DNA from: Candidatus Thiodiazotropha sp. | Lineage (GTDB): Bacteria; Pseudomonadota; Gammaproteobacteria; Chromatiales; Chromatiaceae | Direction: 5' to 3' | Length of the DNA: 64,000 nt | Assembly: GCA_040507035.1 (NCBI GenBank) | Contig: JBEVVR010000034.1 | Span: 28,589-92,588 of the forward strand | In this document: positions 1-64,000 of the stretch, piece after piece | Layout of the letters: each line of letters opens with the position of its first letter | How positions within the stretch are numbered: position 1 is the stretch's first letter | The notes under the pieces: model-generated | Seen by the model: the letters and a program-made list of their open reading frames with translations, nothing else | Database searches by the model: none | What the model was told of the DNA's origin: nothing | Translations under genes and position numbers: made by a program

Positions 1-786
1 ATCATGCTGGGTCGCAGCTACATGGCGATGAACGACCAGGCGGCGGCGATCGACGCCTTCGAACGCGCCATGGAGATCAGTGATCAGAATGCGAGCCTAC
101 TGCTGGCTTATGCCGAAGCCATCGCTTCAGGTAACGGAAATGACTTCACCGGACGTGCTGCCGGGATGGTGGAAAAGGCGTTGCTGCTGGAACCCAACAA
201 TCCCAATGTTCTCTGGATCTCAGGCATAGTCGCCTATCAGCGCAACAACTACCAGGCTGCGGTAGACCACTGGTCACTGCTGCGAGGAATGTTGAAACCA
301 CAGAGCGCAGAACTCGAATCGGTGAACAGTGCCCTTGACGACGCCCGTGCCAAGTTGGGACTGCCCCCTGAGGAGCCTGAACTACCCACTATTGCACAAC
401 CCAAAGCACCTGTGACCGACAAGGTGGCTGATGCTCAGGGCAAGTCGCTGCAAGTCGAAATCACACTCTCGCCTGAAATGGAGAAAAAGACAAAACCGGA
501 CGATCTGCTGTTTATCTATGCCAAGGCAGTGAGCGGCCCACCCATGCCGCTGGCAGCCGTGCGCAAGCGGGTCAGCGATCTCCCCCTCTCCATCAGTCTG
601 GATGACAGCATGGCGATGATGCCGCAGATGAGACTCTCTCAATTCTCCCAGGTTTCGGTAGGCGCACGCATATCCCTCTCGGGAAGCCCCAGCGCACAGA
701 GCGGTGACCTCGAGGGAGAGATCAGCGCTGTGAGCCCGGGACAGACGGAAATCGTTAAGGTTGTGATCGATTCGGTACACCCCTGA
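1..786 (+). CDS. ccmI: Cytochrome c biogenesis TPR protein CcmI/CycH (5' truncated by window edge)
   Basis: Frame open from base 1. TPR-like helices plus the typical C-terminal domain 'LFIYAKAVSGPPMPLAAVR...LDDSMAMMPQMRLS...VGARISLSG'. Confidence 0.85.
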   Translation: MMLGRSYMAMNDQAAAIDAFERAMEISDQNASLLLAYAEAIASGNGNDFTGRAAGMVEKALLLEPNNPNVLWISGIVAYQRNNYQAAVDHWSLLRGMLKPQSAELESVNSALDDARAKLGLPPEEPELPTIAQPKAPVTDKVADAQGKSLQVEITLSPEMEKKTKPDDLLFIYAKAVSGPPMPLAAVRKRVSDLPLSISLDDSMAMMPQMRLSQFSQVSVGARISLSGSPSAQSGDLEGEISAVSPGQTEIVKVVIDSVHP

Positions 787-1028
787 ACGACGCCAGCGGT
801 CCATAGGCCATATCGACATGCCAACCTTAAGCCGACAAGCCTGGTGAAGCGGTAGCTCCCTCTTGTAAATGGCTAGATGCCAGTTTTTTTACATTTTCCT
901 GTTCAAGCTCAACATCTCCTGTAATCTGCTTGATATACTGGGCTAAGCAAAAGAAAACAAATACCCTTTTGCCGGTATCTTCCAACGATTTCTTGGTAGA
1001 CGCGGGCATTCCGCTGATAGGAGTCACT

Positions 1029-3065
1029 ATGGCCAGTTATTCAACCCACGACATTCGCAATATTGCCCTCGTAGGGCATGCTGGAGCTGGCAAGACCAGT
1101 CTGATCGAATCCCTGCTGCACCGCAGCGGCATGATTCACAGCACTGGCACTGTCGAGAGAGGCGATACCGTCTGTGATTATGACGACATGGAAAAAGAAC
1201 AGCAGCACTCCCTTGACATCGCAATCGCTCATCTCAGCCATGAGGGCAAGCAGGTCAATATCATCGATACACCGGGATATGGCGATTTTCTTGGTCGTGG
1301 AATAAGCATACTACCCGCTGTCGAGACAGCTGCGGTGGTGGTCAATGCCGCCACAGGCATAGAGCCCGTTACTATCCGCATGATGGAGGCCGCCAAGCGA
1401 AGAAACCTGTGCCGTTTTATCATCGTAAACAAGATCGATGCCGAGGGGGTCGATTACGAAGCACTGTTGAATACCCTGCAGGAGAGTTTCGGCAAGGAGT
1501 GCCTGCCTATCAATCTACCCACTGAGAATGGACAGAAGGTCATTGACTGTTTCTTTCAGCCCGGTGGCGACCCAACCGACTTTTCATCGGTTTCCCAGGC
1601 CCACGACAATATGGTCGATCAGGTGGTCGAAGTTGATGAGGAGCTGATGGAGCTCTACCTGGAGCAAGGTGAAGCCTTGGAGCCGGAACAGCTCCACGAC
1701 CCCTTCGAGAAGGCACTGCGTGAAGGCCATCTGATTCCTGTCTGTTTTGCCTCGGTTGAAAACGGTGCCGGCATCGACGAGCTGTTGACCTTGTTTGCCC
1801 GCCTGATGCCCGATCCTACCGAGGGTAATCCACCACCCTTCATGAAAGGTGAAGGCGCTGACATGCAACCGGTCGAGGTCTCACCAGACCCGGAAAAACA
1901 TGTCATCGGCCATGTCTTTAAAGTCCTCAACGACCCCTACCGGGGCAAGCTGGGTATCTTTCGTGTACACCAGGGAACCCTGGAAACCAATGCACAACTC
2001 TACATTGGTGATGCGCGCAAGCCGTTCAAGGTGAACCACCTGCTGAGGCTTCAGGGCAAGGAGCAGGATGAGATGAGTCAGGCGGTACCCGGCGACATCT
2101 GCGCCGTGGCAAGGATTGAAGATATCCATTTCGATGCCGTGCTGCATGATTCCCACGACGAGGACCACCACCACCTGCGTTCCATCGAATGTCCTGTTCC
2201 CCTGTTCGGGCTTGCGATCACTACCACCAAGCGGGGCGACGAACAGAAACTGAGCGATGCCTTGCACAAGCTTGAAGATGAAGATCCCTGCTTCCATGTC
2301 GAGCACAATGTCAGCCTCAATGAGACGGTGATGCGCGGTCTTGGTGAAATGCACCTGGAGGTCTTACTGCAACAGATAAAGAAGAAATATGGCGTCGAGG
2401 TGGAGACCCATCCGCCAAGCATCGCCTATCGTGAAACCATCACGCGCAAGGCCGAGGCAAGCTATCGTCATAAAAAACAGACCGGTGGTGCCGGTCAGTT
2501 CGGTGAGGTACATCTTCGTATCGAACCATTGACTCGCGGAGATGGCTTTGAGTTTGTCAACAAGATCGTCGGCGGTGCGATTCCGGGACAGTTCATTCCC
2601 GCTGTTGAAAAGGGGGTAAAGCAAGCCATGGAGGAAGGCGCAATCGGCGGCTTTGCGATGCAGGATGTCCGCGTGGTCATCTATGATGGCAAATACCACG
2701 CTGTCGACTCCAAGGAGATCGCCTTTGTCACTGCCGGTAAGAAGGCATTTCTCGAGGCAGTGGATAAGGCTGGCCCGGTGATACTGGAACCGATCGTGAA
2801 TATCGCCATTACCACACCGGACAATTTCATGGGCGACTTGACCGGTGATCTTGCAGGAAGACGAGGACAGATCAGCGGTACTGAATCGGGACACAACAAC
2901 ATGCTGGTCATCAAGGGCCAGGCACCGCTTGCGGAACTGGAGGGTTACGCCACCCAGCTCAAGGCGATGACCGGTGGCGAAGGCAACTACACAATCGAGT
3001 TCAGTCACTACGAAGCGGTACCCGCCAATGTTCAACAAAAACTTAAATCGGCTAGCCGGGAGTGA
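1029..3065 (+). CDS. fusA2: Elongation factor G paralog (EF-G II type)
   Basis: GHAGAGKTSL P-loop, DTPGY, NKID, domain III GLGEMHL, domain IV KKQTGGAGQFG and DGKYHAVDS. Start placed at ATG 1029 behind an ATAGGAG RBS. Confidence 0.9.
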   Translation: MASYSTHDIRNIALVGHAGAGKTSLIESLLHRSGMIHSTGTVERGDTVCDYDDMEKEQQHSLDIAIAHLSHEGKQVNIIDTPGYGDFLGRGISILPAVETAAVVVNAATGIEPVTIRMMEAAKRRNLCRFIIVNKIDAEGVDYEALLNTLQESFGKECLPINLPTENGQKVIDCFFQPGGDPTDFSSVSQAHDNMVDQVVEVDEELMELYLEQGEALEPEQLHDPFEKALREGHLIPVCFASVENGAGIDELLTLFARLMPDPTEGNPPPFMKGEGADMQPVEVSPDPEKHVIGHVFKVLNDPYRGKLGIFRVHQGTLETNAQLYIGDARKPFKVNHLLRLQGKEQDEMSQAVPGDICAVARIEDIHFDAVLHDSHDEDHHHLRSIECPVPLFGLAITTTKRGDEQKLSDALHKLEDEDPCFHVEHNVSLNETVMRGLGEMHLEVLLQQIKKKYGVEVETHPPSIAYRETITRKAEASYRHKKQTGGAGQFGEVHLRIEPLTRGDGFEFVNKIVGGAIPGQFIPAVEKGVKQAMEEGAIGGFAMQDVRVVIYDGKYHAVDSKEIAFVTAGKKAFLEAVDKAGPVILEPIVNIAITTPDNFMGDLTGDLAGRRGQISGTESGHNNMLVIKGQAPLAELEGYATQLKAMTGGEGNYTIEFSHYEAVPANVQQKLKSASRE

Positions 3066-3143
3066 TCTGCACACACAAATCTTACCCTTAAACGTTTATC
3101 TATACCTCCTTGTAGGTAGGCATGTAAGACTGTTTAGGTAAAC

Positions 3144-3187
3144 AAAACCGCTCTGCTTTTTATGCTATAAAAACAGAGCGGTTTTTT
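3144..3187. terminator. Bidirectional intrinsic terminator-like inverted repeat downstream of fusA2
   Basis: aaaaccgctctg ... cagagcggtttt, a 12-bp perfect inverted repeat with additional inner pairing, flanked by A and T runs. Confidence 0.7.
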
Positions 3188-3359
3188 GTTTTCGTTTCTT
3201 TAAAAAACAAGTAAAAAGCGAAAGACAAAAATTAAAAAAACCCAATTACAGACGCACTGAAATGAATTCAGCCAGTTGAAATAAATAACCAAAAAACAAC
3301 ACTTTTACAGCTTTTAGCAAAACAAAGTATTTTGCAAAATAATGAATCACTGGAGATGC

Positions 3360-3373
3360 TTGATCTAGATCAA
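3360..3373. promoter_or_regulatory. FNR/Anr/Dnr-family binding site
   Basis: TTGAT-CTAG-ATCAA is an exact match to the TTGAT-N4-ATCAA consensus, about 280 bp upstream of the octaheme gene. Confidence 0.8.
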
Positions 3374-3652
3374 GGCGCTCACTCTCCCGAATCGTTTTTA
3401 TAGGCTCGTGTAAGCATAAAAAGAACAGGGTTTTACTGACTAGACAACATAAGTAAAGCCATGCAGTCCCCATGGCCATAATAATCTGGGGTTGGTAAAA
3501 AAGTCATAACCATCCTTTCTTCATAATTCGCTTGCTCACTCACTTTGGGAGGCTCATCCGTTGCGCTTGTGCATCATTATTTCAACTTCGTTTAAATTGC
3601 ATCTGCCGTTGATGAATCTCTTCCTTACTCTCAACCCATTAAGGAGGGAGCT

Positions 3653-5146
3653 ATGAAACGCTTCGGTAATGGTCGATTCGGTGCAATATTGGGGAGTGTT
3701 GCAGCGGGAATCACGCTGCTGCTGCAAATCTCGATAGCGGACGCTGCAAGACCTTCTGGTGAGATTGGTAAAGATTGGGGCAACCCGAAAGGCCACGAGT
3801 GTGTCGAGTGTCACTGGATGGAGGATCCGGGTTTGACCATGGAGTGGAACAACAGCCAGCATGGACAGAGTGGCGTCAACTGCCTCGACTGTCACGAGGC
3901 CAAAGCGGAAGACGTGGATGGATTTGAACATGAGGGTTCCCGTATCTCCATTATCGTGACGCCCAAGGACTGCTCCAAGTGTCACTCCACTGAATTCGAA
4001 GAGATGGATGGTTCCCACCACTCCAAAGGCGGCCAGATCCTTGCCTCCCTCGACAATCTGCTCGGTGAAGTGGTTGGTGGACCTGCCGCTGTCAATGCCG
4101 GTTGCCGTCAATGTCACGGTTCCAAGGTCGAAATCGGCGATGACGGCAAACCGCTGCCGACCACCTGGCCCAACACCGGTATCGGCCGCCTCAATCCTGA
4201 CGGTTCCGCCGGTTCCTGTACCGCCTGTCACGGTCGCCATCGTTTCTCCAAGGCCCAGGCCCGTACACCTGACACCTGCGGCAAGTGCCACGTCGGCCCC
4301 GACCATCCGCAGATTGAGGTCTACAACGAGTCGAAACACGGCATCATCTACCGCGCCAAGGTCGATGAGATGAACATGGAGTCGGACAAGTGGGTCGCCG
4401 GTGTTGACTACTCTGCAGCTCCCACCTGCGCCACCTGCCACATGAGTGCCGGCGGTAAAGAGGGCAAGACCCATAACGTGGGCGACCGCATCTCCTGGAC
4501 CCTGCGTCCGCCGATCTCTCAGAAGATCAACCTGGTGCGTCTGGAAAACGGTCAGGAATTCGACGTCAAAGAGGGTAAGGAGATACCCAAGGTCGGCGAC
4601 GAGGCGAAAGGCTCTACTGTCATCGAAGTGGTTACCTGGAAAGAGCGCCGCAAAAAGATGCAGGAAGTCTGTAAGGCCTGCCACAGCGACAGTGTCATCA
4701 ACGGTCACTACAACCAGTTCGACAACGTGGTGGAGCTCTACAACGAGAAATTCGCCAAACCGATCGCTGCTGTGATGGGTGAGTTGAAAAAGAACGGCTA
4801 TATCACCAAGGCCCCGTTTGACGACAAGATCGAGTGGACCTGGTGGGAGATCTGGCATCACGAGGGTCGTCGTGCCCGTCACGGCGCCTCCATGAGTGGT
4901 CCCGACTATACCTGGTGGCATGGCATCTATGATGTGGCCAAACATACCTACATGAAGTGGATACCTGAGCTGAAGGATGTCTCAATGAAGAAAGACGGCA
5001 ACACTAAGTTCGCCGACGCCATGTTGGATAAGTACTTCAAGCCGATCGACGGTCATACCTGGTACTTCGAAGGCATGAGCAAAGAGGCCATCGACAAGGT
5101 TCGCAAAGGGTTCGAAGAGCGCTACGGTAAAGGTGCGCTTAAGTAG
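3653..5146 (+). CDS. Octaheme c-type cytochrome, hydroxylamine oxidoreductase (HAO) family
   Basis: Signal peptide and eight CxxCH motifs (CVECH, CLDCH, CSKCH, CRQCH, CTACH, CGKCH, CATCH, CKACH). HAO-type segments 'CHGRHRFS', 'GPDHPQIEVYNESKHG' and 'HHEGRRARHG...GPDYTWWHG'. Confidence 0.85.
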   Translation: MKRFGNGRFGAILGSVAAGITLLLQISIADAARPSGEIGKDWGNPKGHECVECHWMEDPGLTMEWNNSQHGQSGVNCLDCHEAKAEDVDGFEHEGSRISIIVTPKDCSKCHSTEFEEMDGSHHSKGGQILASLDNLLGEVVGGPAAVNAGCRQCHGSKVEIGDDGKPLPTTWPNTGIGRLNPDGSAGSCTACHGRHRFSKAQARTPDTCGKCHVGPDHPQIEVYNESKHGIIYRAKVDEMNMESDKWVAGVDYSAAPTCATCHMSAGGKEGKTHNVGDRISWTLRPPISQKINLVRLENGQEFDVKEGKEIPKVGDEAKGSTVIEVVTWKERRKKMQEVCKACHSDSVINGHYNQFDNVVELYNEKFAKPIAAVMGELKKNGYITKAPFDDKIEWTWWEIWHHEGRRARHGASMSGPDYTWWHGIYDVAKHTYMKWIPELKDVSMKKDGNTKFADAMLDKYFKPIDGHTWYFEGMSKEAIDKVRKGFEERYGKGALK

Positions 5147-5164
5147 TTCCCTTAACGCCATCTA

Positions 5165-5191
5165 CCCCTTCGGGCTTGCATGCCTGAGGGG
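5165..5191 (+). other. Intercistronic stem-loop after the octaheme gene
   Basis: cccct-t-cgggc/ttgcat/gcctg-agggg hairpin without a clear U-tract. Confidence 0.5.
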
Positions 5192-5224
5192 GTCTTGTTA
5201 CATCTCCAGTAGTCGAGGTCATTC

Positions 5225-5671
5225 ATGGAGAGACAATTCATCTATCTGCTGACGATCTCACTCTATCTGAGTGGAGTCACGTCGCTAATGGCACAAGAGC
5301 CTGTGGAGGATTTACTTGCTCAAGCACAGCGCTTATCCGAATCGGGCAAGCTGTCTGAAGCACACGCTATACTGGTTAAGGCGGTCGAGACAGATCCGCA
5401 GTCATCATCCGCCCATACCCGGTTGGGGGGTGTGCAACTGCTGCAACGCAACTATCAGTCCGGCATCAAGCATTTTCAACAGGCGATCATGTTGGATGGC
5501 ACAAATGCGGATGCCTTCGTCGGCCTGGCTGTTGCCTACCTGCATCTAGGTCGTTATGCCCTGGCTAGAGAGGCATTCAAAGAGGCGCAGCAAAAGGGCC
5601 CGTCAAAACAGCAGGATATCGATAAAATACTGGCCTGGCTCGATCAAAGATCTGCAAAAGACGGACACTGA
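5225..5671 (+). CDS. Periplasmic tetratricopeptide-repeat protein
   Basis: Signal peptide followed by about three TPR units (e.g. 'AHTRLGGVQLLQRNYQSGIKHFQQAIMLD', 'AFVGLAVAYLHLGRYALAREAF'). Confidence 0.8.
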   Translation: MERQFIYLLTISLYLSGVTSLMAQEPVEDLLAQAQRLSESGKLSEAHAILVKAVETDPQSSSAHTRLGGVQLLQRNYQSGIKHFQQAIMLDGTNADAFVGLAVAYLHLGRYALAREAFKEAQQKGPSKQQDIDKILAWLDQRSAKDGH

Positions 5672-5697
5672 GAAGCGGTCCACCCGAGGAGGTATTG

Positions 5698-6366
5698 ATG
5701 AAAACAAACAGAAAACTGGTAAAGGCAGTGATTGCCAGCCTGTTGTTTGGCTGGCTGGTGTCGAGCTGCACCACGACCGACAGTGCGATGCAAAAAGAGG
5801 CCGCCGTAACTGGCGCAAAGGCTGATGAAAAGATGGCCCCCGCAAAGCCACAAGGCGTCAGATCCCCCAGCATGTTGGCCAACACCTGCGCCGGCTGCCA
5901 TGGCACCGACGGCGCCAGTGCGGGGGATGCCATGCCGATCATCGGTGGCCTGGAGAAGGAGTATCTGCAGATCGTATTGGCCGAGTACAAGAGCGGCGAA
6001 CGAGATTCTACCATCATGGGCCGTATCGCCAGGGGCTACTCCGATAACGAACTGAAAGCGATTGCCTCCTATTTTGCGGACAAGCCATGGATCTCAAGCC
6101 CGGCCAAAGCTGATAAAAAGCTGGCGGCGATAGGCAAAAAGATTCATGAAAAGCGGTGTAAAACGTGTCATGAAGATGGTGGCAGGGTACAGGAGGATGA
6201 TGCTCCCCGATTGGCTGGACAATGGCCAGATTTCACCCTGATCTACCTCAAGGATTGCCACAAAAAGGGCCGGCGTTGTCAGCCGAGAAAAATGGGCAAA
6301 CGAGTCGCTGAACTCTCGCAAAAAGAGTTGCAAGCCATGGCTCACTACTATCTGAGCGAGAAATGA
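5698..6366 (+). CDS. fccA: Diheme cytochrome c subunit of flavocytochrome c sulfide dehydrogenase, predicted lipoprotein
   Basis: CAGCH and CKTCH heme motifs, 'STIMGRIARGYSD', position directly upstream of fccB, lipobox-like LVSS-C. ATG 5698 follows a GAGGAG RBS. Confidence 0.8.
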   Translation: MKTNRKLVKAVIASLLFGWLVSSCTTTDSAMQKEAAVTGAKADEKMAPAKPQGVRSPSMLANTCAGCHGTDGASAGDAMPIIGGLEKEYLQIVLAEYKSGERDSTIMGRIARGYSDNELKAIASYFADKPWISSPAKADKKLAAIGKKIHEKRCKTCHEDGGRVQEDDAPRLAGQWPDFTLIYLKDCHKKGRRCQPRKMGKRVAELSQKELQAMAHYYLSEK

Positions 6367-6376
6367 GGGGAGCACG

Positions 6377-7663
6377 ATGGCTAAACTGACACGTAGAAAC
6401 TTTATCAAGACTACAGGCGCTTGTGCGGCGCTTGGTACCGCAGCAGCTATCAGCCCTGCTGTATTAGCTAAAAGCGCCAAAGGCCGTGTAATTGTTATCG
6501 GCGGTGGTTATGGTGGTTCTATCGCGGCCAAGTATATAAAAAAGGCCGATCCCTCGATCGATGTCACCTTGATTGAGAAAAACACCCAGTATGTCTCCTG
6601 CCCGCTGAGTAATGAGGTGTTGGGTGGGGAGCGTGACATCGGCAGCGTCACTTTCAACTATAAGGCAATGAGCCAGAACCACAGTATCCAGGTGGTACAC
6701 GATGAAGTGGTTGAGATCGATGCCACCAACCATAAGGTAAAGGTTGCAGGTGGCAATCAGTACCAGTACGACAAACTGGTCGTCTCACCGGGGATCGACT
6801 TCCGTTTTGAGATGATCGAAGGCCATAGTGCCGCGCTGGCCGAGAAGATTCCCCATGCCTGGAAGGCGGGACCTCAAACCAACCTCCTGCGTAAACAATT
6901 GATGGCGATGAAGGATGGCGGTGTCTGTTATATCGCAGCACCCCCCAATCCCTTCCGCTGCCCACCCGGTCCCTATGAGCGTGCCGCGCAGATAGCCCAC
7001 TACTTCAAGCAGCAGAAACCCAAATCGAAAGTCATCATTCTGGATGCCAAGGACAAGTTTTCCAAGCAGGGCCTGTTCATGCAGGGTTACAAGAAGTTCT
7101 ATGGCGATACCATCGAATGGGTCAGCGGTGCCAACGGTGGCATCATCGAAGGGATCGATGCAGACAACATGACCCTGGTGGGCCAGGTAGACGAGTACAA
7201 AGGCGATGTCCTCAACGTCATCCCCGCGCAAAAGGCAGGCAAGATAGCGCAGATGGCGGGACTGACCGACACTTCTGGCTGGTGCCCGGTCAACCAGGGA
7301 ACTTTCGAATCCAACATACATAAGGACATCTATGTCATCGGTGATGCCAGTATCGCCGGCAAGATGCCAAAATCGGGTTATGCCGCTAATTCACAGGGCA
7401 AGGTCTGTGCTGCTGCAATTGTCGCGACACTTAATGGTGAACCGCCGGGTGAGCCTTCCTACGTGAACACCTGCTACAGCATCATCTCACCCGAATGGGG
7501 TATCTCGGTGGCTGCAGTCTATCAGCTGGTCGAGGGTGAGATTGTGGGGGTTAAGGGCGCAGGGGGTCTCTCCCCCATGGATGCATCCGCGGAATCAAGG
7601 GCAATCGAAGTGCAGTATGCGCGCAGCTGGTTCAAGAACATCACTTCAGACATGTTCACATAA
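6377..7663 (+). CDS. fccB: Flavocytochrome c sulfide dehydrogenase, flavoprotein subunit
   Basis: Tat signal TRRNFIK, GGGYGG FAD motif, YVSCPLSN, PFRCPPGPYERA, PKSGYAANSQGK, NTCYS. Confidence 0.92.
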   Translation: MAKLTRRNFIKTTGACAALGTAAAISPAVLAKSAKGRVIVIGGGYGGSIAAKYIKKADPSIDVTLIEKNTQYVSCPLSNEVLGGERDIGSVTFNYKAMSQNHSIQVVHDEVVEIDATNHKVKVAGGNQYQYDKLVVSPGIDFRFEMIEGHSAALAEKIPHAWKAGPQTNLLRKQLMAMKDGGVCYIAAPPNPFRCPPGPYERAAQIAHYFKQQKPKSKVIILDAKDKFSKQGLFMQGYKKFYGDTIEWVSGANGGIIEGIDADNMTLVGQVDEYKGDVLNVIPAQKAGKIAQMAGLTDTSGWCPVNQGTFESNIHKDIYVIGDASIAGKMPKSGYAANSQGKVCAAAIVATLNGEPPGEPSYVNTCYSIISPEWGISVAAVYQLVEGEIVGVKGAGGLSPMDASAESRAIEVQYARSWFKNITSDMFT

Positions 7664-7705
7664 TCAAAAGATTCAGGAAGAGTAGCAATTAAAACAGGCA
7701 AGTTT

Positions 7706-7730
7706 AGCGCCGTTATGCGGCGCTTTTTTT
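7706..7730 (+). terminator. Intrinsic terminator of the octaheme-fcc operon
   Basis: agcgccg-ttatg-cggcgct followed by a T run. Confidence 0.8.
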
Positions 7731-7933
7731 CCCAATATATGGGATAGATATTTTCCGGTAATAACAGGTGATCGTGACATGCTGAATGCCCCCCCTACAG
7801 GGGGGCATCACACATATCATGTATTCAAAAAACAGACCAGACTTCTATATATTTGTTATAAATCTACGCATCAACTATTCCCTCTATCCATATTTTATCT
7901 TGCTCGGGTTGCAAGTAGGTTAAATCACCCTGA

Positions 7934-8848
7934 TCAACCGTGGCTCTGCATCGGCATTTCGGGCGACTTTTCCTCGTCCTGTTGCTGAGTCATCATCTTG
8001 GTCTGTGCCCTCACAAGACGCGACATCGCGGAGATATCCCGATCGTTGAGAGAAAAGGCCGCATCTACCCAATCATGGGCAATATCCAGTAACTCCTGTT
8101 TCTCCAGAGGCAGCACACGATTACGCATGTTGAGAACAGACCGCCTGGTGATATTCGATTTATTGAGCCGCTTGATAAAAGACCTGAGAGCAAGCTCACC
8201 CTCACCAGGATCGGCAACCATATCGACAATGCCCATCTCATAGAGCTGCTCCGCTGTGTAACCTTTGGCGTTTACTATCATCCGCTCCACCAACGCTGGG
8301 GAGATTCGCCTGGCGAGGAAGGAGTAGGCCCCCATGCCTGGGAACATGTTGAACACGACTTCGGGAAATTTAAACATCGTGCCAGCTTCGGCAATGATGT
8401 AGTCGCTGGAGAGTGCCGCCTCGAAGCCAGCACCCAATGCTGTCCCGGTTACCAATGAAATGGTGCGAACATTGGCATTGAGATTGACGAAATTGGAATA
8501 CAGCACATCGATGCTCAGATCAGCATATTCTTGCAGGGTTTGCCGGTCACCTGATTTGATCATCTCGACAAAGAACTTGAGATCGCCGCCAAGATTGAAG
8601 ATTCCGGGTACATCGGATGCAAAAACCAAAAAATCAATTTCAGAGGTTGACTCCCTGTTGTTGAGATATTTACTGGCATAAGATTGGAAGTTGTTGATAT
8701 CTTTCAGCAACTGCGGCGAAAAACAGGGAATTGCACCGGGATCCATGGCGAATGTAAGGGTCTTGTAGCTCTCATCATAACGGACATTGAGGGTGTCGTA
8801 GGTAAGTTCGGACAATGTATTTGAGGGTACGGCTTTGAGCATTTTCAT
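7934..8848 (-). CDS. rpfF: DSF synthase, crotonase/enoyl-CoA hydratase family (RpfF-like)
   Basis: PCFS..L..DI, FNLGGDL, GFEAAL and PEV (two catalytic Glu), FPGMGAYSF, WVDAA and MSRLVRAQ match the RpfF pattern; adjacent to an rpfC-like kinase. Confidence 0.85.
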   Translation of the reverse strand: MKMLKAVPSNTLSELTYDTLNVRYDESYKTLTFAMDPGAIPCFSPQLLKDINNFQSYASKYLNNRESTSEIDFLVFASDVPGIFNLGGDLKFFVEMIKSGDRQTLQEYADLSIDVLYSNFVNLNANVRTISLVTGTALGAGFEAALSSDYIIAEAGTMFKFPEVVFNMFPGMGAYSFLARRISPALVERMIVNAKGYTAEQLYEMGIVDMVADPGEGELALRSFIKRLNKSNITRRSVLNMRNRVLPLEKQELLDIAHDWVDAAFSLNDRDISAMSRLVRAQTKMMTQQQDEEKSPEMPMQSHG

Positions 8849-9237
8849 TTCCTCTAGGCGTAGATGTTATCGAGTCTGGTGTTTGATATGTTTAGCATTC
8901 CATCGCGAGAATAAATGCGAAGGTGGTTTTATCTTAGGCCTTGCCACCCTAGGATAGAAACAGCATTTCATGAAATGGTTAAAAGAGTGCGTCGTCGTAG
9001 CGATGTGATCGTGAACCATTTCTGCTTTCCTTGGGAAGGAAAATCCGATAAGCAATTGATCCTGGGCAATATAACTTCCCATTTATCGATTATGTAGGAA
9101 ATTAATTCTCATACCAGGCATAATTTACACTATTTACAGCCGCTATCATTGTTCTATAAATTCACAAAGGTGACATTTATAGTTCCGTAAGGCGGCCCTG
9201 TAGAACAGGGATTCAGAAACTTAGGGGTAGAGAGGCC

Positions 9238-11805
9238 ATGGCTGGCAATATGTTGAAAGAGGTATTTAGACTGCCCAGACTCAACTTCCTGTCAAAGGGG
9301 TTGAGTGATGAGGCTCGCCTCGAATATGAACAGGGTCTGATTCGACTCCTTTTTACCTTTATCGTCTTTACCTATCTGCTGGTTTCCGATCTGACCAACC
9401 CCTTGGAAAGCACCCACTCCACAGCCACATTCCTCGCAGCCGGTTACGAGATTTTTTCTATCCTGATTCTGTTGACCTTTATCATGATCAAACAGGGATC
9501 AAGGCTACGCAAGATTATCACCATGTTGGGTGACCATTCGATGACTTGCCTGGCCATGTATGGTGCGGGTGAGGTTGGCGCCCCTCTGTTCACCGTCCTG
9601 CTCTGGATCACTGTCGGCTATGGCGCACGCTTCGGTAACAACTACCTCTACCTGGGCATGCTGTTATCCACATCGGGTTTTTTCGTTGTGATCAACACAA
9701 CTCCCTTTTGGTTAGAACACCCTGCAGTTGGTTACGGATTGATCGTCACCAACATTATCATACCGATATTTGTATCCAAGATACTCGGTCAATTGGTAGA
9801 GGCAAAGGCAACGGCAGAAGCGGCCAATCAGGCAAAGGGTAGATTTCTTGCGAACATGAGCCATGAGATGCGCACGCCCTTGACCGGTATCATCGGTATT
9901 TCACAGCTACTGAAAACCGAAAACCTGGCAAAACGGATCGAAAAAAAGATCGATACCATAGGCTCATCTGCGAAACATCTGCTTACCCTGATTGATGATG
10001 TCCTGGATTTTTCGAAAATCGATGCGGGTGAGATCAAGATTGAACATCAGGAGTTTGATCTGCATGCACTGGTAACCACCGTCAGCGCCTCCCTCGAGCC
10101 GATTGCCCGCGAAAAGCAGATCAGCCTGATGACTCATATCTCTACCGATGTTCCATTCAACCTGCTTGGTGACCACCACCGCATCCAGCAGGTACTGAAC
10201 AATCTTGTCGGCAATGCCATCAAATTCACTCATCAGGGCTATGTTGATATCAGGGTCAATCCGTTGAACACGGCTGACTCCAAGGTAAATTTACGCTTCG
10301 AGGTTATCGATACGGGTATAGGTATCGCACAAGAGGGATTGAAAAATCTATTTCAGCGCTTTAACCAGATCGACGACTCGATTACCCGGGAGTATGGCGG
10401 TTCGGGCTTGGGCACAACGATCTCCAAAGAACTGGTCAACTGCATGGGTGGGGATATCTACGTAGAGAGCACCCTGGGGAAAGGCTCTCGGTTCTACTTC
10501 GATCTACCTCTGGAAATACCCGATTCCGCGAAGGAACAGAGCTACACAGGACATACCACAATAACCTATACCAACAGCCTGCAGTTCTATAATCGGATCA
10601 ATCAACCGCTTAAGCTTTGGGATATAGGCAATGACGCTGTTAGTAGTGTTGAGGAACTGACTCACCATGTGGCAGAAACCACAGCAAATTCTGATCAACC
10701 GCCACTGGTACTCCTGGATGCGGAGCATATCGGCGAAAACCTTGAGTCGCTGACAGACAAATTAAGGGATGCAGCCAGTGACCAGGTCCATCTGATACTG
10801 ATCGATACCGACACTAGATTTCAGCCATTCGAGATTCCTCCAGGCATAGATGCCATCGTCTATGACTTGGAAAACCGAAGACAGCTCTATAACGCCATAC
10901 ACACCGCATTCCTCGACACCACGCTGCCTGAGGGTGTGCAGGCAATCGACAGCTGGAATCAATCGCAGACCCAAGAAAAACTGAAAATTCTTGTGGCTGA
11001 GGATACCGCGGTCAATCGCCTGATTCTCGGTGAGATGCTTACCAAGGCCGGCTTTGAAGTCGAGTTGGTCGAAGATGGAGAGAGCGCGCTGAACAAATTC
11101 GATGAGATTGATTTTGACTTGGCGATCCTCGATATGCAGATGCCGCGTATCGGCGGACTGGATGTCATTCGTGAATACAATGCCGGCTATGGTCTGATTC
11201 GAAAGATCCCTTTCATTGTGCTCACGGCGAACATCTCCAAGGAGGCGAAACTGCAGTGCCAGGAAGCCGGTGCCGATGCCTATCTGCAAAAGCCATTAGA
11301 CATTAAAGCGTTGATCAATGAGATACATCGCTTGACGGATCATGAAGACAAGATATCTGAAGCTCCAGCCGCTTACAGGAGCATCACCAAAACTACACCC
11401 TTTACCTCCAAATCGCCGCAATACCTGAATAGGGACACCCTCGACGAATTGACCCGGTTAAGCAGCCGTGATGACTTTTTCGAGGAACTGGTGAATAACT
11501 TCCTTACCGATGTCTACAGCTGTATCGACCGCATGGAGATAGCGATCATGGGTGCCGATATTACCCAGATCATCGACGATGCCCATGCAATCAAAGGTGC
11601 CGCCGGCAATATCGGCGCCACCCTTCTTTTCAACAAGGCGAGTATGCTGAACCGCTCCACGACTGAGGAAATAAGAAACAATGGAGCCTCACATCTAAGT
11701 GAGCTGACAACCATCATCGATAAAACCAAAAAGGCATTGAAACAGTACCTTGAGGATAATCACATCGAGATCAAGTTGATCAACCGCGAAGGACGCGTTG
11801 ACTAA
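9238..11805 (+). CDS. rpfC: Hybrid sensor histidine kinase, RpfC-like (TM sensor-HisKA-HATPase-REC-HPt)
   Basis: Multi-TM N-terminus with RpfC-like '[11 protein letters not shown]' and '[16 protein letters not shown]'; [13 protein letters not shown]; GGSGLG; REC 'ILVAED...LDMQMP'; HPt '[13 protein letters not shown]'. Confidence 0.82.
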
Positions 11806-11909
11806 ATCTCCCATCCCACCCCTTGGTAGAAGCTGCCGTTGACCAGCCTCGGACTCGCATCACAAGGCACAAACAGACCTCTCCCTGCTGCAAATAATTG
11901 AATTGTGTT

Positions 11910-11924
11910 TGATAATTAGAATCA
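11910..11924. promoter_or_regulatory. Possible Fur-like (or LysR-type) palindrome upstream of the MFS gene
   Basis: TGATAAT-T-AGAATCA matches 12 of 14 positions of the 7-1-7 Fur consensus TGATAATnATTATCA. Confidence 0.35.
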
Positions 11925-11960
11925 TATAGATTCTCTGCAAACGACCCAAAAGGGGCTTTA

Positions 11961-13145
11961 ATGTCGAATCAGATCAATCGGTTCAAGGTATTGTCTGCAG
12001 GGGTGATCAGCCTTGTCTTGATGCTTGGGATCGCCAGGTTCGCCTACACCCCCCTGCTCCCCATCATGTTGCAGCAGGCCGGCCTGGGGCTCTCGGAAGG
12101 AGGCTGGTTGACCGCCATCAACTATCTGGGCTATCTCTGTGGCGCCATCACCGCTTCACTGATCAGCGATCTGGTAGTGAAAGACCGCCTCTATCGCATC
12201 GGTCTGATCGTGGCTGTTGTCTCCACGCTGGGCATGGGCTTGACGGATAATATCTGGCTCTGGTCGTTCTACCGCTTTATCGCCGGACTGAGCAGCGCCG
12301 CGGGACTGCTGCTGGGTTCAGGTCTTATCCTGAACTGGCTGATTCGCCATGGTCATCGCAGCGAACTGGGGATCCACTTCAGCGGGGTCGGCCTGGGTAT
12401 CGCATTCGGTGCCATTGCCGTTGAACTGATGAATCACCATTTCGACTGGCGCGGCCAATGGCTGATGCTGAGTTTGATGGGTGGCTTAATGTTAATCCCC
12501 GCCTGGCTATGGCTGCCGCCACCAGACAGCAGCAAGCTTACCAACACTGGGGAAGTGCTGGTCGACACCCCGCCCAGCCGCCGCTTTCTGCTGCTCTTCA
12601 TGGCCGCCTATTTCTGCGCCGGAGCCGGGTATGTGGTGAGCGCCACCTTTATTGTCGCCATTATCGATGAGCTACCCGGTCTCCAGGGATTGGGGGCCTG
12701 GAGTTTCTTCATCCTCGGTATGGCCGCGGCCCCCGCCTGCATCATGTGGGATCTGATTGCCCGCCGTACTGGCGACATAGACGCCCTCCTCATCGCCTTT
12801 GTACTGCAGACCGTCGGGATTCTGCTGCCGGTCATGGCTGCAACGCCCTCGATGGCGATGGCGGGTGCTTTGCTGTTCGGCGGTACCTTCATCGGCATCG
12901 TCAGCCTGGTCCTCACCATGGCGGGACGTTATTATCCCACCCGCCCGGCCAAGATGATGGGTAAAATGACCATCGCCTATGGGGTGGCGCAGATCGTGGT
13001 TCCGGCCATAACCGGTGTTCTCGCCGAGCGCAGCGGCAGCTACAGTGACGGACTCTATCTGGCAGCCGCAATCATGGCCCTGGGCACACTGTTGATGGTG
13101 GGCCTTAGACTGCTCGAAAACAAAAACAACTTTAACGTTACATAA
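11961..13145 (+). CDS. MFS transporter, YbfB/YjiJ-like
   Basis: About 12 hydrophobic segments; 'GIARFAYTPLLP' and 'NYLGYL.GA' motifs. Confidence 0.85.
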   Translation: MSNQINRFKVLSAGVISLVLMLGIARFAYTPLLPIMLQQAGLGLSEGGWLTAINYLGYLCGAITASLISDLVVKDRLYRIGLIVAVVSTLGMGLTDNIWLWSFYRFIAGLSSAAGLLLGSGLILNWLIRHGHRSELGIHFSGVGLGIAFGAIAVELMNHHFDWRGQWLMLSLMGGLMLIPAWLWLPPPDSSKLTNTGEVLVDTPPSRRFLLLFMAAYFCAGAGYVVSATFIVAIIDELPGLQGLGAWSFFILGMAAAPACIMWDLIARRTGDIDALLIAFVLQTVGILLPVMAATPSMAMAGALLFGGTFIGIVSLVLTMAGRYYPTRPAKMMGKMTIAYGVAQIVVPAITGVLAERSGSYSDGLYLAAAIMALGTLLMVGLRLLENKNNFNVT

Positions 13146-13217
13146 ACCACCCGCTATGGATCACTAAGTGAACTCCCTGCGACTGACACCCCCTCTCCCC
13201 TGTGGTCCAAGGCGCCA

Positions 13218-13254
13218 TGGTTTCCGGATAGAACCAGTGTCCATCCGGAAACCA
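13218..13254. terminator. Inverted repeat between the convergent MFS and cusF genes
   Basis: tggtttccggat-N13-atccggaaacca, a 12-bp perfect stem. Confidence 0.55.
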
Positions 13255-13290
13255 GATGGAAGTTGGTTGCTGCCGAGGAAATGTGGCTTT

Positions 13291-13662
13291 TTACTCACCG
13301 GTTTGCGCCGACTTTTCCAACTCCATGGCGGTAATGCGGAACTGTTTGTCCCGTCCCTTTTTTACCGTAAAGTTGACCTTGTCATTCTCTTTGAATGTAG
13401 ATAAATCCACCCGTTTTGTAACCGGCAGATCCATGGTCATCCCCATCCATTTAAGTTCCGGAATGGGTCCGTGAGTCAGATTGATTATTCTTTTATCAGT
13501 ATCAATTTTGTGTAGAACACCCGTCCCCACACCTTCACTGACACCGCTCGCCATATCACCATGGCCATGCATACTATGTCCGCCCTGGCTGTCGCCCAGA
13601 ACCGGCATGGTGAGTAACAGGCCGGCAAATACCAATGAGACAAACTGTATCGATTTTTTCAT
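13291..13662 (-). CDS. cusF: Periplasmic Cu(I)/Ag(I) chaperone
   Basis: Signal peptide; 'NLTHGPIPELKWMGMTMD' carries the His/Trp/Met/Met ligands; start after an AGAGG RBS. Confidence 0.88.
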   Translation of the reverse strand: MKKSIQFVSLVFAGLLLTMPVLGDSQGGHSMHGHGDMASGVSEGVGTGVLHKIDTDKRIINLTHGPIPELKWMGMTMDLPVTKRVDLSTFKENDKVNFTVKKGRDKQFRITAMELEKSAQTGE

Positions 13663-13675
13663 GCTTGATTTCCTC

Positions 13676-16600
13676 TTAAGGTAGATCGGATGAGGTTTCA
13701 TCCGCTTTGTGCGAAGTCGCTGCGGCAGGCGGCAAGCGGCGCGCCTCCCAGATCAAATAGATTACGGGGACCACGATGAGGGTCATGACTGTGGTGCTGA
13801 GCATGCCGCCTACCATGGGCAAAGCAATGCGCCGCATCACATCGGAGCCAGGCCCCTCAGTGAAAAAGATGGGTAGTAGACCGGCGATGATGACAGAAAC
13901 GGTCATCAATTTCGGTCTGACGCGCAAGGCGGCGCCAGCCATAATGGTGGCAAACAGTTGCTGCCGATCCAAGGGTGGAAGTGCGCGCGCCTGCTGATCT
14001 ATATAGAGCAGCATAACCACCGCGGTCTCCACGGCGATTCCACCAAGTGCGATAAAGCCAACCGCCACGGCTACGGAAAGATTATATCCGGCGAGATAGA
14101 CCGACCATAAACCGCCCACCATTCCAAACGGGAGCGCGGTCATCACCATCACTGTGCGATCGGTACGACCAAAATGGATCATCAGCAGTACCAGAATAAT
14201 GGCGACTGCCCCTGGAATGGCTATCTTCAACCTGCTCCTTGCCTCCAGCATCTGTTCGTACTGACCGGACCAGGTAATGGCATAACCTGGTGGCAAGCTG
14301 ACTTGTTCGGCCACCTGCTTGCGGGCTGCGTCCACATAACCCCCCATATCGCGCCCGTCAATATCCACGAACACCCAGCCGGTGAGCCTGGCATCCTCTG
14401 ACTTGATCATCGGCGGGCCTTCGGCAAAGGTTATTTCCGCCAATTCGCCGAGAGGGATATGCATTCCCCCTGGGGTGGGCACAAGAACCTCCGAGAGATC
14501 CTGGACCGATTCGCGGAAGGGCCGGTCGTAACGCAGGATGATGTTATAGCGTTCCCGTCCCTGCACACTCTCCGCCACTTTCATGCCACCGAGGGCGGTC
14601 TGAATGATCGACTGAAACAGACCCAGATCGATATCCCTTCGTGCCAGCTCGTTTCGATTCGGAATTATTTCAAGATATTTCCCACCGCTGACCCGATCGG
14701 CAAATGCACTGCGGGTCCCTACCACCTCCTTGACCACGGCTTCCACATCAAGGGCGATACGTCCGATGACATCAAGATCGGCGCCGGAGATTTTTATGCC
14801 GACCGGGGTACGTATTCCGGTTGAGATCATATCCATGCGAATCTTGATGGGGTAACCCCAGCTGTTGACCAGCCCCGGTAGCTTCACCTGCTGATCCAAG
14901 CGCTTGATCAAACCATCGATATCCATATCCGGGCGCCACTGCTGCCTCGGTTTGAGACGAATCCAGCTCTCTATCATGGATATTGGCGCGGGGTCCGTGG
15001 CGGTGTCGGCCCGCCCCACCTTGCCGAATACCTGTTCCACTTCAGGCAGGGTGCGGATCAGCCGATTGGTCTGTGCCAGCACCTCCTTGGCCTTGGTGAT
15101 GGAGACCCCTGGAAGCGTGGTGGGCATATAGAGCAGCTCCCCTTCATAGAGGGCGGGCATGAATTCCGAACCAAGCCTGGATAGGGGATACCACAGACTT
15201 GCCACCCCCAGCAGCGCGACAAACAGCGTGAGCCAGCGCATGCGCATGGAGAACTGCAGGATTGGCTTGTACAACGCGACGAAAAGGCGATTTAGCGGAT
15301 TGACCTCTTCCCGGCGAATTTTGCCTCTGATCAGCCAAAGCATGAGTATCGGCACGATGGTTACCGACAGCAGTGATGCAAAGGCCATGGCATAGGTCTT
15401 TGTATAGGCCAGTGGCGAGAACAAGCGGAAGCTCTCTCCGGTAAGCGCGAACACCGGTAGAAATGAGACGGTTATGATCAACAGACTGAAGAAGAGACCG
15501 GGGCCGACCTCCTTGGCCGATTGCAGAATGGCGGCGTTGCGCGCCTTTTGGGCCACCGAATCCGGCATGTCACTGAGCTTGCGATGGGCGTTCTCCACCA
15601 TCACGATTGATGCATCCACCATCGCCCCGATCGCTATCGCGATACCACCGAGGGACATGATATTGGCTGTGATTCCCTGAGCGGACATTACCGTGAATGC
15701 ACCCAGCACACCGAGTGGAAGGGTAATGATGGCGACGAAGGCCGAGCGTGCATGTAACAGGAAGAGGATACAGACCAGGGCTACCACGATTCCCTCTTCG
15801 ATCAGCTTATGGTTTAGATAGTCAACCGCACCCCGGATCAGAGGCGCCCGATCATACACGGAGCGCAGTTCCACACCCTCGGGTAGACCGCGACGCAGGA
15901 ACTCAAGTTTTTCCTTCACTGCCTCGATCACATTCAGTGCGTTCTCCCCGGAACGCATGACCACGATACCGCCGACCACCTCGCCTTCGCCATCCAACTC
16001 CACCACTCCGCGCCTTAGTTCAGGCCCCTCCAACACCCTGGCCAGGTCCGTGAGCAATACGGGGGTGCCGTTACGTGCCCGCACCACCACCTGCTGCAGA
16101 TCATCGAGGGATGTGACATAACCCCGTGAGCGGATCATCAGTTCGGTCTCGGAGCGTTCCAATACCCGGCCTCCCACCTCCATGCTGGCGGCCTTTACCG
16201 CATCGCGCACCCTGAGCAGGGGAATGTCATAGGCGCGCAATCTGTTGGGATCGATCAACACCTGGTATTCGCGTACAAATCCACCCACGGAGGCAACCTC
16301 GGATACCCCGGGTACGGTTGCCAGTTCGAAACGCAAGAACCAGTCCTGGAGCGCACGCAGCTCGGCCAGGTCATGTTGGCCGGTCCTGTCCACCAAAGCA
16401 TATTGGTAGATCCACCCCACGCCGGTCGCATCGGGACCAAGCCGGGGTGTGGCGTTTTCGGGAAGATCCTTCTGCACCGTCGCCAATGCCTCGGCAACCC
16501 GGCTGCGCGCCCAATAGTCATCCACACCATCCTCAAAGATGGCATAGACGAAACTGGTTCCGAACATGGAGAAACCGCGTACCGCTTGCGTCTTAGGCAA

Positions 16601-16870
16601 TCCCAGCAGGGTGGTGGAGAGGGGGTAAGTCACCAGGTCCTCCACAATCTGCGGTGCCTGCCCCGGAAAGTCGGTGCGGATGATCACCTGGGTATCGGAG
16701 AGATCCGGAATTGCGTCCAAAGGTGTGCGATCGATGGCGAGCAGACCCGCCGCTGCCAGGGCCATGGTCAAGATCAACACGATCAGCTGATTGTGTACCG
16801 ACCAGCTGATCACGCGGGCAATGAAGGAGCGGGAGGGATCCTCTCCGCCAATATCCCTCGCATCATGCAT
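13676..16870 (-). CDS. cusA: Heavy-metal RND efflux permease, CusA/SilA type
   Basis: DAIPDLSDTQVI, GPDATGVGWIYQY, GIAIAIGAMVDA, YMPTTLPG, RVRPKLMT. ATG 16870 follows GGAGG. Confidence 0.93.
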   Translation of the reverse strand: MHDARDIGGEDPSRSFIARVISWSVHNQLIVLILTMALAAAGLLAIDRTPLDAIPDLSDTQVIIRTDFPGQAPQIVEDLVTYPLSTTLLGLPKTQAVRGFSMFGTSFVYAIFEDGVDDYWARSRVAEALATVQKDLPENATPRLGPDATGVGWIYQYALVDRTGQHDLAELRALQDWFLRFELATVPGVSEVASVGGFVREYQVLIDPNRLRAYDIPLLRVRDAVKAASMEVGGRVLERSETELMIRSRGYVTSLDDLQQVVVRARNGTPVLLTDLARVLEGPELRRGVVELDGEGEVVGGIVVMRSGENALNVIEAVKEKLEFLRRGLPEGVELRSVYDRAPLIRGAVDYLNHKLIEEGIVVALVCILFLLHARSAFVAIITLPLGVLGAFTVMSAQGITANIMSLGGIAIAIGAMVDASIVMVENAHRKLSDMPDSVAQKARNAAILQSAKEVGPGLFFSLLIITVSFLPVFALTGESFRLFSPLAYTKTYAMAFASLLSVTIVPILMLWLIRGKIRREEVNPLNRLFVALYKPILQFSMRMRWLTLFVALLGVASLWYPLSRLGSEFMPALYEGELLYMPTTLPGVSITKAKEVLAQTNRLIRTLPEVEQVFGKVGRADTATDPAPISMIESWIRLKPRQQWRPDMDIDGLIKRLDQQVKLPGLVNSWGYPIKIRMDMISTGIRTPVGIKISGADLDVIGRIALDVEAVVKEVVGTRSAFADRVSGGKYLEIIPNRNELARRDIDLGLFQSIIQTALGGMKVAESVQGRERYNIILRYDRPFRESVQDLSEVLVPTPGGMHIPLGELAEITFAEGPPMIKSEDARLTGWVFVDIDGRDMGGYVDAARKQVAEQVSLPPGYAITWSGQYEQMLEARSRLKIAIPGAVAIILVLLMIHFGRTDRTVMVMTALPFGMVGGLWSVYLAGYNLSVAVAVGFIALGGIAVETAVVMLLYIDQQARALPPLDRQQLFATIMAGAALRVRPKLMTVSVIIAGLLPIFFTEGPGSDVMRRIALPMVGGMLSTTVMTLIVVPVIYLIWEARRLPPAAATSHKADETSSDLP

Positions 16871-16900
16871 CGATCCTGCCTCCACTGTATCGGGCACCAC

Positions 16901-18532
16901 TCATTGCACCGCTACTCCCCCGCTCTGATCGCTATAGGGACTGTACGGCTGCTCGCCCTGCTGCACCCATAGTCGCCCGTCGCTCTCATCTTTGAACAAG
17001 CGCACCCCTTTTTCCCGGTAATAGTCACCCCTGCCATCCAACAACCATGGCTGCAACGCACTGACCAGACGGTGCAAGGCACTGCGCAAATCGCTCTCCG
17101 TGCGCGCCTGCTGCGCCTCACCGATGGCCTGTTCGGCATCCTCGAGGATCGGCCCCAGCCGGGTCTGACCGAACTTCGACCACAGCATGTTGCGAATCTC
17201 ACGGGCAGGCTGCAACTGGTCCGGCGTCACATCGTAGCCGTCGGCCAGGGCCTCGTGGAGATAGAGACCCGCATCGATCAGATGGTCAAGCATCGCCATC
17301 TGCGTCTTGCTCAGGCTTAGATCGACCAGTTCAAGTTTGAGGCGCTGAAGTTTCTGAAAAGACTCACGCAGCGCACTCTCGGAATCGATTAGAAACTGGC
17401 CGGAGACGACAATGCGTTCATCCCCCTCTATACCTTCCACAACCTCGGTGTATCCGCCACTGCTCAGACCGGTGCCTACCTTGCGTGGCTGAAAACGGCC
17501 CTCGCCGAGGGCCACCACCAGATAGGGGCCATCGGCAGCGAGCAGCAGGGCGCTGTCGGGTACCGCCAGACGACGATCCATACCCACCTCGAAGAGCACG
17601 TCGGCATAGGCGCCGGGACGTAGAAGATTGTCCCGATTATCCAGCTGCAGCCGCACCGTACCGGTACGGCTGGATCGATCCACCGTGGGATGGATGTAGT
17701 CAACACGGGTCTCGATGATCCGTCCCGGTAGGTTGGGGAGCATGACCCGAACCTGGGTAGCGTCATCGATCGCGACCAGGTCCTTCTCCGCAACCGCGGC
17801 GTTGATCCAGACCGTGTTGTAATCTTGAATCACCGCCAAGGTCTCGCCAGGGCGGACATAGCTTCCTTCCCTGACCAGCAATTCACTCAAGGTGCCCTCC
17901 GCCGAGGCGTAAAACGGCACCCGTTCCACCACCTTGCCCTTTTTACGCAGACTGGTGATGAAGGAATCGGAAACACCCAGGGCACCGAGTCTGATCGCCG
18001 CGGATTGGATACGGCTGGTGCTCTCCCTCTCCAAGGCGCTGAGATAGTCTCTTTGCGCCGCCACCAACTCGGGACTGAACAGCCGGTAGAGCAGAGTGCC
18101 GCGTTTTACCCCATCGCCGACGGCGGTTACCGCAAGGGATTCGATCCAACCGGCCACCCTGCTCGACACTTCGCTGCGCAGGCGTTCGTTCTCCGCCACA
18201 ATGCCATAGGCGCGGATACGGCGGCCGAACAGGGTGGCTTGCGGAGTGCCGTAGCGCACTCCCATGTTCTGGATAGTCTCCGGCGCTATTGTGATCAGGG
18301 CGCGATCACCGGACGCCTCATCAGCTTGCAGATCCAAGCTCGGCCCTGATTCCATCTTCACCAAATCCATGCCGCAAATCGGACAGCTTCCCATCTCATC
18401 GGCGATATAGTGCGGATGCATGGGACAGGTAAACTTTGTCTCTGCCTCCTCAGCAACCACTGTCGCCGGCATCAGCAACATGACCATCAGCAAAGTAAGC
18501 GTTGCCAGGGGTAACTGAATCGGCATCATCAA
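16901..18532 (-). CDS. cusB: RND periplasmic adaptor, CusB type, with N-terminal heavy-metal-binding domain and C-terminal extension
   Basis: 'FTCPMHP...GSCPICGMDLV' metal-binding domain, MFP core ending 'VVSGQFLIDSESAL', and about 150 extra C-terminal residues. Confidence 0.88.
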   Translation of the reverse strand: MMMPIQLPLATLTLLMVMLLMPATVVAEEAETKFTCPMHPHYIADEMGSCPICGMDLVKMESGPSLDLQADEASGDRALITIAPETIQNMGVRYGTPQATLFGRRIRAYGIVAENERLRSEVSSRVAGWIESLAVTAVGDGVKRGTLLYRLFSPELVAAQRDYLSALERESTSRIQSAAIRLGALGVSDSFITSLRKKGKVVERVPFYASAEGTLSELLVREGSYVRPGETLAVIQDYNTVWINAAVAEKDLVAIDDATQVRVMLPNLPGRIIETRVDYIHPTVDRSSRTGTVRLQLDNRDNLLRPGAYADVLFEVGMDRRLAVPDSALLLAADGPYLVVALGEGRFQPRKVGTGLSSGGYTEVVEGIEGDERIVVSGQFLIDSESALRESFQKLQRLKLELVDLSLSKTQMAMLDHLIDAGLYLHEALADGYDVTPDQLQPAREIRNMLWSKFGQTRLGPILEDAEQAIGEAQQARTESDLRSALHRLVSALQPWLLDGRGDYYREKGVRLFKDESDGRLWVQQGEQPYSPYSDQSGGVAVQ

Positions 18533-19830
18533 CCCTCCTCCATCAAAAGCGCATTGATACTGGCTGCAGCAATGGTCCGTAACGCCCGCTGTTTCGCCAC
18601 ATCCAGTGCGATCTCGGCGCGCTGAATAGCGGGGCGAATGACATCCTCCAACGAACCGTCCCCCGCTTCGTAACGTCTCCTGTTGGCTGCCTCAAGCTCG
18701 CTCAGCCGTGCGCTGCGCCTGGCAAGCGCCGCTAACAACCTGTCCGCTGTACGATAGTCCGCCACGGCCCCGTCATACTCTCCCCTGGCCTCTCGCAATC
18801 GCTGATCCCGCTCCGCCGTGGCGCTGCTAACAGCCTCCTGCGCGGCATTCAGCTTCGGTCGCTGGTTTGAAGCGGCCCAAAGCGGGACCTTGAGGGTGAA
18901 CTTGAGGGTAAGCCAGTCATCTCCATCGAAATTGGCCCCGGACTCCCGTTGCTGCCAGGCCACGCCAAAGGCGTAATCGGGGGATAACCCGGCCCTCTTC
19001 TCGTTGACCTGGGATTGCGCCACTTCCAGTTTTCGCTGCGCCTGCTGAACCGCAATCAACTCCGTCGGCTGACCCGTCCAGATCCGGGGTTCGATTGCCG
19101 GCAACGGATCATGTTCCGGAACATTGTTGAGTAGTTCTCTCAACTCCGCCTGCCAGCGCATATCTTCACCATCGAGGCCAACCACTCGCTCCTCGATACG
19201 TCCGCGTCGCACATCCAGCTCATCAAAACGCGCGTAGACCGAGCTTCCCCCTTCCATCTCGCCGCGGAGCCAAGGCTCCAGTTCACTGATAAGGTCCAGT
19301 TGTGCCGCCAATGCGGTCTTTGACTCCCTGATCCGGCGCCGCTCCGCCAACGCAGTAATCAGACGTTTTTTCAATCCGGCCAGGATCTGCAGACGTTCCA
19401 TCTGCGCCGCATCGGCCCGTGCCACATGGGTACGATGCAGGGCCTCCCGACCATCCCCATTGGGTATGGCCTGTTTAAATTCCAGGCTACGGCTGCTTGG
19501 CAGATAGCGTTCGAGATCGGTGGGATCATCGACCGGCACATTATTCAACCCAATGGTAATGCTTGGATTTGGCAGACCCAGCGCAGCATCGGAACGCAGG
19601 GTCCATTCCCTGGCGGTCGACTCGTTCTTACGAACCGCCGGGTGTTCGCGCAAACGCTCCAGCAACGCCCCGAACAGTGTCGGTTCGGCATCAGCCGCCC
19701 CGGGGCTGGTGACCGATAGGAAGATCAGCGGCCACAGCAACAGACCATGGCGAAGGTTACAGCACAGTCCAGGTCGGTCTGGAATAGAATAGGATTTACA
19801 CGACAGCTGCATCGCGTTAAGACAGCACAT
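18529..19830 (-). CDS. TolC/CusC-family outer membrane efflux protein
   Basis: OEP-like helical repeats and beta segments ('PNPSITIGLNN', 'LTLKFTLKVPLW'); first structural gene of the cus cluster. Start uncertain. Confidence 0.78.
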   Translation of the reverse strand: MCCLNAMQLSCKSYSIPDRPGLCCNLRHGLLLWPLIFLSVTSPGAADAEPTLFGALLERLREHPAVRKNESTAREWTLRSDAALGLPNPSITIGLNNVPVDDPTDLERYLPSSRSLEFKQAIPNGDGREALHRTHVARADAAQMERLQILAGLKKRLITALAERRRIRESKTALAAQLDLISELEPWLRGEMEGGSSVYARFDELDVRRGRIEERVVGLDGEDMRWQAELRELLNNVPEHDPLPAIEPRIWTGQPTELIAVQQAQRKLEVAQSQVNEKRAGLSPDYAFGVAWQQRESGANFDGDDWLTLKFTLKVPLWAASNQRPKLNAAQEAVSSATAERDQRLREARGEYDGAVADYRTADRLLAALARRSARLSELEAANRRRYEAGDGSLEDVIRPAIQRAEIALDVAKQRALRTIAAASINALLMEEG

Positions 19831-19899
19831 GAAATTTCCCCAGAATATAATCGGCTCACAATGGATCGCCCTTGTGAACAGATGTCAGCAGAAACGAAA

Positions 19900-20250
19900 C
19901 TAAGCGAGGAGTTGAATCTTAGGCGGGGGTGTTTCTACAGGGTGCTCCGGTCGTGGGGCCGTCGCGACCAGGGGGGCGGGCATGTCCATCTCCAGCAAAA
20001 CCAAGTGGCCAATTCGAGAACCCGTAAATTGCACAGCATAACCACAGAACACGCAACCCTTTTCTCCGTTGACTGACACTGTCTCGCCGCTGTCGTGACA
20101 GGGATGCTGTTCGGCAGTGAGCTCGCTATGGGGAGCTGTCGGCAAGTCACTGCCCATGGCGGTATACTGAAGCCACGCCAACGACATGGTTGCATGCAAA
20201 AGCAGCAGCGCCATGACAGATATAGCTAATGGATGTCGGTTGGGCTTCAT
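19900..20250 (-). CDS. Small exported Cys/His-containing protein (DUF2946-like) heading the metal-efflux cluster
   Basis: Hydrophobic N-terminus, HPCH and CVFC motifs, Pro-rich 'PPP' C-terminus. Confidence 0.55.
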   Translation of the reverse strand: MKPNRHPLAISVMALLLLHATMSLAWLQYTAMGSDLPTAPHSELTAEQHPCHDSGETVSVNGEKGCVFCGYAVQFTGSRIGHLVLLEMDMPAPLVATAPRPEHPVETPPPKIQLLA

Positions 20251-20522
20251 GTGTGGCTAATGTTCTACGATATCCAAACGTTGCGTCAAACCAGAGTCCC
20301 GAACTCGCGACTTCGCTGGCATTATGACCCTATATAACATTAACCTTCCCTGGTAATAAACGTATATTCTTCAAGGACAACTCACCTGTGCAAAAAGTTT
20401 CCTCCGCAATCGAGAAAACCGGCAATCGAGGACAGATGCCCGCGACAGACGGCTGACTAACGATTTAATCGGGCCGTGAAAACCGATAATATGGCGCCAT
20501 TTAGCCCTATTGAAATTTCCCA

Positions 20523-21524
20523 ATGATTGTACGTAGGCTCTGCATCGCCCCGATGCTGGACTGGACAGACCGCTATTGCCGCTATTTTCTGCGCCTGATC
20601 TCTAGGCATGTGGTCCTGTATACCGAGATGGTTACCACCGGCGCCCTGCTCCACGGCGACCGGGCGCGCTTTCTCGATTTCGATCCCAGCGAACACCCGC
20701 TGGCGCTTCAGCTCGGTGGCAGCGATCCACAAGAACTCGCGGCATGCGCGGAAATGGGCAGCCAATGGGGCTATGACGAGATCAATCTCAATCTGGGCTG
20801 CCCCTCCGACAAGGTGCAATCGGGACGTTTCGGCGCCTGTCTGATGATCACTCCTGAGCTGGTAGCCGACTGTGTCAAGGCGATGCGGGACAGGGTCGCC
20901 ATCGATGTCACGGTCAAGCACCGCATCGGGGTGGATGACCGGGACAGCTATCAAGAGTTGTGTGATTTTGTCGGCACTCTCTCCGAAGCCGGCTGCAGGA
21001 CATTTATCGTGCATGCCCGCAAGGCCTGGCTTAAGGGTTTGAGCCCGAAACAGAATCGAGAAATCCCTCCTCTCTCTTATGATACGGTGCATAAACTCAA
21101 GGGTGACTTCCCCGACCTCGAGGTGGTCATCAATGGGGGTATCACAAACCTCGATCAGGTAAGCGAGCAACTGGATCATGTGGATGGGGTGATGATCGGG
21201 CGTGAGGCCTATCACAATCCCTGGATCTTGGCCGAGGCCGATCGCTTGATATTCGACCAACCCCAATCCCCTTTGACACGTCACCAGGTGGTTGAGTCAT
21301 TGATCCCTTTTGCCGAGGCTGAACTGGCGAAGGGAACGCCGATCAATCGTATTACGCGCCATATCCTCGGTCTGTTTCAAGGGCAACCAGGGGCGAGGAA
21401 GTGGCGTCGGGTGTTGAGTGAAGGCTCACATTTGGCAGGCGCAGACAGTCGTCTGCTATACACGGCTGCACAGGCAGTTGTCGAGACGGCAGATCGGTGC
21501 GGCGAGCCGCACCCTACAGCTTAA
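20523..21524 (+). CDS. dusA: tRNA-dihydrouridine(20/20a) synthase
   Basis: APMLDWTD, NLGCPS, TVKHRIG, VHARKAWLKGLSPK.N. Confidence 0.93.
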   Translation: MIVRRLCIAPMLDWTDRYCRYFLRLISRHVVLYTEMVTTGALLHGDRARFLDFDPSEHPLALQLGGSDPQELAACAEMGSQWGYDEINLNLGCPSDKVQSGRFGACLMITPELVADCVKAMRDRVAIDVTVKHRIGVDDRDSYQELCDFVGTLSEAGCRTFIVHARKAWLKGLSPKQNREIPPLSYDTVHKLKGDFPDLEVVINGGITNLDQVSEQLDHVDGVMIGREAYHNPWILAEADRLIFDQPQSPLTRHQVVESLIPFAEAELAKGTPINRITRHILGLFQGQPGARKWRRVLSEGSHLAGADSRLLYTAAQAVVETADRCGEPHPTA

Positions 21525-21588
21525 GAAACCACACATTCGCGTTAATTTGCGGTTTAAGATATATGAGTGTGTGTATTGCGCTGTGATT

Positions 21589-21611
21589 GGTGGGGCAGGG
21601 CCCCACCCTAC
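21589..21611 (-). repeat. GTAG-type REP palindrome
   Basis: Minus strand reads GTAG-GGTGGGGC-CCT-GCCCCACC; a related copy lies at 44609. Confidence 0.6.
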
Positions 21612-21659
21612 CCCACTGCTACGTCAGGCGGCAGCACAGGTTAGTGAAACGATCGACTG

Positions 21660-22232
21660 CTACTGACGAATCCCTTCGATGGACAACTCCAGCTGAACTG
21701 TCTTCGAGGCAGGTCCCAGATCGAAGTTAATGCCGAAGTCGGCCAGTGCGATCTCGGTGGTGCCAAAGAAACCACGGCGATAGCCGCCCCAGGGATCGTT
21801 GCCATGACCTATATGCTCGACCGCGATAACTACCGGCTTGGTGACACCGCGTAGGGTGAGATCACCTTTGAGTTCGGCCTTGCCGTCACCCTTCTCGGTA
21901 AAGGATGTGGAGACGAATGAGGCCTTGGGGTATTTGTCCACATAGAGGAAATCCTCGTTCCGCAGATGCTTGTCCCGCTCACCATGGTTGCTGTCGATAC
22001 TGGCCGGATTGATATCCACCGATATCTTCGCGGCCTGGGGATTCTTCTCGTCATAGCTGAAGCTGCCGCTGAACTCGTTGAAACGGCCCATCAGCCAACT
22101 GTAGCCCAGGTGCTTGATACGGAATTGAATGAAGGCGTGGGCGCCCTTGGTGTCGATTGCGTACTCTTCAGCTTTAAGGGGTGAGGTAAAAATAAAGCTG
22201 GCTGCTATCAATGGTATTAAAAGGTTTTTCAT
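21660..22232 (-). CDS. yceI: YceI family polyisoprenoid-binding periplasmic protein
   Basis: 'YAIDTKGAHAFIQFRIKHLGYSWLMGRFNEFSG', 'RDKHLR' and 'DPWGGYRRGF'; start after AGGAG. Confidence 0.9.
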   Translation of the reverse strand: MKNLLIPLIAASFIFTSPLKAEEYAIDTKGAHAFIQFRIKHLGYSWLMGRFNEFSGSFSYDEKNPQAAKISVDINPASIDSNHGERDKHLRNEDFLYVDKYPKASFVSTSFTEKGDGKAELKGDLTLRGVTKPVVIAVEHIGHGNDPWGGYRRGFFGTTEIALADFGINFDLGPASKTVQLELSIEGIRQ

Positions 22233-22283
22233 CAGTGTTCTCCTATTTAGAAAATATCTCACAAACTATCAGTTAAGGAGCAG

Positions 22284-22405
22284 CTGGCGGTCATCTTTCG
22301 CAGCAGCGGCAGGGATGCCGCGGGAGCCCCGTCAGCATACCCCAAGGGCACTTCCTTCGGGCGCATGGATGTGCTGTTGGGGCGGCGTAGAAAGATGACT
22401 GCCAG
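22284..22405 (+). repeat. Structured repeat element, copy 1 (self-complementary ends, internal GGA hairpins)
   Basis: Ends ctggcggtcatctttc/gaaagatgactgccag pair at 15 of 16 positions; interior homologous to the reverse complement of 22575-22670. Confidence 0.8.
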
Positions 22406-22574
22406 CCGCGTGAAACTTGGGTATTACTCCTCTACATTTTGCTTAATTAGATCACTCTGTCGCTTCTCGTGAATTGGGATTTATAACTGAGATACTAAAT
22501 CTGTTCTGTGCAGCTGATGACAGTCATTTAATCTGGGCTATTTTCATCCGAGTTCTTAAGCAGGCTTTACGCGA

Positions 22575-22670
22575 CTGATGACGGTCTTTCTCCGCCGCCC
22601 CAACAGCACGTCCTTGTGCTGACGGGGCTACCGCGGCATCCCTGCCGCTGCTACGAAAGACCGTCACCAG
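22575..22670 (-). repeat. Structured repeat element, copy 2 (inverted relative to copy 1)
   Basis: Ends ctgatgacggtctttc/gaaagaccgtcaccag pair at 15 of 16 positions; shares cagcggcagggatgccgcgg.agccccgtcagca and gtgctgttggggcggcg with copy 1. Confidence 0.8.
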
Positions 22671-22813
22671 TCGCTCGTTTAACTGCTAGATGGTAGTTTC
22701 CAAACTATTGCTCAACCTGTTTCCCTGCCACGAAACACTGTCATCAGACGTTCGTTTAACTGCAAGGTTGCTAGTTTTCAAACCATTGCTCAAGCAGCTT
22801 CTCTTCCCCGCAC
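22663..22813. repeat. Diverged ~77-bp tandem duplication containing the 3' end of the flavodoxin gene
   Basis: Units 22663-22735 and 22740-22813; on the minus strand they encode RGRETG* and RGREAA*. Confidence 0.7.
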
Positions 22814-23389
22814 CAATTGTTGCGTAATGGTGGCAACCCTAGCCCCATAGGCCTCGGCGGTCGCGATATCCCCCGTGGAGGGTGCATCACCCGGATCCAC
22901 CTGAAAGCTCGCCGCCATCGGCCCCGAATAGGACCCGATCCGGTTCATCACCTCAGGTCCAGGGCCTTCGATGCGATTCATCGAATCCGGATCGCTGGCC
23001 GCCGGGTGCATCCCCAGGCTGACGTAGATCATCCCCTGCTGCATGGCGTTGATCATCAGGCCCACCAGGGTATTGAGCTTGTCCCCCGAGAAGGAGCTGG
23101 AGTTGGTGAAGGCTCCCGCCACCTTGTCCTTCCATGCCTGGGTGAACCATTTGGCCGCCGCGGTCTCGAGGAACTTCTTCATCTCTGCCGACATGCTGCC
23201 CATGTAGGTGGGGGTGCCGAAGATGATTCCGTCCGCGTCGTCGAGGCTGTCCAGGTCGCTCCCGGCCTCTTCAGTGGTAAGCAACACGGCTTCAACACCG
23301 CTGACCGAGGCAGCGCCTCTGTGCACGGCCTCCGCCTGTAACTTGGTGTGGCCGAAGCCGCTGTGATAGACGATTGCAACTTTTGTCAT
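22790..23389 (-). CDS. Flavodoxin-like NAD(P)H:quinone oxidoreductase (WrbA family)
   Basis: 'YHSGFGHT', 'FGTPTYMGS' and 'KDKVAGAFTNS..FSGDKLNTL'. Confidence 0.85.
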   Translation of the reverse strand: MTKVAIVYHSGFGHTKLQAEAVHRGAASVSGVEAVLLTTEEAGSDLDSLDDADGIIFGTPTYMGSMSAEMKKFLETAAAKWFTQAWKDKVAGAFTNSSSFSGDKLNTLVGLMINAMQQGMIYVSLGMHPAASDPDSMNRIEGPGPEVMNRIGSYSGPMAASFQVDPGDAPSTGDIATAEAYGARVATITQQLVRGREAA

Positions 23390-23958
23390 CCGTTTCTCTC
23401 CTCCGAATGGTGTTGGATCCCCAGCATGCGCGTGAGGGTCCGGTCATGGTCAAAAAAGTGGTGTTTCAGGGCCGCCAGGGTATGCAGCAGGCTAATCAGG
23501 ACTATGCCCCAGGCAAGATAGAGATGGACCTTGCCAGCGATATCCTCCTGACCGTCGAGGCCGCTCAGGGTCGCCGGGATAGTTAACCAGTCGAACACCT
23601 CCAGGGGTCTGCCATCGGCGGTGGTAATCAGATAGCCGCTGATCATGACGATGATGATCAGTAGATAGAGCAACCAGTGCGCCAGGGTGGCGCCCAAGCG
23701 TTCGTAGGGTTTATGGGTTGGCAGATGATCCGGTCGGGGTGACAGGTAGCGCCAGCCAAGACGCAGCAACAGCACAGCAAAGAGGACCACCCCTATGCCC
23801 TTATGCCACCAGGGCCCAAGCTGGTACCAGGGATCGTAGTAACCCAGATCCCGCATCCACAAGCCGAGGCCGAAGAGAGCATAGATCACCAGGGCCACCA
23901 GCCAGTGGAGCAGGATAGCAACCAGGCCGTAGTTCTCCCTGTCGTTGGCCAGGCGCAT
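23386..23958 (-). CDS. Cytochrome b561 (YceJ/CybB family)
   Basis: 'YGLVAILLHWLVA', 'WHKGIG', 'HWLLY' and 'HTLAALKHHF' His ligands in four TM helices. Confidence 0.88.
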   Translation of the reverse strand: MRLANDRENYGLVAILLHWLVALVIYALFGLGLWMRDLGYYDPWYQLGPWWHKGIGVVLFAVLLLRLGWRYLSPRPDHLPTHKPYERLGATLAHWLLYLLIIIVMISGYLITTADGRPLEVFDWLTIPATLSGLDGQEDIAGKVHLYLAWGIVLISLLHTLAALKHHFFDHDRTLTRMLGIQHHSEERNG

Positions 23959-24803
23959 CAGAAACGTCCCTGCTGATAGTCACTGAAGGCCTGCTGCAAC
24001 TCCGCCTCGCTGTTCATAACGAAGGGTCCGCGTCGGGCAATCGGCTCGTCCAGGGGTTGCCCCGCCACCAACAGTAGGCGACTCGATTGCTGTGCCAATA
24101 TTTCGATACTCTCTCCCTGATCCAGCACGCCCAGGTTGCTCCCTTCCAGCTTGGTTCCATCCACCGATACCACCCCCTCGATGAGGTAGATAAAGCCATT
24201 ATAGGCTGCCGGCAGGGGCTCGATAAAACGGCTGCCGGCAGGCATTGTGATGTCGTAGAAGAGTGCTGGGGTCACCAGTTCACTCACCGGTCCTGCGGTC
24301 TGCTGTGAAGTCTGCCCCGCCACCACGCGTAGCTCGACACCATCACTCCGCTGCTCCTGGGGAATCGTCTCGCGGTCGAACTCCTGGTAGCGGGGCGCCA
24401 TCATCTTTTGACCAGAAGGTAGATTGACCCAGAGCTGGAAACCCGACAGCAGGCCATCCTGTTGCTGCGGCATCTCAGAGTGGATCACTCCTCTCCCAGC
24501 CGTCATCCACTGTACTCCCCCGGTCTCGAGTATCCCTGTATGACCGGCATTGTCCCGATGCTCCACCTGACCGGCCAGGAGATAGGTCACGGTCTCAAAG
24601 CCCCGGTGCGGGTGGGGTGGAAAGCCACCGATGTAGTCATTCGGGTCATCGGATACAAAATGATCGAGGAGTAAAAAGGGATCGAGTTGTGGCAACTGAG
24701 CCCCCCCGATAACCCGGGTAAGACGTACCCCGGCCCCGTCGGATGTCTCCTGACCGACGACGATTCGCTTGACTGCTCTTCTGCTTTGAACCAGCTGTTC
24801 CAT
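23958..24803 (-). CDS. Pirin family protein
   Basis: 'DGAGVRL', 'DPFLLLDH', 'FPPHPHRGFETVTY', 'HSEMP', 'GPFVMN'; start ATG 24803. Confidence 0.92.
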   Translation of the reverse strand: MEQLVQSRRAVKRIVVGQETSDGAGVRLTRVIGGAQLPQLDPFLLLDHFVSDDPNDYIGGFPPHPHRGFETVTYLLAGQVEHRDNAGHTGILETGGVQWMTAGRGVIHSEMPQQQDGLLSGFQLWVNLPSGQKMMAPRYQEFDRETIPQEQRSDGVELRVVAGQTSQQTAGPVSELVTPALFYDITMPAGSRFIEPLPAAYNGFIYLIEGVVSVDGTKLEGSNLGVLDQGESIEILAQQSSRLLLVAGQPLDEPIARRGPFVMNSEAELQQAFSDYQQGRF

Positions 24804-24898
24804 AACAGCCTCCTCGCATAAATGCTCAGTAATTTGATAAGTTATTGCCCAGTTTAGGTTGTCAATTCTGAAGATAAAGGCCACAATTCAGGAAACAC

Positions 24899-24917
24899 TG
24901 TTGCTGAAATTGGAACA
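24899..24917. promoter_or_regulatory. LysR-type T-N11-A box between the divergent pirin and LysR genes
   Basis: TGTT-N11-AACA immediately before the LysR start codon. Confidence 0.55.
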
Positions 24918-25832
24918 ATGGATCGATTTGAGTCCCTTGAGAGCTTTGTCACCGTGGTCGAATCTGGGCAGTTCAGTGCAGCAGCCGAACGCCTGGGAAT
25001 CGGCAAATCGGTCATCAGCCGGCGGGTTTCGGAGCTCGAGGAGTATCTGGGCGCCCTGTTGATCCAGCGCACCACGCGCCGTCTCTCCCTCACCGATGCC
25101 GGTCGCGCCTTCTACCCACGGGCGATTCAACTGCTGGAGGATCTGGCGGAGGCGGAACAGTCTGTCTCCACTGCCCAGCACGCCCTGAGCGGCCGCATTC
25201 GTCTTGCCGCCCCCCTCTCCTTCGGTCTGATGCATCTTGCCCCCGCCCTGAACAGCTTTATGACCCAACACCCAGGAGTGATGCTGGACATGGATTTCAA
25301 CGACAGCCAGGTCGACCTGATTCAGCAGGGCTTTGATCTGGCTCTGCGCATCGGCCGGCTCGAGGACTCCACCATGGTTGCCCTGCCCCTGGCACCTATC
25401 CATACGGTGGTCTGCGCCAGTCCGGGCTATCTCGCCCGCTACGGCACACCGAAGACACCGCAAGCACTGTCGGATCACCACTGTCTCTGCTACTCAAATC
25501 TGCCGGAACCGCAAAAGTGGCGATTCATCGATAACGCAGGAGGAAAACAGAGCGTGCGGGTAGAGAATCGCATGCTGGCCAACAACGGCCAGATCATTCT
25601 CGAGGCCGCCGCTTCGGGACACGGCATCTGTATCTCACCTACCTTCATTGCCTATAGAACCATTCTCGAGGGACGCCTGGTGCCGATCCTAAGGGACTAC
25701 AAAATCCCCGAGGCAACCGCCTATGCTGTCTACCCGAACCGCCGTTTCATACCGCAGCGGGTCAGGGTGCTGACCGAGTACTTTCGTGAACTGTTTGGTG
25801 AGAGGCCCTATTGGGATGAGGGATTGTTCTAG
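24918..25832 (+). CDS. LysR-family transcriptional regulator (CrgA/DmlR-like)
   Basis: HTH 'GQFSAAAERLGIGKSVISRRVSELEEYLGALLIQRTTRRLSLTDAG'; 'FDLALRIG'. Confidence 0.92.
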   Translation: MDRFESLESFVTVVESGQFSAAAERLGIGKSVISRRVSELEEYLGALLIQRTTRRLSLTDAGRAFYPRAIQLLEDLAEAEQSVSTAQHALSGRIRLAAPLSFGLMHLAPALNSFMTQHPGVMLDMDFNDSQVDLIQQGFDLALRIGRLEDSTMVALPLAPIHTVVCASPGYLARYGTPKTPQALSDHHCLCYSNLPEPQKWRFIDNAGGKQSVRVENRMLANNGQIILEAAASGHGICISPTFIAYRTILEGRLVPILRDYKIPEATAYAVYPNRRFIPQRVRVLTEYFRELFGERPYWDEGLF

Positions 25833-25848
25833 GGCCTGTTAACAGGCC

Positions 25849-26178
25849 CTAGGAAATTCGAAGTGTAGTATCCAGCAACTGCAATACAGGCTCGAGTCTT
25901 AGACCATCCTCTTCTGCGGCCATATGTCTTAGCTGATGTTGTAACTTCGTTTTATAGTCGTCACAGAGCTCAAGCATCTCTTGTCGACTATAAGTCTGCT
26001 TTGTCCCCTCACTGGATGATGCTATCGGCGCACCTTCTAAAAGCATAACCTCAGCCGAACGCCGAATCATTTCATTGACACCCGTGCCCTCTTCAGAAGC
26101 AGTCAAGGGACCAGTCTTGGTATATCGTTTACCCTGATATTCGAATAGTTGACCTATGGTGAGTTGAGGAAAACGCAT
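25849..26178 (-). CDS. Hypothetical protein
   Basis: Clean ORF filling the gap between genes ('MRFPQLTIGQLFEYQGKRYTKTGPL'); no family recognised. Confidence 0.55.
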   Translation of the reverse strand: MRFPQLTIGQLFEYQGKRYTKTGPLTASEEGTGVNEMIRRSAEVMLLEGAPIASSSEGTKQTYSRQEMLELCDDYKTKLQHQLRHMAAEEDGLRLEPVLQLLDTTLRIS

Positions 26179-26242
26179 AACTGAACCTTTATCATCTGTA
26201 TCAACCAAGATGCCACACTATCTATCGGACCCACGTTGAATT

Positions 26243-27823
26243 CTACCTCATCAAACGTTGCAACACCGTGGCCAATAATCCTGGTGGTGGAAAGTGTTGA
26301 CTGTCGACGCTTATTGTTCTTTCGAGTTCCGACGAGGTTAATGCCTGACGCCTCTCTTGCTGTAGCCTGAGAACAGCCAGGTCTGCCTCGGAGGCATCCC
26401 CTCCCCGTTTGTGCCTATGGTGGATACGATCGATCAGAAGTGACTCCGATGCCTGGCAATCGATAATCACCACAGGTGCCTGTTGACCCAGGGCCAGCTG
26501 CATAAACAGCTCGCGTTGCCACTGTACGAGGCAGGTGGCATCGATGATTACGGAATAGCCCGAGCGTAACAGCTCTTTCGCCATTCCTGCCAGGTGGTTG
26601 TAGGTTATCTGCGTAGCCTGTTCACTGTAGCGCTCAATGGAACCGGCAGTCTCACCCTGCGCGGGAAAAAGGCGGCGGCGCTCCACATCCGATCGAATGC
26701 GGATTGCCATCAACTGCTCCGCCAGCCAGCCACTGACCGTGCTTTTCCCTGAACCGGAGACCCCGTGGGTCAGGATTAAGGATGCGGGTGGATGACGAAT
26801 GACCGTTTCAGCCAACACCAGGTAGCTGCGGTACTCATCTAGTTGTTGTTCCCACTCATCATGCTGCAAACCCGATTGCATGGCGCGGATGGCACTGACC
26901 TTGGCCCGCACCATGGCACGATAGAGCAGATAGAAGCGTAACAGCGGCAGACCGGCATAGTCCCCCGTTCTCTCCAGGTAGCCATTGAGTAACTGAACGA
27001 CGGCACTGTTCATGCCACGATGTTGAAGGTCCATCAGCAGAAAGGCGATATCACTGAGGGTATCTATCCAATGCAGGTTAGGATTGAATTCGATGCCATC
27101 AAATAGGGTTATCTCACCCTTGAATCGGGTAATGTTCCCCAGGTGCAGATCACCGTGGCACTCTCGGATGTGGCCTGCGTCGTAGCGTTCCAACAAGTTG
27201 GATTCAAGCACAGTGCTCTGCTGTTCAGTCCAGTTTTGCAGCACATTGAGTCGATCCATCTCGAACAGGGGCTGTTTCAATCCCCGTATCAGGCGGAAGT
27301 TCTCCAACATCGGACCGATAACATGATCCGGTCTGCCATAGGGCATCTCCTTGGAAACCTTGGCAGCCGCGAGATGGAAATCGGCGACTTGGCGGGCAAG
27401 ACTATCGATCGCCTCCCGGTCGGGCAGTGTGCGGCTTAGCAGATCATCCTGGTGAAAACGTCGCATCTCCAGGGCATACTCAATGATTCCTTCATCAGCA
27501 CCAATAACGGGCTCATCAACGGTTCCCCCTATAGCCACTACCTGCAGATAGAGTTGCGGTGCCAGACGGCGATTGAGCCGCAACTCCTCCTCGCAGCAGC
27601 GCTGCCGTTTTTCCAATGTTGAGTAGTCGAGGAACCCGAGATCGACGGGCTTTTTAATCTTGTAGACCCGCTCACCGAGCAGCAGCAGATGGGAGATATG
27701 GGTTTCGATATGTTCCACCCGCTCCTGGGGGAGATCGAAGCACGCCGGAGAGTTGATCAGTTGGCCGACTAACTGCTCCTGGGCCACCAAATCATCTGCT
27801 TTCATACTCATGTGTGGTAACAT
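26243..27823 (-). CDS. Phosphotransferase (APH-like) fused to a P-loop kinase/AAA domain
   Basis: 'ETHIS..LL..YKIKKPVDLGFLD', 'IRECHGDLHLGN', 'FDGIEFN', C-terminal 'GVSGSGKST'. Confidence 0.85.
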   Translation of the reverse strand: MLPHMSMKADDLVAQEQLVGQLINSPACFDLPQERVEHIETHISHLLLLGERVYKIKKPVDLGFLDYSTLEKRQRCCEEELRLNRRLAPQLYLQVVAIGGTVDEPVIGADEGIIEYALEMRRFHQDDLLSRTLPDREAIDSLARQVADFHLAAAKVSKEMPYGRPDHVIGPMLENFRLIRGLKQPLFEMDRLNVLQNWTEQQSTVLESNLLERYDAGHIRECHGDLHLGNITRFKGEITLFDGIEFNPNLHWIDTLSDIAFLLMDLQHRGMNSAVVQLLNGYLERTGDYAGLPLLRFYLLYRAMVRAKVSAIRAMQSGLQHDEWEQQLDEYRSYLVLAETVIRHPPASLILTHGVSGSGKSTVSGWLAEQLMAIRIRSDVERRRLFPAQGETAGSIERYSEQATQITYNHLAGMAKELLRSGYSVIIDATCLVQWQRELFMQLALGQQAPVVIIDCQASESLLIDRIHHRHKRGGDASEADLAVLRLQQERRQALTSSELERTISVDSQHFPPPGLLATVLQRLMR

Positions 27824-27833
27824 CCTTGACTAA

Positions 27834-27853
27834 ATATTAGATAGTGCTAATAT
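27834..27853. promoter_or_regulatory. Palindromic operator, possibly for an ArsR/SmtB-family repressor
   Basis: ATATTAG-N6-CTAATAT perfect dyad just downstream of TTGACT (-35-like), in the divergent intergenic region before the DUF2892 gene. Confidence 0.55.
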
Positions 27854-27971
27854 AGCATCCAATTTTGATCCAGGGTGTTACTGACGCTGTTCAAACCGCG
27901 CAGTGCACATCCGGGTGCGCGAACCTCCGATGTGTACACTGGATAATCACTCATAGTTTAGAGGCTAATCC

Positions 27972-28172
27972 ATGAATATCGACCGAATTGTTCTCGCTTT
28001 CGCCGGCGTAGTTATTCTGCTGAGCCTGGTGCTTTCCCATTACCACCACCCCTACTGGCTCTTCTTGACCGCGTTTGTCGGACTTAACCTGCTGCAATCC
28101 GCATTCACCGGTTTCTGTCCCCTGGCGACAATCCTGAAGAAGATGGGCAGACAGAGTGGATCTGCTTTCTGA
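27972..28172 (+). CDS. DUF2892 (YgaP-like membrane domain) protein
   Basis: 'MNIDR...AG...L', '[17 protein letters not shown]' with the conserved GxCP. Confidence 0.88.
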
Positions 28173-28255
28173 TCAACCACAGATTTCATTTTTAACGGGG
28201 CGATGGCCCCGCTCAGTTGGTTGGCAAGGCGCATGGATGCGCCCGTTATCATCAC

Positions 28256-29602
28256 CTAATCCGCTTCCGCCTCATCCACATCCACATCCACCGGCTCTGC
28301 CCGCAAATCGTGCGCGGTCGCCCCGGTAACCCGCACCTCGACAAAGTCCCCTGGCTCCAGATCCCAGGCCCCGGGTATAAAGACCCGGCCATCAATCTCC
28401 GGTGCGTCGGCTTCACTTCGAGCCACTATCTGCTTCTCCCTAACCTCATCCACCAGGACCACCATCTTGCGGCCTACTTTTTGCTGCAACCGCTGCCGGC
28501 TGATCTGTGCTTGAAGCTGCATAAACCGGGCACGACGCTCCTCCTTGACCGCCTCCGGCAAGGCACCCGGCAGGTCGTTTGCCTGTGCCCCTGTTACCGG
28601 CGAATAGGCAAAACAGCCGACCCGGTCTAGCTGGGCTTCGCGTAAGAAATCCAGCAATTCTTCAAATTCAGCCTCCGTCTCACCCGGGAAACCGACAATA
28701 AAGGTACTGCGCAGGGTCAATTCGGGACAGGCCTGGCGCCAACGTTCAATCCTCCGCAGCACCTTCTCCGTGGCCGCCGGTCGCTTCATGGCTTTCAACA
28801 CCCGCATATTGCCGTGCTGCAGCGGCATATCGAGATAGGGCAGGATTCGTCCCTGGGCCATCAGCGGGATCAAATCGTCCACATGGGGATAGGGATAGAC
28901 ATAGTGGAACCGTATCCAGGCCTGCATCTGCCCCAGCTCGGCAGCGAGGGCAGCCAATTTCGATGCCACAGGCCTACCCTGCCAGAAATCAGGACGGTAT
29001 TTGATATCCACACCATAGGCACTGGTGTCCTGAGAGACCACCAGCAGCTCCCTGACACCCGATTCCACGAGCCGCTGCGCCTCCTGCATAATCTCTCCAA
29101 AAGGCCGGCTCACCAGTGCTCCTCGAAGATCGGGAATGATGCAGAAGCTGCAACTGTGATTACAGCCTTCCGAAATCTTGAGATAGGCGTAGTGTCTCGG
29201 TGTCAGCTTGATACCCTGAGGTGGTACCAGATTGGTAAAGGGATCATGGGGTGGCGGCAACTGCTTGTGTACGGCTTGCATCACCTCTTGGTAGGCGTGT
29301 GGCCCGGTAACCGCCAACACCTGGGGGTGAGCGCTGCGGATTCGTGACTCATCCTTACCCAGGCAACCGGTCACTATGACCCTGCCGTTCTCCTCCAGGG
29401 CTTCACCGATCGCTTCCAGGGACTCCTCCACGGCCGCATCGATGAAACCGCAGGTATTGACCAGCACCAGATCGGCGCCATCGTAACTGGCGGAAAGCTG
29501 GTAGCCTTCGGCACGTAGTCTGCTCAGTATCTGTTCGGAATCGACCAGGTTCTTGGGACAACCCAGACTGACAAAGCCGATGTGCGGCGGATTCTCAGGC
29601 AT
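28256..29602 (-). CDS. rimO: Ribosomal protein S12 methylthiotransferase
   Basis: [18 protein letters not shown], radical-SAM motif [11 protein letters not shown]-terminal TRAM 'APEIDG'. Confidence 0.95.
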
Positions 29603-30219
29603 CTTTCATACTTCAGTCGTTGAGTCGATAGATTTCACGGCGATATCTCTCAACCTGCGATGGACCTTGTATCAGCATCCGCTACTCCGCGTATCGATTG
29701 AGAGTTAGTGACATGTTAATACGTTAAAAGGCTTCATCAAAGCTAACCTTATAGAAACAATCACTTAGATAGTTTTAGGTTAGTTTATGACAAATCCCCT
29801 GCTTCCAAGAAGCGAAAATTTGTGCGACCATGCCTCCCGATTGAGTAAATATCAGGGAATTTCGGGCGATGGCCTGACAGATTTTTCAGGCGCTGAACCC
29901 TTGATTAAATCGACTCTAACATGGCCGGCTCGTTGATATATTTGAGAGCTGCCAACCTCTGTAGTTGGTGAGGTAGTAGTATGAAAAACTGCAAGCTTTG
30001 CAAATATAGGAAGGTCTGCAATGACCTGCCGGGCATCTGCATCCTGTTCCAGTATCTGGTGGTTCTGGTAGTGGTCGTTTCTCTGGGTTTTCTCTTTGTT
30101 ACCCAGGAGATACTTGTCTGATACCCGCCCCAGCGCCTGACTTCTCCCTGGCCTGAAACAACGCCAACACACTCATCAGCCGGCTATGGCAGCGCCACCG
30201 GTGTCTGTTTTCAACCGAC

Positions 30220-30411
30220 TCAGGATCCAGTCATGGACCAGTTCCCGTGTGAGTAGTTGCGCTGTTTTAAAAGCTCGGCGGCCCGGGAGATCGAAGATTC
30301 CGGGGTTGATTCCCTGTAACCTTTCAAGAGTAACATTGCATCGAGTAGGGAAACCTCTTGAACTTCATATAGCGGGAGCTCATCATTTGTGACAATTTCT
30401 TTATTTATCAT
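30220..30411 (-). CDS. Small hypothetical ORF, possibly the 5' part of a split gene
   Basis: 63-aa ORF with protein-like composition; no family recognised. Confidence 0.3.
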   Translation of the reverse strand: MINKEIVTNDELPLYEVQEVSLLDAMLLLKGYRESTPESSISRAAELLKQRNYSHGNWSMTGS

Positions 30412-30649
30412 GATGGTGCCTACATTTATTAATCCTCCTACTTAAGGATATGTTAGACCTTTATAAGAATATTGCAAATCCGCTATGATGCCCAGGTCAG
30501 CCTCGTCCCCGCGAGAAGCCTAAGTTATACCTGAAAATGAGAGTTTACAGGTCAGTATCGAAGAGATTGGCGGTGTCTTTGCCAAAGGCTGAGACCCATA
30601 TCGGGGTGTTGGCAACAACAATCGAGCAAATAGAATTGGTGACCTGAAG

Positions 30650-31135
30650 ATGGCCGAGTTGAAACCAAAGATCGCACCGGGAAGCCGGGTCAGGATGCAC
30701 TTTTCACTGACTCTGCCGGATACGACAGAAGTCCTTTCCACCTATGGGGGAGAACCCCTGGAGTTCACCCTGGGCGACAACACCATGGAGCAGATGCTCG
30801 AGTTTGCCCTTCTGGGACTGCGAGGGGGGGATGAACAGGAGCTGCTTGTCTCAGGCGACGATGTCTACGGAGCAAGAGATGAGAACCAAATTCACTGGCT
30901 TGAACGCAACAGTTTTCCCGCAGATCAGGCACTCAATCCCGGAGAGATCATGCTATTTTCCGCCGCTGAAGGTGACGAGTTGGCCGGGGTGGTCTTGGCA
31001 GTGGAGGAAGATCTAGTGCAGATCGATTTCAATCACCCCCTTTCCGGTAAGCATTTTCACTATAAAGTCACTATCCTTGATGTCGAAGAGGCCCTTGACT
31101 CCGACCCGGTCGCAAACGATCAACTATGTCGATGA
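30650..31135 (+). CDS. fkpB: FKBP-type peptidyl-prolyl isomerase, SlpA type
   Basis: 'VRMHFSLTL', 'PLEFTLG', '[12 protein letters not shown]'; overlaps the ispH start. Confidence 0.85.
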
Positions 31136-32094
31136 AACAAAGTCAAACCATACTGCTTGCCAATCCCAGAGGATTTTGTGCTGGCGTCGATCGCGCCATC
31201 GAAATCGTCGAGCGCGCCCTTGAGCAGCTGGGGGCACCCATCTATGTGCGTCACGAGGTTGTGCATAATCGCTTTGTGGTTGAGAGTCTGCGCGCCCGTG
31301 GTGCTATTTTTGTCGATGAGCTGAAGGATGTGCCTGATGGACACACGGTAATATTTAGTGCCCATGGGGTTTCCCAATCGGTACGTGAAGAGGCGCAACA
31401 GCGCCATCTTCGGGTATTCGATGCCACCTGCCCATTGGTAACCAAGGTTCATCTCGAAGTTGCCCGACGCTGCCGCGATGGCTATGAGGTGATACTGATC
31501 GGCCATCGAGGACATCCGGAAGTCGAAGGCACCATGGGTCAGTGCATGAGCGATAGTGAGAACAGCCGTATCCATCTGGTGGTGACCAGTGAAGATGTGC
31601 AAAAGCTAAATATAGGACAACCCGAAAAGATAGCATTTGTCACCCAAACCACACTTTCCATCGATGATACCCAGAAGATCATCACAGACCTGCAACAACG
31701 CTTCCCGAACATCATCGGTCCCAAGAAGAACGATATCTGCTATGCGACGCAGAACCGTCAGGATGCGGTCAAGGCGCTTGCCAAAGAGTGCGACCTGGTG
31801 CTGGTCGTGGGATCACCCAACAGTTCCAACTCCAATCGACTTAGAGAGATAGCGGAGAAATTTGGTCCTCCGGCCTATCTCATCGATGGCGCCGATGACA
31901 TAGATCCGGGTTGGCTCGAGGGTAAGCATCATATCGGCGTCACAGCTGGCGCATCCGCACCGGAGATCCTGGTGGAAAACGTCATCGACAGACTCAAGCA
32001 GTGGGGTGCGGTAGAGGTGGTCGAAGGCCAAGGTAAAGAGGAACAGGTTGTCTTCGCTCTACCAAAATCTCTGTTGGGCGAATCCTTTTCCTAA
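31126..32094 (+). CDS. ispH: 4-hydroxy-3-methylbut-2-enyl diphosphate reductase
   Basis: [44 protein letters not shown]. Confidence 0.96.
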
Positions 32095-32312
32095 GCATTC
32101 ATCTCGGCTCGCAGGCTTGTGTAAATCGCCAGCATAACTTTAGGTCGAAGTGCGCAGCCAACGCTGATCGATTAATCTTTTTCTTCCTATATTCAGACAT
32201 AACCCCCCGATAAACCAATAAAATCAGCCTTATTTCAGGATATACGGCCATGCTCCACCGATGAACGGTATATCGGGATTGCTGGCCATCACCTAGGCTA
32301 TGGGCAGATCCA

Positions 32313-32780
32313 GTGAGGTTTAAATCTATGCATAGAAATCAAGGATACACACTGCTCGAATTGTTGGTCACTCTAGCTATAGCCGCTGTCTTGATGACCT
32401 ATGTTGTCCCCAGTTTCATGGGCATGGTCGAACGCAACAATGTAGCCGCCACCAGCAACGAACTGTTGGGTGCGCTGCTATATGCCCGCAGTGAGGCAGT
32501 GAGAATAGAGAGCGATGTCACCTTCACCCCGGCAGCCGATGGCTGGATTGTCACCGCCGCTGGTGTCGATATCGTCGACCAGTCCGTCAACAATGAAAAC
32601 GTCACTATCGCAGCCAACCTTACCGGTGGTGATGTGACCTACAACTCCAGAGGCCGCGCCGATATCACCGCGGGGGATAATCTAGAGGTCAGCTACGATG
32701 CTGTGGTGCAAAACCGTATCTGTCTCAGTCCGATAGGTCGTCCCTACATCAAAAAGGCCGATGAAGGTAACTGCCCATGA
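32313..32780 (+). CDS. fimT: FimT/FimU-type minor pilin
   Basis: Class III signal G|YTLLELL; 'ALLYARSEAV'. Confidence 0.8.
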   Translation: MRFKSMHRNQGYTLLELLVTLAIAAVLMTYVVPSFMGMVERNNVAATSNELLGALLYARSEAVRIESDVTFTPAADGWIVTAAGVDIVDQSVNNENVTIAANLTGGDVTYNSRGRADITAGDNLEVSYDAVVQNRICLSPIGRPYIKKADEGNCP

Positions 32781-33346
32781 AATCTGAACCCCATAGCCAA
32801 CCGAAAAGACACGCCCGTGGTATGACACTGGTTGAAGTACTGATCGCAGCCGTCGTGATTGCAGTCGGATTACTGGGCGTGGCATCGCTACAGATAAGCG
32901 CCCTTCAGGGTGCAAGCGACGCCCAGTATCGCGCCAAGGCCTCCGATGCTATCGCATCCTTGGCGGATCGAATACGAGCAAACCTGTCAGCGGTCCCTGA
33001 CTATACGGGAGCGATTCCAGCAGAGTCATGCGCGATTGCGCCAGATGCTCCCATGACCACTATTGAGCGCTGTGCCATGAGTCCTGACGGCAGCGTCGCC
33101 GCTGTCTCTGAATGCACTGCCGCAGATATGGCAGCCTATGATCTGTGGGAGGTCAATTGCGCACTACAAGCGACAATGCCTGGCGCGGAACTTGAGATAG
33201 TGTGCCCCGCAGCCGGCTGTGAAGAGATGTCGCCATTGACGGTAACGATCTCATGGCAAATGCAGAACAGGAATCCGGACGTGGCCACCGATACCTTCAC
33301 CATCCATGAAGTTGTCGCAACAATCTTGCCTGGAGTACAACCATGA
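32777..33346 (+). CDS. pilV: Minor pilin PilV, copy 1
   Basis: G|MTLVEVLIA; 'GLLGVASLQ'; 'LADRIRAN'. Confidence 0.85.
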   Translation: MKSEPHSQPKRHARGMTLVEVLIAAVVIAVGLLGVASLQISALQGASDAQYRAKASDAIASLADRIRANLSAVPDYTGAIPAESCAIAPDAPMTTIERCAMSPDGSVAAVSECTAADMAAYDLWEVNCALQATMPGAELEIVCPAAGCEEMSPLTVTISWQMQNRNPDVATDTFTIHEVVATILPGVQP

Positions 33347-34173
33347 TCAGATCCACCCGCAAGCAGGCAGGTCTATCCATCATCTCCTTGATGATCGCCA
33401 GTGCAATCGGGGTTTTCCTGATTGGTGGTGCCGGAAAAATCTACCTCGACAGTAAAAATGCCTTCATTGCAAGATCGACCATCGCCGCAGCCGCTGAGAG
33501 CTCCCGGTTCGCCGTGCAGGATCTACGCCGAAACCTGGTCATGGCAGGCAGGGGCGTCACTGAACAGAATGACAATCCCTCTACTTATCTAGATCCAGAC
33601 AACAATATGAGGACCTTTCCCGCCGTTGATCCCGATAATACCGTCGCCGCAAGCTCCACCGGTATTATCGACATGGATAGCAACGACTCCAGTGCCGTTG
33701 CCGTTCGCTATGCGGAAGGACCGGCGCCTTGCGGTCAAGACGGCACCATTGACACTACGCACACCGTTCGATTCTACCGCAACGGCGATGCCGAGCTTAT
33801 CTGTCAATCCATAGAAACCGTAGCTGGCGCACTCAACACGGGCGGAGCCTTCGAGCGTGCCATGGCATCGGGTGTCGTCCTCATGCGTGCCCTCTACGGT
33901 GTGGATACGGATGCGGATGGCATTGCCAACCAATATCTGACCGCCACCGAAGTGGACAATGCCGATCGTTGGGTAAACGTGGTAACCATCAGGATTGGCA
34001 TAGTCACCAGCTCCGATACCGAAGAGCTTCCCTACACCTATCGCCCGGCAGCCGCAGAAGAGATGCGGGTGCTTGGTATGGAGCATATCGCAGCCGACAC
34101 ATCCCATTCGTTCAAGACCGCGAGCACCACCATCGCGTTGAGAAATCTAAACACCACAGTCCAGAGACAATGA
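33343..34173 (+). CDS. pilW: Minor pilin PilW, copy 1
   Basis: G|LSIISLMIA; 'RALYGVDTDADG...Y'; 'VVTIRIGIV'; terminal 'IALRN'. Confidence 0.82.
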   Translation: MIRSTRKQAGLSIISLMIASAIGVFLIGGAGKIYLDSKNAFIARSTIAAAAESSRFAVQDLRRNLVMAGRGVTEQNDNPSTYLDPDNNMRTFPAVDPDNTVAASSTGIIDMDSNDSSAVAVRYAEGPAPCGQDGTIDTTHTVRFYRNGDAELICQSIETVAGALNTGGAFERAMASGVVLMRALYGVDTDADGIANQYLTATEVDNADRWVNVVTIRIGIVTSSDTEELPYTYRPAAAEEMRVLGMEHIAADTSHSFKTASTTIALRNLNTTVQRQ

Positions 34174-34661
34174 TCATGACCATCAACCGCAAACAACTCG
34201 ATGTATGCAACCGACGCCATCAACAGCAGGGCGCGGCCCTGGTGATCGGCCTGATACTGCTCTCGGTGATCACCCTGTTAAGTGTGAGCGCCATGCGCAG
34301 CAGCAACCTCGAGACAAAGATCGCCGTCAATCATCAATTCAAGGAGTTGAGTTTCCAGGCGGCGGAAAATGCTTTGGCACAGCTGACCGGACCCGATCCT
34401 GAAATACTGGTACCGAACGCCATCTGTGCGGAACAACCGAATCCTGGTTACTACACATCGTCGGGAGTCACTCACCAACCCGATTTGAGCGCGGATGTCA
34501 CCATGCAGATGAGAGAGATCAGCCCACCTGGAAAGTACAAATTCTCCGGTTTTGGTCTGAATGTGGTCACCGTGTTGTACAAGGCCGACGCTCTGGGAAC
34601 GGTTGCAGACAACAACACCCAGACGACCAACCGCATGGAAGTCGCGCTGATCAGGAATTGA
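34170..34661 (+). CDS. pilX: Minor pilin PilX, copy 1
   Basis: G|AALVIGLILL; 'SFQAAENAL'; ATGA overlap with the pilW stop. Confidence 0.82.
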   Translation: MIMTINRKQLDVCNRRHQQQGAALVIGLILLSVITLLSVSAMRSSNLETKIAVNHQFKELSFQAAENALAQLTGPDPEILVPNAICAEQPNPGYYTSSGVTHQPDLSADVTMQMREISPPGKYKFSGFGLNVVTVLYKADALGTVADNNTQTTNRMEVALIRN

Positions 34662-34674
34662 GGAGTTATAGAGT

Positions 34675-37600
34675 ATGAGTACTATGAATAGGTTATTTCC
34701 AAAACAGCTCGTCATTTCCCTGGGGACCAGCTTCGCCATCTCCATGATGAGTTCCGTAGCAATCGCGGATGATGTAGAGATCTATCTGCAGGAACCGCCG
34801 GATCCGGTGCCGCCGAACGTACTCTTCATTCTCGACGAATCGGGCAGTATGAACAGTTCGCCAAGCCCCAGCCGCAGGGACCGCCTGGAAGATGCGATGC
34901 AGTCACTGTTCAACGACCCGGATATGGGAAATGTCAATGCAGCGATGCTAGGTTATACCACCAACTCGGGCAATAACGGCCCGCTGCTGCTGCGCGCGCT
35001 CAACGGCAATTTCAGCCTCATAGAGGACAATCTAACCAGCTTCACCAACGCCGCAGACAATCTACAAACCCGCAGTTACACACCGACAGTCAAGGCGATG
35101 GAAGCCGCTGTCGACTGGTTTCGGCGTGACCAGACCTTCATCGATGCCAACAACTTCTCCACCACATCACCCATCGCGGGTATCCCTGAAGATAACTGGT
35201 GCCGGCCCAATCATATGGTGCTGCTTACCGACGGTCGGCCCAACTCGAATTCGCCCACCAGTGGCCAAGCATATGGTTTGACCTCTTATCAAGGCACCAA
35301 CTGCGCCAGAGATGCGGCCTCCAATTGGCAAAACGGCCGCTGCGCCAGAGAGATCGCCGCTTGGGCCTTCAATACCGACCTGGAAACAGGCCCAGGCTGG
35401 TCAGATACCCAGAACATCGTCACCCATACCATCGGATTCGATACCGACAACGATGCAGCTATTCGGAACTTTATGGTCAGCATCGCAGCAGCGGGGGGTG
35501 GTAATTACTACCCGGCATCCAGTGTCTCCGACCTGGTCAGTGCCTTCACCTCGATCGTCACCGAGGCGATGGAATCGATCCCCTACGCCTACACCGCCCC
35601 GGTAATCCCCTTCAATCAGGACAATGCGGCGGTGAGCGGCAATCGCATCTTTGTGCCGATGCTGGTGCCGGCTGCGGAGACCTTCTGGAAAGGCAACCTG
35701 AAGAGCTACACCATCTCCACATCAACCAGTGCTGATGGGGTTGCGATAACCCTGACCGATGCCGACGGTAATGATATCGTCAACGATAACTACGAGTTCG
35801 TCTCATCCAGAGACCACTGGAACTCCTCGGGTCAGGATAATGCCAATCCACTGGTGGGTGGCGCAGCTCAAATGATGACAGCGTCGGGCAATCGCAACCT
35901 GTTCACCAATGTCAACCCCGGCGCATCACTCTCGGACGCCTCAAATCGTGTCGATTCTAACAACGCCCTGATCACTCATGCCATGCTCGGCTTACCCAAT
36001 GGCGACGACGCGGGGAAGGAGATCCTGCTCAACTGGATCAGTTGGGACCCTGCTGGGGCTATTAGCAGCACGCCGCCAAGTTTTGCCGTGCCCTGCGCGT
36101 CTGAAAATGGGACTTGCGATCTACCCGCGGATGTTTCCGCCACTGTTTGGTACGGCGCGAACGATAGCTGGTTTTACCAAACAGATGTCACTGGCAGCAT
36201 TGGTTGTAATAACGGTACCTTTGGCGACCCCTTGTGGGGCACAGTCAAAGCCTGTTTCTATCTGGCAACTGCCGAATCCCATGAGGGCGAAATGGGGGCA
36301 CCCCTGCATACCCAACCCGCTGTCATGGATTACGGCTCCGGTGATGTCATTTTTCTGCCTACCAGTGAAGGTGTGCTAGAAGCGTTCGATGCAGAGACCG
36401 GAGAAGAGCTCTGGGCATTCATGCCATCCGATCTGTTGGGCGATATCCAGACCATCTATAACAACAACCCAGCATCAATCCCCTACTACGGATTGGATGG
36501 GCCCTTGACCGTCTATGAGACGGGTGGCAATAAAATGGCGATAGTGGGTATGCGCAGAGGTGGCAGGAACTACTACCTGCTCGATATCACCGATCGTGAG
36601 AATCCCGAATTCGTGACCACCATCAATGCGGCCGCAGGCTTTAGCCGACTTGGCCAAACCTGGTCCAAGCCACTCTTCGTCAGCATGGAGATCAACGGTG
36701 GCAGCGCTCAGGATGTATTGATCTTCGGTGGTGGTTATGATCCGGATCAGGATAGCGCCACCACCTCGCGCAGTAACGACAACGAAGGCAATGCCATCTA
36801 TATCGTCGATGCAGAGGATGGTTCACGGCTAAGAACCATCTCCTCCGATGGCGGTGCAGACCTGACCATCAGCGATATGAACAACGGCATTGCCGGTGAC
36901 TTGCTGCCGGTGGATATCAACGCCAACGGTGTCACCGATCGTCTCTATGCCGCGGATGTCGGCGGCAGGATTATTCGCGTCGACATTCCCGACAGTGAGT
37001 TTGGCGACACCAGCCTGGATGGCGGTATCATCGCTGACATCTATGAACCCGGTGAATTCAGACGTTTCTTCAACACCCCGGAGGTTGGCTACTACAACCT
37101 GGGTGGTGTTCAATATCTGGCAATACTCCTCGGCAGCGGAAATCGGACCAATCCCCTCGATATCTCTGTCACCGACAGATTCTACATGATCAAGGATCCG
37201 AACGTCTGGGCCAAGCCCACCACCTATGTCACGGTACTCCAGAATCAACTCTATGATGCCAGTGATAATACCGTGCAGGATGGCAGCGGGAGCGATCAAA
37301 TTACAGCCGAGGCATCCCTCAGGTCGATGAACGGCTGGTACATAGACTTCGGCCTCTCGGAGAAATCCTTCTCCAAGGCCGTGCTCTACGACTATGCGGT
37401 TCTGTTTACCACCTTCAGTGCGGAGCGGTCCCCTGATATCGCAGCCTGCGAGGCCCGGGGAGCCGTGGGTGTTGGACGCTTCTACGCGATCAATATGAAG
37501 GATGCCTCCGCCATATTCGACGGTTTGGGTGGCAATGAGGGTACCCTCGACATCAATGATCGCTCTAAGGTGTTGAGCATGATGGGTATGCCCCCCTCCC

Positions 37601-37758
37601 CCACCCTCGTATTCCCCGAGGGTAGTGAAGCGGGTACACTGGGGCAGGTCGTCAAGGCACTGGTAGGTTTGGAAGAGGTCTATGAATGGCCTGATAGATT
37701 TCACCCCATCTCTTGGGAAGAGGTAATCGATGAAACTGCAGACCCAATATGCCCATAG
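34675..37758 (+). CDS. pilY1: Type IV pilus tip adhesin PilY1, copy 1 (vWA + beta-propeller, with an inserted Cys-rich module)
   Basis: MIDAS 'ILDESGSM', 'WKGNLK', 'YGLDG', 'GMRRGG', 'LGQTWSKP', 'FGGGYD', Ca-binding loop 'DINANGVTD'. Confidence 0.88.
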   Translation: MSTMNRLFPKQLVISLGTSFAISMMSSVAIADDVEIYLQEPPDPVPPNVLFILDESGSMNSSPSPSRRDRLEDAMQSLFNDPDMGNVNAAMLGYTTNSGNNGPLLLRALNGNFSLIEDNLTSFTNAADNLQTRSYTPTVKAMEAAVDWFRRDQTFIDANNFSTTSPIAGIPEDNWCRPNHMVLLTDGRPNSNSPTSGQAYGLTSYQGTNCARDAASNWQNGRCAREIAAWAFNTDLETGPGWSDTQNIVTHTIGFDTDNDAAIRNFMVSIAAAGGGNYYPASSVSDLVSAFTSIVTEAMESIPYAYTAPVIPFNQDNAAVSGNRIFVPMLVPAAETFWKGNLKSYTISTSTSADGVAITLTDADGNDIVNDNYEFVSSRDHWNSSGQDNANPLVGGAAQMMTASGNRNLFTNVNPGASLSDASNRVDSNNALITHAMLGLPNGDDAGKEILLNWISWDPAGAISSTPPSFAVPCASENGTCDLPADVSATVWYGANDSWFYQTDVTGSIGCNNGTFGDPLWGTVKACFYLATAESHEGEMGAPLHTQPAVMDYGSGDVIFLPTSEGVLEAFDAETGEELWAFMPSDLLGDIQTIYNNNPASIPYYGLDGPLTVYETGGNKMAIVGMRRGGRNYYLLDITDRENPEFVTTINAAAGFSRLGQTWSKPLFVSMEINGGSAQDVLIFGGGYDPDQDSATTSRSNDNEGNAIYIVDAEDGSRLRTISSDGGADLTISDMNNGIAGDLLPVDINANGVTDRLYAADVGGRIIRVDIPDSEFGDTSLDGGIIADIYEPGEFRRFFNTPEVGYYNLGGVQYLAILLGSGNRTNPLDISVTDRFYMIKDPNVWAKPTTYVTVLQNQLYDASDNTVQDGSGSDQITAEASLRSMNGWYIDFGLSEKSFSKAVLYDYAVLFTTFSAERSPDIAACEARGAVGVGRFYAINMKDASAIFDGLGGNEGTLDINDRSKVLSMMGMPPSPTLVFPEGSEAGTLGQVVKALVGLEEVYEWPDRFHPISWEEVIDETADPICP

Positions 37759-38161
37759 GGGCTTTACCCTGATCGAGTTAATGATCGCCGTTACCATCAT
37801 AGGATTGTTAATGGCGATCGTCATACCCAATTATCAGGAATCGGTCAGACGGGGACACCGCGGTGACGGCATGGATGCGCTGACTGCCGCTGGCCACAAG
37901 ATGGAGATAGCAAAGAGCCGGCTCGGCGCTTATCCCAACACACTGGTGGCGGCCAACATCGCCGCGGAAAGTGCCGAAGGCTACTACGGCAACCTGACCA
38001 TAGCGCCTGCCACGGCAGATTGCCCTCTCACAAGCTGTTACATATTGCAGATTGATGGGCAGAATGGGCAGGAAAATGGCAATGTCACCGCCTATCGTCT
38101 CTTTTCAACAGGACGTAAAGAGCAACTGCGCGCTGGTGTCTGGGAAGAGGGTTGGGATTAG
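37730..38161 (+). CDS. pilE: Minor pilin PilE
   Basis: G|FTLIELMIAV; 'PNYQESVRRGHR.D'. Confidence 0.85.
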   Translation: MKLQTQYAHRGFTLIELMIAVTIIGLLMAIVIPNYQESVRRGHRGDGMDALTAAGHKMEIAKSRLGAYPNTLVAANIAAESAEGYYGNLTIAPATADCPLTSCYILQIDGQNGQENGNVTAYRLFSTGRKEQLRAGVWEEGWD

Positions 38162-38605
38162 GGACCTTCGCCGTTACGCCTTCTCCGTGCACAAATGAAC
38201 AACCACACAGGGAGGTGTGGTCGTCTGATCCGCCCTGTTGATCCACTTGTTTCTTAAACACCGCTCAGAAGCATAGCCGCTTAATTGAACAGTTAAGACG
38301 GCGTTCTCCCGATGGAAGGTCAGTTTTACCCGACAAGCGGTACTTACCCTTCCAGATTACTCTCTGTAGTCTAATTTTGAACAGGGAGAGTTTCAGAATA
38401 TGGACTCAAGACAGGGATAGGCTTTGATACTATTTTGGTCCTACCGACCTATACCGATTGTCTCACCTTCATTTCTAAATCCTCCTCAATCAGCTCAGCG
38501 TGAAAACAGCGCTTGAGCGCTGGTCTCGCTTGGGACACTGAGTCGTTTTTTTATCTCCACTGCAGAGGTGCTTGCCTGCAGCAGGGCACAAGGGTGTGAA
38601 CATAC

Positions 38606-39181
38606 ATGGACAGCGTGTCACGCATCAGTCACCGAAGAACCGAGCATGGCATGACACTTGTTGAAGTGTTGATTGCGGCAGTAGTCGTGGCGGTAGGTCT
38701 GCTCGGTATCGCAAGTCTACAGATAAATGCACTCCAGGGTTCGACCCATGCCGACTACCGGACCAGGGCCATCGACTTCGCCACCGCCCTCTCGGACCGT
38801 ATGCAGGCCAATCTTATCGGTGTCGCCGACAACAACTATCTGCAGGCCCCAGCCTGTAATTTGAACTTGGCATCCGTTGCGCCCAACTGCGCAATGACAC
38901 CTGAAATGGCTGACGCCGCAACGATTGCCGACTGTGACCCTCAACAGCTGGCAAGCTACGACCTACATCAACTCGGCTGTGGGCCAGGGATAGAAAACAG
39001 CCTGCCTGGCGGAGTTCTGCAGATCGCCTGCATAGATAATGATACAAGCGATGTTGATCCTTGCAGCGATCTCTCACCCCTGTTGATAACCATCAGTTGG
39101 CAACAACAAGGCAGAGTGACCGACAGAGACCCTGGAGATGCGCAAGAGATCAGGATGACAGTCATCCCGGGGGAGCCTTAA
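38606..39181 (+). CDS. pilV: Minor pilin PilV, copy 2
   Basis: G|MTLVEVLIAAVV; paralogous to 32777-33346. Confidence 0.85.
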   Translation: MDSVSRISHRRTEHGMTLVEVLIAAVVVAVGLLGIASLQINALQGSTHADYRTRAIDFATALSDRMQANLIGVADNNYLQAPACNLNLASVAPNCAMTPEMADAATIADCDPQQLASYDLHQLGCGPGIENSLPGGVLQIACIDNDTSDVDPCSDLSPLLITISWQQQGRVTDRDPGDAQEIRMTVIPGEP

Positions 39182-39183
39182 TC

Positions 39184-40035
39184 ATGTCTCGATCACAACA
39201 CCATCAGCATGGGTTCTCATTGATATCACTGATGATTGCCAGCGCCATCGGTCTGTTTATCGTCGGCGGTATCGGTAAGATCTATATCGATGGCAAGAAC
39301 GCCTTCAATGCAAGGGCTGCGATCGCCGCGGCGACCGAGTCCTACCGTTTCACCTTCCAGGAGATGCGTCGCAACCTGATCATGGCAGGCAGGGGAATTG
39401 CAACATCCGACGACAGCGCTTCAGCCTACACCGATGCCCAGAGTGATCAGGGCCTGCGCACCTTTCCTGCCGTAGATCGCACTCCCGATGGCATCGTCAG
39501 CGGCACCCAACAATCAGACGATGGCTGGAGTCCGGCACCGCAGGAGTCGAGTATTGTCGCGATACGTTATGCATCTGGCCCTACACCATGCGGTGCGGAC
39601 AATCTAGATATGAGTGCCGGCACGGTAACGGTCAGATTCATCGTCAATGAAACAGGCGACCTTAACTGCCAGGTCTTTCAAAACAATGCACTATTTGACT
39701 CACAACCCATTGCTGCTGGTGTTGCCCAGATGCGTGCCCTCTATGGTGTCGACACCGATGCAGAGCCCGATGGGGTGGCGAACCGATATCTGACCGCCGC
39801 AGAAGTCACATCGCTGAACTGGATGAACGTGGTCTCGATCAGAATAGGCCTGGTGGTCAATTCCGGAACCGGTTATGAGCTGCCAGGCGCCTATCGTCCG
39901 GAAACACCGGAACAGTTGGATCTGCTTGGCGCAACCTTCACTGCACCCGACACCGACTATATCTACAGATCAGCGACCACCACTATCTCATTACGCAACC
40001 TGCACCACATGGATCGTCAATTTGCCGAGGAGTGA
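39184..40035 (+). CDS. pilW: Minor pilin PilW, copy 2
   Basis: G|FSLISLMIASAIG; paralogous to 33343-34173; start ATG 39184. Confidence 0.82.
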   Translation: MSRSQHHQHGFSLISLMIASAIGLFIVGGIGKIYIDGKNAFNARAAIAAATESYRFTFQEMRRNLIMAGRGIATSDDSASAYTDAQSDQGLRTFPAVDRTPDGIVSGTQQSDDGWSPAPQESSIVAIRYASGPTPCGADNLDMSAGTVTVRFIVNETGDLNCQVFQNNALFDSQPIAAGVAQMRALYGVDTDAEPDGVANRYLTAAEVTSLNWMNVVSIRIGLVVNSGTGYELPGAYRPETPEQLDLLGATFTAPDTDYIYRSATTTISLRNLHHMDRQFAEE

Positions 40036-40044
40036 GAAGTCATC

Positions 40045-40557
40045 ATGCCGCTAAGCAGACTTATAAAAACAGATAGCAAACAAACCGGCGCCGCCCTGGT
40101 TATCAGTCTCGTGATTCTCACAATCGTTACCCTGCTAAGTGTTACAGCCATGCGCAACACCAATCTGGACACCAAGATCGCGGTCAACCATCAATTCAAG
40201 GAGATCAGCTTTCGCGCCGCCGAGAATGCACTGGCTATCGTCACCGGTCCGGAGTTGAGTGTCCTGGACAACCTGGACATACCCAATGTAGAGGGTGAAA
40301 TCACCCGCAGCGATCCATTCTTCACCACCCATGATGAGCTAGGAAATCCTCTCGAACCGGCTTTTTCCGATCAGCTTCCGATGCGCGCGAGTCTTACCAT
40401 GGAGTATCAGGGGGAGAGACAGGGACTCTTTTTTTCCGGACACCAGCTGGACAACACAACCCACCTGTTTCTTGTGGATGCTGTCGGTACCGTGGCTGAA
40501 AGCGCCACCCACACACAAAACCGAATGCAGGTCGGATTGATACGACAACAGCATTAA
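40045..40557 (+). CDS. pilX: Minor pilin PilX, copy 2
   Basis: G|AALVISLVIL; 'TKIAVNHQFKE.SF.AAENAL' shared with copy 1. Confidence 0.82.
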   Translation: MPLSRLIKTDSKQTGAALVISLVILTIVTLLSVTAMRNTNLDTKIAVNHQFKEISFRAAENALAIVTGPELSVLDNLDIPNVEGEITRSDPFFTTHDELGNPLEPAFSDQLPMRASLTMEYQGERQGLFFSGHQLDNTTHLFLVDAVGTVAESATHTQNRMQVGLIRQQH

Positions 40558-40574
40558 GAAATGGATCCATCCCT

Positions 40575-43400
40575 ATGAGTCACCCTAGAACATTGAATGC
40601 ACATCAACCAATATCGGCGGTATTCGGTCTGTTAATTCTCATCACCTTCTCGGCTGGCCTCATGGCTGACGATATCGAGGTCTATCTGCAACCGCCACCT
40701 GATCAGGTACCCCCCAACATCCTGTTTCTCCTCGATGAATCGGGAAGTATGGACGGCGAGGTTGTGCGAGGCATCACGCGCCGGGACGCGCTGGTCAATG
40801 CATTGAACAGAATCCTCAATGCCGGCACACTGGACAATGTCAATGCCGCACTGCTTGGCTATAGTACGCTAACGGATACCGGTGAATCCGTACGCCTGGT
40901 AGCCCATACTGGTGATTTCACCCTAGTAGGCGATGAGAGAGCAAGCTTCAGATCGGCTATCGATCAGTTAGAGACGCTACACTACACCCCGACCACCGAT
41001 GCCTTGGCTGCCGCTGTCGATTGGTTCCATCCTGATCGGATCCCGAGTCAAATTCAACCCAGCGGTTTGCAGTCACCATTGACCGGCGATCCCGAAATAC
41101 TCAAATGTGCGCCAAACCGAATCGTCTTGCTTTCCGACGGTGCTCCCAATACCAGTACCAGAACCGTATATGAAGGCATTCCCTGTGCAGAGGTATCTCT
41201 TTTCGATAGTGCCGGTCGTAACGAGGGTGCGCGTTGCTCCAATGAGATCAGCGCTTGGGCCTATAATACCGATTTGGCAACCGGTGAGGGTTGGGATGGG
41301 ACTCAGAATATCCTCACCTACACCCTCTCTTTCGGCACCACGCCCGGATCTGATACCCAGCGGTACATGAATAGGGTAGCCCGTTCGGGTGGCGGCGAGT
41401 CATGGATCGTCGCCAATGAAGATGAGATCGCCGAGGCCTTCAGCTACATCATCAATGAGGCACAGAACTCAATCCGCTACGTGATGAACGCACCCACCAT
41501 TCCCTTCAATCCAGACAATGCCGCGGTCAGTGAGGACGTTATCTTTGTCCCTCTCTTTTACCCAGATGCCAGAAGATTTTGGCATGGCAATCTGAAGAAA
41601 TATAACGTCAATGTCACCGACGACGAAATTGAACTCCGGGCACGTGGCGGGCAGCGGGTACTCAATGACGATCATACTTTTGCCAGTACGATTGACCTCT
41701 TCTGTGATCACAGAAGCTGCGAGCCCGATGAAGGCGACCCCCTGGTCGGTGGCGCCGCCAGCAATATGACCGGGTTGAGAAACCTCTATACAAACCTGGA
41801 TCACGGGCATCCTCTCAACCATCAGACAAACCGGGTTCACCGGGATACGGCCAACATCACCAATGAATTGCTCGATGTCAGCAGTGAGGAAGAGCGTATC
41901 CAGCTACTCAATTGGATCACCCGGGACCCCGCCTATATCGCCACAGAAGAGCAGCCTTCCCTCGACGGGGTGATGGGCGCTCCTATCCATCCCCAGCCCG
42001 TGGTTGTCGACTATGACGGCCAAGGGCGCACCGTCTACATACCCACCAGCGAGGGTGTGCTGGAGGCCATAGATGCAGAAACCGGTGAGGAGCTCTGGGC
42101 CTTCATGCCGCAAGACCTGTTGCGAAATATCCGCCAGCTTAGGAACAATGAACCCTCGGTGACGCCCTACTACGGCCTCGACGGCCCGCTGACCGTCTAT
42201 GAGACCGATGGCAGAAAGATGGCCATAGTCGGCATGCGGCGGGGAGGCAGGAAATACCATCTCCTGGACATCAGCGATCGGCGGCAGCCTGTCTATGTCA
42301 GCGAAATATCAGCTGACGCCGCACCAACGGAGTTCTCCAACCTGGGACAAACCTGGTCCAAACCCCTATTCGCAACCATGTGGATCAACAATGCGGAACG
42401 CGAGGTGCTGATCTTCGGCGGCGGTTACGATCCCGACCAGGACAATGGCAATGGTGCCGACGACGAAGGCAATGCAATCTATGTGGTCGATGCAGCGGAC
42501 GGGTCGCTGCTGATCTCTGTATCCAACAGCGGCGCATCACTCAATATCAACGACATGGAAAACGCCATACCCAGCAACCTCGCCACCGTGGATATCAACG
42601 GTAACGGTATCGTGGATCGCATCTATGCCGCCGATGTAGGTGGCAGAATCATCCGCGCCGATTTCGAGGATCGGGACAGGGCGGACAATGCTCTATCCGG
42701 TGGTATCATCGCCGACATCAACCAGGGAGCCAATGCCCACCGCAAGTTCTTCACCACCCCCCAGGTTGGTTACTATTCAAAGGGCGCGCATCAGTTCCTG
42801 GCGTTATTGATCGGCACCGGTGATCATGCCGATCCTCTCGAGACCCATATCACCGACCGCTTCTACATGATCAAAGACGGCAACATCTGGGATCATGCCA
42901 TCAGTCAGCAACCCGCCGTTGACAACGACTTCATCAATGCCAGCACCACCGCCCTGGTCAACGGTGAGGTATTGACCCACTATCGGGGTTGGTATATCAA
43001 CTTCGAAGGTTCGGAGAAGTCCTTCTCCAGGGCGATTCTCTATGACTATTCGATCTTCTTCACTACCTACAGCGCTGAGAGGGTAGTCCCCGACGAACCC
43101 TGCGAAGTCGAGTATACAAGAGGGACTGCCAGGATCTACGGCCTCGACCTCATCAGCGCCAATGCCGCCGTCAACTGGAACGGCATTACAGAGCATGAAC
43201 TCACCATCAGTGATCGCTCATCCCAGCTACGACTCCAGGGTATCCCCCCCTCACCGATGCTGTTCTTTCCCGGCGGTGTCGATGACAATGGGGATGCCGT
43301 GATTGGCAGAAGAATCTTCCTCTTTGCCGATCTACAGAAGAAACACGAATGGAGCGACCGCTTCCGTCCCATCTACTGGGAGGAGGTGATCGAGGATTAG
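40575..43400 (+). CDS. pilY1: Type IV pilus tip adhesin PilY1, copy 2
   Basis: 'LLDESGSM', 'WHGNLKKY', 'LGQTWSKP', 'DINGNGIVD'; ends 'PIYWEEV' like copy 1. Confidence 0.88.
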   Translation: MSHPRTLNAHQPISAVFGLLILITFSAGLMADDIEVYLQPPPDQVPPNILFLLDESGSMDGEVVRGITRRDALVNALNRILNAGTLDNVNAALLGYSTLTDTGESVRLVAHTGDFTLVGDERASFRSAIDQLETLHYTPTTDALAAAVDWFHPDRIPSQIQPSGLQSPLTGDPEILKCAPNRIVLLSDGAPNTSTRTVYEGIPCAEVSLFDSAGRNEGARCSNEISAWAYNTDLATGEGWDGTQNILTYTLSFGTTPGSDTQRYMNRVARSGGGESWIVANEDEIAEAFSYIINEAQNSIRYVMNAPTIPFNPDNAAVSEDVIFVPLFYPDARRFWHGNLKKYNVNVTDDEIELRARGGQRVLNDDHTFASTIDLFCDHRSCEPDEGDPLVGGAASNMTGLRNLYTNLDHGHPLNHQTNRVHRDTANITNELLDVSSEEERIQLLNWITRDPAYIATEEQPSLDGVMGAPIHPQPVVVDYDGQGRTVYIPTSEGVLEAIDAETGEELWAFMPQDLLRNIRQLRNNEPSVTPYYGLDGPLTVYETDGRKMAIVGMRRGGRKYHLLDISDRRQPVYVSEISADAAPTEFSNLGQTWSKPLFATMWINNAEREVLIFGGGYDPDQDNGNGADDEGNAIYVVDAADGSLLISVSNSGASLNINDMENAIPSNLATVDINGNGIVDRIYAADVGGRIIRADFEDRDRADNALSGGIIADINQGANAHRKFFTTPQVGYYSKGAHQFLALLIGTGDHADPLETHITDRFYMIKDGNIWDHAISQQPAVDNDFINASTTALVNGEVLTHYRGWYINFEGSEKSFSRAILYDYSIFFTTYSAERVVPDEPCEVEYTRGTARIYGLDLISANAAVNWNGITEHELTISDRSSQLRLQGIPPSPMLFFPGGVDDNGDAVIGRRIFLFADLQKKHEWSDRFRPIYWEEVIED

Positions 43401-43479
43401 GGCATCATCTGTCCAGGCATGGTATCCTCTGTTGGTGAACATACCCGTCTAATCACTCATTCTATATTAAAGGTTTTTC

Positions 43480-44565
43480 ATGACAGATTGCCTCATAGTA
43501 GGCGGCGGCATCATCGGCATGCTCACAGCCGCTGAACTACATGAAGCAGGGATGGCTGTCACTTTGATCGATAAGGGCAATACCGGCCGCGAATCCTCCT
43601 GGGCGGGGGGCGGTATCATCTCCCCGCTCTACCCCTGGCGCTACGACGACGCCATTAGCCGGCTCGCCAAATGGAGTCAGGGACACTACCCGGAACTGTG
43701 TGAAAAACTCATCGCTGCCGGTGGACCCGATCCCGAATACACGCAAAACGGCCTGCTTATCCTCGAACCAGAGGATATACCGATCGCCCACACATGGTCG
43801 GAGGGATTCAGACAATCCCTGCAAAGGCTTGATGGAAATGCCATCTCACAGTGCGAACCAAAGCTGCTATCCGACACCGAAGAGGCGATCTGGCTCCCCG
43901 AGGTCGCGCAGATACGCAATCCGCGCCTCACCAAGTCCCTCGCCCATACCATCCGCGATAAGATTGAAATCCGCGAGCAGACGGAAGCGACCCAACTCTT
44001 GATCGAACAGGGCCGCATCCGCGGCATCGACACAACCGAGGGCACGATCCCGGCGAACAAGGTCGTCATCTGCGCCGGTGCCTGGAGCGGCACCCTGCTC
44101 CGCGACATCGTCACCCCCCCGGCCATCGAGCCGGTCCTCGGACAGATGATCATCTTCCGCCACCGCCCGGGTGAGATCTCGCGCATCGTCCTCCATAACG
44201 ACCGCTACGTCATCCCCCGCCGCGACGGCCGAATCCTGGTCGGCAGCACCCTGGAACACCGGGGTTTCGATAAAACCACCACCGAGGCGGCGAAACAGGA
44301 ACTCAAGGCGTTCGCCCTCGCCCACTTCCCCTGCCTGCAAGGGACGGAAATCGAACACCACTGGGCCGGTCTGAGGCCTGGCTCCCCCAGCGGCATCCCC
44401 TATATCGGTCCGGTCCCGGAAGTCGATGGCCTTCACATCAATGCTGGGCATTTTCGCAACGGGGTAGTGCTGGGGCCGGCTTCGGCCAGGCTACTGGCCG
44501 ATCTGCTGTTGGAGCGCGAGCCAATTCTGGACCCCAGCGCCTATGTTATTGATGCAGAAAGATAA
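43480..44565 (+). CDS. thiO: Glycine oxidase ThiO / DAO-family FAD oxidoreductase
   Basis: VGGGIIG, SSWAGGGI, WAGLRPG, GHFRNG; the same neighbourhood as pil clusters in other gammaproteobacteria. Confidence 0.82.
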   Translation: MTDCLIVGGGIIGMLTAAELHEAGMAVTLIDKGNTGRESSWAGGGIISPLYPWRYDDAISRLAKWSQGHYPELCEKLIAAGGPDPEYTQNGLLILEPEDIPIAHTWSEGFRQSLQRLDGNAISQCEPKLLSDTEEAIWLPEVAQIRNPRLTKSLAHTIRDKIEIREQTEATQLLIEQGRIRGIDTTEGTIPANKVVICAGAWSGTLLRDIVTPPAIEPVLGQMIIFRHRPGEISRIVLHNDRYVIPRRDGRILVGSTLEHRGFDKTTTEAAKQELKAFALAHFPCLQGTEIEHHWAGLRPGSPSGIPYIGPVPEVDGLHINAGHFRNGVVLGPASARLLADLLLEREPILDPSAYVIDAER

Positions 44566-44608
44566 ATCAGACCTTAACACCCCTTACAATCCCGCTCCCG
44601 AGTGCCCC

Positions 44609-44630
44609 GTAGGGTGCGGCTTGCCGCAGC
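44609..44630 (+). repeat. GTAG-type REP palindrome
   Basis: GTAG-GG-TGCGGC-TT-GCCGCA. Confidence 0.5.
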
Positions 44631-44681
44631 GCAAAAAACTAGACCCGAAAACGCCTCAACCGCTATAATTGCCCGCTTTCG

Positions 44682-44757
<76 letters not shown>

Positions 44758-45100
44758 TATATATTCTATCATTCATATAATCAGACACTCACAAACCAGC
44801 ATCTCTTTTTAGTCACTCAGTATTACGCTGATTTTAAGAAAAAATAGTAATACTGATGCATCTTCTACCCATAACTATAATTCACCAATTCGGTCATATA
44901 TTTCGCTGTATTTATCACCAGTCCCCATGCGCGCAATGTAATTAATAGGGAATAGTGATAATCGACAATCCATTAGGTTTCATGGTCAACTTAATATATA
45001 TACCTAGTTGATCAACAGACAACTCAACAATATGTAACAAGAAAAAGATCAGCGTATACATTAGCAGTTCATTCTGCCATTAAGCCTTGCGATTTATTTC

Positions 45101-46162
45101 ATGACTTATTTAGAGAAATTATTTTCATTTTTTATTGGTTGTATTTTTTCATCCGTAGCTTGGTTTTATGGATTTACATTAATAACGCTTTCAGCTACTG
45201 GCGTCATATTCATTGCTTTTCTAATAATCAATGTTATGTTAGGTATCACTATTGATGAGAATATATTTTTGTCAATAATATACACAATATGTGGGATTAC
45301 AATCTCATATATTTTCCACGCGCCTGTACTACTTGCCGGTAGAAGATTATATCCATTTCGATTTGGACAAAAATCTAATAATAAATTTCATAGTAAAATA
45401 TTTATTGGAATGCTAATTTCAATATCTGCAGTTGCGGTAATAATGAATGATAATACGCCCTTTATCTACATGATAATTTTTGCAAGCGCAATTATTTACT
45501 ATGTCTTCTATGCTGATCAAATGATCTGGAAAGGAACTCCGAATGGAAGATTCGCTATTTTTCTAAGAAGGTTCGATAAAACAGGAGATAGGGCTGTATT
45601 TCCGGTAATTTTAAAAAAATTACCTCCTGATATGACATTAGTCCTTATTGTTGGCAGTGGAGGTTCAACCTGGGATCCATTTCCAATAATAACAGAAATA
45701 AAAAACGTTATATTCTTATCCAAAAGTGAAGACTGGGAACAACATATAAAGTTGCTCATTGAATCAGCATCTGTAATCATTCTTGATTATTCGGATGTTA
45801 GTGAGGCTATTGATTCAGAAGTAAGCTTCATAGTTGAAACAGAAGGGCTGGGGAAAACTATTTTTTTATATGATAAAAAGAACAAGAGCAAAGAAGCAAT
45901 CCCAGACCAAGCACTGCATTCAGTACCATATAAAAAGGGTATTTACAGCACCAATCTTTTACGTATGGTAATAGGTTTTGTTTTATTGGTTATTATTCCT
46001 CAGTATTTATACACGAAGATTTCCGGAAGTCCCGTACCAGGTCTTATTCCAACTGTAATTCTTGTGCTCATATGGGGCTGGTTATTTTTACGTCGTTATA
46101 TGGACCCATGGTCATCAAAATCCCTGGAACTGCATATACAAAGGATATTAGCTAGCCAATAG
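45101..46162 (+). CDS. AT-rich membrane protein with a central alpha/beta domain
   Basis: About four N-terminal and two C-terminal TM segments; soluble part 'IFLRRFD...EDWEQHIKLLIESASVIILDYS..SEAIDSEV'. Confidence 0.65.
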   Translation: MTYLEKLFSFFIGCIFSSVAWFYGFTLITLSATGVIFIAFLIINVMLGITIDENIFLSIIYTICGITISYIFHAPVLLAGRRLYPFRFGQKSNNKFHSKIFIGMLISISAVAVIMNDNTPFIYMIIFASAIIYYVFYADQMIWKGTPNGRFAIFLRRFDKTGDRAVFPVILKKLPPDMTLVLIVGSGGSTWDPFPIITEIKNVIFLSKSEDWEQHIKLLIESASVIILDYSDVSEAIDSEVSFIVETEGLGKTIFLYDKKNKSKEAIPDQALHSVPYKKGIYSTNLLRMVIGFVLLVIIPQYLYTKISGSPVPGLIPTVILVLIWGWLFLRRYMDPWSSKSLELHIQRILASQ

Positions 46163-46305
46163 GACACAAACAATAAACAAGACACCCACCTTTAAACCAC
46201 CAACTCAACACTCCCCAAACACCACACAAATCAGCACGGAAACCATTTAATGGGTGTCCCAGGAAACTATCAGGAAACTAGCCTCACGAATCATCGCCGC
46301 CTTGA

Positions 46306-46980
46306 TCACAGACATGAGCCATTAAATGACTCTCGTGATGCACTACACTTCAGTTGAATCAAGTACATGGGTTCGCTGGGTGGTGAATTGTGCGCAAACT
46401 CGATTAGTATTGCCATGTCCTGTGCAAGCAAAGACGTTAGAAATAGGCTTTGATGGGCGGTGCAATAGAACTCTTTTTCTCCATGCAGTTCATATATGTT
46501 TCCTGATTTTTGGACAATCGATCCTGGTGCGGGTGTGCGATTGACCGCTATATCAAAATACTCCGTATCTAACGCCAATTCCTTGCTCCTTACCGTAATG
46601 AGCGTTCGTCTCTGTGATGGCGTGCCCTCGGACGGGTTTTCCAGATCTTCGACAATGACCTGCACCTTGTAGCTGTAGCCCCATTCATATTCGAAGCCAT
46701 CGATAGGCCCGTCGAGCACCACCCATTCATCTTCAGGGCTTTCCCTTGCTCTCAAGCACAGCCCCACTGTAGTGCCGGTACACTCAGATTTGTAATGATC
46801 AATATATAACTCCCTGGTATTCCCTTTTCCAGATGGATTATTACAGCCACACAGGGCGGCTAATAGCACAGTTACGATGATGTGGAAAAAGAAGCCTTTA
46901 CAGATCTTTTGGGTCGGGTTGTGACAGATCGTCGCTATTGCTGGCCGTCGTTCTAACGAATACTTTCTTGTAGTCATCAC
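46306..46980 (-). CDS. DUF4377-domain lipoprotein
   Basis: Lipobox LCG-C; 'IDHYKSEC.G....CL....W....I.GFEYEWGYSY'. Start uncertain. Confidence 0.7.
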   Translation of the reverse strand: MMTTRKYSLERRPAIATICHNPTQKICKGFFFHIIVTVLLAALCGCNNPSGKGNTRELYIDHYKSECTGTTVGLCLRARESPEDEWVVLDGPIDGFEYEWGYSYKVQVIVEDLENPSEGTPSQRRTLITVRSKELALDTEYFDIAVNRTPAPGSIVQKSGNIYELHGEKEFYCTAHQSLFLTSLLAQDMAILIEFAHNSPPSEPMYLIQLKCSASRESFNGSCL

Positions 46981-47214
46981 ATTTTTTCCATGTTTCCATA
47001 CAAATGACCGACGAGATCAACTATAGTTGAGTTGTTGACCAATACAACTCTTCGCTTTAGTTTCTGTTTTTCATTACATACATGGGAATATAACGAGCTT
47101 GTAGAAAATCGCAGACTTTAAATTAATCTCACTTTCTGACTATACGCCGACTTGGCTTTTCGCAAATACCTAGCAACAGGCTCATGCAGCAGCGGATGAC
47201 CGCTAAGTTCATCG

Positions 47215-47370
47215 TCGGGCGCGAACCCAACACGTCACGGGTCGATTGTCTTCTGTTCGTCGTTTACACCATGATGCAACGAGGCAAGCACCATGGATGA
47301 GCAGGGTGCGCAAATAACTACGCCTTTCCTGACCAGTCAAGAAGCTCAAGGTAATCCTGCACTCGCGGGT
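47215..47370 (-). pseudogene. IS110-family transposase fragment
   Basis: Minus-strand frame reads ...GQERRSYLRTLLIHGACLVASW...RARR*, matching the IS110 C-terminal motif G..YLRTLLIHGA; no start or full ORF. Confidence 0.55.
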
Positions 47371-47451
47371 GAAGCTTAGCGACCCGCTGTCGTCGATGTC
47401 TATAGCTTTGAACTGAAAGTACTATAGCAATAGGAAGTACCCAGACATTAA

Positions 47452-49557
47452 TTAACTCATTCGAATAGGCAATTCATAACTTGACCTACCTGTTGCATTT
47501 AAAACAGCATTTGCAATGGCTGGGGCAAGTGGCGGCACACCAGGCTCTCCTATTCCCTCGGGATTCTCTGAGCTTTTCAATATATGCACTTCAATACTAG
47601 GAACTTCATCTAAACGAATGATAGGGTAGTTATAAAAGTTTTTTTGCTCTACCTGGCAATTGTTAACGGTAATCTTTGATTTAGTTGCTGCTGTAAGCCC
47701 CCAAATAATCCCTCCTTCCATTTGCTGCTTAACAATATCAGGGTTAACTGCCACACCACAGTCTACTACACAAAAGACTTTATGAAGCTTAAAACCATTT
47801 TCCTTAATCTTTTTGAGCATCACGACTTCTGCAACATAGCTTCCAAAGGTCCTAGCCGCAGCGATCCCGTAAATGTACTCCTCATTCGCCCTCTCACTCC
47901 AACCTGAAAGCTCTGCAACAGTCTCTATCACTTTACTTAACCGACTTGAATTTTTTAACAAATTCAAGCGATACTCGATTGGGTCATAGTTGCTTTGTAA
48001 CGCCAGTTCGTCTATTAAATGCTCAATGACATAAACATTGTAATGTGCACCTACAGATCGCCACGAACCCTTGCGCAGGTACTCCGGGCCATTTAGAACT
48101 TCGATTTTCTTATTTGGTATGTCATATAGATGATCAGCGCCTATTGCATTGACTCCTCCTCCCTTAATTATATGATGCCATGCTAACGGATAGCCTTGAT
48201 CATCTAGACATACTGAAATGTCATGCAGCGTTAGAGGATGAAAATAGTCCTGCTTTAAATCTTCCTCTCGGGACCAAACGTGCTGTACTGGATGCTTATA
48301 GCGTTTGGATATTTGAACTGATTCTGAAACATAATCATGCTGCAAGCGCCTTCCAAACCCTCCTCCTAAGTAGGTAGTATTGACATTAATCGTATCATCA
48401 TAACCTCCTAGGATATCATTTTTTAGTTGCCTTAGTTTCCGCTCTATTTTTGATTGAGCAATATTTTTAGCGACATCATAGACTCCGGATGGTGATTGAG
48501 TCGGTACCCATATTTCAACATCTCCATCATCTTTAAAATGCGTTGTGCAATTCATTGTCTCCATTGTCATATGGGCTTGGAAGGGCAGGATGTATTCACG
48601 TTTTACAATACGATTTGAAGATTTGAATACCTCATCGACATTCCCAAGAGTCTCCTCCTTTACTCTGCTGTTTTCATCTAATTGCCGAGTCTTATCGATT
48701 ATTGTCTCTGTATCCTGACATTCAACTTGCTCAGACCATTCGACAGCAAGTATCTTTGCGGCTTCAAAAACAGTCCACGTATCCTTTCCGACGATAGCCA
48801 CCCCTTGATCTATAGAAAACACATCTATTACTCCAGCCATGTTTGTTATTGAAGCTGGATCATAGCTAATCAACTTAGCGCCGATAAACGGAGGGTGCAC
48901 TACTGTTGAATATAATTGGTCTTTAAGTTTGATGTCCATACCAAACAGAGCAGTGCCGTTTACTTTGCTGACTAAATCTTTTCTTGGCACGGGTTTCCCA
49001 ATAATTGAAAATTCACTGATGTTTTTTAGTGAAACCTGTTCGTCAATTTCCAAGCCATCTGCTATAGGTATTAATTCTCCATAACTAATTTTTTTGTCAC
49101 CAGTAATCACGTACCCCTGCCCTGCCGTACAACGCTCCTTATCCACCTTAAAATGCAGTGCTCCGGCGCGGATAAATAATTCCCTCGTTAGCGCAGCTGC
49201 CAGCCTTAATTTACCCCACCCTCTTCTTATACTATTACTGCCTCCGGTGAACTGATAGCCATATACGGGATCTACTGACGCCCTCTCCACTAGCACTTTA
49301 TCCCAATTGACCTCAAGTTCTTCTGCGACCAACATAGGGAGTGCAGTATACGTCCCTTGCCCCATCTCTGATTCAGATACAATTACCGTTATAGTATTGT
49401 CTGGAGAAACTCTAATCCAAATATTAGGCATGAGGTTGTTGGATGTATTTTGTTTTTGTGATTCACAACCAACATTAACCCCTAAAAACAGGCTACCACT
49501 TGCTACCAGTCCAGAAACCTTTAAAAAATCTCTGCGAGAAATTGGTATTTGGTTCAC
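47452..49557 (-). CDS. iorB: Molybdopterin-binding subunit, isoquinoline/aldehyde oxidoreductase beta type
   Basis: Tat signal SRRDFLK, 'SEMGQG..T.L..LVAEEL', 'GGGFGRR', 'WRSVG', 'GIGEPGVPP.APAIANA'. Confidence 0.85.
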   Translation of the reverse strand: MNQIPISRRDFLKVSGLVASGSLFLGVNVGCESQKQNTSNNLMPNIWIRVSPDNTITVIVSESEMGQGTYTALPMLVAEELEVNWDKVLVERASVDPVYGYQFTGGSNSIRRGWGKLRLAAALTRELFIRAGALHFKVDKERCTAGQGYVITGDKKISYGELIPIADGLEIDEQVSLKNISEFSIIGKPVPRKDLVSKVNGTALFGMDIKLKDQLYSTVVHPPFIGAKLISYDPASITNMAGVIDVFSIDQGVAIVGKDTWTVFEAAKILAVEWSEQVECQDTETIIDKTRQLDENSRVKEETLGNVDEVFKSSNRIVKREYILPFQAHMTMETMNCTTHFKDDGDVEIWVPTQSPSGVYDVAKNIAQSKIERKLRQLKNDILGGYDDTINVNTTYLGGGFGRRLQHDYVSESVQISKRYKHPVQHVWSREEDLKQDYFHPLTLHDISVCLDDQGYPLAWHHIIKGGGVNAIGADHLYDIPNKKIEVLNGPEYLRKGSWRSVGAHYNVYVIEHLIDELALQSNYDPIEYRLNLLKNSSRLSKVIETVAELSGWSERANEEYIYGIAAARTFGSYVAEVVMLKKIKENGFKLHKVFCVVDCGVAVNPDIVKQQMEGGIIWGLTAATKSKITVNNCQVEQKNFYNYPIIRLDEVPSIEVHILKSSENPEGIGEPGVPPLAPAIANAVLNATGRSSYELPIRMS

Positions 49558-49567
49558 TTATACATCC

Positions 49568-50023
49568 TCATTCGCAATTTTTATCGCAATTCAATAATGC
49601 AGATTTCACTCTAGGATAAGTGCCACATCGACACAACACTCTGGACATCGCTCTATCGATATCTTCTTCATTTGGAGAGTTAGTCTTATCTAGTAAAGAG
49701 GCCGCCATGAGAATCTGGCCTGACTGGCAATATCCACACTGAGGAACCTGATGTTTGATCCAAGCCTGCTGAACTTTCTTTATATTTTGATTGTGCTCGG
49801 CCCCCTCAATCGTTACCACATCCTTATCTACACAATCGGATGCTTTTAAAATACAAGAATACTGGGGGTCTCCGTCTACCAACACCATGCAACTTCCACA
49901 AGCTCCGACACCACACCCGTATTTAGTACCAGTAAGCTTTAAATAATCTCGTAAAACCCAAAGCAGTGGAATATCGTCAGGCACACTGACTTCATGAACT
50001 TTTCCATTAATTGTTAAAATCAT
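49568..50023 (-). CDS. iorA: (2Fe-2S)-binding subunit, alpha type
   Basis: 'GTKYGCGVGACGSC', 'QCGYCQSGQ', 'CRCGTY'. Confidence 0.9.
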   Translation of the reverse strand: MILTINGKVHEVSVPDDIPLLWVLRDYLKLTGTKYGCGVGACGSCMVLVDGDPQYSCILKASDCVDKDVVTIEGAEHNQNIKKVQQAWIKHQVPQCGYCQSGQILMAASLLDKTNSPNEEDIDRAMSRVLCRCGTYPRVKSALLNCDKNCE

Positions 50024-50621
50024 TTATATATTAACCTTTTGTAAAAAACAGGAATGTTACATGAATCTTTTTCATCTCTCAGATGAAGTCCAAATAGTCA
50101 TTCACTAGCGTCTAAGAGGTATAGGGAGAATAACCGCAACTCTGCTACCTATCAAGGCAGAAAAACACAAATAAGACAGACACCCCCAAATTTCCCAATT
50201 GATACCCCCCTGCCCGGCTTTCAGCCGACAATTGTCATCCACATAACCATTAAAAATAGCTGTTTTTGAGCAAAAAATAGTGGCTCAAACAGATAAAATT
50301 CACACATCAACCAACCTCAATCCTCAACTAGGGCCTGATTCCCTCTCTAATTAGTTCTAGATACAATCTCCAGGTGAAATAGCGTAAAAAACAACACTAA
50401 AATAGTGCATTCGCAGATCATGCCCTCTTTGACAGGACTCTTTCAGCTTATAACTCGCACCCATAAAACCTTAGAATCGACTTTCGAAATTCAACACTGA
50501 TAGCTTTGACCGGTCAATGAAACCACACCACATAGAATGGCGGGGCAAACGCACCGGGAGGAGAGATTTCTTTATTGGATCCATCTTGGCAAATCAAGTA
50601 TGGATGTATTAGAGGGTTCAC

Positions 50622-51080
50622 TCATTCGTCGAAGACTTTAGAAGGCCGGGTAACAACATACGTTGCCGCTACCCCAAGACCCAGGATTGCTCCCAGCGTC
50701 ATAAAATCGTTCACTGGCGCCAGCCAAATCAGTGCGGCAGAAAAAGACATACCGAGCAAGGCTGCAAGTTTTCCTGGGCGTGAAACAACACCGTGTTCGA
50801 TGTAATCCTGAATAGCTTTTCCGTAACATTCATGATTCACCAGTTTTTGGTAGAGATCTGGCGAACTCCTTGCGTAGCAGATGGCTGCACCGATCCAGAA
50901 TACGGTGGTTGGCATTAAGGGCAATAGGATCCCGATAAATCCCAGACCGGTCAGCGTATGCCCACCCCACAAACACATCAGGTGGTTCGGTGAATCTGAC
51001 TTTGCCTCTTGAAGCGAGGCACTACCCCTGGTGATGTTCAAACTCGTCGCTAGATCACTGCTGTAGTTCGATTGGTTCAT
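50622..51080 (-). CDS. YbaN/DUF454 inner membrane protein
   Basis: 'LGFIGILLPLMPTTVF...AA.CYARSS' motif. Confidence 0.8.
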   Translation of the reverse strand: MNQSNYSSDLATSLNITRGSASLQEAKSDSPNHLMCLWGGHTLTGLGFIGILLPLMPTTVFWIGAAICYARSSPDLYQKLVNHECYGKAIQDYIEHGVVSRPGKLAALLGMSFSAALIWLAPVNDFMTLGAILGLGVAATYVVTRPSKVFDE

Positions 51081-51091
51081 GATTCACCCCG

Positions 51092-51127
51092 CAAAAAAAC
51101 AGGGGGGACGCATGCTGCGCCTCCCCA
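51092..51127 (-). terminator. Intrinsic terminator after katG
   Basis: Minus strand: ggggaggcgca-gca-tgcgtcccccc followed by a T run. Confidence 0.6.
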
Positions 51128-51134
51128 ATGCTAA

Positions 51135-53315
<2,181 letters not shown>

Positions 53316-53414
53316 TCATATTGAAGGCTGAAAACAACATTCCCAAAAGGACAGGATCTCACCAGCTGTTTATCTCTTGATGTTGAGTTTAAGTAGGCTC
53401 TTATTATTTGTATA

Positions 53415-53451
53415 ATCGTTTATTTATATGTTTTTGATTGTTTTTTCCTAT
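53415..53451. promoter_or_regulatory. OxyR binding site upstream of katG
   Basis: ATCG-N7-ATAT-N7-ATTG-N7-CTAT versus the consensus ATAG-N7-CTAT-N7-ATAG-N7-CTAT: 13 of 16 matches with exact spacing. Confidence 0.72.
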
Positions 53452-53487
53452 CATTAATTCAGCGAAGTATAGAGAGGTTACGGACCT

Positions 53488-53523
53488 GAATATAGGACTG
53501 AATATAGGGACGAATATGAGGAC
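53488..53523 (+). repeat. Three tandem ~12-bp repeats
   Basis: gaatataggac-t, gaatatagggac, gaatatgaggac. Confidence 0.6.
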
Positions 53524-53589
53524 ACCTTGAGACTCCCTTTTTACCACGGACACTCCATTGAATAGCCAATTTTACTCCTGGAGTGAGCG

Positions 53590-53800
53590 ATGACAAAACG
53601 AAAAAGCTTTACATAAGAATTCATGATTGAAGCCGTTCGACTGTTCCAAGCCTGCGATATGGTTCTCAGATATTAGATTGATTAAGACCAACCAGGGCTG
53701 GCTCTATTTGGCGATCGTGCTTGATCTGTTCTCCCGTGCCATTATCGCTTGGTCGATGAGCGATCGCCCTTCATATCAAGATGCAAAAAAACCTAAATAG
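53590..53800 (+). pseudogene. IS3-family remnant (OrfA start joined to an OrfB integrase-core fragment)
   Basis: MTKRKSFT*EFMIEAVRL, then IKTNQGWLYLAIVLDLFSRAIIAWSMSDR, with the intervening ~0.6 kb missing. Confidence 0.8.
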
Positions 53801-53985
53801 TGATGGATATGGGCTTGACTATGGAAGGCGATAAAAACAACAAAACATACATTGGTATTACCAATAAGTGTGGATAAGTCATTTTTTTTACTCAAGAAAA
53901 TATCTTTTGTGACGGATTTATCATTCCAAGTAATTAAACAAATTTAATTGAAACTGCTTTAAAAAATAAAAAACCTGACGTATTC

Positions 53986-55926
53986 ATGGAGGATGGCTTG
54001 ATGACAAATCTTTCTGTGTTTGGAACTAAGGCTGAACAAATACCAACCGCATTTGTACAGCGTTACGTGAGATTTTGTCTCCTCTTTGTCTGGCTTGTCC
54101 CTGCACTCATCCTGTTACCGGGCTGTAAACCCGCGTGTGACGACGGCGTTTGCGAGCTAGGCGAGACCTGTGAAACCTGTCCCCAGGATTGCGGTCAATG
54201 TGAACAGGACCCGGTTTGTGACGACGGCGTCTGCGATTTGGATGAAACCTGCGAGACCTGTCCCCAGGACTGCGGCCAATGTGAACAGCACCCGGTCTGT
54301 GACGACGGCGTCTGCGAATCAGGTGAAAGCTGTGATAGCTGTCCACAGGATTGTGGCGTCTGTCCGTCACTGTCGGTAAGCATCACTGCGCCTGTTTCCG
54401 GCGATGTTGTCTCCGGTCCGGTTACCGTCACGGCTGACGCCACTGATACAACCGGGGTGGCTGGTGTACAGTTTCAGCTCGATGGCATCTATCTCGCCGC
54501 GGAACAGCGAAACTTCCCGTACGAAATTGTGTGGGACACGACCACAATAGGCAACGGCGATCACACGCTGTCCGCCATCGCACGAAATGTCGTGGGAGAT
54601 CTCGAACTTTCCAATGAGGTTCAGGTCACCGTAGAGAATACAACACCTTCGGACGGCTTCCCCCCGGACGATCTCGGTCCTGCTCGTGGTGGTCTGGTCT
54701 CATCTGTTGCAGACGGCATGGGAGTGGGCATCGGCGTCAATCCCGGTGATGTGAGCACCTATGCCGATGAGATCCAGAACGCCGGATTCACCTGGGTGCG
54801 CTCGCGTCTGTTGTGGAAGGCCATCGAAACCACACCCGGCGTCTACAACTGGACCGTGGCACCGAACTACGATCGCATCGCCAATGAATTCAATAACCGA
54901 GGGATTGGTGTGCTGTTCATGGTTACCTACCACAACGATACAGCCTACTCCGGCCTGTCGGGTAATCCGCCGTTCAACGCCACCGGTCGGCGGAACTTCG
55001 GTAACTTCCTCAAGGCGGCGGCAGCCCACTTCAAAGGCAGGAAGATAATGTTCGAGATCGGTAACGAACCGAACATAAAACAGTTCTGGCCCGTGGACGC
55101 CAACAACAATGGATCGGTCACCATGACAGAGGTGCGCGACGCCGCGCGAGCATACGCCGAGTTGGCCAAGGTAGCCATCCCCATGGCGAAATCAGCGGAT
55201 GGGGATCCGGATGCGTTCATCATCGGCCCAAGTCTTGCCAATCGCGGCGGACCCTATATCGGTGGTGAGGTCGGCGCCCATGTTTACATACAAGAGCTTA
55301 AAGCCGCAGGCGCTCTCGAGCCATTATTCGATCGCATCAGCATTCATCTCTATACGGCAGAAGGTAGCTTTCCCCAGCAGAATATGCCGGATGGACAGGC
55401 CCCCGAGGATGCCCATATCGAACTGTTTCGAGATCTCATCGCCGACCCCAACGCCAACATGATCAACACCGAGCATGGTTGGAAATCTGATGGAAGCGCC
55501 CTTCAGGATCAGCTGCAAGCCAGCTTCAACATTCGGGACTTCATCTATGGACTATCCCAGGGGGTTCGCATGCGTTTCTGGTTCCTCTGGAGTCACTCGT
55601 CCGGCATGACGGATTGGTTCATCGCCGGCACGCCCGCGGCGGACGCCACCCGTATTCTCGATCGTGAGTTGGGCGATTTTCACATGCTGCGCCGCGTACC
55701 CAGCGCCAATCCGGAGCACTATGTCTTCGAATTCGCGGATACGGCAGGCAACCGACGCCTCTGCGCCTGGAAGGCAAATACCTCGACCCCGGATGTGTTC
55801 ACCTATCCTTCCACGGCGGACGCAACAGTGGTCAACCTCTACGGCAACGAAGAGAGTGTGTCTTCCAATGGCACGTCGATCTCGTTGAACTTGGAGATCC
55901 ACCCTGTATATGTACGATTGCCATAA
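53986..55926 (+). CDS. Lipoprotein: three Cys-rich repeats + Ig-like domain + clan-A glycoside hydrolase (GH5/GH39-like) domain
   Basis: Lipobox LPG-C; 3x CDDGVC..GE.C..CPQDCG.C; Ig-like 'VSITAPVSGDVVSG.V.V.A.A.D..GVAGVQF'; acid/base 'EIGNEPN' and nucleophile 'INTEHGW'. Start uncertain. Confidence 0.75.
   Translation: MEDGLMTNLSVFGTKAEQIPTAFVQRYVRFCLLFVWLVPALILLPGCKPACDDGVCELGETCETCPQDCGQCEQDPVCDDGVCDLDETCETCPQDCGQCEQHPVCDDGVCESGESCDSCPQDCGVCPSLSVSITAPVSGDVVSGPVTVTADATDTTGVAGVQFQLDGIYLAAEQRNFPYEIVWDTTTIGNGDHTLSAIARNVVGDLELSNEVQVTVENTTPSDGFPPDDLGPARGGLVSSVADGMGVGIGVNPGDVSTYADEIQNAGFTWVRSRLLWKAIETTPGVYNWTVAPNYDRIANEFNNRGIGVLFMVTYHNDTAYSGLSGNPPFNATGRRNFGNFLKAAAAHFKGRKIMFEIGNEPNIKQFWPVDANNNGSVTMTEVRDAARAYAELAKVAIPMAKSADGDPDAFIIGPSLANRGGPYIGGEVGAHVYIQELKAAGALEPLFDRISIHLYTAEGSFPQQNMPDGQAPEDAHIELFRDLIADPNANMINTEHGWKSDGSALQDQLQASFNIRDFIYGLSQGVRMRFWFLWSHSSGMTDWFIAGTPAADATRILDRELGDFHMLRRVPSANPEHYVFEFADTAGNRRLCAWKANTSTPDVFTYPSTADATVVNLYGNEESVSSNGTSISLNLEIHPVYVRLP
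54136..54366 (+). repeat. Three 81-bp coding repeats (27-aa Cys-rich units)
   Basis: Units start at 54136, 54217 and 54298. Confidence 0.9.
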
Positions 55927-56433
55927 TCGAGGCGAGGCGCATTATGACAAATCAAAAAGCAGCAGACGGAGAGACCCAGATATCTCCCTCAGTATGATTA
56001 CAGATACATGATAACCCATCGACATATCATGTTTTTCGAATACGAGCATGTACTTTGATGATTTTTTATGAAGGGATTTTAAGGATAAGCTAAAAATAGG
56101 TTAGCGCCAGGCTTCGGGGCTTTTTGATAACCATTAATTCACAAGGTCAATCTACGCCATCTGCACGATTACTTTAATCTGCTTGGCTTTAGGTGGGTTT
56201 GGCTGTGAGTCTATAACTCTGAGAATCAGCATTTATCCTTCGACGATTCTTATACCGATTCGTTGGAGTATACCGTTAATCGGACTACAGCCCCCTTTTA
56301 GTAGATTACATATTGCCTGCCAACTATCTATTCGCAACATTAACCAAATCCGTATTAAGGATGCCATACGAACCAAAAATAAAGGTTTACATAGAGTAGT
56401 AATTTGTTCAATTCTGTTAGATAAATATATCGC

Positions 56434-57173
56434 CTTAGGAAGTTAAGCATATTAGGATTGATGCGAAATTCAAACATGATTGGCAAAAACAGATATTACA
56501 AGCGATCCCGAATTACAGAAAAGAAATTTCGTTTGATTATCCGATATTTTGCTCTCGACATTTCCGCATCAGACACTGCAAGGTTAACTGGAATTTCCGT
56601 GCGTTCGATTAATCCCATCTACATTAAATTACGCACTCGCCTGTCTGAAGAATGCGAAAGACTGGCTCAGTATAAAGGGATTAGCGAAACCATTGGTACC
56701 TGTTGCAGGAAAAATATGGCCCACAATAATACTGATAATAATGGAGACTGCAAAACAATGTTATTTGGTATTATCAAACAAAACGGATGGGTATATACCG
56801 AGATAATACCCGGCGATAGTAAGCAGATTCTGCAAAGTGTCATGCGAGACAAATTGAAACTAGATAGCCGTATCCATCCAGATGGCAGGCGTGAATATCA
56901 AGGTTTGATAGACATGAGTCGCGCAAAGTACTATCACATCCAAAACAGAGACAGTCACTCAGTGAGTATAAACTCAAAAATCAATGGCAGTGAAACATTT
57001 TGGGCTTATGCAAAACTGCGTTTGAGTAAAATGAAAGGCATCCGTCATGGTATGTTTTACTTCCATTTAAAAGAGACAGAATTTCGTTTTAATCATCGTC
57101 GTGAAGACGTCTATCCACTTGTTTTAAAACTACTGCGAGAGAATCCTATTTGAAACCTTTGGCTTCCTAAGAC
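56434..57173 (+). mobile_element. IS1595-family element with degenerate ends
   Basis: cttaggaagtta (56434) and cttcctaagac (57163) flank a transposase-like ORF in inverted orientation. Confidence 0.6.
56461..57153 (+). CDS. IS1595/ISXO2-like transposase derivative, apparently lacking the first catalytic Asp
   Basis: 'KNRYYKRSRITEKKFRLIIRYFALD' HTH region, 'IHPDG', 'INGSETFWAYAK', 'FHLKETEFRFNHR'. Confidence 0.75.
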   Translation: MRNSNMIGKNRYYKRSRITEKKFRLIIRYFALDISASDTARLTGISVRSINPIYIKLRTRLSEECERLAQYKGISETIGTCCRKNMAHNNTDNNGDCKTMLFGIIKQNGWVYTEIIPGDSKQILQSVMRDKLKLDSRIHPDGRREYQGLIDMSRAKYYHIQNRDSHSVSINSKINGSETFWAYAKLRLSKMKGIRHGMFYFHLKETEFRFNHRREDVYPLVLKLLRENPI

Positions 57174-57415
57174 ATCAACCCAGGTGCCGTCTTATAAATA
57201 TATTTTTCCGCCCTCACTTCCCTTGTAAGCTGCGTATATTGATGAATAGTTGACTGACGCTAACCGAATTTCTCTGATTTCATATTTTTTACTAATCTCC
57301 TTTTCTCTATCACAGCATCCATACCTTTTTTGATTTTTTTATTCATCAGCCTGCCCCCTGATTACTAACTATAATAGGTGGAGTTGCATAATTATCTGTC
57401 AATATGAGTAATAAC

Positions 57416-57737
57416 GGTCTTAGGAATTTAAAATTGTATTTTTATCCTTTCTCAACAATAAACCTTCAACCAAACATATATCCGAAATTGATAAAGTAAC
57501 ATATCTAACTAGAATATAGTGCTCATTCATCGACCAATATATATTTAACGATGTTTTTTACCGATTGATCCACAATATCTTCAGTTATCGCAAGAGCGCT
57601 ATAAGTTTCTATTGATAAAAATAATGCGAACAAATAATGATATTTTTAATCAATGGTTAGGCAAATAACCCAGCTCACTTTTTTTAAACATTTTCTCAAG
57701 TTAACTTCACTCAACAGTTACATAACTTCCTAAGACC
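57416..57737. mobile_element. MITE-like element with IS1595-type terminal inverted repeats
   Basis: ggtcttaggaattta ... taacttcctaagacc (14 of 15 match) around a 322-bp AT-rich interior with no convincing ORF. Confidence 0.55.
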
Positions 57738-58253
57738 CCATAGAAACAACCACTGAAATCAATACTCCCAACAAGTCCAACCGGTATGATTTGTCTTTTT
57801 TTATAACAACAAATGTTCAATCAAATTTTGTTGCTGTAATACTATACAGTACTTTTAACAGCCAACCACTAATCGGGTACTTACCACCGCTCATTCTTCT
57901 GCATCTTGTCAACTAAAATTCAAAGATTAAAACTAACCCGTCACTTGAACATGGGCACTTACTTAGTAGGTTTCCAACTGTCAGTAATTTGAATTTTTAA
58001 TAATGACAGATGCATTCTGTGACACGAGTCAGAGAAATTTACAAATGGATAAATAATCTATCTGAATCTAAAAAAACAGAAATAGAAATAAGCAAAAAAA
58101 ATTGACGACCTTGTGTTGTCGGTATTGTGCAATATTTGTACATGTCATGCTTTAGATAATACAGGTTCTTTTTAACGGCCTGCTTTCCAGACATGATCAA
58201 CACGCACTGGATATCGCATCAAAATATGCACATCGCACTAAGGAGAGGTTTCG

Positions 58254-61200
58254 ATGCATCTAAAGCAAAGGCGAATATTTTCCACGCAATCAGTACTGGT
58301 CTCATTACTTGTTCTTTTCACTGTACTGATCCATTCCACACAAGCACAGGCCACGTCCAGACTACTCAATAGCTGGCAGGCGGCTTATCCCAACTCATTA
58401 AGTGACGATAATCTTGCCGATCCCTGCACATTATGTCACAGCGACAATAGTTATAGTGAACTCAATGGCTATGGTTGGGACATGGATAGAATAAGTAATG
58501 ACTATTCTGCATTGGAATCTCTGAATTCAGACAATGATCCCAACAACACAAGTAACCTTGATGAGATCAATGGCAATACCCAACCAGGTTGGACCGCAGG
58601 TGCAAACAATGTCATCAACGGTGGTTCGGTAACCAGTAACGCATCACCTGCCCAGATAATCGCCGGCTTGCATGATCCAGAAGTAATCAACCAAGCACCA
58701 GTAGCGGATATCGGTGGCCCCTACAGTGGCACTCAGAATATTGAGCTAAGCTTCGATGCATCGAACTCCACAGACATAGACGGCATCATCACCGACTATG
58801 CCTGGGACTTTGGGGATGGCAGCAGTGGTAATGGAGTACAGGTTTCACATATCTACACAGCAACAGGAAACTTCAATGTCACATTGATTGTAACTGACGA
58901 CCAGGGCAACAGTACCACAGCATCCACTTCGGTTATGATTGGTGCTGGCAATCTGCCTCCTGTTGCCTATGCCATGGGGCCATACACCAGTCAAGTGGGT
59001 GAAGCGGTTAGCTTCGACGGCAGCGGCACGACCGACGCAGACGGAACGATTGTCAGTTATGATTGGAATTTTGGTGATGGCAGCTTCGGAACAGGCGTCA
59101 GTCCTACCCATGCCTACTCAGCCAGCGGCACATACAACGTCACTCTGACAGTGACCGATGATAACAATGCGGTGGATTCCGATGTCACTTCGGTCAGTGT
59201 TGAACAGGCCAATCAGGCACCAACAGCAGATCCTCGTGGCCCCTATACAGGCACAGTCAATACCGCTGTTACCTTCGATGCATCCGCTTCCAGTGATGCG
59301 GATGGTCAAATAAGCAGCTATCAATGGGATTTTGGTGACGGTACTACCGGCACAGGAGTAAATCCGTCGCATACCTATGCAGTTGCAGATGTCTATAACA
59401 TCACCCTGCAAGTGACTGACAACAACGGTGCTAGCGCTACCGCCACCACCACCGCCACGATTGGTGATGTGATCAAGGAGCCACCTACCGCCGTTGCCGG
59501 TGGACCATATACCGGCACTGTCAACCAAACTCTTGAATTAAGTGCCAGTGGCAGCACCGATCCTGACGGCCAAATCACCAGCTATACCTGGGACTTAGGT
59601 GATGGCAATTCAGCAAACGGTAGCAATGTCTCTCACACCTATAGTGATGCCGGGACTTTCAACATTACGCTTACTGTTACAGATAATGATGGCATCATGG
59701 ATACCGCCACAACCACGGCGGTTATCGGCTTGGGCAACCTATCGCCAACAGCTGACGCAAAGGGTCCCTATACAACGACCATTGGAACAAATGTCAATTT
59801 TGACGGCAGTGGCTCAGTAGATCCCGATGGCACTATTGTCGCGTATGACTGGGACTTTGGAGACAACTCAACAGGCACCGGGCCGAAACCATCCCATTCC
59901 TATAGTGCGGAAGGAACCTACAACGTAACACTTACCGTCATTGATGACAGTGGCGCCATGGACTCAGCAGCCACTACTGTAACTGTAACTTCCAATGAGG
60001 ACCCGGAGATTGTCGGTTCTGCGGAAATCACTAAGAAGTTTAACTGGGGCAGAGGTTTTCTGGGAATCGGCACCATCAACAATGATTCAAATAAGCCAAT
60101 TAACATGTGGGAGATCAGTTTCGGTGCGGATTTCGAAATATACCGTATCTGGGGAGCAAAGGTTCTTTCTCACACCGATGGCATCTATATCATTACCGCA
60201 AAAGGAGACAATCAATCCATTCTTCCTGGTGAGATGGTGAGATTCGCCTTTATTGCCGGGCCAGGGGATAGCCCGATTCCTGACGAAATAGCCTTGGTTG
60301 ACAGGGGTGAGTCAACACCGGGTAGCGGTAATCAGGAGGTCCAGACTGAAGTCACGATGGAGTCTGTCAATGAGTGGAGGAAGGGCTTTCAGGGCATGGG
60401 GTCTATACACAATACCGGTGATGAGCTGATAGATGGCTGGACCCTGAGTTTCGATGCTGACTTTGAGATTAAAAGGTTATGGAATGCCAGGATAGTTTCT
60501 CACTCAGAAAATAGGTATGTGTTGTCGGGAAAACGGCGGAGCAAAATAATAGAACCCGGTAAAGCTGTGACTTTTGGTTTCATTGCAACACCCAGCGGAT
60601 CCTTAATGCCCACTCATTTCTTGGTGAATGGGTCTGAGAGTAATGCAGGAGATGATTCCGATACTGGTGATAATTCAGATAGCGGGGATGACGCTGATAC
60701 CGGGGATGACGCCGATACCGGGGATGACGCTGATACCGGGGATGACGCTGATACCGGAGATGACGCTGATACCGGAGATGACGCTGATACCGGGGATGAC
60801 GCTGATACCGGGGATGGCAACGATACCGGGGATGGCGCTGATACCGGAGATGACGCTGATACCGGGGATGACGCTGATACCGGGGATGGCAACGATACCG
60901 GGGATGGCAACGATACCGGGGATGGTAACGATACCGGGGATGGCAACGATACCGGGGATGGCAACGATACCGGGGATGGCACCGATACCGGGGATGGCAC
61001 CGATACCGGGGATGGCACCGATACCGGGGATGGCACCGATACCGGAACCACTGTCGGCGGGCTCGATTGCTCAGGTGCGGTCTTTGGCTCCTCAGGAGCG
61101 CCGATTCGACGCCTGACTCACACCGAATACCAAAATAGTGTCGCCAGTCTGTTCCCAGGCGTGTCCCTGCCAAGCCTGAATCTACCTGTCGATCAACGCA

Positions 61201-62594
61201 TGAATGGATTTACCAATGCAGCTGAAGGTCAAGCACCGTCGGCATTAAGTGTCGATCAGTACGCTACTGCTGCGGAGTCCATTGCCGCAGCAGCAGTCCA
61301 GTCCCTGGGGAGTTGGGCGCCATGCAATGACAGCAATGATGCGGCATGCGCACGTCGAGCGCTAAGCGCTATCGCGCCACGTATCTACAGGCACCCCCTG
61401 TCGACTGAGGAGAACACTGCTATTGACACCTTGATGGAAGGTGCTCTGAATACGGCCACGCCACAGGAGGCCCTCGGCCTGGCACTCACCGGGCTGCTCG
61501 AATCACCAAGCTTTCTCTATCGTCCTGAGTTTGGTACCTCCAACGCCATAGGCAACGCTAGGGAGCTGGATGCCTATGAACTTGCTTCACGCCTATCCTA
61601 CTTCTTCTGGAGAGACATACCTGATGACGAACTGTTGGCGGCAGCAGCGGATGGCAGTCTGCTGACAGACAGTGTCCTTCGCGCCCAGGCAAATCGCTTA
61701 TTGAACGATTCCCGAGCCAGACCGGTGTTGACTGACTTCTTCGTTCAGTGGCTCGGCTTGTACAAGCTCGATACCATGTCCCTTGACGCCGCCGCATTTC
61801 CTGAATTTGACACTGCACTGCGCAGCGACCTGAAGGCATCAGCGGTGAGTTATGTTGAGCATGCCCTGTGGAACGCGGACTCCTGGTCTGTTCTTATGTC
61901 TGGCAGCTATGGTTATGTCAATAACCGCCTGGCGCCGATCTTCGGTGTGCCTGCCCCGAATAGTGACCAACTGGTTCAGCTGAATCTGAACATGAGCGAG
62001 CGGGCAGGTGTACTGACTCAACCCGGCACCCTGGCCTCAACATCCCACGATGCCCGTCACTCACCCATCTTGCGTGGCGTGCAGTTCCTCACCGGGATTG
62101 TCTGTGCTCCCCCGCCAGCACCTGCCGCAGGTGTCGGGATGCCTGACGAGGATCTTGTTGTCGATGAATCGCAGGTGTGCACCACTCGCGATGAAGTTGC
62201 GATGAAACACAGTGCCTCCGCTGGTTGCTCTGCCTGCCATGATGCAATCGATAGCGCCGGATTCAATTTCGAAAATTACGATGCACTGGGTCGTTACCGT
62301 ACCGTGGAAAACGGTTGTCAAGTGGATGCCACGGGCAGTTTCGCAGGCACCGACATTACCGGTGTGTTACAAAATGCCGTTGACCTGGCGTTACAGCTAC
62401 CCACGAGTCGAACGGTAAGCAGCTGCATGACAGAACACATGTTCCGTTTTGCACTTGGCCGTAACGATAAGAGTCAGGATGCTTGCGAAATCTCAAGTCT
62501 CAGTAACCAACTGACAACTACAGATAGCATGCAATCATTGGTGATCGAACTTGTGATGTCACCTTCTTTCCGCAGCCGTCCAAGCACCAACTAA
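58254..62594 (+). CDS. 1446-aa secreted multidomain protein: monoheme cytochrome c, 5x PKD, 2x CBM2-like, acidic repeat linker, DUF1587/1595/1592/1588/1585-type module with a second CxxCH
   Basis: Signal peptide; CTLCH; five 'P.A...GPY.......FD.S...D.DG.I..Y.W.FGDG' units; two Trp-patterned CBM2-like units; 'IRRLTHTEYQNSV', 'LDAYELASRLSYFFWRDIPD', 'SPILRG', 'CSACHDAIDSAGFNFENYDALGRYR'. Confidence 0.82.
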   Translation: MHLKQRRIFSTQSVLVSLLVLFTVLIHSTQAQATSRLLNSWQAAYPNSLSDDNLADPCTLCHSDNSYSELNGYGWDMDRISNDYSALESLNSDNDPNNTSNLDEINGNTQPGWTAGANNVINGGSVTSNASPAQIIAGLHDPEVINQAPVADIGGPYSGTQNIELSFDASNSTDIDGIITDYAWDFGDGSSGNGVQVSHIYTATGNFNVTLIVTDDQGNSTTASTSVMIGAGNLPPVAYAMGPYTSQVGEAVSFDGSGTTDADGTIVSYDWNFGDGSFGTGVSPTHAYSASGTYNVTLTVTDDNNAVDSDVTSVSVEQANQAPTADPRGPYTGTVNTAVTFDASASSDADGQISSYQWDFGDGTTGTGVNPSHTYAVADVYNITLQVTDNNGASATATTTATIGDVIKEPPTAVAGGPYTGTVNQTLELSASGSTDPDGQITSYTWDLGDGNSANGSNVSHTYSDAGTFNITLTVTDNDGIMDTATTTAVIGLGNLSPTADAKGPYTTTIGTNVNFDGSGSVDPDGTIVAYDWDFGDNSTGTGPKPSHSYSAEGTYNVTLTVIDDSGAMDSAATTVTVTSNEDPEIVGSAEITKKFNWGRGFLGIGTINNDSNKPINMWEISFGADFEIYRIWGAKVLSHTDGIYIITAKGDNQSILPGEMVRFAFIAGPGDSPIPDEIALVDRGESTPGSGNQEVQTEVTMESVNEWRKGFQGMGSIHNTGDELIDGWTLSFDADFEIKRLWNARIVSHSENRYVLSGKRRSKIIEPGKAVTFGFIATPSGSLMPTHFLVNGSESNAGDDSDTGDNSDSGDDADTGDDADTGDDADTGDDADTGDDADTGDDADTGDDADTGDGNDTGDGADTGDDADTGDDADTGDGNDTGDGNDTGDGNDTGDGNDTGDGNDTGDGTDTGDGTDTGDGTDTGDGTDTGTTVGGLDCSGAVFGSSGAPIRRLTHTEYQNSVASLFPGVSLPSLNLPVDQRMNGFTNAAEGQAPSALSVDQYATAAESIAAAAVQSLGSWAPCNDSNDAACARRALSAIAPRIYRHPLSTEENTAIDTLMEGALNTATPQEALGLALTGLLESPSFLYRPEFGTSNAIGNARELDAYELASRLSYFFWRDIPDDELLAAAADGSLLTDSVLRAQANRLLNDSRARPVLTDFFVQWLGLYKLDTMSLDAAAFPEFDTALRSDLKASAVSYVEHALWNADSWSVLMSGSYGYVNNRLAPIFGVPAPNSDQLVQLNLNMSERAGVLTQPGTLASTSHDARHSPILRGVQFLTGIVCAPPPAPAAGVGMPDEDLVVDESQVCTTRDEVAMKHSASAGCSACHDAIDSAGFNFENYDALGRYRTVENGCQVDATGSFAGTDITGVLQNAVDLALQLPTSRTVSSCMTEHMFRFALGRNDKSQDACEISSLSNQLTTTDSMQSLVIELVMSPSFRSRPSTN
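60645..61040 (+). repeat. In-frame 18-bp tandem repeat, 22 units (TGDDAD/TGDGND/TGDGTD)
   Basis: Counted directly: 20 regular units plus 2 degenerate leading units, 396 bp in total. Confidence 0.95.
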
Positions 62595-62607
62595 TCAGGA
62601 GAGTGAC

Positions 62608-64000
62608 ATGACTAAACGAATCAATCGCAGAACCGCTCTCAAATTGATGGCTGGTACTACCGCCGGCGCCTCGCTTCCCTGGTTGTTCAGTCCCAGTGCG
62701 CGAGCAGCAACAGGGGTGCCATTGCGTATCCTTTTCATCGAGGTCGAATGGGGTGCCCGTCGCGGGAGCTGGGAACCCACCGTTGCCGGCCCACAGATGG
62801 TGCCCCAGGATCAAGTCGATACCGCATGGGCATTCCGCGACAAGATGCGCATGCTCGACCCCTATCGAAACCGTACCACGATATTTCAGAATCTGGATAT
62901 GCTGAGTGCCAAAGTCGATCCGACGGGACCTGCTAATGCCCATTTTGATGGGATGACGCAAATGCTGACAGCGGACAACCGGGTTTCTGCCGAACTTGGT
63001 AACGGGCCTTCCATCGACCAGTTCATCGCGCAGCAACTGGCTGCCAACGGGGTTGCCACTCGCTTGCAGTCCCTTGAGCTGCGTGCGACACCTGACGCCA
63101 GTCAATGGTCTCGCAGCGAAAGTTATCACGCCTACTCGGCACCTGGTCAGCAGGTGCCCTTTATGACCTATGTGCCGGACGTGTGGGATCGCTTGTTCCC
63201 GACCCCACTCGATCCTGGCGCGACAGTTCAAACGCCGGCCCAGACCCGAAGAACCCTGCTGCACACATTTGTTCGTGGCGAGTATGACCGCTTACTGACC
63301 AATGTGAGTTCTGAAGATCGTATCAAGCTCACGCAGATGCGCGACCTGCGAAGCGATCTCTACAATGCCGCGAATGTGGTCAGTGGACGCGACGCCTTCC
63401 GCCCATCACAGGCTTCGATCATCGATCCCTGGTCGCAGTTGGATGAGGGCTATGAAAAAGGCAACCCAAACAATCCGACCTGGCGGGTACATTGTGAGCT
63501 GATGGCGCAATTGGCAGCTGCTGCACTGCACACCGATACAACACGGGTTGTCAATCTGTCGTTCACCCGGCCACCGGACTATGAGTTTGGTTATAACAAT
63601 GGAGATTATGGCACTTCCGACAGCCACGCCCTCTACCATGAGGTGTGTGGCGATACCCCAACACTCACAAATTCGACTGCTGTTTCGACCGTCGACGCAT
63701 CGGATAAGCGTGGTTATGACCAGGTTCGCTACACCCTCGATTTCCTTGACAGTCTTCAGGAGACGGATGGAACCAGCCTGCTTGATAACACATTGGTTGT
63801 CGTCCACTCACAATTATCAGATGGTAGTCACGATCTGACACGTCTTCCCTGGCTGGTGATCGGTGATGCGCAAGGCTACCTTAGGACAGGTCAGTACATC
63901 CGCTTCCAGGCAATCAACCATAGAGACGGCCAGACAGTAACCGATGCTGACACCAACTTCCCTTACATATGGAATGGCGCCGGCCGCCCTCACAACGACC
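62608..64000 (+). CDS. Tat-exported DUF1552-type protein (3' truncated by window edge; missing from the supplied ORF track)
   Basis: AGGAG RBS; ATG 13 bp after the previous stop; MTKRINRRTALKL twin-arginine signal; 'GPSIDQFIAQ', 'TRVVNL', 'DGTSLLDNTLVV..SQLSDGSH...LPWLVIG', 'PHND'. Confidence 0.8.
   Translation, partial: MTKRINRRTALKLMAGTTAGASLPWLFSPSARAATGVPLRILFIEVEWGARRGSWEPTVAGPQMVPQDQVDTAWAFRDKMRMLDPYRNRTTIFQNLDMLSAKVDPTGPANAHFDGMTQMLTADNRVSAELGNGPSIDQFIAQQLAANGVATRLQSLELRATPDASQWSRSESYHAYSAPGQQVPFMTYVPDVWDRLFPTPLDPGATVQTPAQTRRTLLHTFVRGEYDRLLTNVSSEDRIKLTQMRDLRSDLYNAANVVSGRDAFRPSQASIIDPWSQLDEGYEKGNPNNPTWRVHCELMAQLAAAALHTDTTRVVNLSFTRPPDYEFGYNNGDYGTSDSHALYHEVCGDTPTLTNSTAVSTVDASDKRGYDQVRYTLDFLDSLQETDGTSLLDNTLVVVHSQLSDGSHDLTRLPWLVIGDAQGYLRTGQYIRFQAINHRDGQTVTDADTNFPYIWNGAGRPHND

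Follow-up and report, generated by a model that had tools for sequence, protein, structure and literature searches.

Several octaheme cytochromes of the HAO family work in the reductive direction. IhOCC from the archaeon Ignicoccus hospitalis (PDB 4QO5), which is membrane associated, belongs to the nitrite reductase class and lacks P460, which probably arose in the HAO/HDH subclade only (PMC9250108). The epsilon-Hao proteins and the Kuenenia HAOr Kustc0458 lack the Tyr cross-link and are reductases for nitrite, NH2OH, and NO (PMC8042395), and a Met-8-Trp signature has been described for the reductive epsilon-Hao (PMC8940962). Kustc0458 forms a complex with the diheme cytochrome c Kustc0457, through which it receives electrons (PMC8042395), and this pair provides a precedent for an octaheme-plus-diheme wire. 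An example from a sulfide oxidizer is the abundant periplasmic orange octaheme of Guaymas Beggiatoaceae (BOGUAY_0691). In vitro, the orange Beggiatoaceae protein reduced nitrite; napAB lies upstream of its gene, and its sequence groups with Thiomargarita homologues (PMC6449678). Hydroxylamine- and hydrazine-oxidizing activities are also reported for the native protein, in the title of MacGregor et al. (2013) as cited in PMC4914600. Its described neighborhood makes no mention of a TPR gene or fccAB, and neither its operon structure nor an FNR box is described in the literature searched.

Flavocytochrome c sulfide dehydrogenase (FccAB) has been solved from Allochromatium vinosum (1FCD), Thermochromatium tepidum (3VRD), and Thioalkalivibrio paradoxus (5N1T). 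As reported previously, fccAB knockouts oxidize sulfide normally, and what canonical FccAB does in the cell is itself debated (PMC10892978). In a survey of several sulfur oxidizers, fccAB had no conserved gene context (PMC6382920).

Here, both enzymes were found in one operon in a 64-kb stretch of DNA (the window) from Candidatus Thiodiazotropha, a sulfur bacterium that lives as a symbiont of lucinid clams. The component parts were already known, whereas the arrangement is genuine and new, and it was unchanged in three more Thiodiazotropha assemblies.

Layout and transcription of the operon

Four genes lie in the same orientation on the plus strand in the order octaheme, TPR, fccA, and fccB, with intergenic gaps of 78, 26, and 10 nt and a Shine-Dalgarno-like sequence before each gene. 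The gene order, the gaps, the perfect TTGAT-N4-ATCAA site at 3360-3373, and the terminator after fccB, all described in a first-pass annotation, were found again here. The interpretation given there is supported in part. No regulator gene and no further nitrogen- or sulfur-cycle gene was found in the 64-kb window. The features are as follows.

3360..3373, no strand assigned: candidate palindromic box of the FNR/CRP family (FNR, ANR, Dnr, NnrR type), TTGATCTAGATCAA; sole perfect site in the window, conserved and enriched
3399..3404, plus: -10-like hexamer TATAGG; T-A-rich, kept at the same box spacing in the leader alignment
3408..3652, plus: transcribed 5' leader of about 245 nt; RNA contigs and conserved blocks
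3653..5146, plus: 497-aa octaheme cytochrome c of the periplasm, in the IhOCC/HAO clade; PF13447, PDB matches, eight CxxCH motifs
5164..5193, plus: GC-rich 12-bp hairpin after the octaheme stop codon; fold and conservation
5225..5671, plus: small periplasmic TPR protein, 148 aa; TPR Pfam families and synteny
5698..6366, plus: FccA, diheme cytochrome c subunit of flavocytochrome c sulfide dehydrogenase; PDB matches, two cytochrome c domains
6377..7663, plus: FccB, TAT-exported flavoprotein subunit of sulfide dehydrogenase; domains and PDB matches
7706..7731, plus: intrinsic operon terminator, stem and T-run; terminator scan and RNA contig ends

Transcription was assessed with gill metatranscriptome contigs of related symbionts, taken by run (X1, X2, X3, X5, and X11). 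The end of a contig need not be the end of an RNA, and depth reflects expression poorly. A single X3 contig of 4,144 nt spanned 3459-7591, taking in leader sequence and the four genes. The X1 contigs 3408-5255 and 5226-7593 overlapped, and at a sister-species locus, X5 contigs bridged the octaheme-TPR and TPR-fccA-fccB junctions. Cotranscription, implied when the genes were first called an operon, is borne out by these contigs. At the 3' end, the contigs of two runs stopped at about 7702 and ran straight into sequencing adapter (in X2, a contig covering 4837-7702), and the X1 depth fell there from 243 to 57. The terminator scan placed an 8-pair stem at 7706-7724, followed by a T-run.

Between the octaheme and TPR genes, the hairpin at 5164-5193 had a folding energy of -30 kcal/mol (z, -2.4). 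A hairpin was present at the same position in nearly all loci, in many with a T-run behind it. The contig depth of the octaheme gene, a rough guide to expression, was 1 to 5 times that of the downstream genes, and the drop coincided with the octaheme-TPR junction only in X1 and X11. The hairpin probably attenuates transcription or stabilizes the RNA, so that the octaheme message could exceed the rest. Together with the difference in depth, it weakens the case for a fixed 1:1 complex of FccAB and the octaheme.

Conservation of the promoter box

The site TTGATCTAGATCAA was the only perfect TTGAT-N4-ATCAA box in the 64 kb, with 0.13 expected, and at least one perfect box occurred in 13 of 100 shuffled sequences. 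A single perfect box is thus weakly significant alone; the case is strong because the box is conserved upstream of orthologous octaheme genes. Perfect boxes were found 50 to 450 bp upstream of the orthologous gene in 18 loci, at a density 117 times that in the remainder of the same loci. When one mismatch was allowed, 35 of 56 loci had a site (38-fold enrichment). The box was also invariant across an alignment of six related leaders. The FNR-type box noted earlier is therefore a conserved attribute of the octaheme gene.

From the box to the octaheme ATG is 280 nt, which leaves a long conserved leader; neither this distance nor the hairpin featured in the first-pass annotation. The blocks GTAAGC and CCATG..GTCCCC..GGGGTTGG were kept in six loci, covariation in the 5' leader was low, and an Rfam search of the leader gave no match. 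In the leader, the longest RNA contig starts at 3408, 41.5 bp from the box center, at a contig end rather than a mapped 5' end, and none of the gill metatranscriptome contigs covered 3241-3407. Transcription would then start at about 3408-3411. The onset of RNA coverage matches the start expected of a class II FNR-type promoter, which supports a promoter of this kind. As for the regulator, the sequence of the candidate box suggests a protein of the FNR/ANR or Dnr/NnrR type. A true FNR-type gene with the Cys cluster is located near the operon at one other locus (L003), and Dnr/NnrR/FtrB-like genes adjoin the octaheme gene in 13 others.

The octaheme cytochrome and its TPR partner

The octaheme carries a Sec signal peptide, eight CxxCH motifs, and no CxxCK site. 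It matched Pfam PF13447 with 90 bits, and the family profile matched 4qo5 (IhOCC) with an E value of 1e-57, HAO/HDH structures with 1e-17 to 1e-21, and the epsilon-Hao/Kustc0458 type with only 1e-16 (6h5l). Its earlier assignment to the HAO family thus holds. IhOCC is the best solved relative, and the C-terminal helical domain of the octaheme aligned to IhOCC only; both belong to clade 1 (HAO/HDH/IhOCC) of the multiheme cytochromes (PMC9250108). However, IhOCC has Trp at the position of Y419 and Phe at that of W422. The octaheme was 94 to 95% identical to annotated Ca. Thiodiazotropha proteins and 65 to 78% identical to those of Thiomargarita and other Beggiatoaceae loci, some of which have napA, crp-type, or fccAB neighbors. 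It is probably of the orange Beggiatoaceae type.

The distal Asp-His pair of HAO is conserved, and M414 and W422 fit the Met-8-Trp pattern of epsilon-Hao. Elsewhere, in Chromatiaceae and Betaproteobacteria, the recurrent neighbors of the octaheme gene are narX, narL, crp/fnr-family genes, and napA, which points to nitrogen-oxide chemistry. The likeliest activity of the octaheme is a reductive one, with nitrite, hydroxylamine, or NO as the substrate.

Some observations fit this less well. Y419, three residues from W422, the position matching the epsilon-Hao Trp signature, is invariant. Many carriers of the octaheme are purple sulfur bacteria for which nitrate respiration is not known. Oxidase activities have been reported for the Beggiatoaceae protein, as noted above.

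The TPR protein has a signal peptide and about three TPR units, and it matched TPR Pfam families. Its PDB matches were generic TPR proteins only. The first-pass annotation had cast it as an adaptor between FccA and the octaheme. The synteny argues against this role: the TPR gene lies directly 3' of the octaheme gene in 45 of the 57 gamma- and betaproteobacterial loci, most of them without fccAB nearby, and its start overlaps the octaheme stop codon in three loci (L039, L051, and L054), an overlap indicative of translational coupling. All TPR copies have a signal peptide. Because the TPR gene follows the octaheme gene with or without fccAB, the protein is better seen as the partner of the octaheme. 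The pair also occurs in organisms not known to oxidize sulfur. Maturation factors of the NrfG/CcmI type offer a comparison, since the TPR protein is likewise small and periplasmic, encoded beside a multiheme reductase and near ccm genes. However, it matched the NrfG family (29 bits versus a cutoff of 306) and the CcmH/CycH TPR domain (28 versus 42 bits) weakly, and its octaheme lacks the CxxCK site that needs a special lyase.

FccAB and a possible sulfide-to-nitrogen-oxide route

By sequence, the last two genes encode a genuine FccAB. FccB has the Pyr_redox_2, FCSD_central, and FCSD-flav_bind domains and the TAT signal of the solved enzymes, which it matched with E values of 1e-135 to 1e-147 (2e-147 for 5n1t_A, 9e-139 for 1fcd_A); the conserved Cys residues aligned. 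FccA, also a diheme protein with two cytochrome c domains, matched at about 1e-32 (2e-32 to 3vrd_A and 2e-31 to 1fcd_C). In contrast to canonical FccAB, this fccAB lies in an operon behind an octaheme reductase gene with an FNR-type box upstream. In addition, when N termini were compared across loci, FccA had a lipobox (LVSSC) and about 37 aa of linker, which predicts a lipoprotein on a flexible tether, an unusual specialization of this Thiodiazotropha subclade.

The synteny expected between the octaheme and fccAB stood in part. Of the 57 loci, 16 have fccAB adjacent. Two arrangements occur: the genes are codirectional, or they diverge from an intergenic region that they share and that bears the box. 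Most octaheme-TPR loci lack fccAB. It was absent within 6 kb of the octaheme in 41 of 57 loci, including taxa not known as sulfur oxidizers, and FccAB is thus not an obligatory donor.

With modest confidence, we favor a reading in which one Ca. Thiodiazotropha transcription unit, under a class II FNR-type promoter, combines a reductive octaheme and its TPR partner with FccAB and couples sulfide oxidation to nitrogen-oxide reduction. An FNR/ANR- or Dnr/NnrR-type regulator would activate the promoter through the box in response to low oxygen and/or nitrogen oxides. The mRNA would begin at about 3408, include the 245-nt leader and the four genes, and end at the terminator (about 7706-7731). The exported octaheme, of the IhOCC/epsilon-Hao branch, would reduce nitrite, hydroxylamine, or NO, and the TPR protein would be a stabilizing subunit or a folding or assembly helper. 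FccAB would oxidize sulfide in the periplasm and reduce c-type hemes, from which electrons may pass from FccA to the octaheme directly or via the soluble cytochrome pool. Coexpression would place a sulfide-driven source of periplasmic reductant beside a periplasmic multielectron reductase whose gene has no quinol dehydrogenase gene adjacent to it. The shared mRNA hints at a direct electron route. Such a route would skip the quinone pool, and we therefore propose detoxification, ammonium production, or the disposal of electrons as its role, and not energy conservation. Compared with Kustc0458 and Kustc0457, the diheme protein in the putative pairing here is a sulfide dehydrogenase subunit, and a TPR gene separates it from the octaheme gene.

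FccAB might instead supply the c-type cytochromes of the periplasm in general (cbb3 oxidase, NirS, NosZ, the octaheme, and others), the two enzymes being coregulated simply as both are wanted at low oxygen, with no specific FccA-octaheme contact. This is a serious, though less likely, possibility. The absence of fccAB from most octaheme-TPR loci fits it, as do the up to about 5-fold higher contig depth (no firm measure of expression) of the octaheme gene and the terminator-like hairpin between the genes, the lack of conserved fccAB context in the earlier survey (PMC6382920), and the normal sulfide oxidation of knockouts (PMC10892978). However, an adjacency of 28% is far above chance for a gene with one to few copies, two arrangements were retained, and the lipobox and linker of FccA are an unusual specialization in this subclade.

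The substrate and direction assumed in the sulfide-to-nitrogen-oxide reading also face competitors. A purely sulfur-cycle module, with the octaheme acting on sulfite, polysulfide, or tetrathionate, would explain the fccAB linkage and the spread of the octaheme among phototrophic sulfur bacteria, and octaheme enzymes such as MccA, OTR, and ONR do turn over sulfur oxyanions (PMC9250108, PMC8840924). It is nevertheless very improbable: the other recurrent neighbors are narX/narL, crp-type genes, and napA, loci from Rhodoferax, Rhodocyclaceae, Nitrospira, and Methylomirabilota carry the pair without fccAB, and the nearest characterized relatives (IhOCC, the orange protein, epsilon-Hao, and Kustc0458) are all nitrogen-compound enzymes (PMC9250108, PMC6449678, PMC8042395). 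We give even less credence to an oxidative P460-type enzyme that converts hydroxylamine to NO or nitrite and donates to the cytochrome pool, with FccAB as a parallel donor rather than the reductant. Y419, near the cross-link region, is a candidate cross-linking residue, and the hydroxylamine and hydrazine oxidase activities cited in PMC4914600 agree with this direction, but the octaheme is much closer to P460-free IhOCC than to HAO/HDH (PMC9250108), M414 and W422 fit the reductive signature (PMC8940962), and the FNR-type promoter and nap/narXL context suit anaerobic reduction.

No quinol-dehydrogenase-type gene was found beside the octaheme in the gamma/beta clade loci. The loci of the delta/Nitrospirota clade carried tetraheme, FeS, and NapA-like genes alongside the octaheme.

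Layout and transcription of the octaheme-fccAB operon

All parts of the operon belong to known families. In the literature searched (Thiodiazotropha or lucinid with octaheme; octaheme with fccAB), we found no account of the operon, its conserved FNR-type box, or a pairing of octaheme and TPR genes. Here, the sulfide dehydrogenase FccAB had a recurring partner, an HAO-family octaheme cytochrome together with its TPR protein, encoded downstream of a conserved FNR-type box. The features in the window were as follows.

3360-3373: box TTGATCTAGATCAA, a perfect TTGAT-N4-ATCAA palindrome
3653-5146, + strand: octaheme gene, 497 aa, eight CxxCH motifs, signal peptide
5164-5193: internal hairpin after the octaheme stop codon, 12 bp, GC-rich, -30 kcal/mol
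5225-5671, + strand: TPR gene, 148 aa, signal peptide
5698-6366, + strand: fccA, diheme cytochrome c, two cytochrome c domains (Pfam)
6377-7663, + strand: fccB, TAT-exported flavoprotein with Pyr_redox_2, FCSD_central, and FCSD-flav_bind domains (Pfam)
7706-7724: operon terminator, stem-loop plus T-run (terminator scan)

The box was the sole perfect TTGAT-N4-ATCAA site found by motif scan of the 64 kb, where 0.13 were expected. The four genes were separated by gaps of 78, 26, and 10 nt, each with a Shine-Dalgarno-like sequence before it. The 5' neighbor of the operon was an EF-G-like GTPase gene with its own terminator, preceded by ccmH/ccmI, and the 3' neighbor was an oppositely oriented gene with an enoyl-CoA hydratase-like product. 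Three other Thiodiazotropha assemblies, including a complete genome, had exactly the gene order of this operon. The octaheme was 94-95% identical to proteins of Ca. Thiodiazotropha taylori and endoloripes, and FccB was 89% identical to those of Ca. T. endolucinida and a Ctena orbiculata symbiont; these identities place the window in a sulfur-oxidizing symbiont of lucinid clams. The ccmH, ccmI (CycH-type), and EF-G-like GTPase genes lay directly 5' of the operon throughout Thiodiazotropha (window 4-3065; relatives' loci L081 and L083), and ccmA-like genes adjoined the octaheme in 11 other loci; this neighborhood may reflect a heavy heme-attachment load.

Transcription was followed in gill metatranscriptomes (runs X1 to X4) of a related symbiont whose DNA was ~87-92% identical to the window. 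A query with the TPR-fccAB half returned no runs from the exact organism, and runs from related species with 80-95% likeness were used. A single 4144-nt contig of run X3 (depth 106) covered 3459-7591, including the leader and all four genes. A 2892-nt contig of run X2 covered 4837-7702 and then continued into the Illumina adapter; the adapter junction was likewise at 7702 in X4, indicating that RNA molecules stop at the foot of the terminator. In X1, a 1854-nt contig (depth 545; 3408-5255) and a 2372-nt contig (depth 243; 5226-7593) overlapped by 30 nt. Positions 3241-3407 were covered by no RNA contig in any run. Thus, the operon proposed in the first-pass annotation stands: in the related symbionts, the four genes and the leader were joined in one transcript.

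A similar result was obtained at the sister locus L036 of Ca. T. taylori. In run X5, one contig (depth 385) bridged the octaheme and TPR genes and a second (depth 292) joined TPR, fccA, and fccB, with the body of the octaheme gene at 1300-2700. The octaheme and downstream depths at this locus were 41-84 versus 8-12 in X11 and roughly equal in X13. The operon genes were transcribed together at substantial contig depth (~100-2700) in metatranscriptomes of clam gills and of sediment. Depth is a rough measure when taken from contigs, whose ends are not mapped RNA ends; read accordingly, the data give a consistent picture of one transcript whose octaheme portion is 1-5 times more abundant.

The starts of L036 contigs at 5859-5865 (corresponding to window 3521-3527) were considered as processing sites and rejected, since they did not coincide with those of other runs and were attributed to assembly breaks. 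Contigs with depths of 17-67 diverged from the main one within the octaheme gene (window 4837-7122, X1-X3) and then matched fccA/fccB patchily at ~80%. They derive either from a divergent paralogue of fccAB or from a second symbiont strain that co-occurs with the first and has a similar operon.

A conserved FNR-type box before the octaheme gene

The center of the box (3366.5) was 41.5 bp upstream of 3408, the start of the longest RNA contig, which is a contig end and not a mapped 5' end, and a TATAGG hexamer was present at 3399-3404. With the start taken from this unmapped contig end, the spacing and the hexamer fit a class II FNR-type promoter. When six related leaders were aligned, the box and the next GG were invariant and a -10-like element was found at a fixed distance. 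A perfect box was located 50-450 bp upstream of the octaheme match in 18 of 57 gamma- and betaproteobacterial loci. Perfect boxes were 117-fold enriched upstream of the octaheme, with 18 sites in 22 kb versus 4 in the remaining 582 kb of the loci, and with at most one mismatch a site was present in 35/56 loci. The regulatory part of the earlier annotation, an FNR-type box preceding the operon, was therefore confirmed by a perfect site that is conserved in orthologous promoters.

A minus-strand ORF of 77 aa (3246-3479) was also considered as the gene served by the box. The genes upstream of the box varied among loci (EF-G-like, ccmA, crp-type, or fccA) and the box accompanied the octaheme gene irrespective of them, so this assignment was rejected. 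A Crp/Fnr-family gene neighbored the octaheme locus in 14 loci, most of these genes being without the FNR cysteine cluster and Dnr/NnrR/FtrB-like. The product near the Thiodiazotropha locus L003 had the FNR pattern C15-x2-C18-x5-C24...C117. No Crp/Fnr-family gene was found within the 64-kb window. Several Chromatiaceae-like loci (L004, L015, L017, L023, L025, L028, and L037) carried two FNR-type boxes 38-40 bp apart, about four helical turns; the Thiodiazotropha loci had a single box.

The 5' leader of ~245 nt (window 3408-3652) contained blocks conserved in six Thiodiazotropha-like loci, namely GTAAGC near the start and CCATG..GTCCCC-N16-GGGGTTGG. An Rfam scan of the leader and the intergenic region returned only sub-threshold chance matches, and the consensus fold of the leader showed almost no covariation. 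Hence, we make no claim of an RNA element.

The octaheme cytochrome and its TPR partner

The octaheme carried a hydrophobic N-terminal signal ending in ADA-A and eight CxxCH motifs (C50, C77, C107, C151, C189, C209, C259, and C340), all invariant in 58 sequences. It scored 90.4 bits against PF13447 (cut-off, 21.9). In searches of the PDB, the family profile matched IhOCC of Ignicoccus (4qo5) with an E value of 1e-57 and the HAO/HDH structures of anammox bacteria and nitrifiers (6t5e, 4n4j, 1fgj, and 6hif) with E values of 1e-17 to 1e-21. Judged by these profile matches, the octaheme is a member of the HAO/HDH/IhOCC clade. The family is very large: more than 8000 matches were found, and at least 577 loci were counted in species representatives. 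An AlphaFold2 model built from a 14-sequence alignment had a pLDDT of 54 (heme domain, <50) and was too poor to be of use.

After the sixth heme motif, CGKCHVGPDHP of the octaheme aligned with CATCHSGVDHN of 1fgj, and D217 and H218 were invariant in the 58 sequences. This distal Asp-His pair corresponds to Asp267/His268 in Nitrosomonas HAO. IhOCC has been classed as a nitrite reductase without P460, a cofactor whose inferred origin lies solely in the HAO/HDH branch (PMC9250108), and HAO-family enzymes without the Tyr cross-link are reductases (PMC8042395). In profile searches of the PDB with the whole protein and then with the C-terminal domain, this domain aligned to IhOCC only and not to HAO; consequently, the column of the cross-linking Tyr could not be placed. 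M414 and W422 fit the Met-8-Trp pattern described for the reductive epsilon-Hao (PMC8940962), and an invariant Y419 lies three residues upstream of W422. The direction of catalysis is one that we infer from such sequence comparisons.

As reported previously, nitrite is reduced in vitro by the orange octaheme cytochrome of Guaymas Beggiatoaceae, whose gene is preceded by napAB and which clusters with homologues from Thiomargarita (PMC6449678). The Thiomargarita loci were 65-78% identical to the octaheme of the window, and on this basis the two are probably one family. Other recurring neighbors of the octaheme were narX, narL, a crp-type gene, and napA. Thus, homology and gene neighborhoods support the earlier assignment of the octaheme to nitrogen-oxide chemistry. 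At L082 3983-5770, in a Ctena-symbiont assembly, gene prediction split the octaheme gene into a product of 366 aa and three small pieces, between flanking genes identical to those of L081; the cause is either an error of assembly or a frameshift that has made it a pseudogene.

A TPR gene directly followed the octaheme in 45/57 loci, which were gamma- and betaproteobacterial (including Rhodoferax, Rhodocyclaceae, and Sulfuritalea) and Magnetococcales, and at least 3 of the twelve other loci were contig ends. The TPR start overlapped the octaheme stop in three loci, and all the TPR proteins had signal peptides. The synteny, overlap, and signal peptides indicate that the TPR protein belongs to the octaheme and not to FccAB. 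The role of adaptor between FccA and the octaheme, which the first-pass annotation had given it, was consequently not supported. A further candidate role was that of an NrfG-like heme-lyase adaptor or an NrfG/CcmI-type maturation factor. It was rejected because the scores were far below the cut-offs (29 bits against 306 for NrfG; 27.9 bits against 42 for PF23914) and the octaheme lacks CxxCK, all eight heme sites being standard CxxCH. In the PDB, only generic TPR matches were found for this protein.

A hairpin resembling the internal one was found at the same position, after the octaheme stop codon, in nearly all loci. The sequences were unrelated, and in many loci a T-run came next, so that the element is clearly an intrinsic terminator there. 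Together with the greater contig depth of the octaheme, this suggests attenuation or RNA stabilization that raises the octaheme dose. The octaheme-TPR spacer of Ca. Thiomargarita nelsonii (L038 7452-7663) was 210 nt long with a fold of -100 kcal/mol, and contained the repeated palindromic unit GGGTGCGTAGGACGCACCCTACAAAATATCGTG twice, plus an inverted copy.

FccAB and a possible route from sulfide to nitrogen oxides

FccB matched solved sulfide dehydrogenases with E values of 1e-135 to 1e-147 and contained PF07992, PF21706 (164 bits), and PF09242 (101 bits). Its TAT signal scored 22.6 bits against a cut-off of 22.7, with an RRNF motif present. In the alignment with 1fcd_A, yvsCplsnev was paired with yytCylsnev, and pfrCppgpyera and ntCysi were identical. 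These cysteines correspond to Cys42, Cys161, and Cys337 of A. vinosum, the flavin-thioether and redox-active disulfide cysteines, all of which were aligned in the FccB of the window. FccA, encoded 10 nt upstream of fccB, had two CxxCH motifs and matched 3vrd_A and 1fcd_C with E values of 2e-32 and 2e-31. It carried a lipobox (LVSSC in the window; LAGC in the complete Thiodiazotropha genome) and an Ala/Lys/Pro-rich linker of ~25-37 residues between the lipobox and the conserved GVRSPSMLANTCAGCH core (window 5698-5870; L083 6314-6480). In other loci, FccA had an ordinary Sec signal peptide. The lipoprotein signal and linker suggest a membrane-tethered sulfide dehydrogenase in this Thiodiazotropha subclade.

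In an earlier comparison of several sulfur oxidizers, no conserved gene context of fccAB was found (PMC6382920). Here, the synteny search showed that linkage of fccAB to the octaheme recurred in 16/57 loci and in two arrangements. The genes were codirectional, as in the window, in ten loci (Thiodiazotropha and other Chromatiales-like MAGs) and divergent (fccBA <- -> octaheme-TPR) in five, namely Thiocystis minor, Thiocystis violacea, two Thiocapsa, and Thiomargarita nelsonii. The intergenic region shared by the divergent genes contained boxes with at most one mismatch in 4/5 loci, the exception being T. nelsonii (L038). In Halochromatium salexigens, fccAB was located 5.5 kb downstream of the octaheme. 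In Thiocystis violacea DSM 208 (L018 3446-13143), one cluster held fccB-fccA <- -> octaheme-TPR <- narL-narX -> crp/fnr-type -> napA, and this cultured purple sulfur bacterium offers an experimental entry point. In a Thiocapsa MAG (L025 4958-5476), the divergent fccAB was cut to one ORF of ~170 aa matching the first 69-aa stretch of FccA and then the last 81-aa stretch of FccB, which looks like a deletion remnant.

In the 50%-identity octaheme clade (Deltaproteobacteria, Nitrospirota, and others; L065, L066, L069, and L074-L080), the TPR gene was absent. Sensor kinase genes lay upstream of the octaheme, and downstream of it were genes for a tetraheme cytochrome, an FeS protein resembling NrfC/DsrO, HEAT-repeat proteins, and a NapA-like molybdoenzyme. 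In contrast, the gamma- and betaproteobacterial octaheme is without an adjacent quinol-oxidizing module, and soluble or FccA-type cytochromes are plausible donors to it.

The central idea, a transfer of sulfide-derived electrons from FccAB to the octaheme, is compatible with the co-transcription, with the repeated linkage in two arrangements, and with the finding of no other donor module beside the gamma/beta-type octaheme. It is also compatible with the precedent in Kuenenia, in which an octaheme reductase is wired via a diheme cytochrome (PMC8042395); compared with that Kustc0458/0457 complex, what is known here is only the co-transcription of the octaheme and diheme genes. The absence of FccAB at most octaheme loci and the unequal contig depths count against FccAB as a required partner of the octaheme. 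If electrons did pass from FccAB to the octaheme, both half-reactions would be periplasmic and quinones would be bypassed, from which we infer that the route would conserve no energy and would suit detoxification, the making of ammonium, or the disposal of electrons.

A stronger version, which we regard as unlikely, is that in lucinid symbionts and some other sulfur oxidizers FccAB is the dedicated reductant of an octaheme of the IhOCC/epsilon-Hao type. In the Thiodiazotropha subclade of the window, FccAB would be anchored to the membrane by the lipidated linker of FccA, and the TPR protein would keep the octaheme assembly together. The whole would be a quinone-independent periplasmic sulfide:nitrite (or sulfide:NO/hydroxylamine) oxidoreductase. 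Were FccAB such a dedicated reductant, both substrates would be detoxified and ammonium would be made inside the host, and FccAB, whose knock-outs have no phenotype, would gain a long-missing physiological role. FccAB has been purified and crystallized, its knock-outs oxidize sulfide normally, and its physiological role is called unclarified (PMC10892978); the interest of the operon lies in offering a testable role for it. A coupling of sulfide oxidation to the reduction of nitrite, NO, or hydroxylamine that leaves out the quinone pool is a testable hypothesis, and one that applies to giant and purple sulfur bacteria as well as to symbionts. It is relevant to whether nitrogen is retained or lost in sulfidic sediments and to the way in which symbionts cope with sulfide and nitrogen oxides at once.

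The remainder of the 64-kb window contained no nitrogen- or sulfur-cycle genes. Among its products (13676-19830, 33343-43400, 51135-53297, and 53986-62594) were a Cus-type RND efflux system, KatG, a GH5 cellulase with an Ig domain, and a 1446-aa PKD/CBM2/PSD-domain protein, and behind each of two PilW-type minor pilin genes lay a giant ORF (1027 and 941 aa) with no Pfam match.

Follow-up and report, generated by a model that had tools for sequence, protein, structure and literature searches.

Among the closest described systems, the rpf cluster of Xanthomonas associates the DSF synthase RpfF with the sensor kinase RpfC in a convergent layout (rpfB> rpfF> <rpfC <rpfG). The catalytic and pocket residues of RpfF have been compiled (PMC9864630), and the residues essential for DSF sensing in Xcc RpfC are R15, D17, S18, E19 and Q22 (Cai et al. 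2017, PMC5391125, a study in which RpfC was reconstituted in liposomes or inverted vesicles). In Burkholderia, where B. cenocepacia produces BDSF by means of DfsA (RpfF_Bc, Bcam0581), and in Cronobacter, RpfR, a cytoplasmic PAS-GGDEF-EAL protein, serves as the cognate receptor. A further arrangement was described for Pseudomonas aeruginosa, whose PA1396 is an RpfC-like hybrid kinase detecting foreign DSF; it is reported to display a five-helix membrane input and cis-2 fatty acid sensing (PMC6536496), with neither rpfG beside it nor an adjoining cognate synthase gene. Finally, RpfC, RpfG and RpfF were recorded in the genome paper of Thiolapillus brandeum (2014, PMC4136832), which together with its relatives forms a set of free-living and vent sulfur oxidizers.

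The locus analysed here belongs to Candidatus Thiodiazotropha, a sulfur-oxidizing symbiont of lucinid clams (clam gill). The first-pass annotation had reported two divergent ORFs, a crotonase and a hybrid kinase, in an apparent sulfur oxidizer that was possibly host-associated; both ORFs were confirmed at its coordinates and the organism is indeed a sulfur-oxidizing animal symbiont. The following features were recorded in the window, i.e. the whole 64-kb stretch of DNA that was analysed:

5695-6366, fccA, dihaem cytochrome c (Pfam), directly beside the pair together with fccB
6377-7663, fccB, FCSD flavoprotein (Pfam), directly beside the pair together with fccA
7706-7724, strong terminator-like hairpin between fccB and the rpfF/rpfC pair
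7934..8842, minus strand, rpfF-like gene of a putative DSF-family synthase, a crotonase of 302 aa (Pfam ECH_1/ECH_2)
8843..9237, no strand, divergent intergenic region of 395 bp, AT-rich (41% GC), where both promoters are presumed to lie
9238..11805, plus strand, RpfC-like hybrid kinase gene, 855 aa (Pfam HisKA, HATPase_c, Response_reg and Hpt)
9238..9807, plus strand, RpfC-type input domain, five hydrophobic segments preceded by an N-terminal peptide of 32 aa (BLASTP, hydropathy)
9832..10515, plus strand, kinase core, HisKA aa 199-264 and HATPase_c aa 311-426 (Pfam E 1e-20 and 8e-29)
10555..10905, plus strand, pseudo-receiver domain, aa about 440-556 (hhalign profile-profile comparison)
10987..11325, plus strand, receiver domain, aa 584-696, with phospho-Asp D632 (Pfam Response_reg E 8e-23)
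11485..11757, plus strand, HPt domain, aa about 750-840, with phospho-His H783 (Pfam Hpt E 1e-7)

The pair is, with good probability, a module by which the symbiont signals with DSF-family (cis-2-unsaturated) fatty acids. Its synthase gene was assigned the ATG at 8842, which is the likelier start since a GAGGAA ribosome-binding site precedes it by about 7 nt and the resulting 302 aa correspond to the length of entry P0001; an upstream alternative ATG at 8848 would add 2 residues (7934..8848, minus strand, 304 aa). The intergenic region gave a good alignment only to that of the 85%-identity relative (locus L088), and alignment across clade members revealed no motif common to the window and loci L081 or L091. 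Two sigma-70-like matches within it were not above chance. Likewise, a promoter scan of positions 7600-12100 found fewer sigma-70-like sites than shuffled sequence (4 versus 7.3), and no regulator site is proposed.

At the protein level, the crotonase was 37% identical to Xanthomonas campestris RpfF. Both catalytic glutamates (E141 and E161 in Xcc RpfF numbering) were present in the alignment, as the first-pass annotation had claimed, and nine of the ten pocket residues were kept, the exception being G138, which is Ala; the residues identical to Xcc RpfF are E141, E161, G85, L136, G137, G169, M170, W258 and L276. Clustering with non-RpfF hydratases had been named in the first-pass annotation as one outcome that would refute its reading. 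Its four best PDB matches (phmmer) were all DSF synthases (6dgn, 5fus, 3m6m and 7zq7, E 5e-55 to 4e-52), followed at E 1e-11 by generic crotonases. A similar picture emerged with an AF2 model (pLDDT 78): Foldseek ranks 1-12 were exclusively DSF synthases (E ~1e-22, target-normalised TM-scores 0.86-0.89), whereas rank 13 dropped to 6e-14 and generic crotonases to ~1e-13. The gap separating DSF synthases from generic crotonases thus spans 8 to 40 orders of magnitude across the PDB sequence and Foldseek comparisons. The best structural and sequence matches are DfsA and Cronobacter RpfF (5fus, 6dgn). Sequence and model comparisons therefore place the crotonase within the DSF-synthase (RpfF/DfsA) clade, distinct from generic hydratases.

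Family models gave a mixed result. The protein passed the broad NCBIfam model PRK08788.1 (335 bits for a cut-off of 177), whose range includes Xcc RpfF as well as the B. cenocepacia BDSF synthase, an enzyme proven by experiment, but it remained below the cut-off of the narrow RpfF equivalog NF053515 (219 bits versus 550). Since the proven B. cenocepacia synthase likewise misses this cut-off (185 bits), NF053515 defines Xanthomonadales orthologues and not enzymatic function.

The kinase was 35% identical to Xanthomonas RpfC over its whole length and collinear with it. The complete layout announced by the first reading (membrane sensor, histidine kinase, receiver and HPt) was recovered with Pfam domains, five hydrophobic segments (aa 32-54, 61-88, 110-130, 136-155 and 161-189 by hydropathy) and the aligned relay residues: H209 with RpfC H198, D632 with D512 and H783 with H657, the HPt region being collinear with the RpfC C-terminus. 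The RpfC-like N-terminus stood up equally well. While no Pfam match to the input domain was obtained (E up to 10), aa 1-194 gave a full-length alignment to the homologous five-segment input domain of Xanthomonas nasturtii RpfC (aa 15-194 versus aa 5-183, 30% identity, BLASTP E 3e-27), and two juxtamembrane positions of RpfC autoinhibition were kept (L172 as L183, A178 as A189).

Two differences from Xanthomonas RpfC deserve attention. The first is an additional domain, a pseudo-receiver of about 120 aa, between the catalytic core and the receiver, which the 726-aa Xanthomonas protein lacks and which most kinases examined carry. This linker had no Pfam match (E up to 10) and was resolved only by profile-profile comparison, in which a 76-sequence profile matched the family's own REC profile (hhalign probability 98.2%, E 3e-14). 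An Asp (D494) occupies the phospho-acceptor position; the beta1 acidic pair and the conserved Lys are missing in the alignment. The second difference concerns the N-terminal peptide, which is about 10 aa longer than in Xanthomonas. Alignment with 12 Xanthomonadales RpfC proteins showed that two of the five DSF-sensing residues are kept (E19 as E29 and Q22 as Q32), R15, D17 and S18 being replaced by E25, R27 and L28. In the other non-Xanthomonadales members (loci L084 and L086), E19 and Q22 are likewise the sole sensing residues retained. Within the Thiodiazotropha clade, the peptide has a conserved form of its own (GLS-D/E-EA-R/L-LEYEQ) and that of the window has 66% identity to its Ca. T. lotti counterpart, whereas the whole kinases reach only 46%. 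In view of this changed sensing peptide and the additional pseudo-receiver, details of both the signal molecule and kinase regulation may differ from Xanthomonas.

By analogy with characterised homologues, the crotonase would dehydrate 3-hydroxyacyl-ACP drawn from fatty-acid synthesis to the cis-2-enoyl form and would then hydrolyse the thioester, freeing a diffusible fatty acid. The kinase would detect this signal through its N-terminal peptide and membrane domain, and its predicted autophosphorylation on H209 would feed a relay to D632 and on to H783 in the HPt domain, again as in characterised homologues. In nearly all relatives, the output is RpfG, a REC-HD-GYP c-di-GMP phosphodiesterase encoded next door; the HPt domain of the present kinase most likely serves an unlinked regulator, RpfG-like or other, since rpfG is not linked in the Thiodiazotropha clade (see below).

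The substitutions at three of the five sensing positions could also be read in favour of a role in fatty-acid or membrane homeostasis without any relation to population density, with acyl-ACP thioesterase/dehydratase activity for the enzyme and, for the kinase, the monitoring of a membrane lipid or of an exogenous, e.g. host-derived, fatty acid. RpfF is known for a broad thioesterase activity that is offset by RpfB in Xanthomonas (PMC9864630), and rpfB is missing here. Moreover, RpfC-type sensors for foreign DSF that work without a synthase are known, PA1396 reportedly being an example (PMC6536496). Such a role is nevertheless rather improbable, as the synthase and sensor genes are tightly and widely linked (26/27 loci, see below), and as E19 and Q22, the sensing residues next to the membrane, are retained together with the juxtamembrane positions of autoinhibition.

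Gene neighbourhoods were compared at 27 related loci from metagenomes that extended far enough on either side of the pair. The crotonase and an RpfC-type kinase were adjacent in 26 of them, despite completely different flanks, and every locus retrieved through an exact protein match showed the pairing again. Linkage of this kind typifies a signal and its cognate receptor. Both genes are further under strong purifying selection, with dN/dS values against the 85%-identity relative of about 0.05 (rpfF) and 0.07 (rpfC), similar to those of the neighbouring fccB and MFS genes. The generic NCBI name of the synthase ("crotonase/enoyl-CoA hydratase family protein") might have suggested an ordinary enoyl-CoA hydratase lying by chance beside a hybrid kinase to which it has no relation, or else a remnant in decay. 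This view is hardly credible and already contradicted by the comparative data: membership of the DSF-synthase clade, homology of the RpfC input domain and conserved pairing speak against chance, and intact ORFs with low dN/dS against decay. On these sequence comparisons, the pair is a genuine new member of the known and widespread RpfF/RpfC family. The label "Xanthomonas-type" given in the first-pass annotation is too narrow, the Xanthomonadales being one branch of a large environmental RpfF/RpfC(/RpfG) family; the kinase is indeed equally close (35% identity) to the RpfC-like kinases that other sulfur oxidizers carry. Crotonases of the same subfamily (48-56% identity) occur in Thiolapillus brandeum and its relatives, which share the sulfur-oxidizing lifestyle and whose clusters encode the same 850-aa type of kinase with pseudo-receiver.

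The Thiodiazotropha clade differs from its relatives in the linkage of the regulator gene. A gene for RpfG (REC-HD-GYP) was found within about 3 kb in 24 of the 27 loci, and the linked orthologues were 44-56% identical to Xanthomonas RpfG. Thiolapillus-type clusters keep it at this distance as well, in the layouts rpfF> <rpfC <rpfG or rpfG> rpfF> <rpfC. Divergent pairs without rpfG were encountered only in the Thiodiazotropha clade (the window, L088, L081-83, L091 and L096), where the relatives' loci showed none within 6-10 kb. As already noticed at first reading, the divergent orientation departs from the convergent one of Xanthomonas, and rpfG and rpfB (to which rpfH can be added) are not adjacent. 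This absence extends to the whole window: in Pfam searches, none of its 48 candidate genes encoded a protein with an HD-GYP, GGDEF, EAL or AMP-binding domain or a response regulator standing on its own, which also leaves the window devoid of an RpfR-type receptor such as that of Burkholderia and Cronobacter, and tblastn with five RpfG proteins matched solely the kinase's own receiver domain. The nearest outgroup (L090, L097 and L100) displays the same divergent pair followed downstream by REC-HPt, rpfG and REC genes (in the L090-type block, REC-HPt has 611 aa and REC 265 aa). Linkage to rpfG has been lost specifically in the Thiodiazotropha lineage.

A profile search for RpfG returned no close Thiodiazotropha orthologue among its best 120 matches (at least 582 bits), a depth at which Sedimenticola RpfG sits right at the 582-bit edge, so that a similarly diverged Thiodiazotropha orthologue could fall below it; none of these 120 matches bore the name Thiodiazotropha or came from one of three Thiodiazotropha contigs (4.32, 2.35 and 1.22 Mb, the first being closed and carrying L088, ENA ERZ25074796). 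A tentative and less probable alternative to an unlinked RpfG is a rewired module, in which rpfG was lost altogether and the kinase signals to a regulator other than HD-GYP, or binds and throttles RpfF, its output being something else than c-di-GMP turnover. The uniform absence of rpfG at all clade loci, its retention in the outgroup and the lack of Thiodiazotropha among the best profile matches agree with this possibility, whereas the sensitivity limit set by Sedimenticola and the retained HPt domain with its His, which implies a downstream receiver, speak against it. More speculative still, and in our opinion unlikely, is the idea that a module uncoupled from RpfG and bearing a changed peptide uses a chemically distinct DSF-family acid with a non-canonical output, which could govern the switch between free-living and intracellular gill life.

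The first-pass annotation had also stressed the position of the pair beside the sulfide-oxidation operon. The adjacency to fccAB is real, in the window as well as in the syntenic relative L088, but it was not conserved across the clade: elsewhere (Ca. T. lotti/taylori, L091, L096) the surroundings of the pair are unrelated and include prfC, SprA-related and carboxylase genes. In addition, rpfF and fccB are convergent, with the strong terminator-like hairpin listed above lying between fccB and the pair. The adjacency is therefore probably incidental and carries no functional implication. A functional tie, by which DSF signalling would regulate, or be co-regulated with, fccAB and the multihaem cytochrome genes, finds its argument in the two loci where fccAB adjoin the pair; it was rejected on comparative grounds (unconserved neighbourhood, terminator) and is very improbable.

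Lucinid symbionts are acquired from the environment. For their sensing of density or of the host, an intact synthase-sensor pair under purifying selection is a concrete and testable candidate, and the uncultured state of the symbiont is no bar since the synthase is amenable to heterologous expression. Among public sequencing runs, one DNA run labelled "mollusc metagenome" contained 6% of the words, and no RNA run did. The circuit had been presented as little explored. This was not so at the annotation level, where close homologues bear the automatic IMG names "DSF synthase" and "RpfC" and where the three proteins had been listed for Thiolapillus brandeum as early as 2014 (PMC4136832). For Thiodiazotropha and lucinids, literature searches found no paper treating the DSF/quorum-sensing, rpfG or c-di-GMP side of the system.

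These findings leave the general picture of DSF signalling unchanged, while showing that marine sulfur-oxidizing Gammaproteobacteria commonly carry the RpfF/RpfC/RpfG cluster. For the RpfC-type input domain, which lacks a Pfam model, an exhaustive representative search found 1813 representative clusters, and a word-indexed search with the same domain returned only 4 fragments. Among the RpfG profile matches, P0365 comes from another lineage, the kinase of its locus (L092) being 35% identical and the C-terminal part of the crotonase there 45% identical.

The two genes were found where the first-pass annotation had placed them and, as it had claimed, are transcribed apart, across a 395-bp intergenic spacer (41% GC):

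7934..8848, minus strand: crotonase, ORF reading
9238..11805, plus strand: hybrid histidine kinase gene, ORF reading

The second ATG (8842), with a GAGGAA ribosome-binding site about 7 nt before it, is the most likely start of the crotonase; the predicted 302-aa protein had a 100% match in the protein database. The GC contents of rpfF and rpfC (both 0.49) and of the spacer (0.41) were below those of flanking fccB (0.53) and MFS_4 (0.59). Upstream of the pair come ccmH, genes for an EF-G paralogue, a multihaem cytochrome and a TPR protein, and fccAB (encoding dihaem cytochrome c and the FCSD flavoprotein); fccB is convergent with the crotonase gene, and a GC-rich hairpin of 8 bp with a T-run lies beyond it (7706-7724). 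Downstream comes an MFS_4 transporter, then a cusFABC-like operon. This heavy-metal efflux block (cusF-cusA-cusB-outer-membrane factor and a 116-aa ORF, 13291-20250, minus strand, GC 0.56-0.60) separates MFS_4 from dus. In L088, an otherwise syntenic relative, the MFS_4-dus gap is just about 280 bp, and the block was therefore either inserted in this strain specifically or deleted from L088. The crotonase has its closest database relatives (92, 91 and 90% identity) in MAGs of 'Candidatus Thiodiazotropha sp.', those further off carry names of lucinid clam hosts, and among public runs the window DNA occurred in a mollusc metagenome only; the source is therefore a sulfur-oxidizing symbiont of lucinid gills.

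In agreement with the annotation as RpfF, the nearest relatives of the crotonase by sequence and by predicted fold were DSF synthases, with generic hydratases far behind. In a phmmer search of all PDB chains, the known DSF synthases took the first four places (6dgn, RpfF of Cronobacter; 5fus, DfsA of B. cenocepacia; Xcc RpfF 3m6m and 7zq7; E 5e-55 to 4e-52), the fifth match being a generic hydratase (E 1e-11). An AlphaFold2 model built from a 10-sequence alignment (pLDDT 78, pTM 0.79) retrieved DSF synthases at ranks 1-12 (E about 1e-22, target-normalised TM 0.86-0.89), followed at rank 13 by a match with E 6e-14. When compared at the key Xcc RpfF residues listed in PMC9864630, both catalytic glutamates (E141 and E161) proved identical, as claimed earlier, together with G85, L136, G137, G169, M170, W258 and L276, while G138 is replaced by Ala. 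The protein belongs to NCBIfam PRK08788.1 (335 bits vs a cut-off of 177) and falls under the cut-off of the RpfF equivalog (219 bits vs 550). Among the controls, Xanthomonas RpfF exceeded both cut-offs, whereas the B. cenocepacia enzyme, a proven BDSF synthase, passed PRK08788.1 only, its RpfF score (185 bits) being below that of the window protein. Since this proven enzyme fails likewise, missing the narrow cut-off means 'not a Xanthomonadales orthologue' rather than 'not a DSF synthase'.

The kinase was compared with rpf clusters fetched from Xanthomonas and relatives, and is collinear with RpfC of X. nasturtii, where the gene order is rpfB> rpfF> <rpfC <rpfG. The RpfC-like N-terminus noted previously was borne out by an end-to-end alignment of the membrane input domain, which comprises five hydrophobic segments, with that of X. 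nasturtii RpfC (30% identity, E 3e-27). Relay residues H198, D512 and H657 have their counterparts in H209, D632 and H783, as do L172 and A178, the juxtamembrane residues of autoinhibition, in L183 and A189. The input domain (9238-9807) matched no Pfam model, even with E up to 10, and RpfC-type input domains were found in 1813 representative clusters (50% identity, E up to 1e-3). Residues R15, D17, S18, E19 and Q22 are essential to DSF binding in Xcc RpfC (PMC5391125). Two of the five, those closest to the membrane, are kept (E29 and Q32 for E19 and Q22), R15, D17 and S18 being replaced by E25, R27 and L28; the remaining non-Xanthomonadales kinases aligned likewise kept E19 and Q22 alone. The window kinase and that of Ca. 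T. lotti share 27 of 41 residues in the N-terminal peptide, against 46% identity over the whole kinase. This better conservation within the Thiodiazotropha clade fits a conserved ligand, possibly a different one from that sensed in Xanthomonas.

The kinase further carries about 130 extra residues between its ATPase and receiver domains, without a match in Pfam. A profile built from 76 homologues of this segment matched the family's own receiver profile (98.2% probability, E 3e-14), which identifies it as a pseudo-receiver; in the profile alignment the Asp (D494) is kept and the acidic pair and Lys are absent. The best 150 of the 1813 input-domain relatives include 75 proteins of 800-900 aa, each of which contains the segment. 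The 726-aa Xanthomonas RpfC is thus the shorter, less common form among the kinases examined.

Ninety related loci were collected by exact-protein look-ups and a metagenome scan, and sorted by local tblastn. In 27 of the metagenome loci the downstream flank spans 3.7 kb or more; among these, an RpfC-type kinase adjoins the crotonase in 26, and a REC-HD-GYP gene also lies within about 3 kb in 24. Linked RpfG proteins are 44-56% identical among themselves and to Xanthomonas RpfG.

Gene layouts around rpfF
A: rpfF> <rpfC <rpfG; 17 loci, Xanthomonas order
B: rpfG> rpfF> <rpfC; 5 loci, Thiolapillus type
C: <rpfC rpfF> <REC-HPt <rpfG <REC; L090, L097, L100
D: <rpfC rpfF>, no rpfG within 6-10 kb; window, L088, L081-83, L091, L096

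Layout D was restricted to the Thiodiazotropha clade, where crotonase identity is 62% or higher. With crotonases 54-56% identical to that of the window, the layout C loci are the clade's nearest outgroup. They are divergent with rpfG and layout D is divergent without it; divergent orientation is therefore older than the clade, and only the clade has lost the link to rpfG. The pair had been described as lying beside sulfide-oxidation genes. It does adjoin fccAB in the window, but its flanks are wholly different from locus to locus (fccAB and MFS_4 in the window and L088, prfC and a SprA-related gene in Ca. T. lotti/taylori, another set in L091): the two genes move together as one unit, and their placement beside fccAB means little.

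Some loci displayed further variations. In L091 (5170-11523), rpfF is flanked by two RpfC-type kinases, one divergent upstream (839 aa) and one convergent downstream (685 aa), the latter with an input domain 35% identical to that of Xanthomonas RpfC. In L090 (2142-5930), L097 and L100, a 611-aa REC-HPt gene between rpfF and rpfG and a 265-aa REC gene past rpfG make the phosphorelay more elaborate than in Xanthomonas. L092 (8001-17059), from an unrelated lineage, contains rpfG, a 612-aa REC protein and a radical SAM protein, then an opposite-strand ketoacyl synthase and acyl carrier protein, then rpfC> <rpfF; such a dedicated synthase and carrier protein next to a DSF synthase suggest that the signal has its own supply of acyl-ACP.

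The reported lack of an adjacent RpfG or RpfB extended to the whole window: a Pfam search of all 48 candidate genes in the 64 kb found no protein with an HD-GYP, GGDEF, EAL or AMP-binding domain, nor any stand-alone response regulator, and tblastn with five RpfG proteins matched the kinase's own receiver only. A profile from three sulfur-oxidizer RpfG proteins gave over 120 matches listed at 582 bits or more, including Sedimenticola, Thiolapillus and 'Chromatiaceae', among which none was Thiodiazotropha by name or on large Thiodiazotropha contigs. An output rewired away from RpfG is a tentative, rather doubtful refinement of the working-module reading; Sedimenticola matches sit at the 582-bit edge, so an equally divergent Thiodiazotropha orthologue may score below it. 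Both genes are maintained under purifying selection and not decaying: against L088 (85% identity), dN/dS was about 0.087/1.80 for rpfF and 0.12/1.75 for rpfC, approximate ratios with dS near saturation and comparable to those of the fccB and MFS genes next to the pair.

What the comparisons establish is the homology of both proteins, their catalytic and relay residues, the conserved pairing of the genes and the purifying selection on them, and we consider it probable that the module is a working DSF-family signal and sensor pair. By analogy with Xanthomonas and Burkholderia, the RpfF-like enzyme would convert 3-hydroxyacyl-ACP into a free cis-2-unsaturated fatty acid, which the kinase would sense through its N-terminal peptide and membrane domain, with phosphate then passing along H209, D632 and H783. 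Beyond Xanthomonadales and Burkholderia, DSF signalling is established or annotated in several groups, e.g. Cronobacter (PMC4698668), Leptospirillum (PMC8357829) and cold-seep MAGs (PMC12781772); the 2014 genome paper of Thiolapillus brandeum already lists RpfC/RpfG/RpfF (PMC4136832). Close homologues are labelled 'DSF synthase' and 'RpfC' in IMG, NCBI names being generic, and no paper on a DSF system in Thiodiazotropha or lucinid symbionts was found in the literature. The lineage-specific twist is modest (unlinked rpfG, altered sensing peptide), and the pair is of note to symbiosis researchers while holding no surprise for a DSF specialist.

Elsewhere in the window, two tandem type IV minor-pilin clusters (32313-38161 and 38606-43400, plus strand; GspH/FimU-like, PilV-like, PilW, PilX) each have a large protein of about 1000 aa at their end, which lacks any Pfam match in the first cluster and has a VWA domain and a PilY1-like look in the second; a ComP/PilE-like pilin follows the first cluster. 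A GH5 cellulase with a Big_7 domain (53986-55926) and a 1446-aa protein (58254-62594, both plus strand) with five PKD domains, two CBM2 cellulose-binding domains and Planctomycete-type PSD/PSCyt (DUF1585-1595) modules are unexpected for a chemoautotrophic clam symbiont. Two stretches of low GC (window mean 0.52) are likely acquired islands: 44000-50000 (0.42-0.44), with one gene lacking a known function, one for a DUF4377 protein and those for a molybdopterin oxidoreductase and its 2Fe-2S subunit, and 56000-58000 (0.36), with an IS1595-type transposase fragment (56458-57153).

Follow-up and report, generated by a model that had tools for sequence, protein, structure and literature searches.

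The spacer between a WrbA/flavodoxin-like gene and yceI in Candidatus Thiodiazotropha, a genus of lucinid-clam gill symbionts, carries a convergent doublet of TwoAYGGAY elements. They belong to Rfam RF01731, a family already known for structured repeats that occur between genes in many copies, and we are nearly certain of this family identity. The doublet lies in a stretch of 64,000 nt, hereafter the window, and was compared with related loci, which are identified by L numbers. As the best explanation overall we tentatively favour a doublet that acts as a CsrA-binding and CsrA-titrating RNA. The hypothesis of the initial annotation, a dispersed repeat family serving as embedded CsrA-binding modules or sponges, reproduces a published one, and both of its halves are in print: CsrA binding by TwoAYGGAY was already proposed in 2015 (Gardner and Eldai, PMC4333381), and multivalent Csr/Rsm sponges with a mobile-element-like expansion, often as doublets, were proposed in 2026 (Li et al., bioRxiv 10.64898/2026.09.22.753630).

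Two convergent elements and their remnants upstream of yceI

The spacer spans 22233-22789. Its two flanking genes are read from the minus strand and belong to a gene row (pirin, cytochrome b561, flavodoxin-like gene and yceI) that is also present in relatives. The gene upstream of the spacer (22790-23389, minus strand) encodes a WrbA/flavodoxin-like FMN reductase with the Pfam domains FMN_red and Flavodoxin. The yceI gene (21660-22232, minus strand, ATG at 22232; Pfam YceI, E 5e-43), a member of the polyisoprenoid-binding protein family, has the ribosome-binding site AGGAGA at 22239-22244, and its product is 91% identical to a Candidatus Thiodiazotropha YceI. No exact-protein match is on record for the window YceI, with either of two start choices, or for the WrbA-like protein. 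A coding role for the short ORFs over the repeats (e.g., 22524-22667) was rejected, because their conservation is merely at the nucleotide level and the substitutions compensate one another within pairs.

Copy 1 (22278-22411, plus strand) is a long variant antisense to yceI, and copy 2 (22569-22676, minus strand) is the short canonical form, in sense orientation with both the wrbA-like gene and yceI; an AT-rich spacer of 157 nt (22412-22568) separates the two. With the ends of the basal stem taken as boundaries, copy 1 covers 22280-22409 (130 nt, AYGGAY strand plus) and copy 2 covers 22571-22674 (104 nt, AYGGAY strand minus). The initial annotation had placed the two elements correctly and recognized their inversion, and the lengths of 122 and 96 bp that it gave have to be replaced by these values. 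The inverted repeat consists of two arm pairs, 22275-22337/22617-22679 (63 nt, 84% identity) and 22361-22395/22585-22619 (35 nt, 89%), which are two of the three inverted repeats of at least 28 nt in the whole window, and one 21-mer of the core occurs exactly twice in the window where none is expected.

In the predicted fold, a 20-bp basal stem with a 2-bp extension encloses two inner hairpins in a three-way junction. The basal stem of copy 1 pairs 22280-22299 with 22390-22409; its hairpin 1 (22306-22321) has the loop AGGGAT at 22311-22316, and its hairpin 2 (22326-22383) contains an insertion of 26 nt (22338-22363) followed by ATGGAT at 22365-22370. The basal stem of copy 2 pairs 22655-22674 with 22571-22590, hairpin 1 (22633-22648) has the loop AGGGAT at 22638-22643, and hairpin 2 (22597-22628) has the loop AAGGAC at 22610-22615; the two GGA sites of this short form are 28 nt apart. 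The folding energies are −78.2 kcal/mol for copy 1 (z = −5.3) and −74.6 kcal/mol for copy 2 (z = −9.3). The other strand likewise folds much better than shuffled sequences, with z = −6.5 in copy 1 and −9.4 in copy 2. The closing stems, described before as 16 bp long and different in sequence yet still paired, do differ at 7 of 20 positions of the 5′ arm while both copies remain paired, over 20 bp rather than 16. All of the loops quoted earlier were found, namely gcggc-AGGGAT-gccgc in both copies, agcac-AAGGAC-gtgct in copy 2 and ATGGAT in copy 1, but the hairpin gcgc-ATGGAT-gtgc and the tetraloop cc-TTCG-gg claimed for copy 1 are absent from its minimum-energy fold. There the 26-nt insertion partly pairs the second GGA, while the centroid structure leaves the region open, so that the display of this second motif in a loop is uncertain in the predicted fold.

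Parts of further copies surround the doublet. A partial third copy (22716-22763, minus strand), seen in direct repeats and by alignment, comprises the 5′ flank motif GCAGTTAAAC, the 5′ arm of the basal stem and the start of hairpin 1, and it lies inside a tandem duplication of 77-78 nt that spans 22648-22815. A remnant resembling the 3′ arm of the basal stem, GACTGTCATCAGCTGC (22510-22527, minus strand), was seen among the inverted repeats and pairs with the arm of this partial copy. A perfect 10-bp inverted repeat was said to nest copy 2; it exists with a length of 11 nt (22514-22524/22737-22747), and it is not a separate feature but the stem arms of a decayed further copy. The description of copy 2 as lying on the mRNA strand just upstream of yceI holds for the strand and not for the distance, which is 339 nt from the ATG; the copy adjacent to yceI is copy 1, 48 nt from the ATG and antisense.

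Other repeats occur elsewhere in the window. An ORF of 1446 aa (58254-62594, plus strand) contains PKD-like repeats of ~261 nt (DGxIxxYxWDFGD) at 58779-59863 and, at 60553-61110, an extended run of tandem 18-nt units, and in two relatives (L013 and L014) a giant protein with PKD repeats is encoded close to the same gene row. An ORF of 646 aa (53986-55926, plus strand) carries three 81-nt tandem repeats (54136-54378) that encode the cysteine-rich unit CDDGVCExxETCxTCPQDCGxC. The segments 33860-37210 and 39707-42891 are paralogous (70-83% identity, 5.7-5.9 kb apart) and look as if one large gene, or a pair of genes, had been duplicated in tandem.

Assignment to the TwoAYGGAY family

Copy 2 matched the full RF01731 model at 22564-22681 on the minus strand with 45.6 bits (E 9e-07), above the gathering cut-off of 43 bits, and the AG and CGG junction nucleotides on either side of its hairpin 2 agree with the RF01731 consensus. 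A whole-window Rfam scan at gathering thresholds returned a tRNA alone and missed this match owing to its speed filters; the match emerged when a region of 651 nt was searched with laxer filters. Copies in relatives scored 47.3 (L006a), 42.4 (L007a) and 41.2 bits (L001b). Copy 1 gave no match to RF01731 in a search of 181 nt with E values up to 10, and the two relatives' copies that have the same 26-nt insertion were likewise undetected. Because copy 1 is homologous to copy 2, with 84-89% identity on both sides of the insertion, and scores 105.7 bits (copy 2, 123.7 bits) with a covariance model of our own, R1, built from nine copies, we regard it as the same element.

The first description of TwoAYGGAY, from human gut sequences, Gammaproteobacteria and Clostridiales, classed it as probably an RNA and as not cis-regulatory (Weinberg et al. 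2010, PMC2864571). The elements in the window share with the Rfam family a basal stem around two adjacent hairpins with AYGGAY-type loops and a multi-copy, intergenic occurrence in Gammaproteobacteria with no tie to 5′ UTRs. All four loops in the window read A-N-GGA-Y, but the second position is a pyrimidine in just one of them (AUGGAU) and a purine in the other three, as in AGGGAU and AAGGAC. The elements also differ from the Rfam family in that their basal stem is shorter than the model, with large deletions in the alignment, in the insertion that puts copy 1 and its two counterparts below detection, and in their host, which is an uncultured chemosynthetic symbiont.

Conserved structure and loops among relatives

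A scan of a genome collection with a pattern that leaves loop 1 free found six Candidatus Thiodiazotropha loci and one chance match, a Rokubacteria locus (L002) that was rejected because the pattern had matched within GC-rich sequence. Metagenome contigs scanned with the loop-free pattern of 21 bases gave no match. The R1 model found just the two copies in the window and further ones in the related loci, including tandem, truncated and chimeric copies. Independent loci are the yceI spacer, the trpG-trpD spacer, a site 3′ of a Rep/UvrD-type helicase gene, where the copy sits at a convergent gene pair, and a site 3′ of tag (DNA glycosylase); the orientation of the elements relative to flanking genes is mixed.

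Several of these copies are rearranged or divergent. Just 3′ of the tag-like gene in L007 (3690-3760, minus strand) lies a divergent member with the loops AGGGAT and ACGGAC and without a long basal stem; it was missed by the exact-pattern scan, so that copy numbers from pattern scans are underestimates. In the trpG-trpD spacer of the same locus (L007:470-1150, from a Ctena orbiculata symbiont), a unit of ~330 nt, composed of a TwoAYGGAY copy and a second small hairpin (cccacgctggagcgtggg), is tandemly duplicated, and its orthologue in L003 is single. At L004:7400-7492, a chimeric partial copy consists of 5′ halves from two distinct elements, fused head-to-head over hairpin 1 (GCAGCAGCGGC-AGGGAT-GCCGCTGCTAC), suggesting rearrangement at the palindrome.

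The structure is clearly supported by covariation. We collected ten full copies from at least five genomes, and the pair statistics were taken from an alignment of nine sequences, which is small and partly orthologous and thus supportive rather than a formal test: standard pairs fill 96.4% of the pair cells, both sides have changed in 11 of 40 pairs (eight in the basal stem, one in hairpin 1 and two in hairpin 2), and none of 500 shuffles equalled the observed pairing values. When the partners were slid by 1-3 columns, pairing fell to 32-58%. RNAalifold independently arrived at the same structure with hexaloops on both hairpins, and between the orthologous copies of L003 and L007a the basal stem has changed with compensation.

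Of the 20 loops in the ten full copies, 19 retain GGA, and the same 19 conform to A-N-GGA-Y, the exception being loop 1 of L003 (ATGTAC). In the A-N-GGA-Y hexaloop A1, G3, G4 and A5 are fixed, whereas every base occurs at position 2 and either pyrimidine at position 6. The arms of the basal stem are the least conserved part of the element, and the flanks outside it are not conserved between different loci. Either strand folds with energies of −67 to −81 kcal/mol, and the AYGGAY strand is the more stable in all ten copies, by a mean of ~6 kcal/mol. On this strand the pairs include 16 G.U against 8 A.C, four of the latter at the loop-closing position. The two asymmetries favour folding of the AYGGAY strand, most simply as RNA.

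Gain and loss at the yceI spacer

The yceI spacer of relatives appears in a range of states. The convergent doublet of the window is also present in L001 (Ca. T. endolucinida), L005, where the distal copy is truncated, and L006; a single antisense copy is present in L008 and in L010-L012; and the 5′ arm remnant is alone in L009. There is no element in L013 and L014, whose spacers are 34 nt long, or in L015-L018, whose spacers are unrelated. The same variety of states recurs among contigs from two public runs, with a single sense-oriented copy as one of them. It follows from these states that one subclade acquired the element, that an inverted duplicate then arose, and that partial losses occurred repeatedly. 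The junction in L008 shows that an L006-like doublet lost the sequence from one stem arm to another. Because the basal stem is palindromic, inverted copies share direct repeats too, which accounts for deletion products with a single copy in one or the other orientation. This series at one spacer, from two copies through one in either orientation and a remnant to none, shows the decay of a doublet by recombination between its own stem arms.

An IS1595-family transposase gene interrupts the first codons of yceI in L005 (6364-7302; OZ242974.1, Ca. Thiodiazotropha sp.), ~45 nt from the proximal TwoAYGGAY copy; in this locus the distal copy ends after hairpin 1.

Such a history looks like that of a selfish DNA-level repeat of the REP/REPIN or MITE kind, in which the folded strand and the AYGGAY loops would be the site of a mobilizing enzyme, the element would serve its own copying, and CsrA would be irrelevant. 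We consider this the foremost competing explanation, possible but unlikely. It would account for the doublet, single, 5′-arm-remnant and empty states of one spacer, the arm-to-arm deletion in L008, the truncated, chimeric and tandemly duplicated copies, and the mixed orientation and intergenic positions, and it fits the copy numbers in Pseudomonas, with medians of 11-23 per genome, up to 202, and large differences between strains (bioRxiv 10.64898/2026.09.22.753630). Against it, the stem arms are the least conserved part, the opposite of terminal repeats bound by a transposase, and no target-site duplication is visible at the element borders. There is no associated transposase in ~230 kb of neighbourhoods, the IS1595-family insertion in L005 being unrelated, and viral contigs contained no match. 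The same loci are kept across species with compensated changes, which argues for long-term constraint after insertion, and the excess of G.U over A.C favours one specific folded strand.

Given the varying copy number at one spacer, the truncated and chimeric copies and the mixed orientation, the contrast with inert MITEs drawn in the initial annotation is a tentative one. Like REP/REPIN, ERIC and MITE sequences, the elements are short, highly structured, multi-copy, intergenic and often within operons, are gained and lost between relatives and are prone to rearrangement at palindromes. Unlike them, they are conserved in the interior (the loops and inner stems) rather than at the termini, form a three-way junction rather than a simple hairpin, and fold better on one strand. 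The hallmarks of MITEs, conserved terminal inverted repeats and a target-site duplication, were not found, and the yceI spacers of the element-free relatives are too divergent to be aligned as empty sites or to define insertion borders or target duplications. GTAG, which leads the short palindromes of REP/REPIN, a type accompanied by a RAYT transposase in the genome, precedes both hairpins of copy 2 (CGTAGCAGC and GGTAGCCCC), and copy 1 has GCAG and GGAG instead.

In most groups of Pseudomonas, genomes have medians of 11-23 copies with an enrichment of doublets, of which 68% are divergent with a median spacing of 249 bp, and the loci have flanking repeats and structural extensions (bioRxiv 10.64898/2026.09.22.753630). 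P. fluorescens SBW25, a cultivable host, carries 48 copies. The locus described here is similar in its close doublet (gap of 161 nt, midpoints ~277 nt apart), in the other repeats that flank it, and in the variation of copy number and occupancy between relatives. It differs in that the doublet is convergent, as it also is in L001, L005 and L006, and in that the upstream array of GMTBT(T) 5-6-mers is absent (1 and 2 matches in the 200 nt preceding the two copies, against a mean of 1.27 in the window null); copy 2 and the partial copy are each preceded by a lone GCAGT at a distance of 10 nt. The Pseudomonas loci are described as having three extra hairpins and a 3′ pseudoknot, whereas here no conserved extras were seen outside the basal stem, and the architecture, with its long basal stem, is like the original Rfam form.

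Transcription and csrA

Members of the family are present in RNA libraries of a relative. In a gill-type metatranscriptome, a contig of 2156 nt (depth 222) runs from the upstream genes, past the wrbA-like gene, through a single element into yceI, and at least eight contigs from RNA libraries contain family cores with different outer stems. These contigs are Logan assemblies of two runs, carry no strand information and may include DNA carry-over, and hence show presence in the RNA library only; within this limit they are compatible with transcription. Three of the outcomes that the initial annotation had named as refuting its hypothesis, GGA loops that vary between copies, no covariation and no transcription, were thus not observed. 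A search of RNA runs with the repeat region itself matched no run. Consensus scans found no promoter or terminator of the elements' own beyond chance; the 157-nt spacer between them contained nothing resembling a terminator and a single weak promoter-like match, which shuffled sequences yield as well.

Transcripts that run through the element would also suit a role as orientation-independent mRNA punctuation, as for REP and ERIC, in which the stable basal hairpin would block exonucleases, direct RNase processing or attenuate read-through and the loops would be irrelevant. The contig that covers the wrbA-like gene, the element and yceI speaks for this role, as do the positions within operons (wrbA-like to yceI, trpG to trpD) and 3′ of the helicase gene at a convergent pair, and the folding energies of −67 to −81 kcal/mol on either strand. 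We think it rather improbable, since it explains neither the fixed A1, G3, G4 and A5 in both hexaloops, while positions 2 and 6 and the stems vary, nor the asymmetry between the strands, and many relatives have the same operon without the element.

The regulator itself is abundantly transcribed in these symbionts: csrA heads the transcript ranking of Ca. T. endolucinida in three hosts (PMC13137333, Table 1), and other clades also have it among their most strongly transcribed genes (PMC12172469). The window contains no csrA; a weak tblastn match at 50854-51009 was rejected as a chance match in an alternative frame of another gene. No antagonist RNA of the CsrB/Rsm type was found in the window or the related loci scanned against Rfam.

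A CsrA-binding RNA as the favoured reading

The SELEX consensus of CsrA is RUACARGGAUGU, with the GGA in a hairpin loop, and the two sites of a CsrA dual-site target can be spaced by 10-63 nt. Compared with this consensus, the hairpins ACAGGGAUGU (L007a) and CAGGGAUG (hairpin 1) are a close fit. Because the hairpins fit and csrA is top-transcribed, CsrA binding is the most likely activity of transcripts of the AYGGAY strand. The unit most likely acts as an RNA read from this strand, in which a basal stem of 20-22 bp would hold two hairpins that present A-N-GGA-Y, the high-affinity recognition form of CsrA/RsmE, and the pair of GGA sites, 28 nt apart, would be bridgeable by a CsrA dimer. Transcription of the AYGGAY strand would then result in CsrA being bound and titrated, while duplications, and deletions from one of its stem arms to another, would let the family spread and decay. 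The elements would probably bind CsrA in vitro; that titration of CsrA is the function for which they are selected is a more doubtful, though possible, proposal. Our data establish the family identity, the structure and its covariation, the conserved loops, the asymmetry of the strands, the gains and losses at this spacer and the occurrence in RNA libraries, while the transcribed strand, the binding of CsrA and any physiological effect are inferred.

Several observations run against the CsrA reading. The trpG-trpD copies (L003 and L007) and copy 1 of the window are antisense to their operons, and the host mRNA would show UCC loops. Each unit has two GGA sites against 5-22 in known sponge RNAs, and in the long variant, present at three loci (copy 1, L004 and L006b), the second GGA is partly paired in the predicted fold. 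The elements have no recognizable promoter or intrinsic terminator of their own, and their presence, absence and truncation at one spacer resemble the behaviour of a selfish repeat. The likeness to CsrB, CsrC and RsmX/Y/Z is accordingly partial: the GGA motifs lie in hairpin loops in a context near the CsrA consensus, but there is no Rfam match to these RNAs, and the elements are dispersed repeats with two sites per unit and no dedicated promoter or terminator rather than single-copy genes, with a binding that is predicted here.

A structured RNA whose AYGGAY loops meet a partner other than CsrA, either another RNA-binding protein or, by loop-loop pairing, UCC-bearing RNAs such as the antisense copy on the same transcript, would be in keeping with the conserved structure and loops and with a convergent doublet whose transcript would contain GGA loops as well as their UCC complements, the arms being 84-89% complementary, but we judge it improbable, as no candidate partner gene is linked in the neighbourhoods examined and the loops fit the CsrA consensus closely.

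Within the CsrA reading, direct control of yceI by embedded CsrA modules is unlikely, because ~360-390 nt separate the ribosome-binding site from the copy that displays GGA on the mRNA, and the copy next to yceI, being antisense, has UCC loops there. In P. putida KT2440, RIP-seq recovered "long palindromic" intergenic regions, located by copies or putative insertion sites of ISPpu8, with each of the three Rsm proteins (PMC7937890); these Rsm-bound regions may be TwoAYGGAY elements.

TwoAYGGAY has been known as a widespread RNA family since 2010, and the idea of CsrA binding has been in print since 2015. What is known of the family is unchanged by the present locus, which is a useful annotation and a convenient test substrate rather than a discovery. 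It adds members in an uncultured chemosynthetic symbiont with csrA among its top-expressed genes, and copy 2 provides a compact canonical unit of 108 nt suited to a binding assay. We regard it as a long shot that TwoAYGGAY units inside ordinary mRNAs are the CsrA antagonists of Thiodiazotropha, with arm-to-arm deletion flipping the display between GGA and inert UCC; if this were true, CsrA availability would be rewired strain by strain.

Follow-up and report, generated by a model that had tools for sequence, protein, structure and literature searches.

A candidate Cbp2D-like redox accessory in Candidatus Thiodiazotropha pairs a CBM2-bearing DUF1592 protein with a DUF1552 partner

Introduction

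In fungal cellobiose dehydrogenase, a cytochrome domain, a dehydrogenase, and a CBM1 are brought together for oxidative polysaccharide cleavage. Among bacterial proteins, Cbp2D of Cellvibrio, annotated as [CBM2][X158][FN3][X183][DUF1587][X132] (PMC8981238), combines a CBM2, a cytochrome, a DUF1587 domain, and a CxxCH-bearing X132 module (PMC8981238, PMC12542752), and knockout of cbp2D impairs growth on insoluble cellulose (PMC12542752). TERTU_3803 and TERTU_2913 of Teredinibacter turnerae have the same DUF1587 plus X132 end (PMC10916295), and one Cellvibrio CBM2 protein carries the name "DUF1592 domain-containing protein" (PMC6004670). A further set of described proteins is the PSCyt3/PSD "Group III" of Planctomycetota, Verrucomicrobiota, and Myxococcota, which is found with DUF1552 and is of unknown function (PMC5615132). 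A 2017 paper describes CBM-bearing PSCyt3 proteins whose genes adjoin DUF1552 genes (PMC5615132).

The locus considered here lies in a 64,000-nt stretch of DNA (the window). Its source, Candidatus Thiodiazotropha, is a sulfur-oxidizing, chemoautotrophic clam symbiont, a new kind of bearer for such a CBM2/DUF1592 protein. We favor the reading, at a probability of about 0.55, that the locus, an intact two-gene PSCyt3/DUF1592 plus DUF1552 unit, encodes a surface-tethered, Cbp2D-like redox accessory for polysaccharide breakdown.

Results and Discussion

An intact gene with a recurrent architecture

The open reading frame at 58254..62594 (plus strand, as are all features of the gene) is intact as read directly from the sequence, with an ATG start and 1446 codons plus a stop in a frame that is open throughout. 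A ribosome-binding site, AAGGAGAGG (58240..58248, +, likewise read directly), lies 5 nt 5' of the ATG. The translation begins with a Sec-type signal peptide (aa 1-33; 58254..58352; MHLKQRRIF...HSTQAQA/TS), in which direct reading finds no lipobox Cys. Pfam matches, all of which exceed gathering scores, together with direct reading recover every domain that the sequence-only reading had proposed, each in its place.

Upstream lies an IS1595-family transposase ORF or remnant (56458..57153, +; Pfam DDE_Tnp_IS1595), and the Thiodiazotropha relatives L005, L006, and L001 have a homologous piece upstream of their cassettes. The intervening noncoding spacer (57154..58239) is AT-rich (33-39% GC) and has no excess of promoter-like sites over shuffled sequence. 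The window also encodes FccAB and two type IV pilus PilY1 clusters, and a KatG gene is situated near the 1446-aa ORF.

An 18-nt unit repeated 20.4 times (60678-61045) encodes the linker in the middle of the protein, and this junction, within a 368-nt perfect-period repeat, is beyond the span of short reads, which raises the question of whether two genes were joined artificially at the repeat. The same order of N-terminal half, linker, and C-terminal module is nevertheless present in P0001 (6 contigs), 6PLUC1, CTENA6, P0013, and P0017, so that at least five other assemblies share the layout with a linker that is different in each, one of them short, Pro-rich, and without a repeat. Its recurrence in independent assemblies, with wholly different linkers, shows that the gene is real, as the sequence-only reading supposed, and not a misassembly; the copy number of the 18-nt repeat is the sole remaining uncertainty as to assembly. 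Decay of the gene would find some support in the CTENA6 relative, which has a 1-nt frameshift past the first CxxCH, and in the IS remnant upstream, but the 1446 codons are in open frame, and the C-terminal module is 85-91% identical across species. We therefore regard an assembly artefact or a decaying pseudogene as very improbable.

The C-terminal module and its DUF1552 partner

All five domains of the DUF1592 series are present in canonical order: PSD3/DUF1587 (aa 952-1015; 61107..61298; Pfam E 2.9e-14, 53.7 bits versus a cut-off of 23), PSD5/DUF1595 (aa 1032-1092; 61347..61529; E 3.2e-12, 47.0 bits versus 34.2), PSD4/DUF1592 (aa 1105-1232; 61566..61949; E 1.9e-36, 125.8 bits versus 23.3), PSCyt3/DUF1588 (aa 1250-1351; 62001..62306; E 3.7e-23, 82.1 bits versus 27), and PSD2/DUF1585 (aa 1373-1439; 62370..62570; E 9.7e-12, 44.9 bits versus 25.8). 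The motif CSACH, read directly from the translation, is within PSCyt3 (aa 1325-1329; 62226-62240), and its two cysteines and histidine (C393/C396/H397 in the alignment) are invariant across 40 diverse DUF1592 modules.

A DUF1552 (HXXSHH) gene (62608..64000, +, continuing past the window end; PF07586, E 2.9e-32) begins 13 nt after the stop codon of the 1446-aa ORF, in the same orientation and with its own AGGAG ribosome-binding site. Its product, 502 aa at full length in relatives, bears a twin-arginine signal, NRRTALKLM...ARA. The window and each of the eight related loci that were examined carry such a gene, RR signal included, directly downstream; the pairing with the DUF1592 module is obligatory. 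This partner, absent from the sequence-only reading, is the strongest functional clue at the locus. The full PSD3-PSD5-PSD4-PSCyt3-PSD2 series, the invariant CxxCH, and the adjacent DUF1552 with an RR signal are all shared with the Group III proteins, some of which also have CBMs (PMC5615132).

The closest free-standing relatives of the C-terminal module that carry a name are from Myxococcota, in line with the myxobacterial-like C-terminal half of the sequence-only reading. These nearest relatives differ from the window protein in being about 550 aa long and mostly predicted lipoproteins without a CBM, PKD, or second heme motif, whereas the window protein is gammaproteobacterial, from a sulfur-oxidizing symbiont, and 2.6 times longer. 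In most free-standing relatives, the module is preceded by a signal peptide with a lipobox Cys and then by a G/S-rich tether (76 of 109 by a strict pattern, with further cases by eye), and thus the DUF1592 module is always on a flexible tether. Because they are mostly predicted lipoproteins, the fusion appears, from sequence comparison, to have put a CBM2 anchor in place of a lipid one.

Comparison of the two halves bears out the fusion at the repeat that had been proposed, as the relatives of the N-terminal half and of the C-terminal module are discordant. The N-terminal half is 53-69% identical to that of P0013, yet the cassettes that follow are unrelated. Between the window cassette and free-standing relatives, identity is 50-59%: its C-terminal module is 58% and 52% identical to P0125 and P0128, and its DUF1552 is 59% and 50% identical to their respective partners. 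Against P0013 and P0017, the corresponding values are about 31% for the C-terminal module and 22-28% for DUF1552. The same N-terminal half thus occurs on two unrelated DUF1592 plus DUF1552 cassettes, the whole cassette having been swapped beneath it, and the agreement between the identity patterns indicates that the DUF1552 partner coevolves with the C-terminal module.

An uncatalogued N-terminal CxxCH module

The N-terminal module (aa 34-145; 58353..58688) carries CTLCH at 58425-58439 (aa 58-62) and an acidic loop, SLNSDNDPNNTSNLDEI, that resembles a Ca-binding loop and is followed by a QPGWT.G.NN motif. A profile search (E<=1e-3) places it in a family of 1075 clusters in which the module begins at residue 34 (median). 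Of 150 family representatives, 148 have the CxxCH, whose histidine is found in 165 of 165 aligned domains. Given that each CxxCH is conserved in its own family, neither motif is there by chance, and the two mark putative heme centers. CTLCH sits behind the Sec-type signal, and a CcmH gene is present at 4-786 of the same window.

The family is uncatalogued, a new element of this locus: no Pfam family matches the module, and neither a sequence match nor a Foldseek fold match was found in the PDB, although the AF2 model has a pLDDT of 82.5. The earlier designation of this module as a cytochrome is not supported, as it has no recognizable cytochrome c fold and the family alignment offers neither a conserved Met nor a second conserved His for the sixth heme ligand; Y12, Y40, and E71 are the conserved candidates for a distal ligand. 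An assignment to the X183 class-I-like cytochromes is likewise unsupported, since no PDB sequence or Foldseek match was found; the PDB copies searched span the years, 2021 and 2024, in which the structures of CjX183 and TtX183 came out. No solved or characterized relative was found for either heme-motif module, so that their chemistry cannot be read across from a protein already studied.

The fusion partners of this family suggest a different role for the locus. Overwhelmingly, they are adhesin-like β-sandwich domains and not redox modules (PKD, ASH/HYDIN Ig, cadherin-like, Big_9, CARDB, and dockerin), and P0250 and P0244 (the latter possibly truncated) have the N-terminal module with PKD or CBM2 domains and no DUF1592 module. 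The protein could then be a surface attachment or colonization factor in which the PKD stalk, the CBM2 pair, and perhaps the Asp-rich tether hold a free-living or host-associated cell on plant detritus, seagrass roots, chitin, or host surfaces, with the heme-motif modules serving sensing or structure and not polysaccharide chemistry. Lucinid symbionts are taken up from the environment (PMC6461927), and this, like the PilY1 clusters in the window, would suit such a factor. However, attachment leaves the intact DUF1592 module and DUF1552 unexplained, as it does the recruitment of two different cassettes to one N-terminal half, and between Thiodiazotropha species it is the C-terminal module that is better conserved (85-91% versus 67-74% identity for the CBM2s). 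We consider this role unlikely.

The stalk, the CBM2 pair, and the acidic linker

Five tandem PKD domains (aa 146 to about 583; 58689..60002; Pfam PKD_4 x5, E 1.6e-114, 374.7 bits) lead to two CBM2 domains (CBM_2 x2, Pfam E 2.3e-22), copy 1 at aa 588-690 (60015..60323) and copy 2 at aa 697-799 (60342..60650). The pair resembles CBM family 2a (Cellulomonas fimi Cex CBM2a, 1EXG; ScLPMO10C CBM2, 6F7E) by Pfam and phmmer match, with copy 2 matching the solved domains 6f7e (1.4e-9) and 1exg (7e-8). The surface Trp residues noted in the sequence-only reading are present in part: both copies keep the equivalents of Cex W17 and W54, as well as the buried Trp, but the W72 equivalent is Asp in copy 1 and Arg in copy 2, where it falls in a basic KRR patch. 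Neither copy thus has the three coplanar surface aromatics (Cex W17, W54, W72) of CBM2a, and both also differ from that family in lacking the disulfide between the N and C termini. The third Trp is retained in the CBM2s of the sister proteins P0013, P0017, P0244, and P0246, and its loss from both copies in the present lineage is also a new element here. Without it, binding to crystalline cellulose may be weakened or changed. The acidic D/G/T linker that follows (aa 801-932; 60654..61049) contains 53 Asp, 33 Gly, and 26 Thr and has a net charge of −53.

These features leave some room, though rather little, for a redox or hydrolytic system that acts on something other than plant polysaccharide or chitin, for example a sulfur compound, peroxide, a metal or mineral, or an anionic host polymer, with degenerate CBM2s and a polyanionic linker that merely localize the DUF1592/DUF1552 pair. 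Most such pairs, the nearest relatives included, occur without any CBM. The missing W72 equivalents, the KRR patch, and the charge of the linker fit this proposal, as do a sulfur-oxidizing host with FccAB in the window and the nearby KatG. The CBM2 scores are nonetheless well over threshold, two binding-face Trp residues are retained, sister proteins with complete CBM2s adjoin GH5, GH10, and esterase genes, and Cbp2D provides a genetic precedent for a role on cellulose (PMC12542752).

In the preferred reading, that of a Cbp2D-like accessory, the heme-motif-bearing DUF1592 module would have exchanged a lipid anchor for one on polysaccharide. The first gene product would leave via Sec and would therefore be accessible to Ccm heme attachment. 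From its N terminus, it would present the CxxCH module, five PKD spacers, two CBM2s, and the acidic flexible tether, ending in a helical DUF1587-1595-1592-1588-1585 module with the second CxxCH. The DUF1552 product, predicted to be exported folded through Tat, would work together with the DUF1592 module. We infer that binding of the CBM2 pair to an insoluble β-glycan such as cellulose or chitin anchors the complex there and that the C-terminal heme, possibly fed by the N-terminal heme, exchanges electrons with DUF1552 or a neighboring oxidative enzyme. Proposed in the same way are heme loading, an extracellular location, the glycan that is bound, the reaction, and the direction in which electrons flow.

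Relation to known systems

The architecture was initially thought to be undescribed, which is an overstatement given Cbp2D, TERTU_3803/TERTU_2913, and the CBM-bearing PSCyt3 proteins already on record. The link to Cbp2D-type proteins, drawn at the same time, is supported: on each side there is a CBM2 and a DUF1587 with a CxxCH module after it. Cellvibrio japonicus Cbp2D is likewise secreted, with a CBM2, long linkers, and an upstream c-type heme motif (PMC8981238), and in both it and the TERTU proteins DUF1587 precedes a large C-terminal CxxCH module without a characterized homologue. T. turnerae is, like Thiodiazotropha, a gill symbiont of a bivalve. Cbp2D differs in having X158 (YceI-like) and FN3 domains where the window protein has five PKD domains and two CBM2s, and in order, with the CBM first in Cbp2D and heme motif, stalk, and CBM in succession here. 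No Pfam match to a quinone-binding YceI/X158 domain was found in the 1446-aa protein; a separate YceI gene is found at 21660-22262, 36 kb away. Judged from published descriptions (PMC8981238, PMC10916295, PMC6004670), the CxxCH module after DUF1587 may be the counterpart of X132, which would then correspond to the DUF1595-1585 region.

The likeness to fungal cellobiose dehydrogenase, a comparison also made in the supplement of PMC5615132, is one of concept: a CBM would anchor to cellulose a heme domain borne on a flexible linker. There is no kinship in sequence or fold, the heme is b-type there and putatively c-type here, and the window protein has no counterpart of the flavin dehydrogenase domain.

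In favor of the preferred reading, enzymes that act on plant cell walls, glycoside hydrolases among them, are neighbors of the pair in two relatives: the L003 pair is flanked by a GH5 with a ricin lectin domain and an esterase, plus a GH10, and the L004 pair by a CBM2x2-GH5. In the window, a weak GH5-like gene lies 2.3 kb upstream of the 1446-aa ORF. Against this reading, the neighbors of the Thiodiazotropha 6PLUC2 relative have no relation to glycans, and no LPMO gene is seen within the 64-kb window.

Gene and domain organization

The open reading frame at 58254–62594 (plus strand) contains 1446 open codons and begins with an ATG 5 bases past a AAGGAGAGG ribosome-binding site. The N-terminus of the encoded protein (MHLKQRRIF, a hydrophobic stretch and STQAQA-TS, with no lipobox cysteine) reads as a Sec signal peptide. 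Behind it lie a CxxCH module with an acidic loop (aa 34–145, 58353–58688, with CTLCH at nt 58425), five PKD domains (aa 146 to about 583), two stretches of CBM_2, a linker, and a C-terminal module composed of PSD3/DUF1587, PSD5/DUF1595, PSD4/DUF1592, PSCyt3/DUF1588 and PSD2/DUF1585 in that order, all above the Pfam gathering score, with a second CxxCH motif (CSACH) at nt 62226. Each domain named in an earlier sequence-only reading is confirmed by Pfam, and both CxxCH motifs are where that reading had placed them. The linker (aa 801–932, 60654–61049) contains 53 Asp, 33 Gly and 26 Thr residues, carries a net charge of −53, and is encoded by 20.4 copies, as assembled, of an 18-nt unit (60678–61045). 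It is 40% Asp; the linkers of the 6PLUC2 homologue (P0001) and of the CTENA6 orthologue are likewise Asp/Glu-rich, and those of the lineage of sister fusions P0013 and P0017 are Pro-rich or Gly/Thr-rich. A role for the polyanion beyond that of a spacer, such as Ca2+ or mineral binding, is conceivable.

A DUF1552 (HXXSHH) gene, which the sequence-only reading had missed, starts at 62608, 13 bases past the stop codon, with its own AGGAG, and continues beyond the window end (E 2.9e-32). Its product carries a twin-arginine signal (NRRTALK...ARA). A DUF1552 gene is directly downstream in all relatives examined, namely the 6PLUC2, 6PLUC1, CTENA6, P0013 and P0017 loci and two free-standing metagenome relatives of the C-terminal module. 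Searches of the PDB with phmmer and with a six-sequence profile returned no match, leaving DUF1552 with no solved relative by sequence. Its conserved motifs are a 'RILFIE' strand and 'LLDNTLVV..S..DGSHD', which by eye we take to resemble alkaline-phosphatase/sulfatase signatures, a lead only. We read the window pair, with a probability of about 55%, as a surface-tethered two-protein redox unit.

Homologues and integrity of the gene

Among full-length homologues, P0001 ranks first, with 71% identity over 100% of the length; it carries only the annotation 'PKD domain-containing protein' and comes from Candidatus Thiodiazotropha sp. 6PLUC2. In a genome scan, the C-terminal module was 91% identical to that of Thiodiazotropha CTENA6 and 85% to that of 6PLUC1, and the cassette DNA is 76–85% identical among Thiodiazotropha relatives. 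The full fusion is rare: only a handful occur among 5.8 billion protein clusters, all from Thiodiazotropha or related MAGs. The CTENA6 orthologue has a 1-nt frameshift just past the N-terminal CxxCH region (about 3220–3240 of its locus, ...AVLES* and then LNSDNDP... in another frame), explained by a sequencing error in the MAG or by recent pseudogenization.

A misassembly at the linker repeat would make the fusion an artefact. The order of N-terminal half, linker and C-terminal module is common to P0001, CTENA6, 6PLUC1, P0013 and P0017, and their linkers are mutually unrelated: they range from differing D/N/G/T/E repeats to a short stretch rich in Pro and Asp (P0013) and, in P0017, GGNTGGDT repeats together with one more inserted domain. 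Five relatives with the same order around unrelated linkers make such a misassembly very unlikely, and we regard an artefact as highly improbable. No reads of this strain were found among public runs, so the repeat copy number is the sole uncertain point of the assembly; in one related mollusc metagenome the contigs were short and of low depth, and none crossed the linker.

Evolutionary history of the fusion

The sequence-only reading had proposed that the protein is a chimera, and the discordant identities of its regions make this proposal sound. Compared with the window protein, P0013 is 53% identical in the N-terminal module, 69% across the five PKD domains and 45% across the two CBM2s (79%, 81% and 67% for P0001), regions that are absent from free-standing relatives. 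In the C-terminal module, P0013 is 31% and P0001 85% identical, and the free-standing relatives P0125, P0133, P0128 and P0152 are 58%, 52%, 52% and 48% identical, respectively. These free-standing proteins have about 550 aa, and the named ones (Polyangiaceae, Nannocystales and Sandaracinus) are all Myxococcota. The window DUF1552 shares 59% identity with the partner of P0125 and 50% with that of P0128 (498–499 aa, similar in length to the 502 aa of DUF1552 in Thiodiazotropha relatives) but only 22–28% with those of P0013 and P0017 (426–428 aa). Judged by identity, DUF1552 relationships track the C-terminal module and not the N-terminal half. The discordance thus sharpens the chimera to an exchange of whole cassettes, in which a single N-terminal half became attached to two distinct, complete cassettes of DUF1592 module and DUF1552. 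One half on two cassettes is, on comparative grounds, strong evidence that the proteins of a cassette work together, and their joint movement and evolution argue for a physical partnership.

The GC3 values, 0.43–0.50 for the N-terminal half, 0.56 for the C-terminal module, 0.59 for DUF1552 and 0.62–0.68 for core genes of the window, fit this history mildly. Upstream of the cassette in the window, CTENA6 and 6PLUC1/6PLUC2 is an IS1595-family transposase open reading frame or remnant (56458–57153 in the window, 1163–1873 in the CTENA6 locus and 8659–9078 in another Thiodiazotropha locus). In three Thiodiazotropha species, an AT-rich spacer of about 1 kb separates it from the cassette, and the wider neighborhoods differ. 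The shared upstream element in differing neighborhoods suggests that the unit arrived and moved in one piece. Scanning the 1.1-kb spacer of the window for promoters and terminators gave no enrichment versus shuffled sequence.

In most free-standing relatives the N-terminus consists of a signal peptide, then a lipobox Cys and a Gly/Ser-rich tether, with a conserved Cys and (A/D)P(I/L)RRLT after these; 76 of 109 have a lipoprotein-like start by a strict pattern, with further cases found by eye. The acidic repeat and the CBM2/PKD/heme half of the window protein stand where these relatives have their lipid anchor. We infer that in every case the DUF1592 module operates from the tip of a flexible tether, and that in this lineage the anchor was switched from membrane to polysaccharide. 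A module that is always tethered, with lipid and CBM2 anchors exchangeable, is suggestive of a surface-acting one.

The sister proteins P0013 (aa about 990–1125) and P0017 have an extra β-sandwich insert matching PF16841 within the DUF1592 series, and P0017 has an additional domain of ~250 aa between its CBM2s and DUF1587. Such inserts imply that the tethered module tolerates insertions.

The two CxxCH modules

The N-terminal module belongs to no Pfam or NCBIfam family, and scanning Pfam with 40 members did not change this. An exhaustive profile search found 1075 clusters (50% identity) at E<=1e-3 and 292 at E<=1e-10, so the extra heme motif of this lineage stems from a large uncatalogued family. 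In a set of 150 representatives the median start of the module is residue 34, right behind the signal peptide, and 148 have CxxCH. The consensus is w...YP.S.s..n....C.LCH.......N.YGw....a.E...SD.Dp.g..Nl.EI.a.tQPGWt.G.nN. The module very probably binds heme c. The family alignment contains no conserved Met or second His; two conserved Tyr and one Glu are candidates for the sixth ligand. The AF2 model (pLDDT 82.5) has no fold match in the PDB, by which it is not an X183-type cytochrome, and a sequence search of the PDB also gave no match. One family member, P0243, has seven tandem copies with marginal EF-hand and Temptin_C scores via the acidic loop, and looks like a multiheme protein with EF-hand-type loops.

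The domains attached to 133 representatives are mostly adhesin-like β-sandwiches (PKD 26, ASH/HYDIN-Ig 15, DUF1573 9, Big_9 8), with cadherin-like, CARDB, dockerin and CBM2 (3) domains also present; the DUF1592 series falls outside the 25 most frequent. Specific coupling of the module to DUF1592 or DUF1800 modules (P0354 has DUF1800) was rejected on this census, by which the module is a general 'head' of secreted or surface proteins. With such partners the window protein might itself be an adhesin; the constant company of DUF1552 is the other side of the comparison, and we consider an adhesin role unlikely next to the surface-tethered redox unit.

The C-terminal module is modeled with very high confidence (AF2, pLDDT 92.6, pTM 0.91) as a mostly helical fold. 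Foldseek against the PDB gave a best E of 1.9 with TM <=0.12, and a profile search of PDB sequences found nothing. Invariant in 40 homologues are C393/C396/H397 of the CxxCH, H387, R342/G343 and several cysteines, which probably form disulfides and would suit an oxidizing compartment.

Carbohydrate-binding modules and neighboring enzymes

The second CBM2 copy matches solved CBM2s, including those of ScLPMO10C (6F7E, 1.4e-9), Cex (CBM2a, 1EXG, 7e-8) and chitinases. The surface Trp residues described in the sequence-only reading are present in part: in the alignment to Cex, both copies keep the equivalents of W17 and W54, but the third, W72, is Asp in copy 1 and Arg, inside a KRR patch, in copy 2. 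The third Trp is also lost in P0001 and CTENA6 and is kept in P0013, P0017, P0244 and P0246; the terminal disulfide of CBM2a is absent across the whole clade. The W72 loss makes the glycan specificity of this lineage uncertain.

After the gene pair, the P0013 locus encodes a ricin-lectin esterase, a GH5 with ricin lectin and esterase, and a GH10 xylanase with ricin lectin, and the P0017 locus encodes a CBM2x2-GH5 whose CBM2s are likewise of the Cys-less type. In the window, a gene for a divergent GH5-like protein of 646 aa (53986–55926, plus strand; a weak match to the Cellulase family, E 2e-8; Big_7; three Cys-rich repeats of CDDGVCxxGExCxxCPQDCGxCE) lies 2.3 kb upstream, beyond the IS remnant, and its product has no similarity to the GH5s beside P0013 and P0017. 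The Thiodiazotropha 6PLUC2 locus has no glycan-related neighbors. By gene neighborhood, the family does have a link with plant-cell-wall enzymes, but for the window locus itself that link is weak. A substrate other than glycan would suit the altered CBM2s; set beside the CBM2 matches and the enzymes at the sister loci, we hold it improbable. The locus indicates that lucinid sulfur-oxidizing symbionts have plant-cell-wall-directed proteins beside GH5 and GH10 genes, which bears on the free-living phase of these bacteria in seagrass sediments, and polysaccharide-directed proteins would be an unexpected capability for a chemosynthetic symbiont.

Relation to Cbp2D and proposed mechanism

Cbp2D has the architecture [CBM2][X158][FN3][X183][DUF1587][X132], and [X183][X132] proteins occur across Planctomycetota (Branch et al., PMC8981238, Spreadsheet S1). 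TERTU_3803 and TERTU_2913 of T. turnerae share the DUF1587 and X132 end, and X132 has a CxxCH and no characterized homologue (Rajagopal et al., PMC10916295). A Cellvibrio CBM2 protein in a lignocellulose metaproteome carries the NCBI name 'DUF1592 domain-containing protein' (PMC6004670). Both cbp2D and cbp2E are needed for growth on insoluble cellulose, and a role beyond electron donation to LPMO has been proposed (Kakacek et al., PMC12542752). From these four descriptions, X132 very likely corresponds to the DUF1595-1592-1588-1585 region, in which case the window protein would belong to the functional class of Cbp2D, as compared by published descriptions.

The claim that the architecture is undescribed was therefore overstated, because Cbp2D combines CBM2, a heme module and DUF1587 with X132, and the window protein is not categorically new in architecture. 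The two proteins nevertheless differ in domain order. The upstream heme module of Cbp2D is X183 and that of the window protein is not, Cbp2D has X158 and FN3 domains that the window protein lacks, and the window protein, unlike Cbp2D, has five PKD domains and two CBM2s.

We know of no established chemistry for Cbp2D-type proteins. In the redox unit that we favor, CBM2 would dock on an insoluble β-glycan, and the tethered DUF1592 module would bind Tat-exported DUF1552. The C-terminal heme, possibly fed by a relay from the N-terminal heme, could then move electrons to or from DUF1552 or a nearby oxidative enzyme. Heme loading, substrate and chemistry are predicted here, and the presumed extracellular location would require a type II secretion step.

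A bolder version, which strikes us as a long shot, is that the DUF1592 module and DUF1552 form an unrecognized LPMO-independent oxidative enzyme system at insoluble surfaces, wired by a new class of small exported heme module at the N-terminus. If true, a chemoautotrophic clam symbiont would have a portable, IS-associated cassette for use against polymers of plants or chitin, and a function could be assigned to the hundreds of orphan PSCyt3/DUF1552 pairs of Planctomycetota and Myxococcota. To our knowledge, pairs of PSCyt/PSD proteins with DUF1552 (and DUF1501) are among the most abundant sets annotated without function in Planctomycetota, Verrucomicrobiota and Myxococcota. The locus alone leaves PSCyt3/DUF1552 function unsolved and offers a natural experiment, with one head, two cassettes and a swapped anchor.

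Other genes in the window

The rest of the window fits a sulfur-oxidizing gammaproteobacterium, with a flavocytochrome c sulfide dehydrogenase (5695–7663), a multiheme cytochrome, CcmH, KatG and two type IV pilus PilY1 clusters. The latter comprise two minor-pilin sets (GspH/FimT-like, PilV-like, PilW and PilX; 32313–43400, plus strand), and the last gene of each set encodes a large PilY1-like protein that contains a VWA domain (34675–37758 and 40575–43400, plus strand). A minus-strand cluster at 21660–24884 encodes YceI-like, flavodoxin-like FMN reductase, cytochrome b561 and pirin proteins; the X158 domain of Cbp2D and Cbp2E has the YceI fold, and this cluster is 36 kb from the window protein gene. 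The only Rfam match is a tRNA gene (44682–44754). Low-GC genes follow it (44682–50500), among them a molybdopterin-binding oxidoreductase (47452–49557; GC 0.41, GC3 0.36) and, beside it, a [2Fe-2S] subunit (49568–50023), and the stretch from the tRNA to the window end may be a mosaic, horizontally acquired region.
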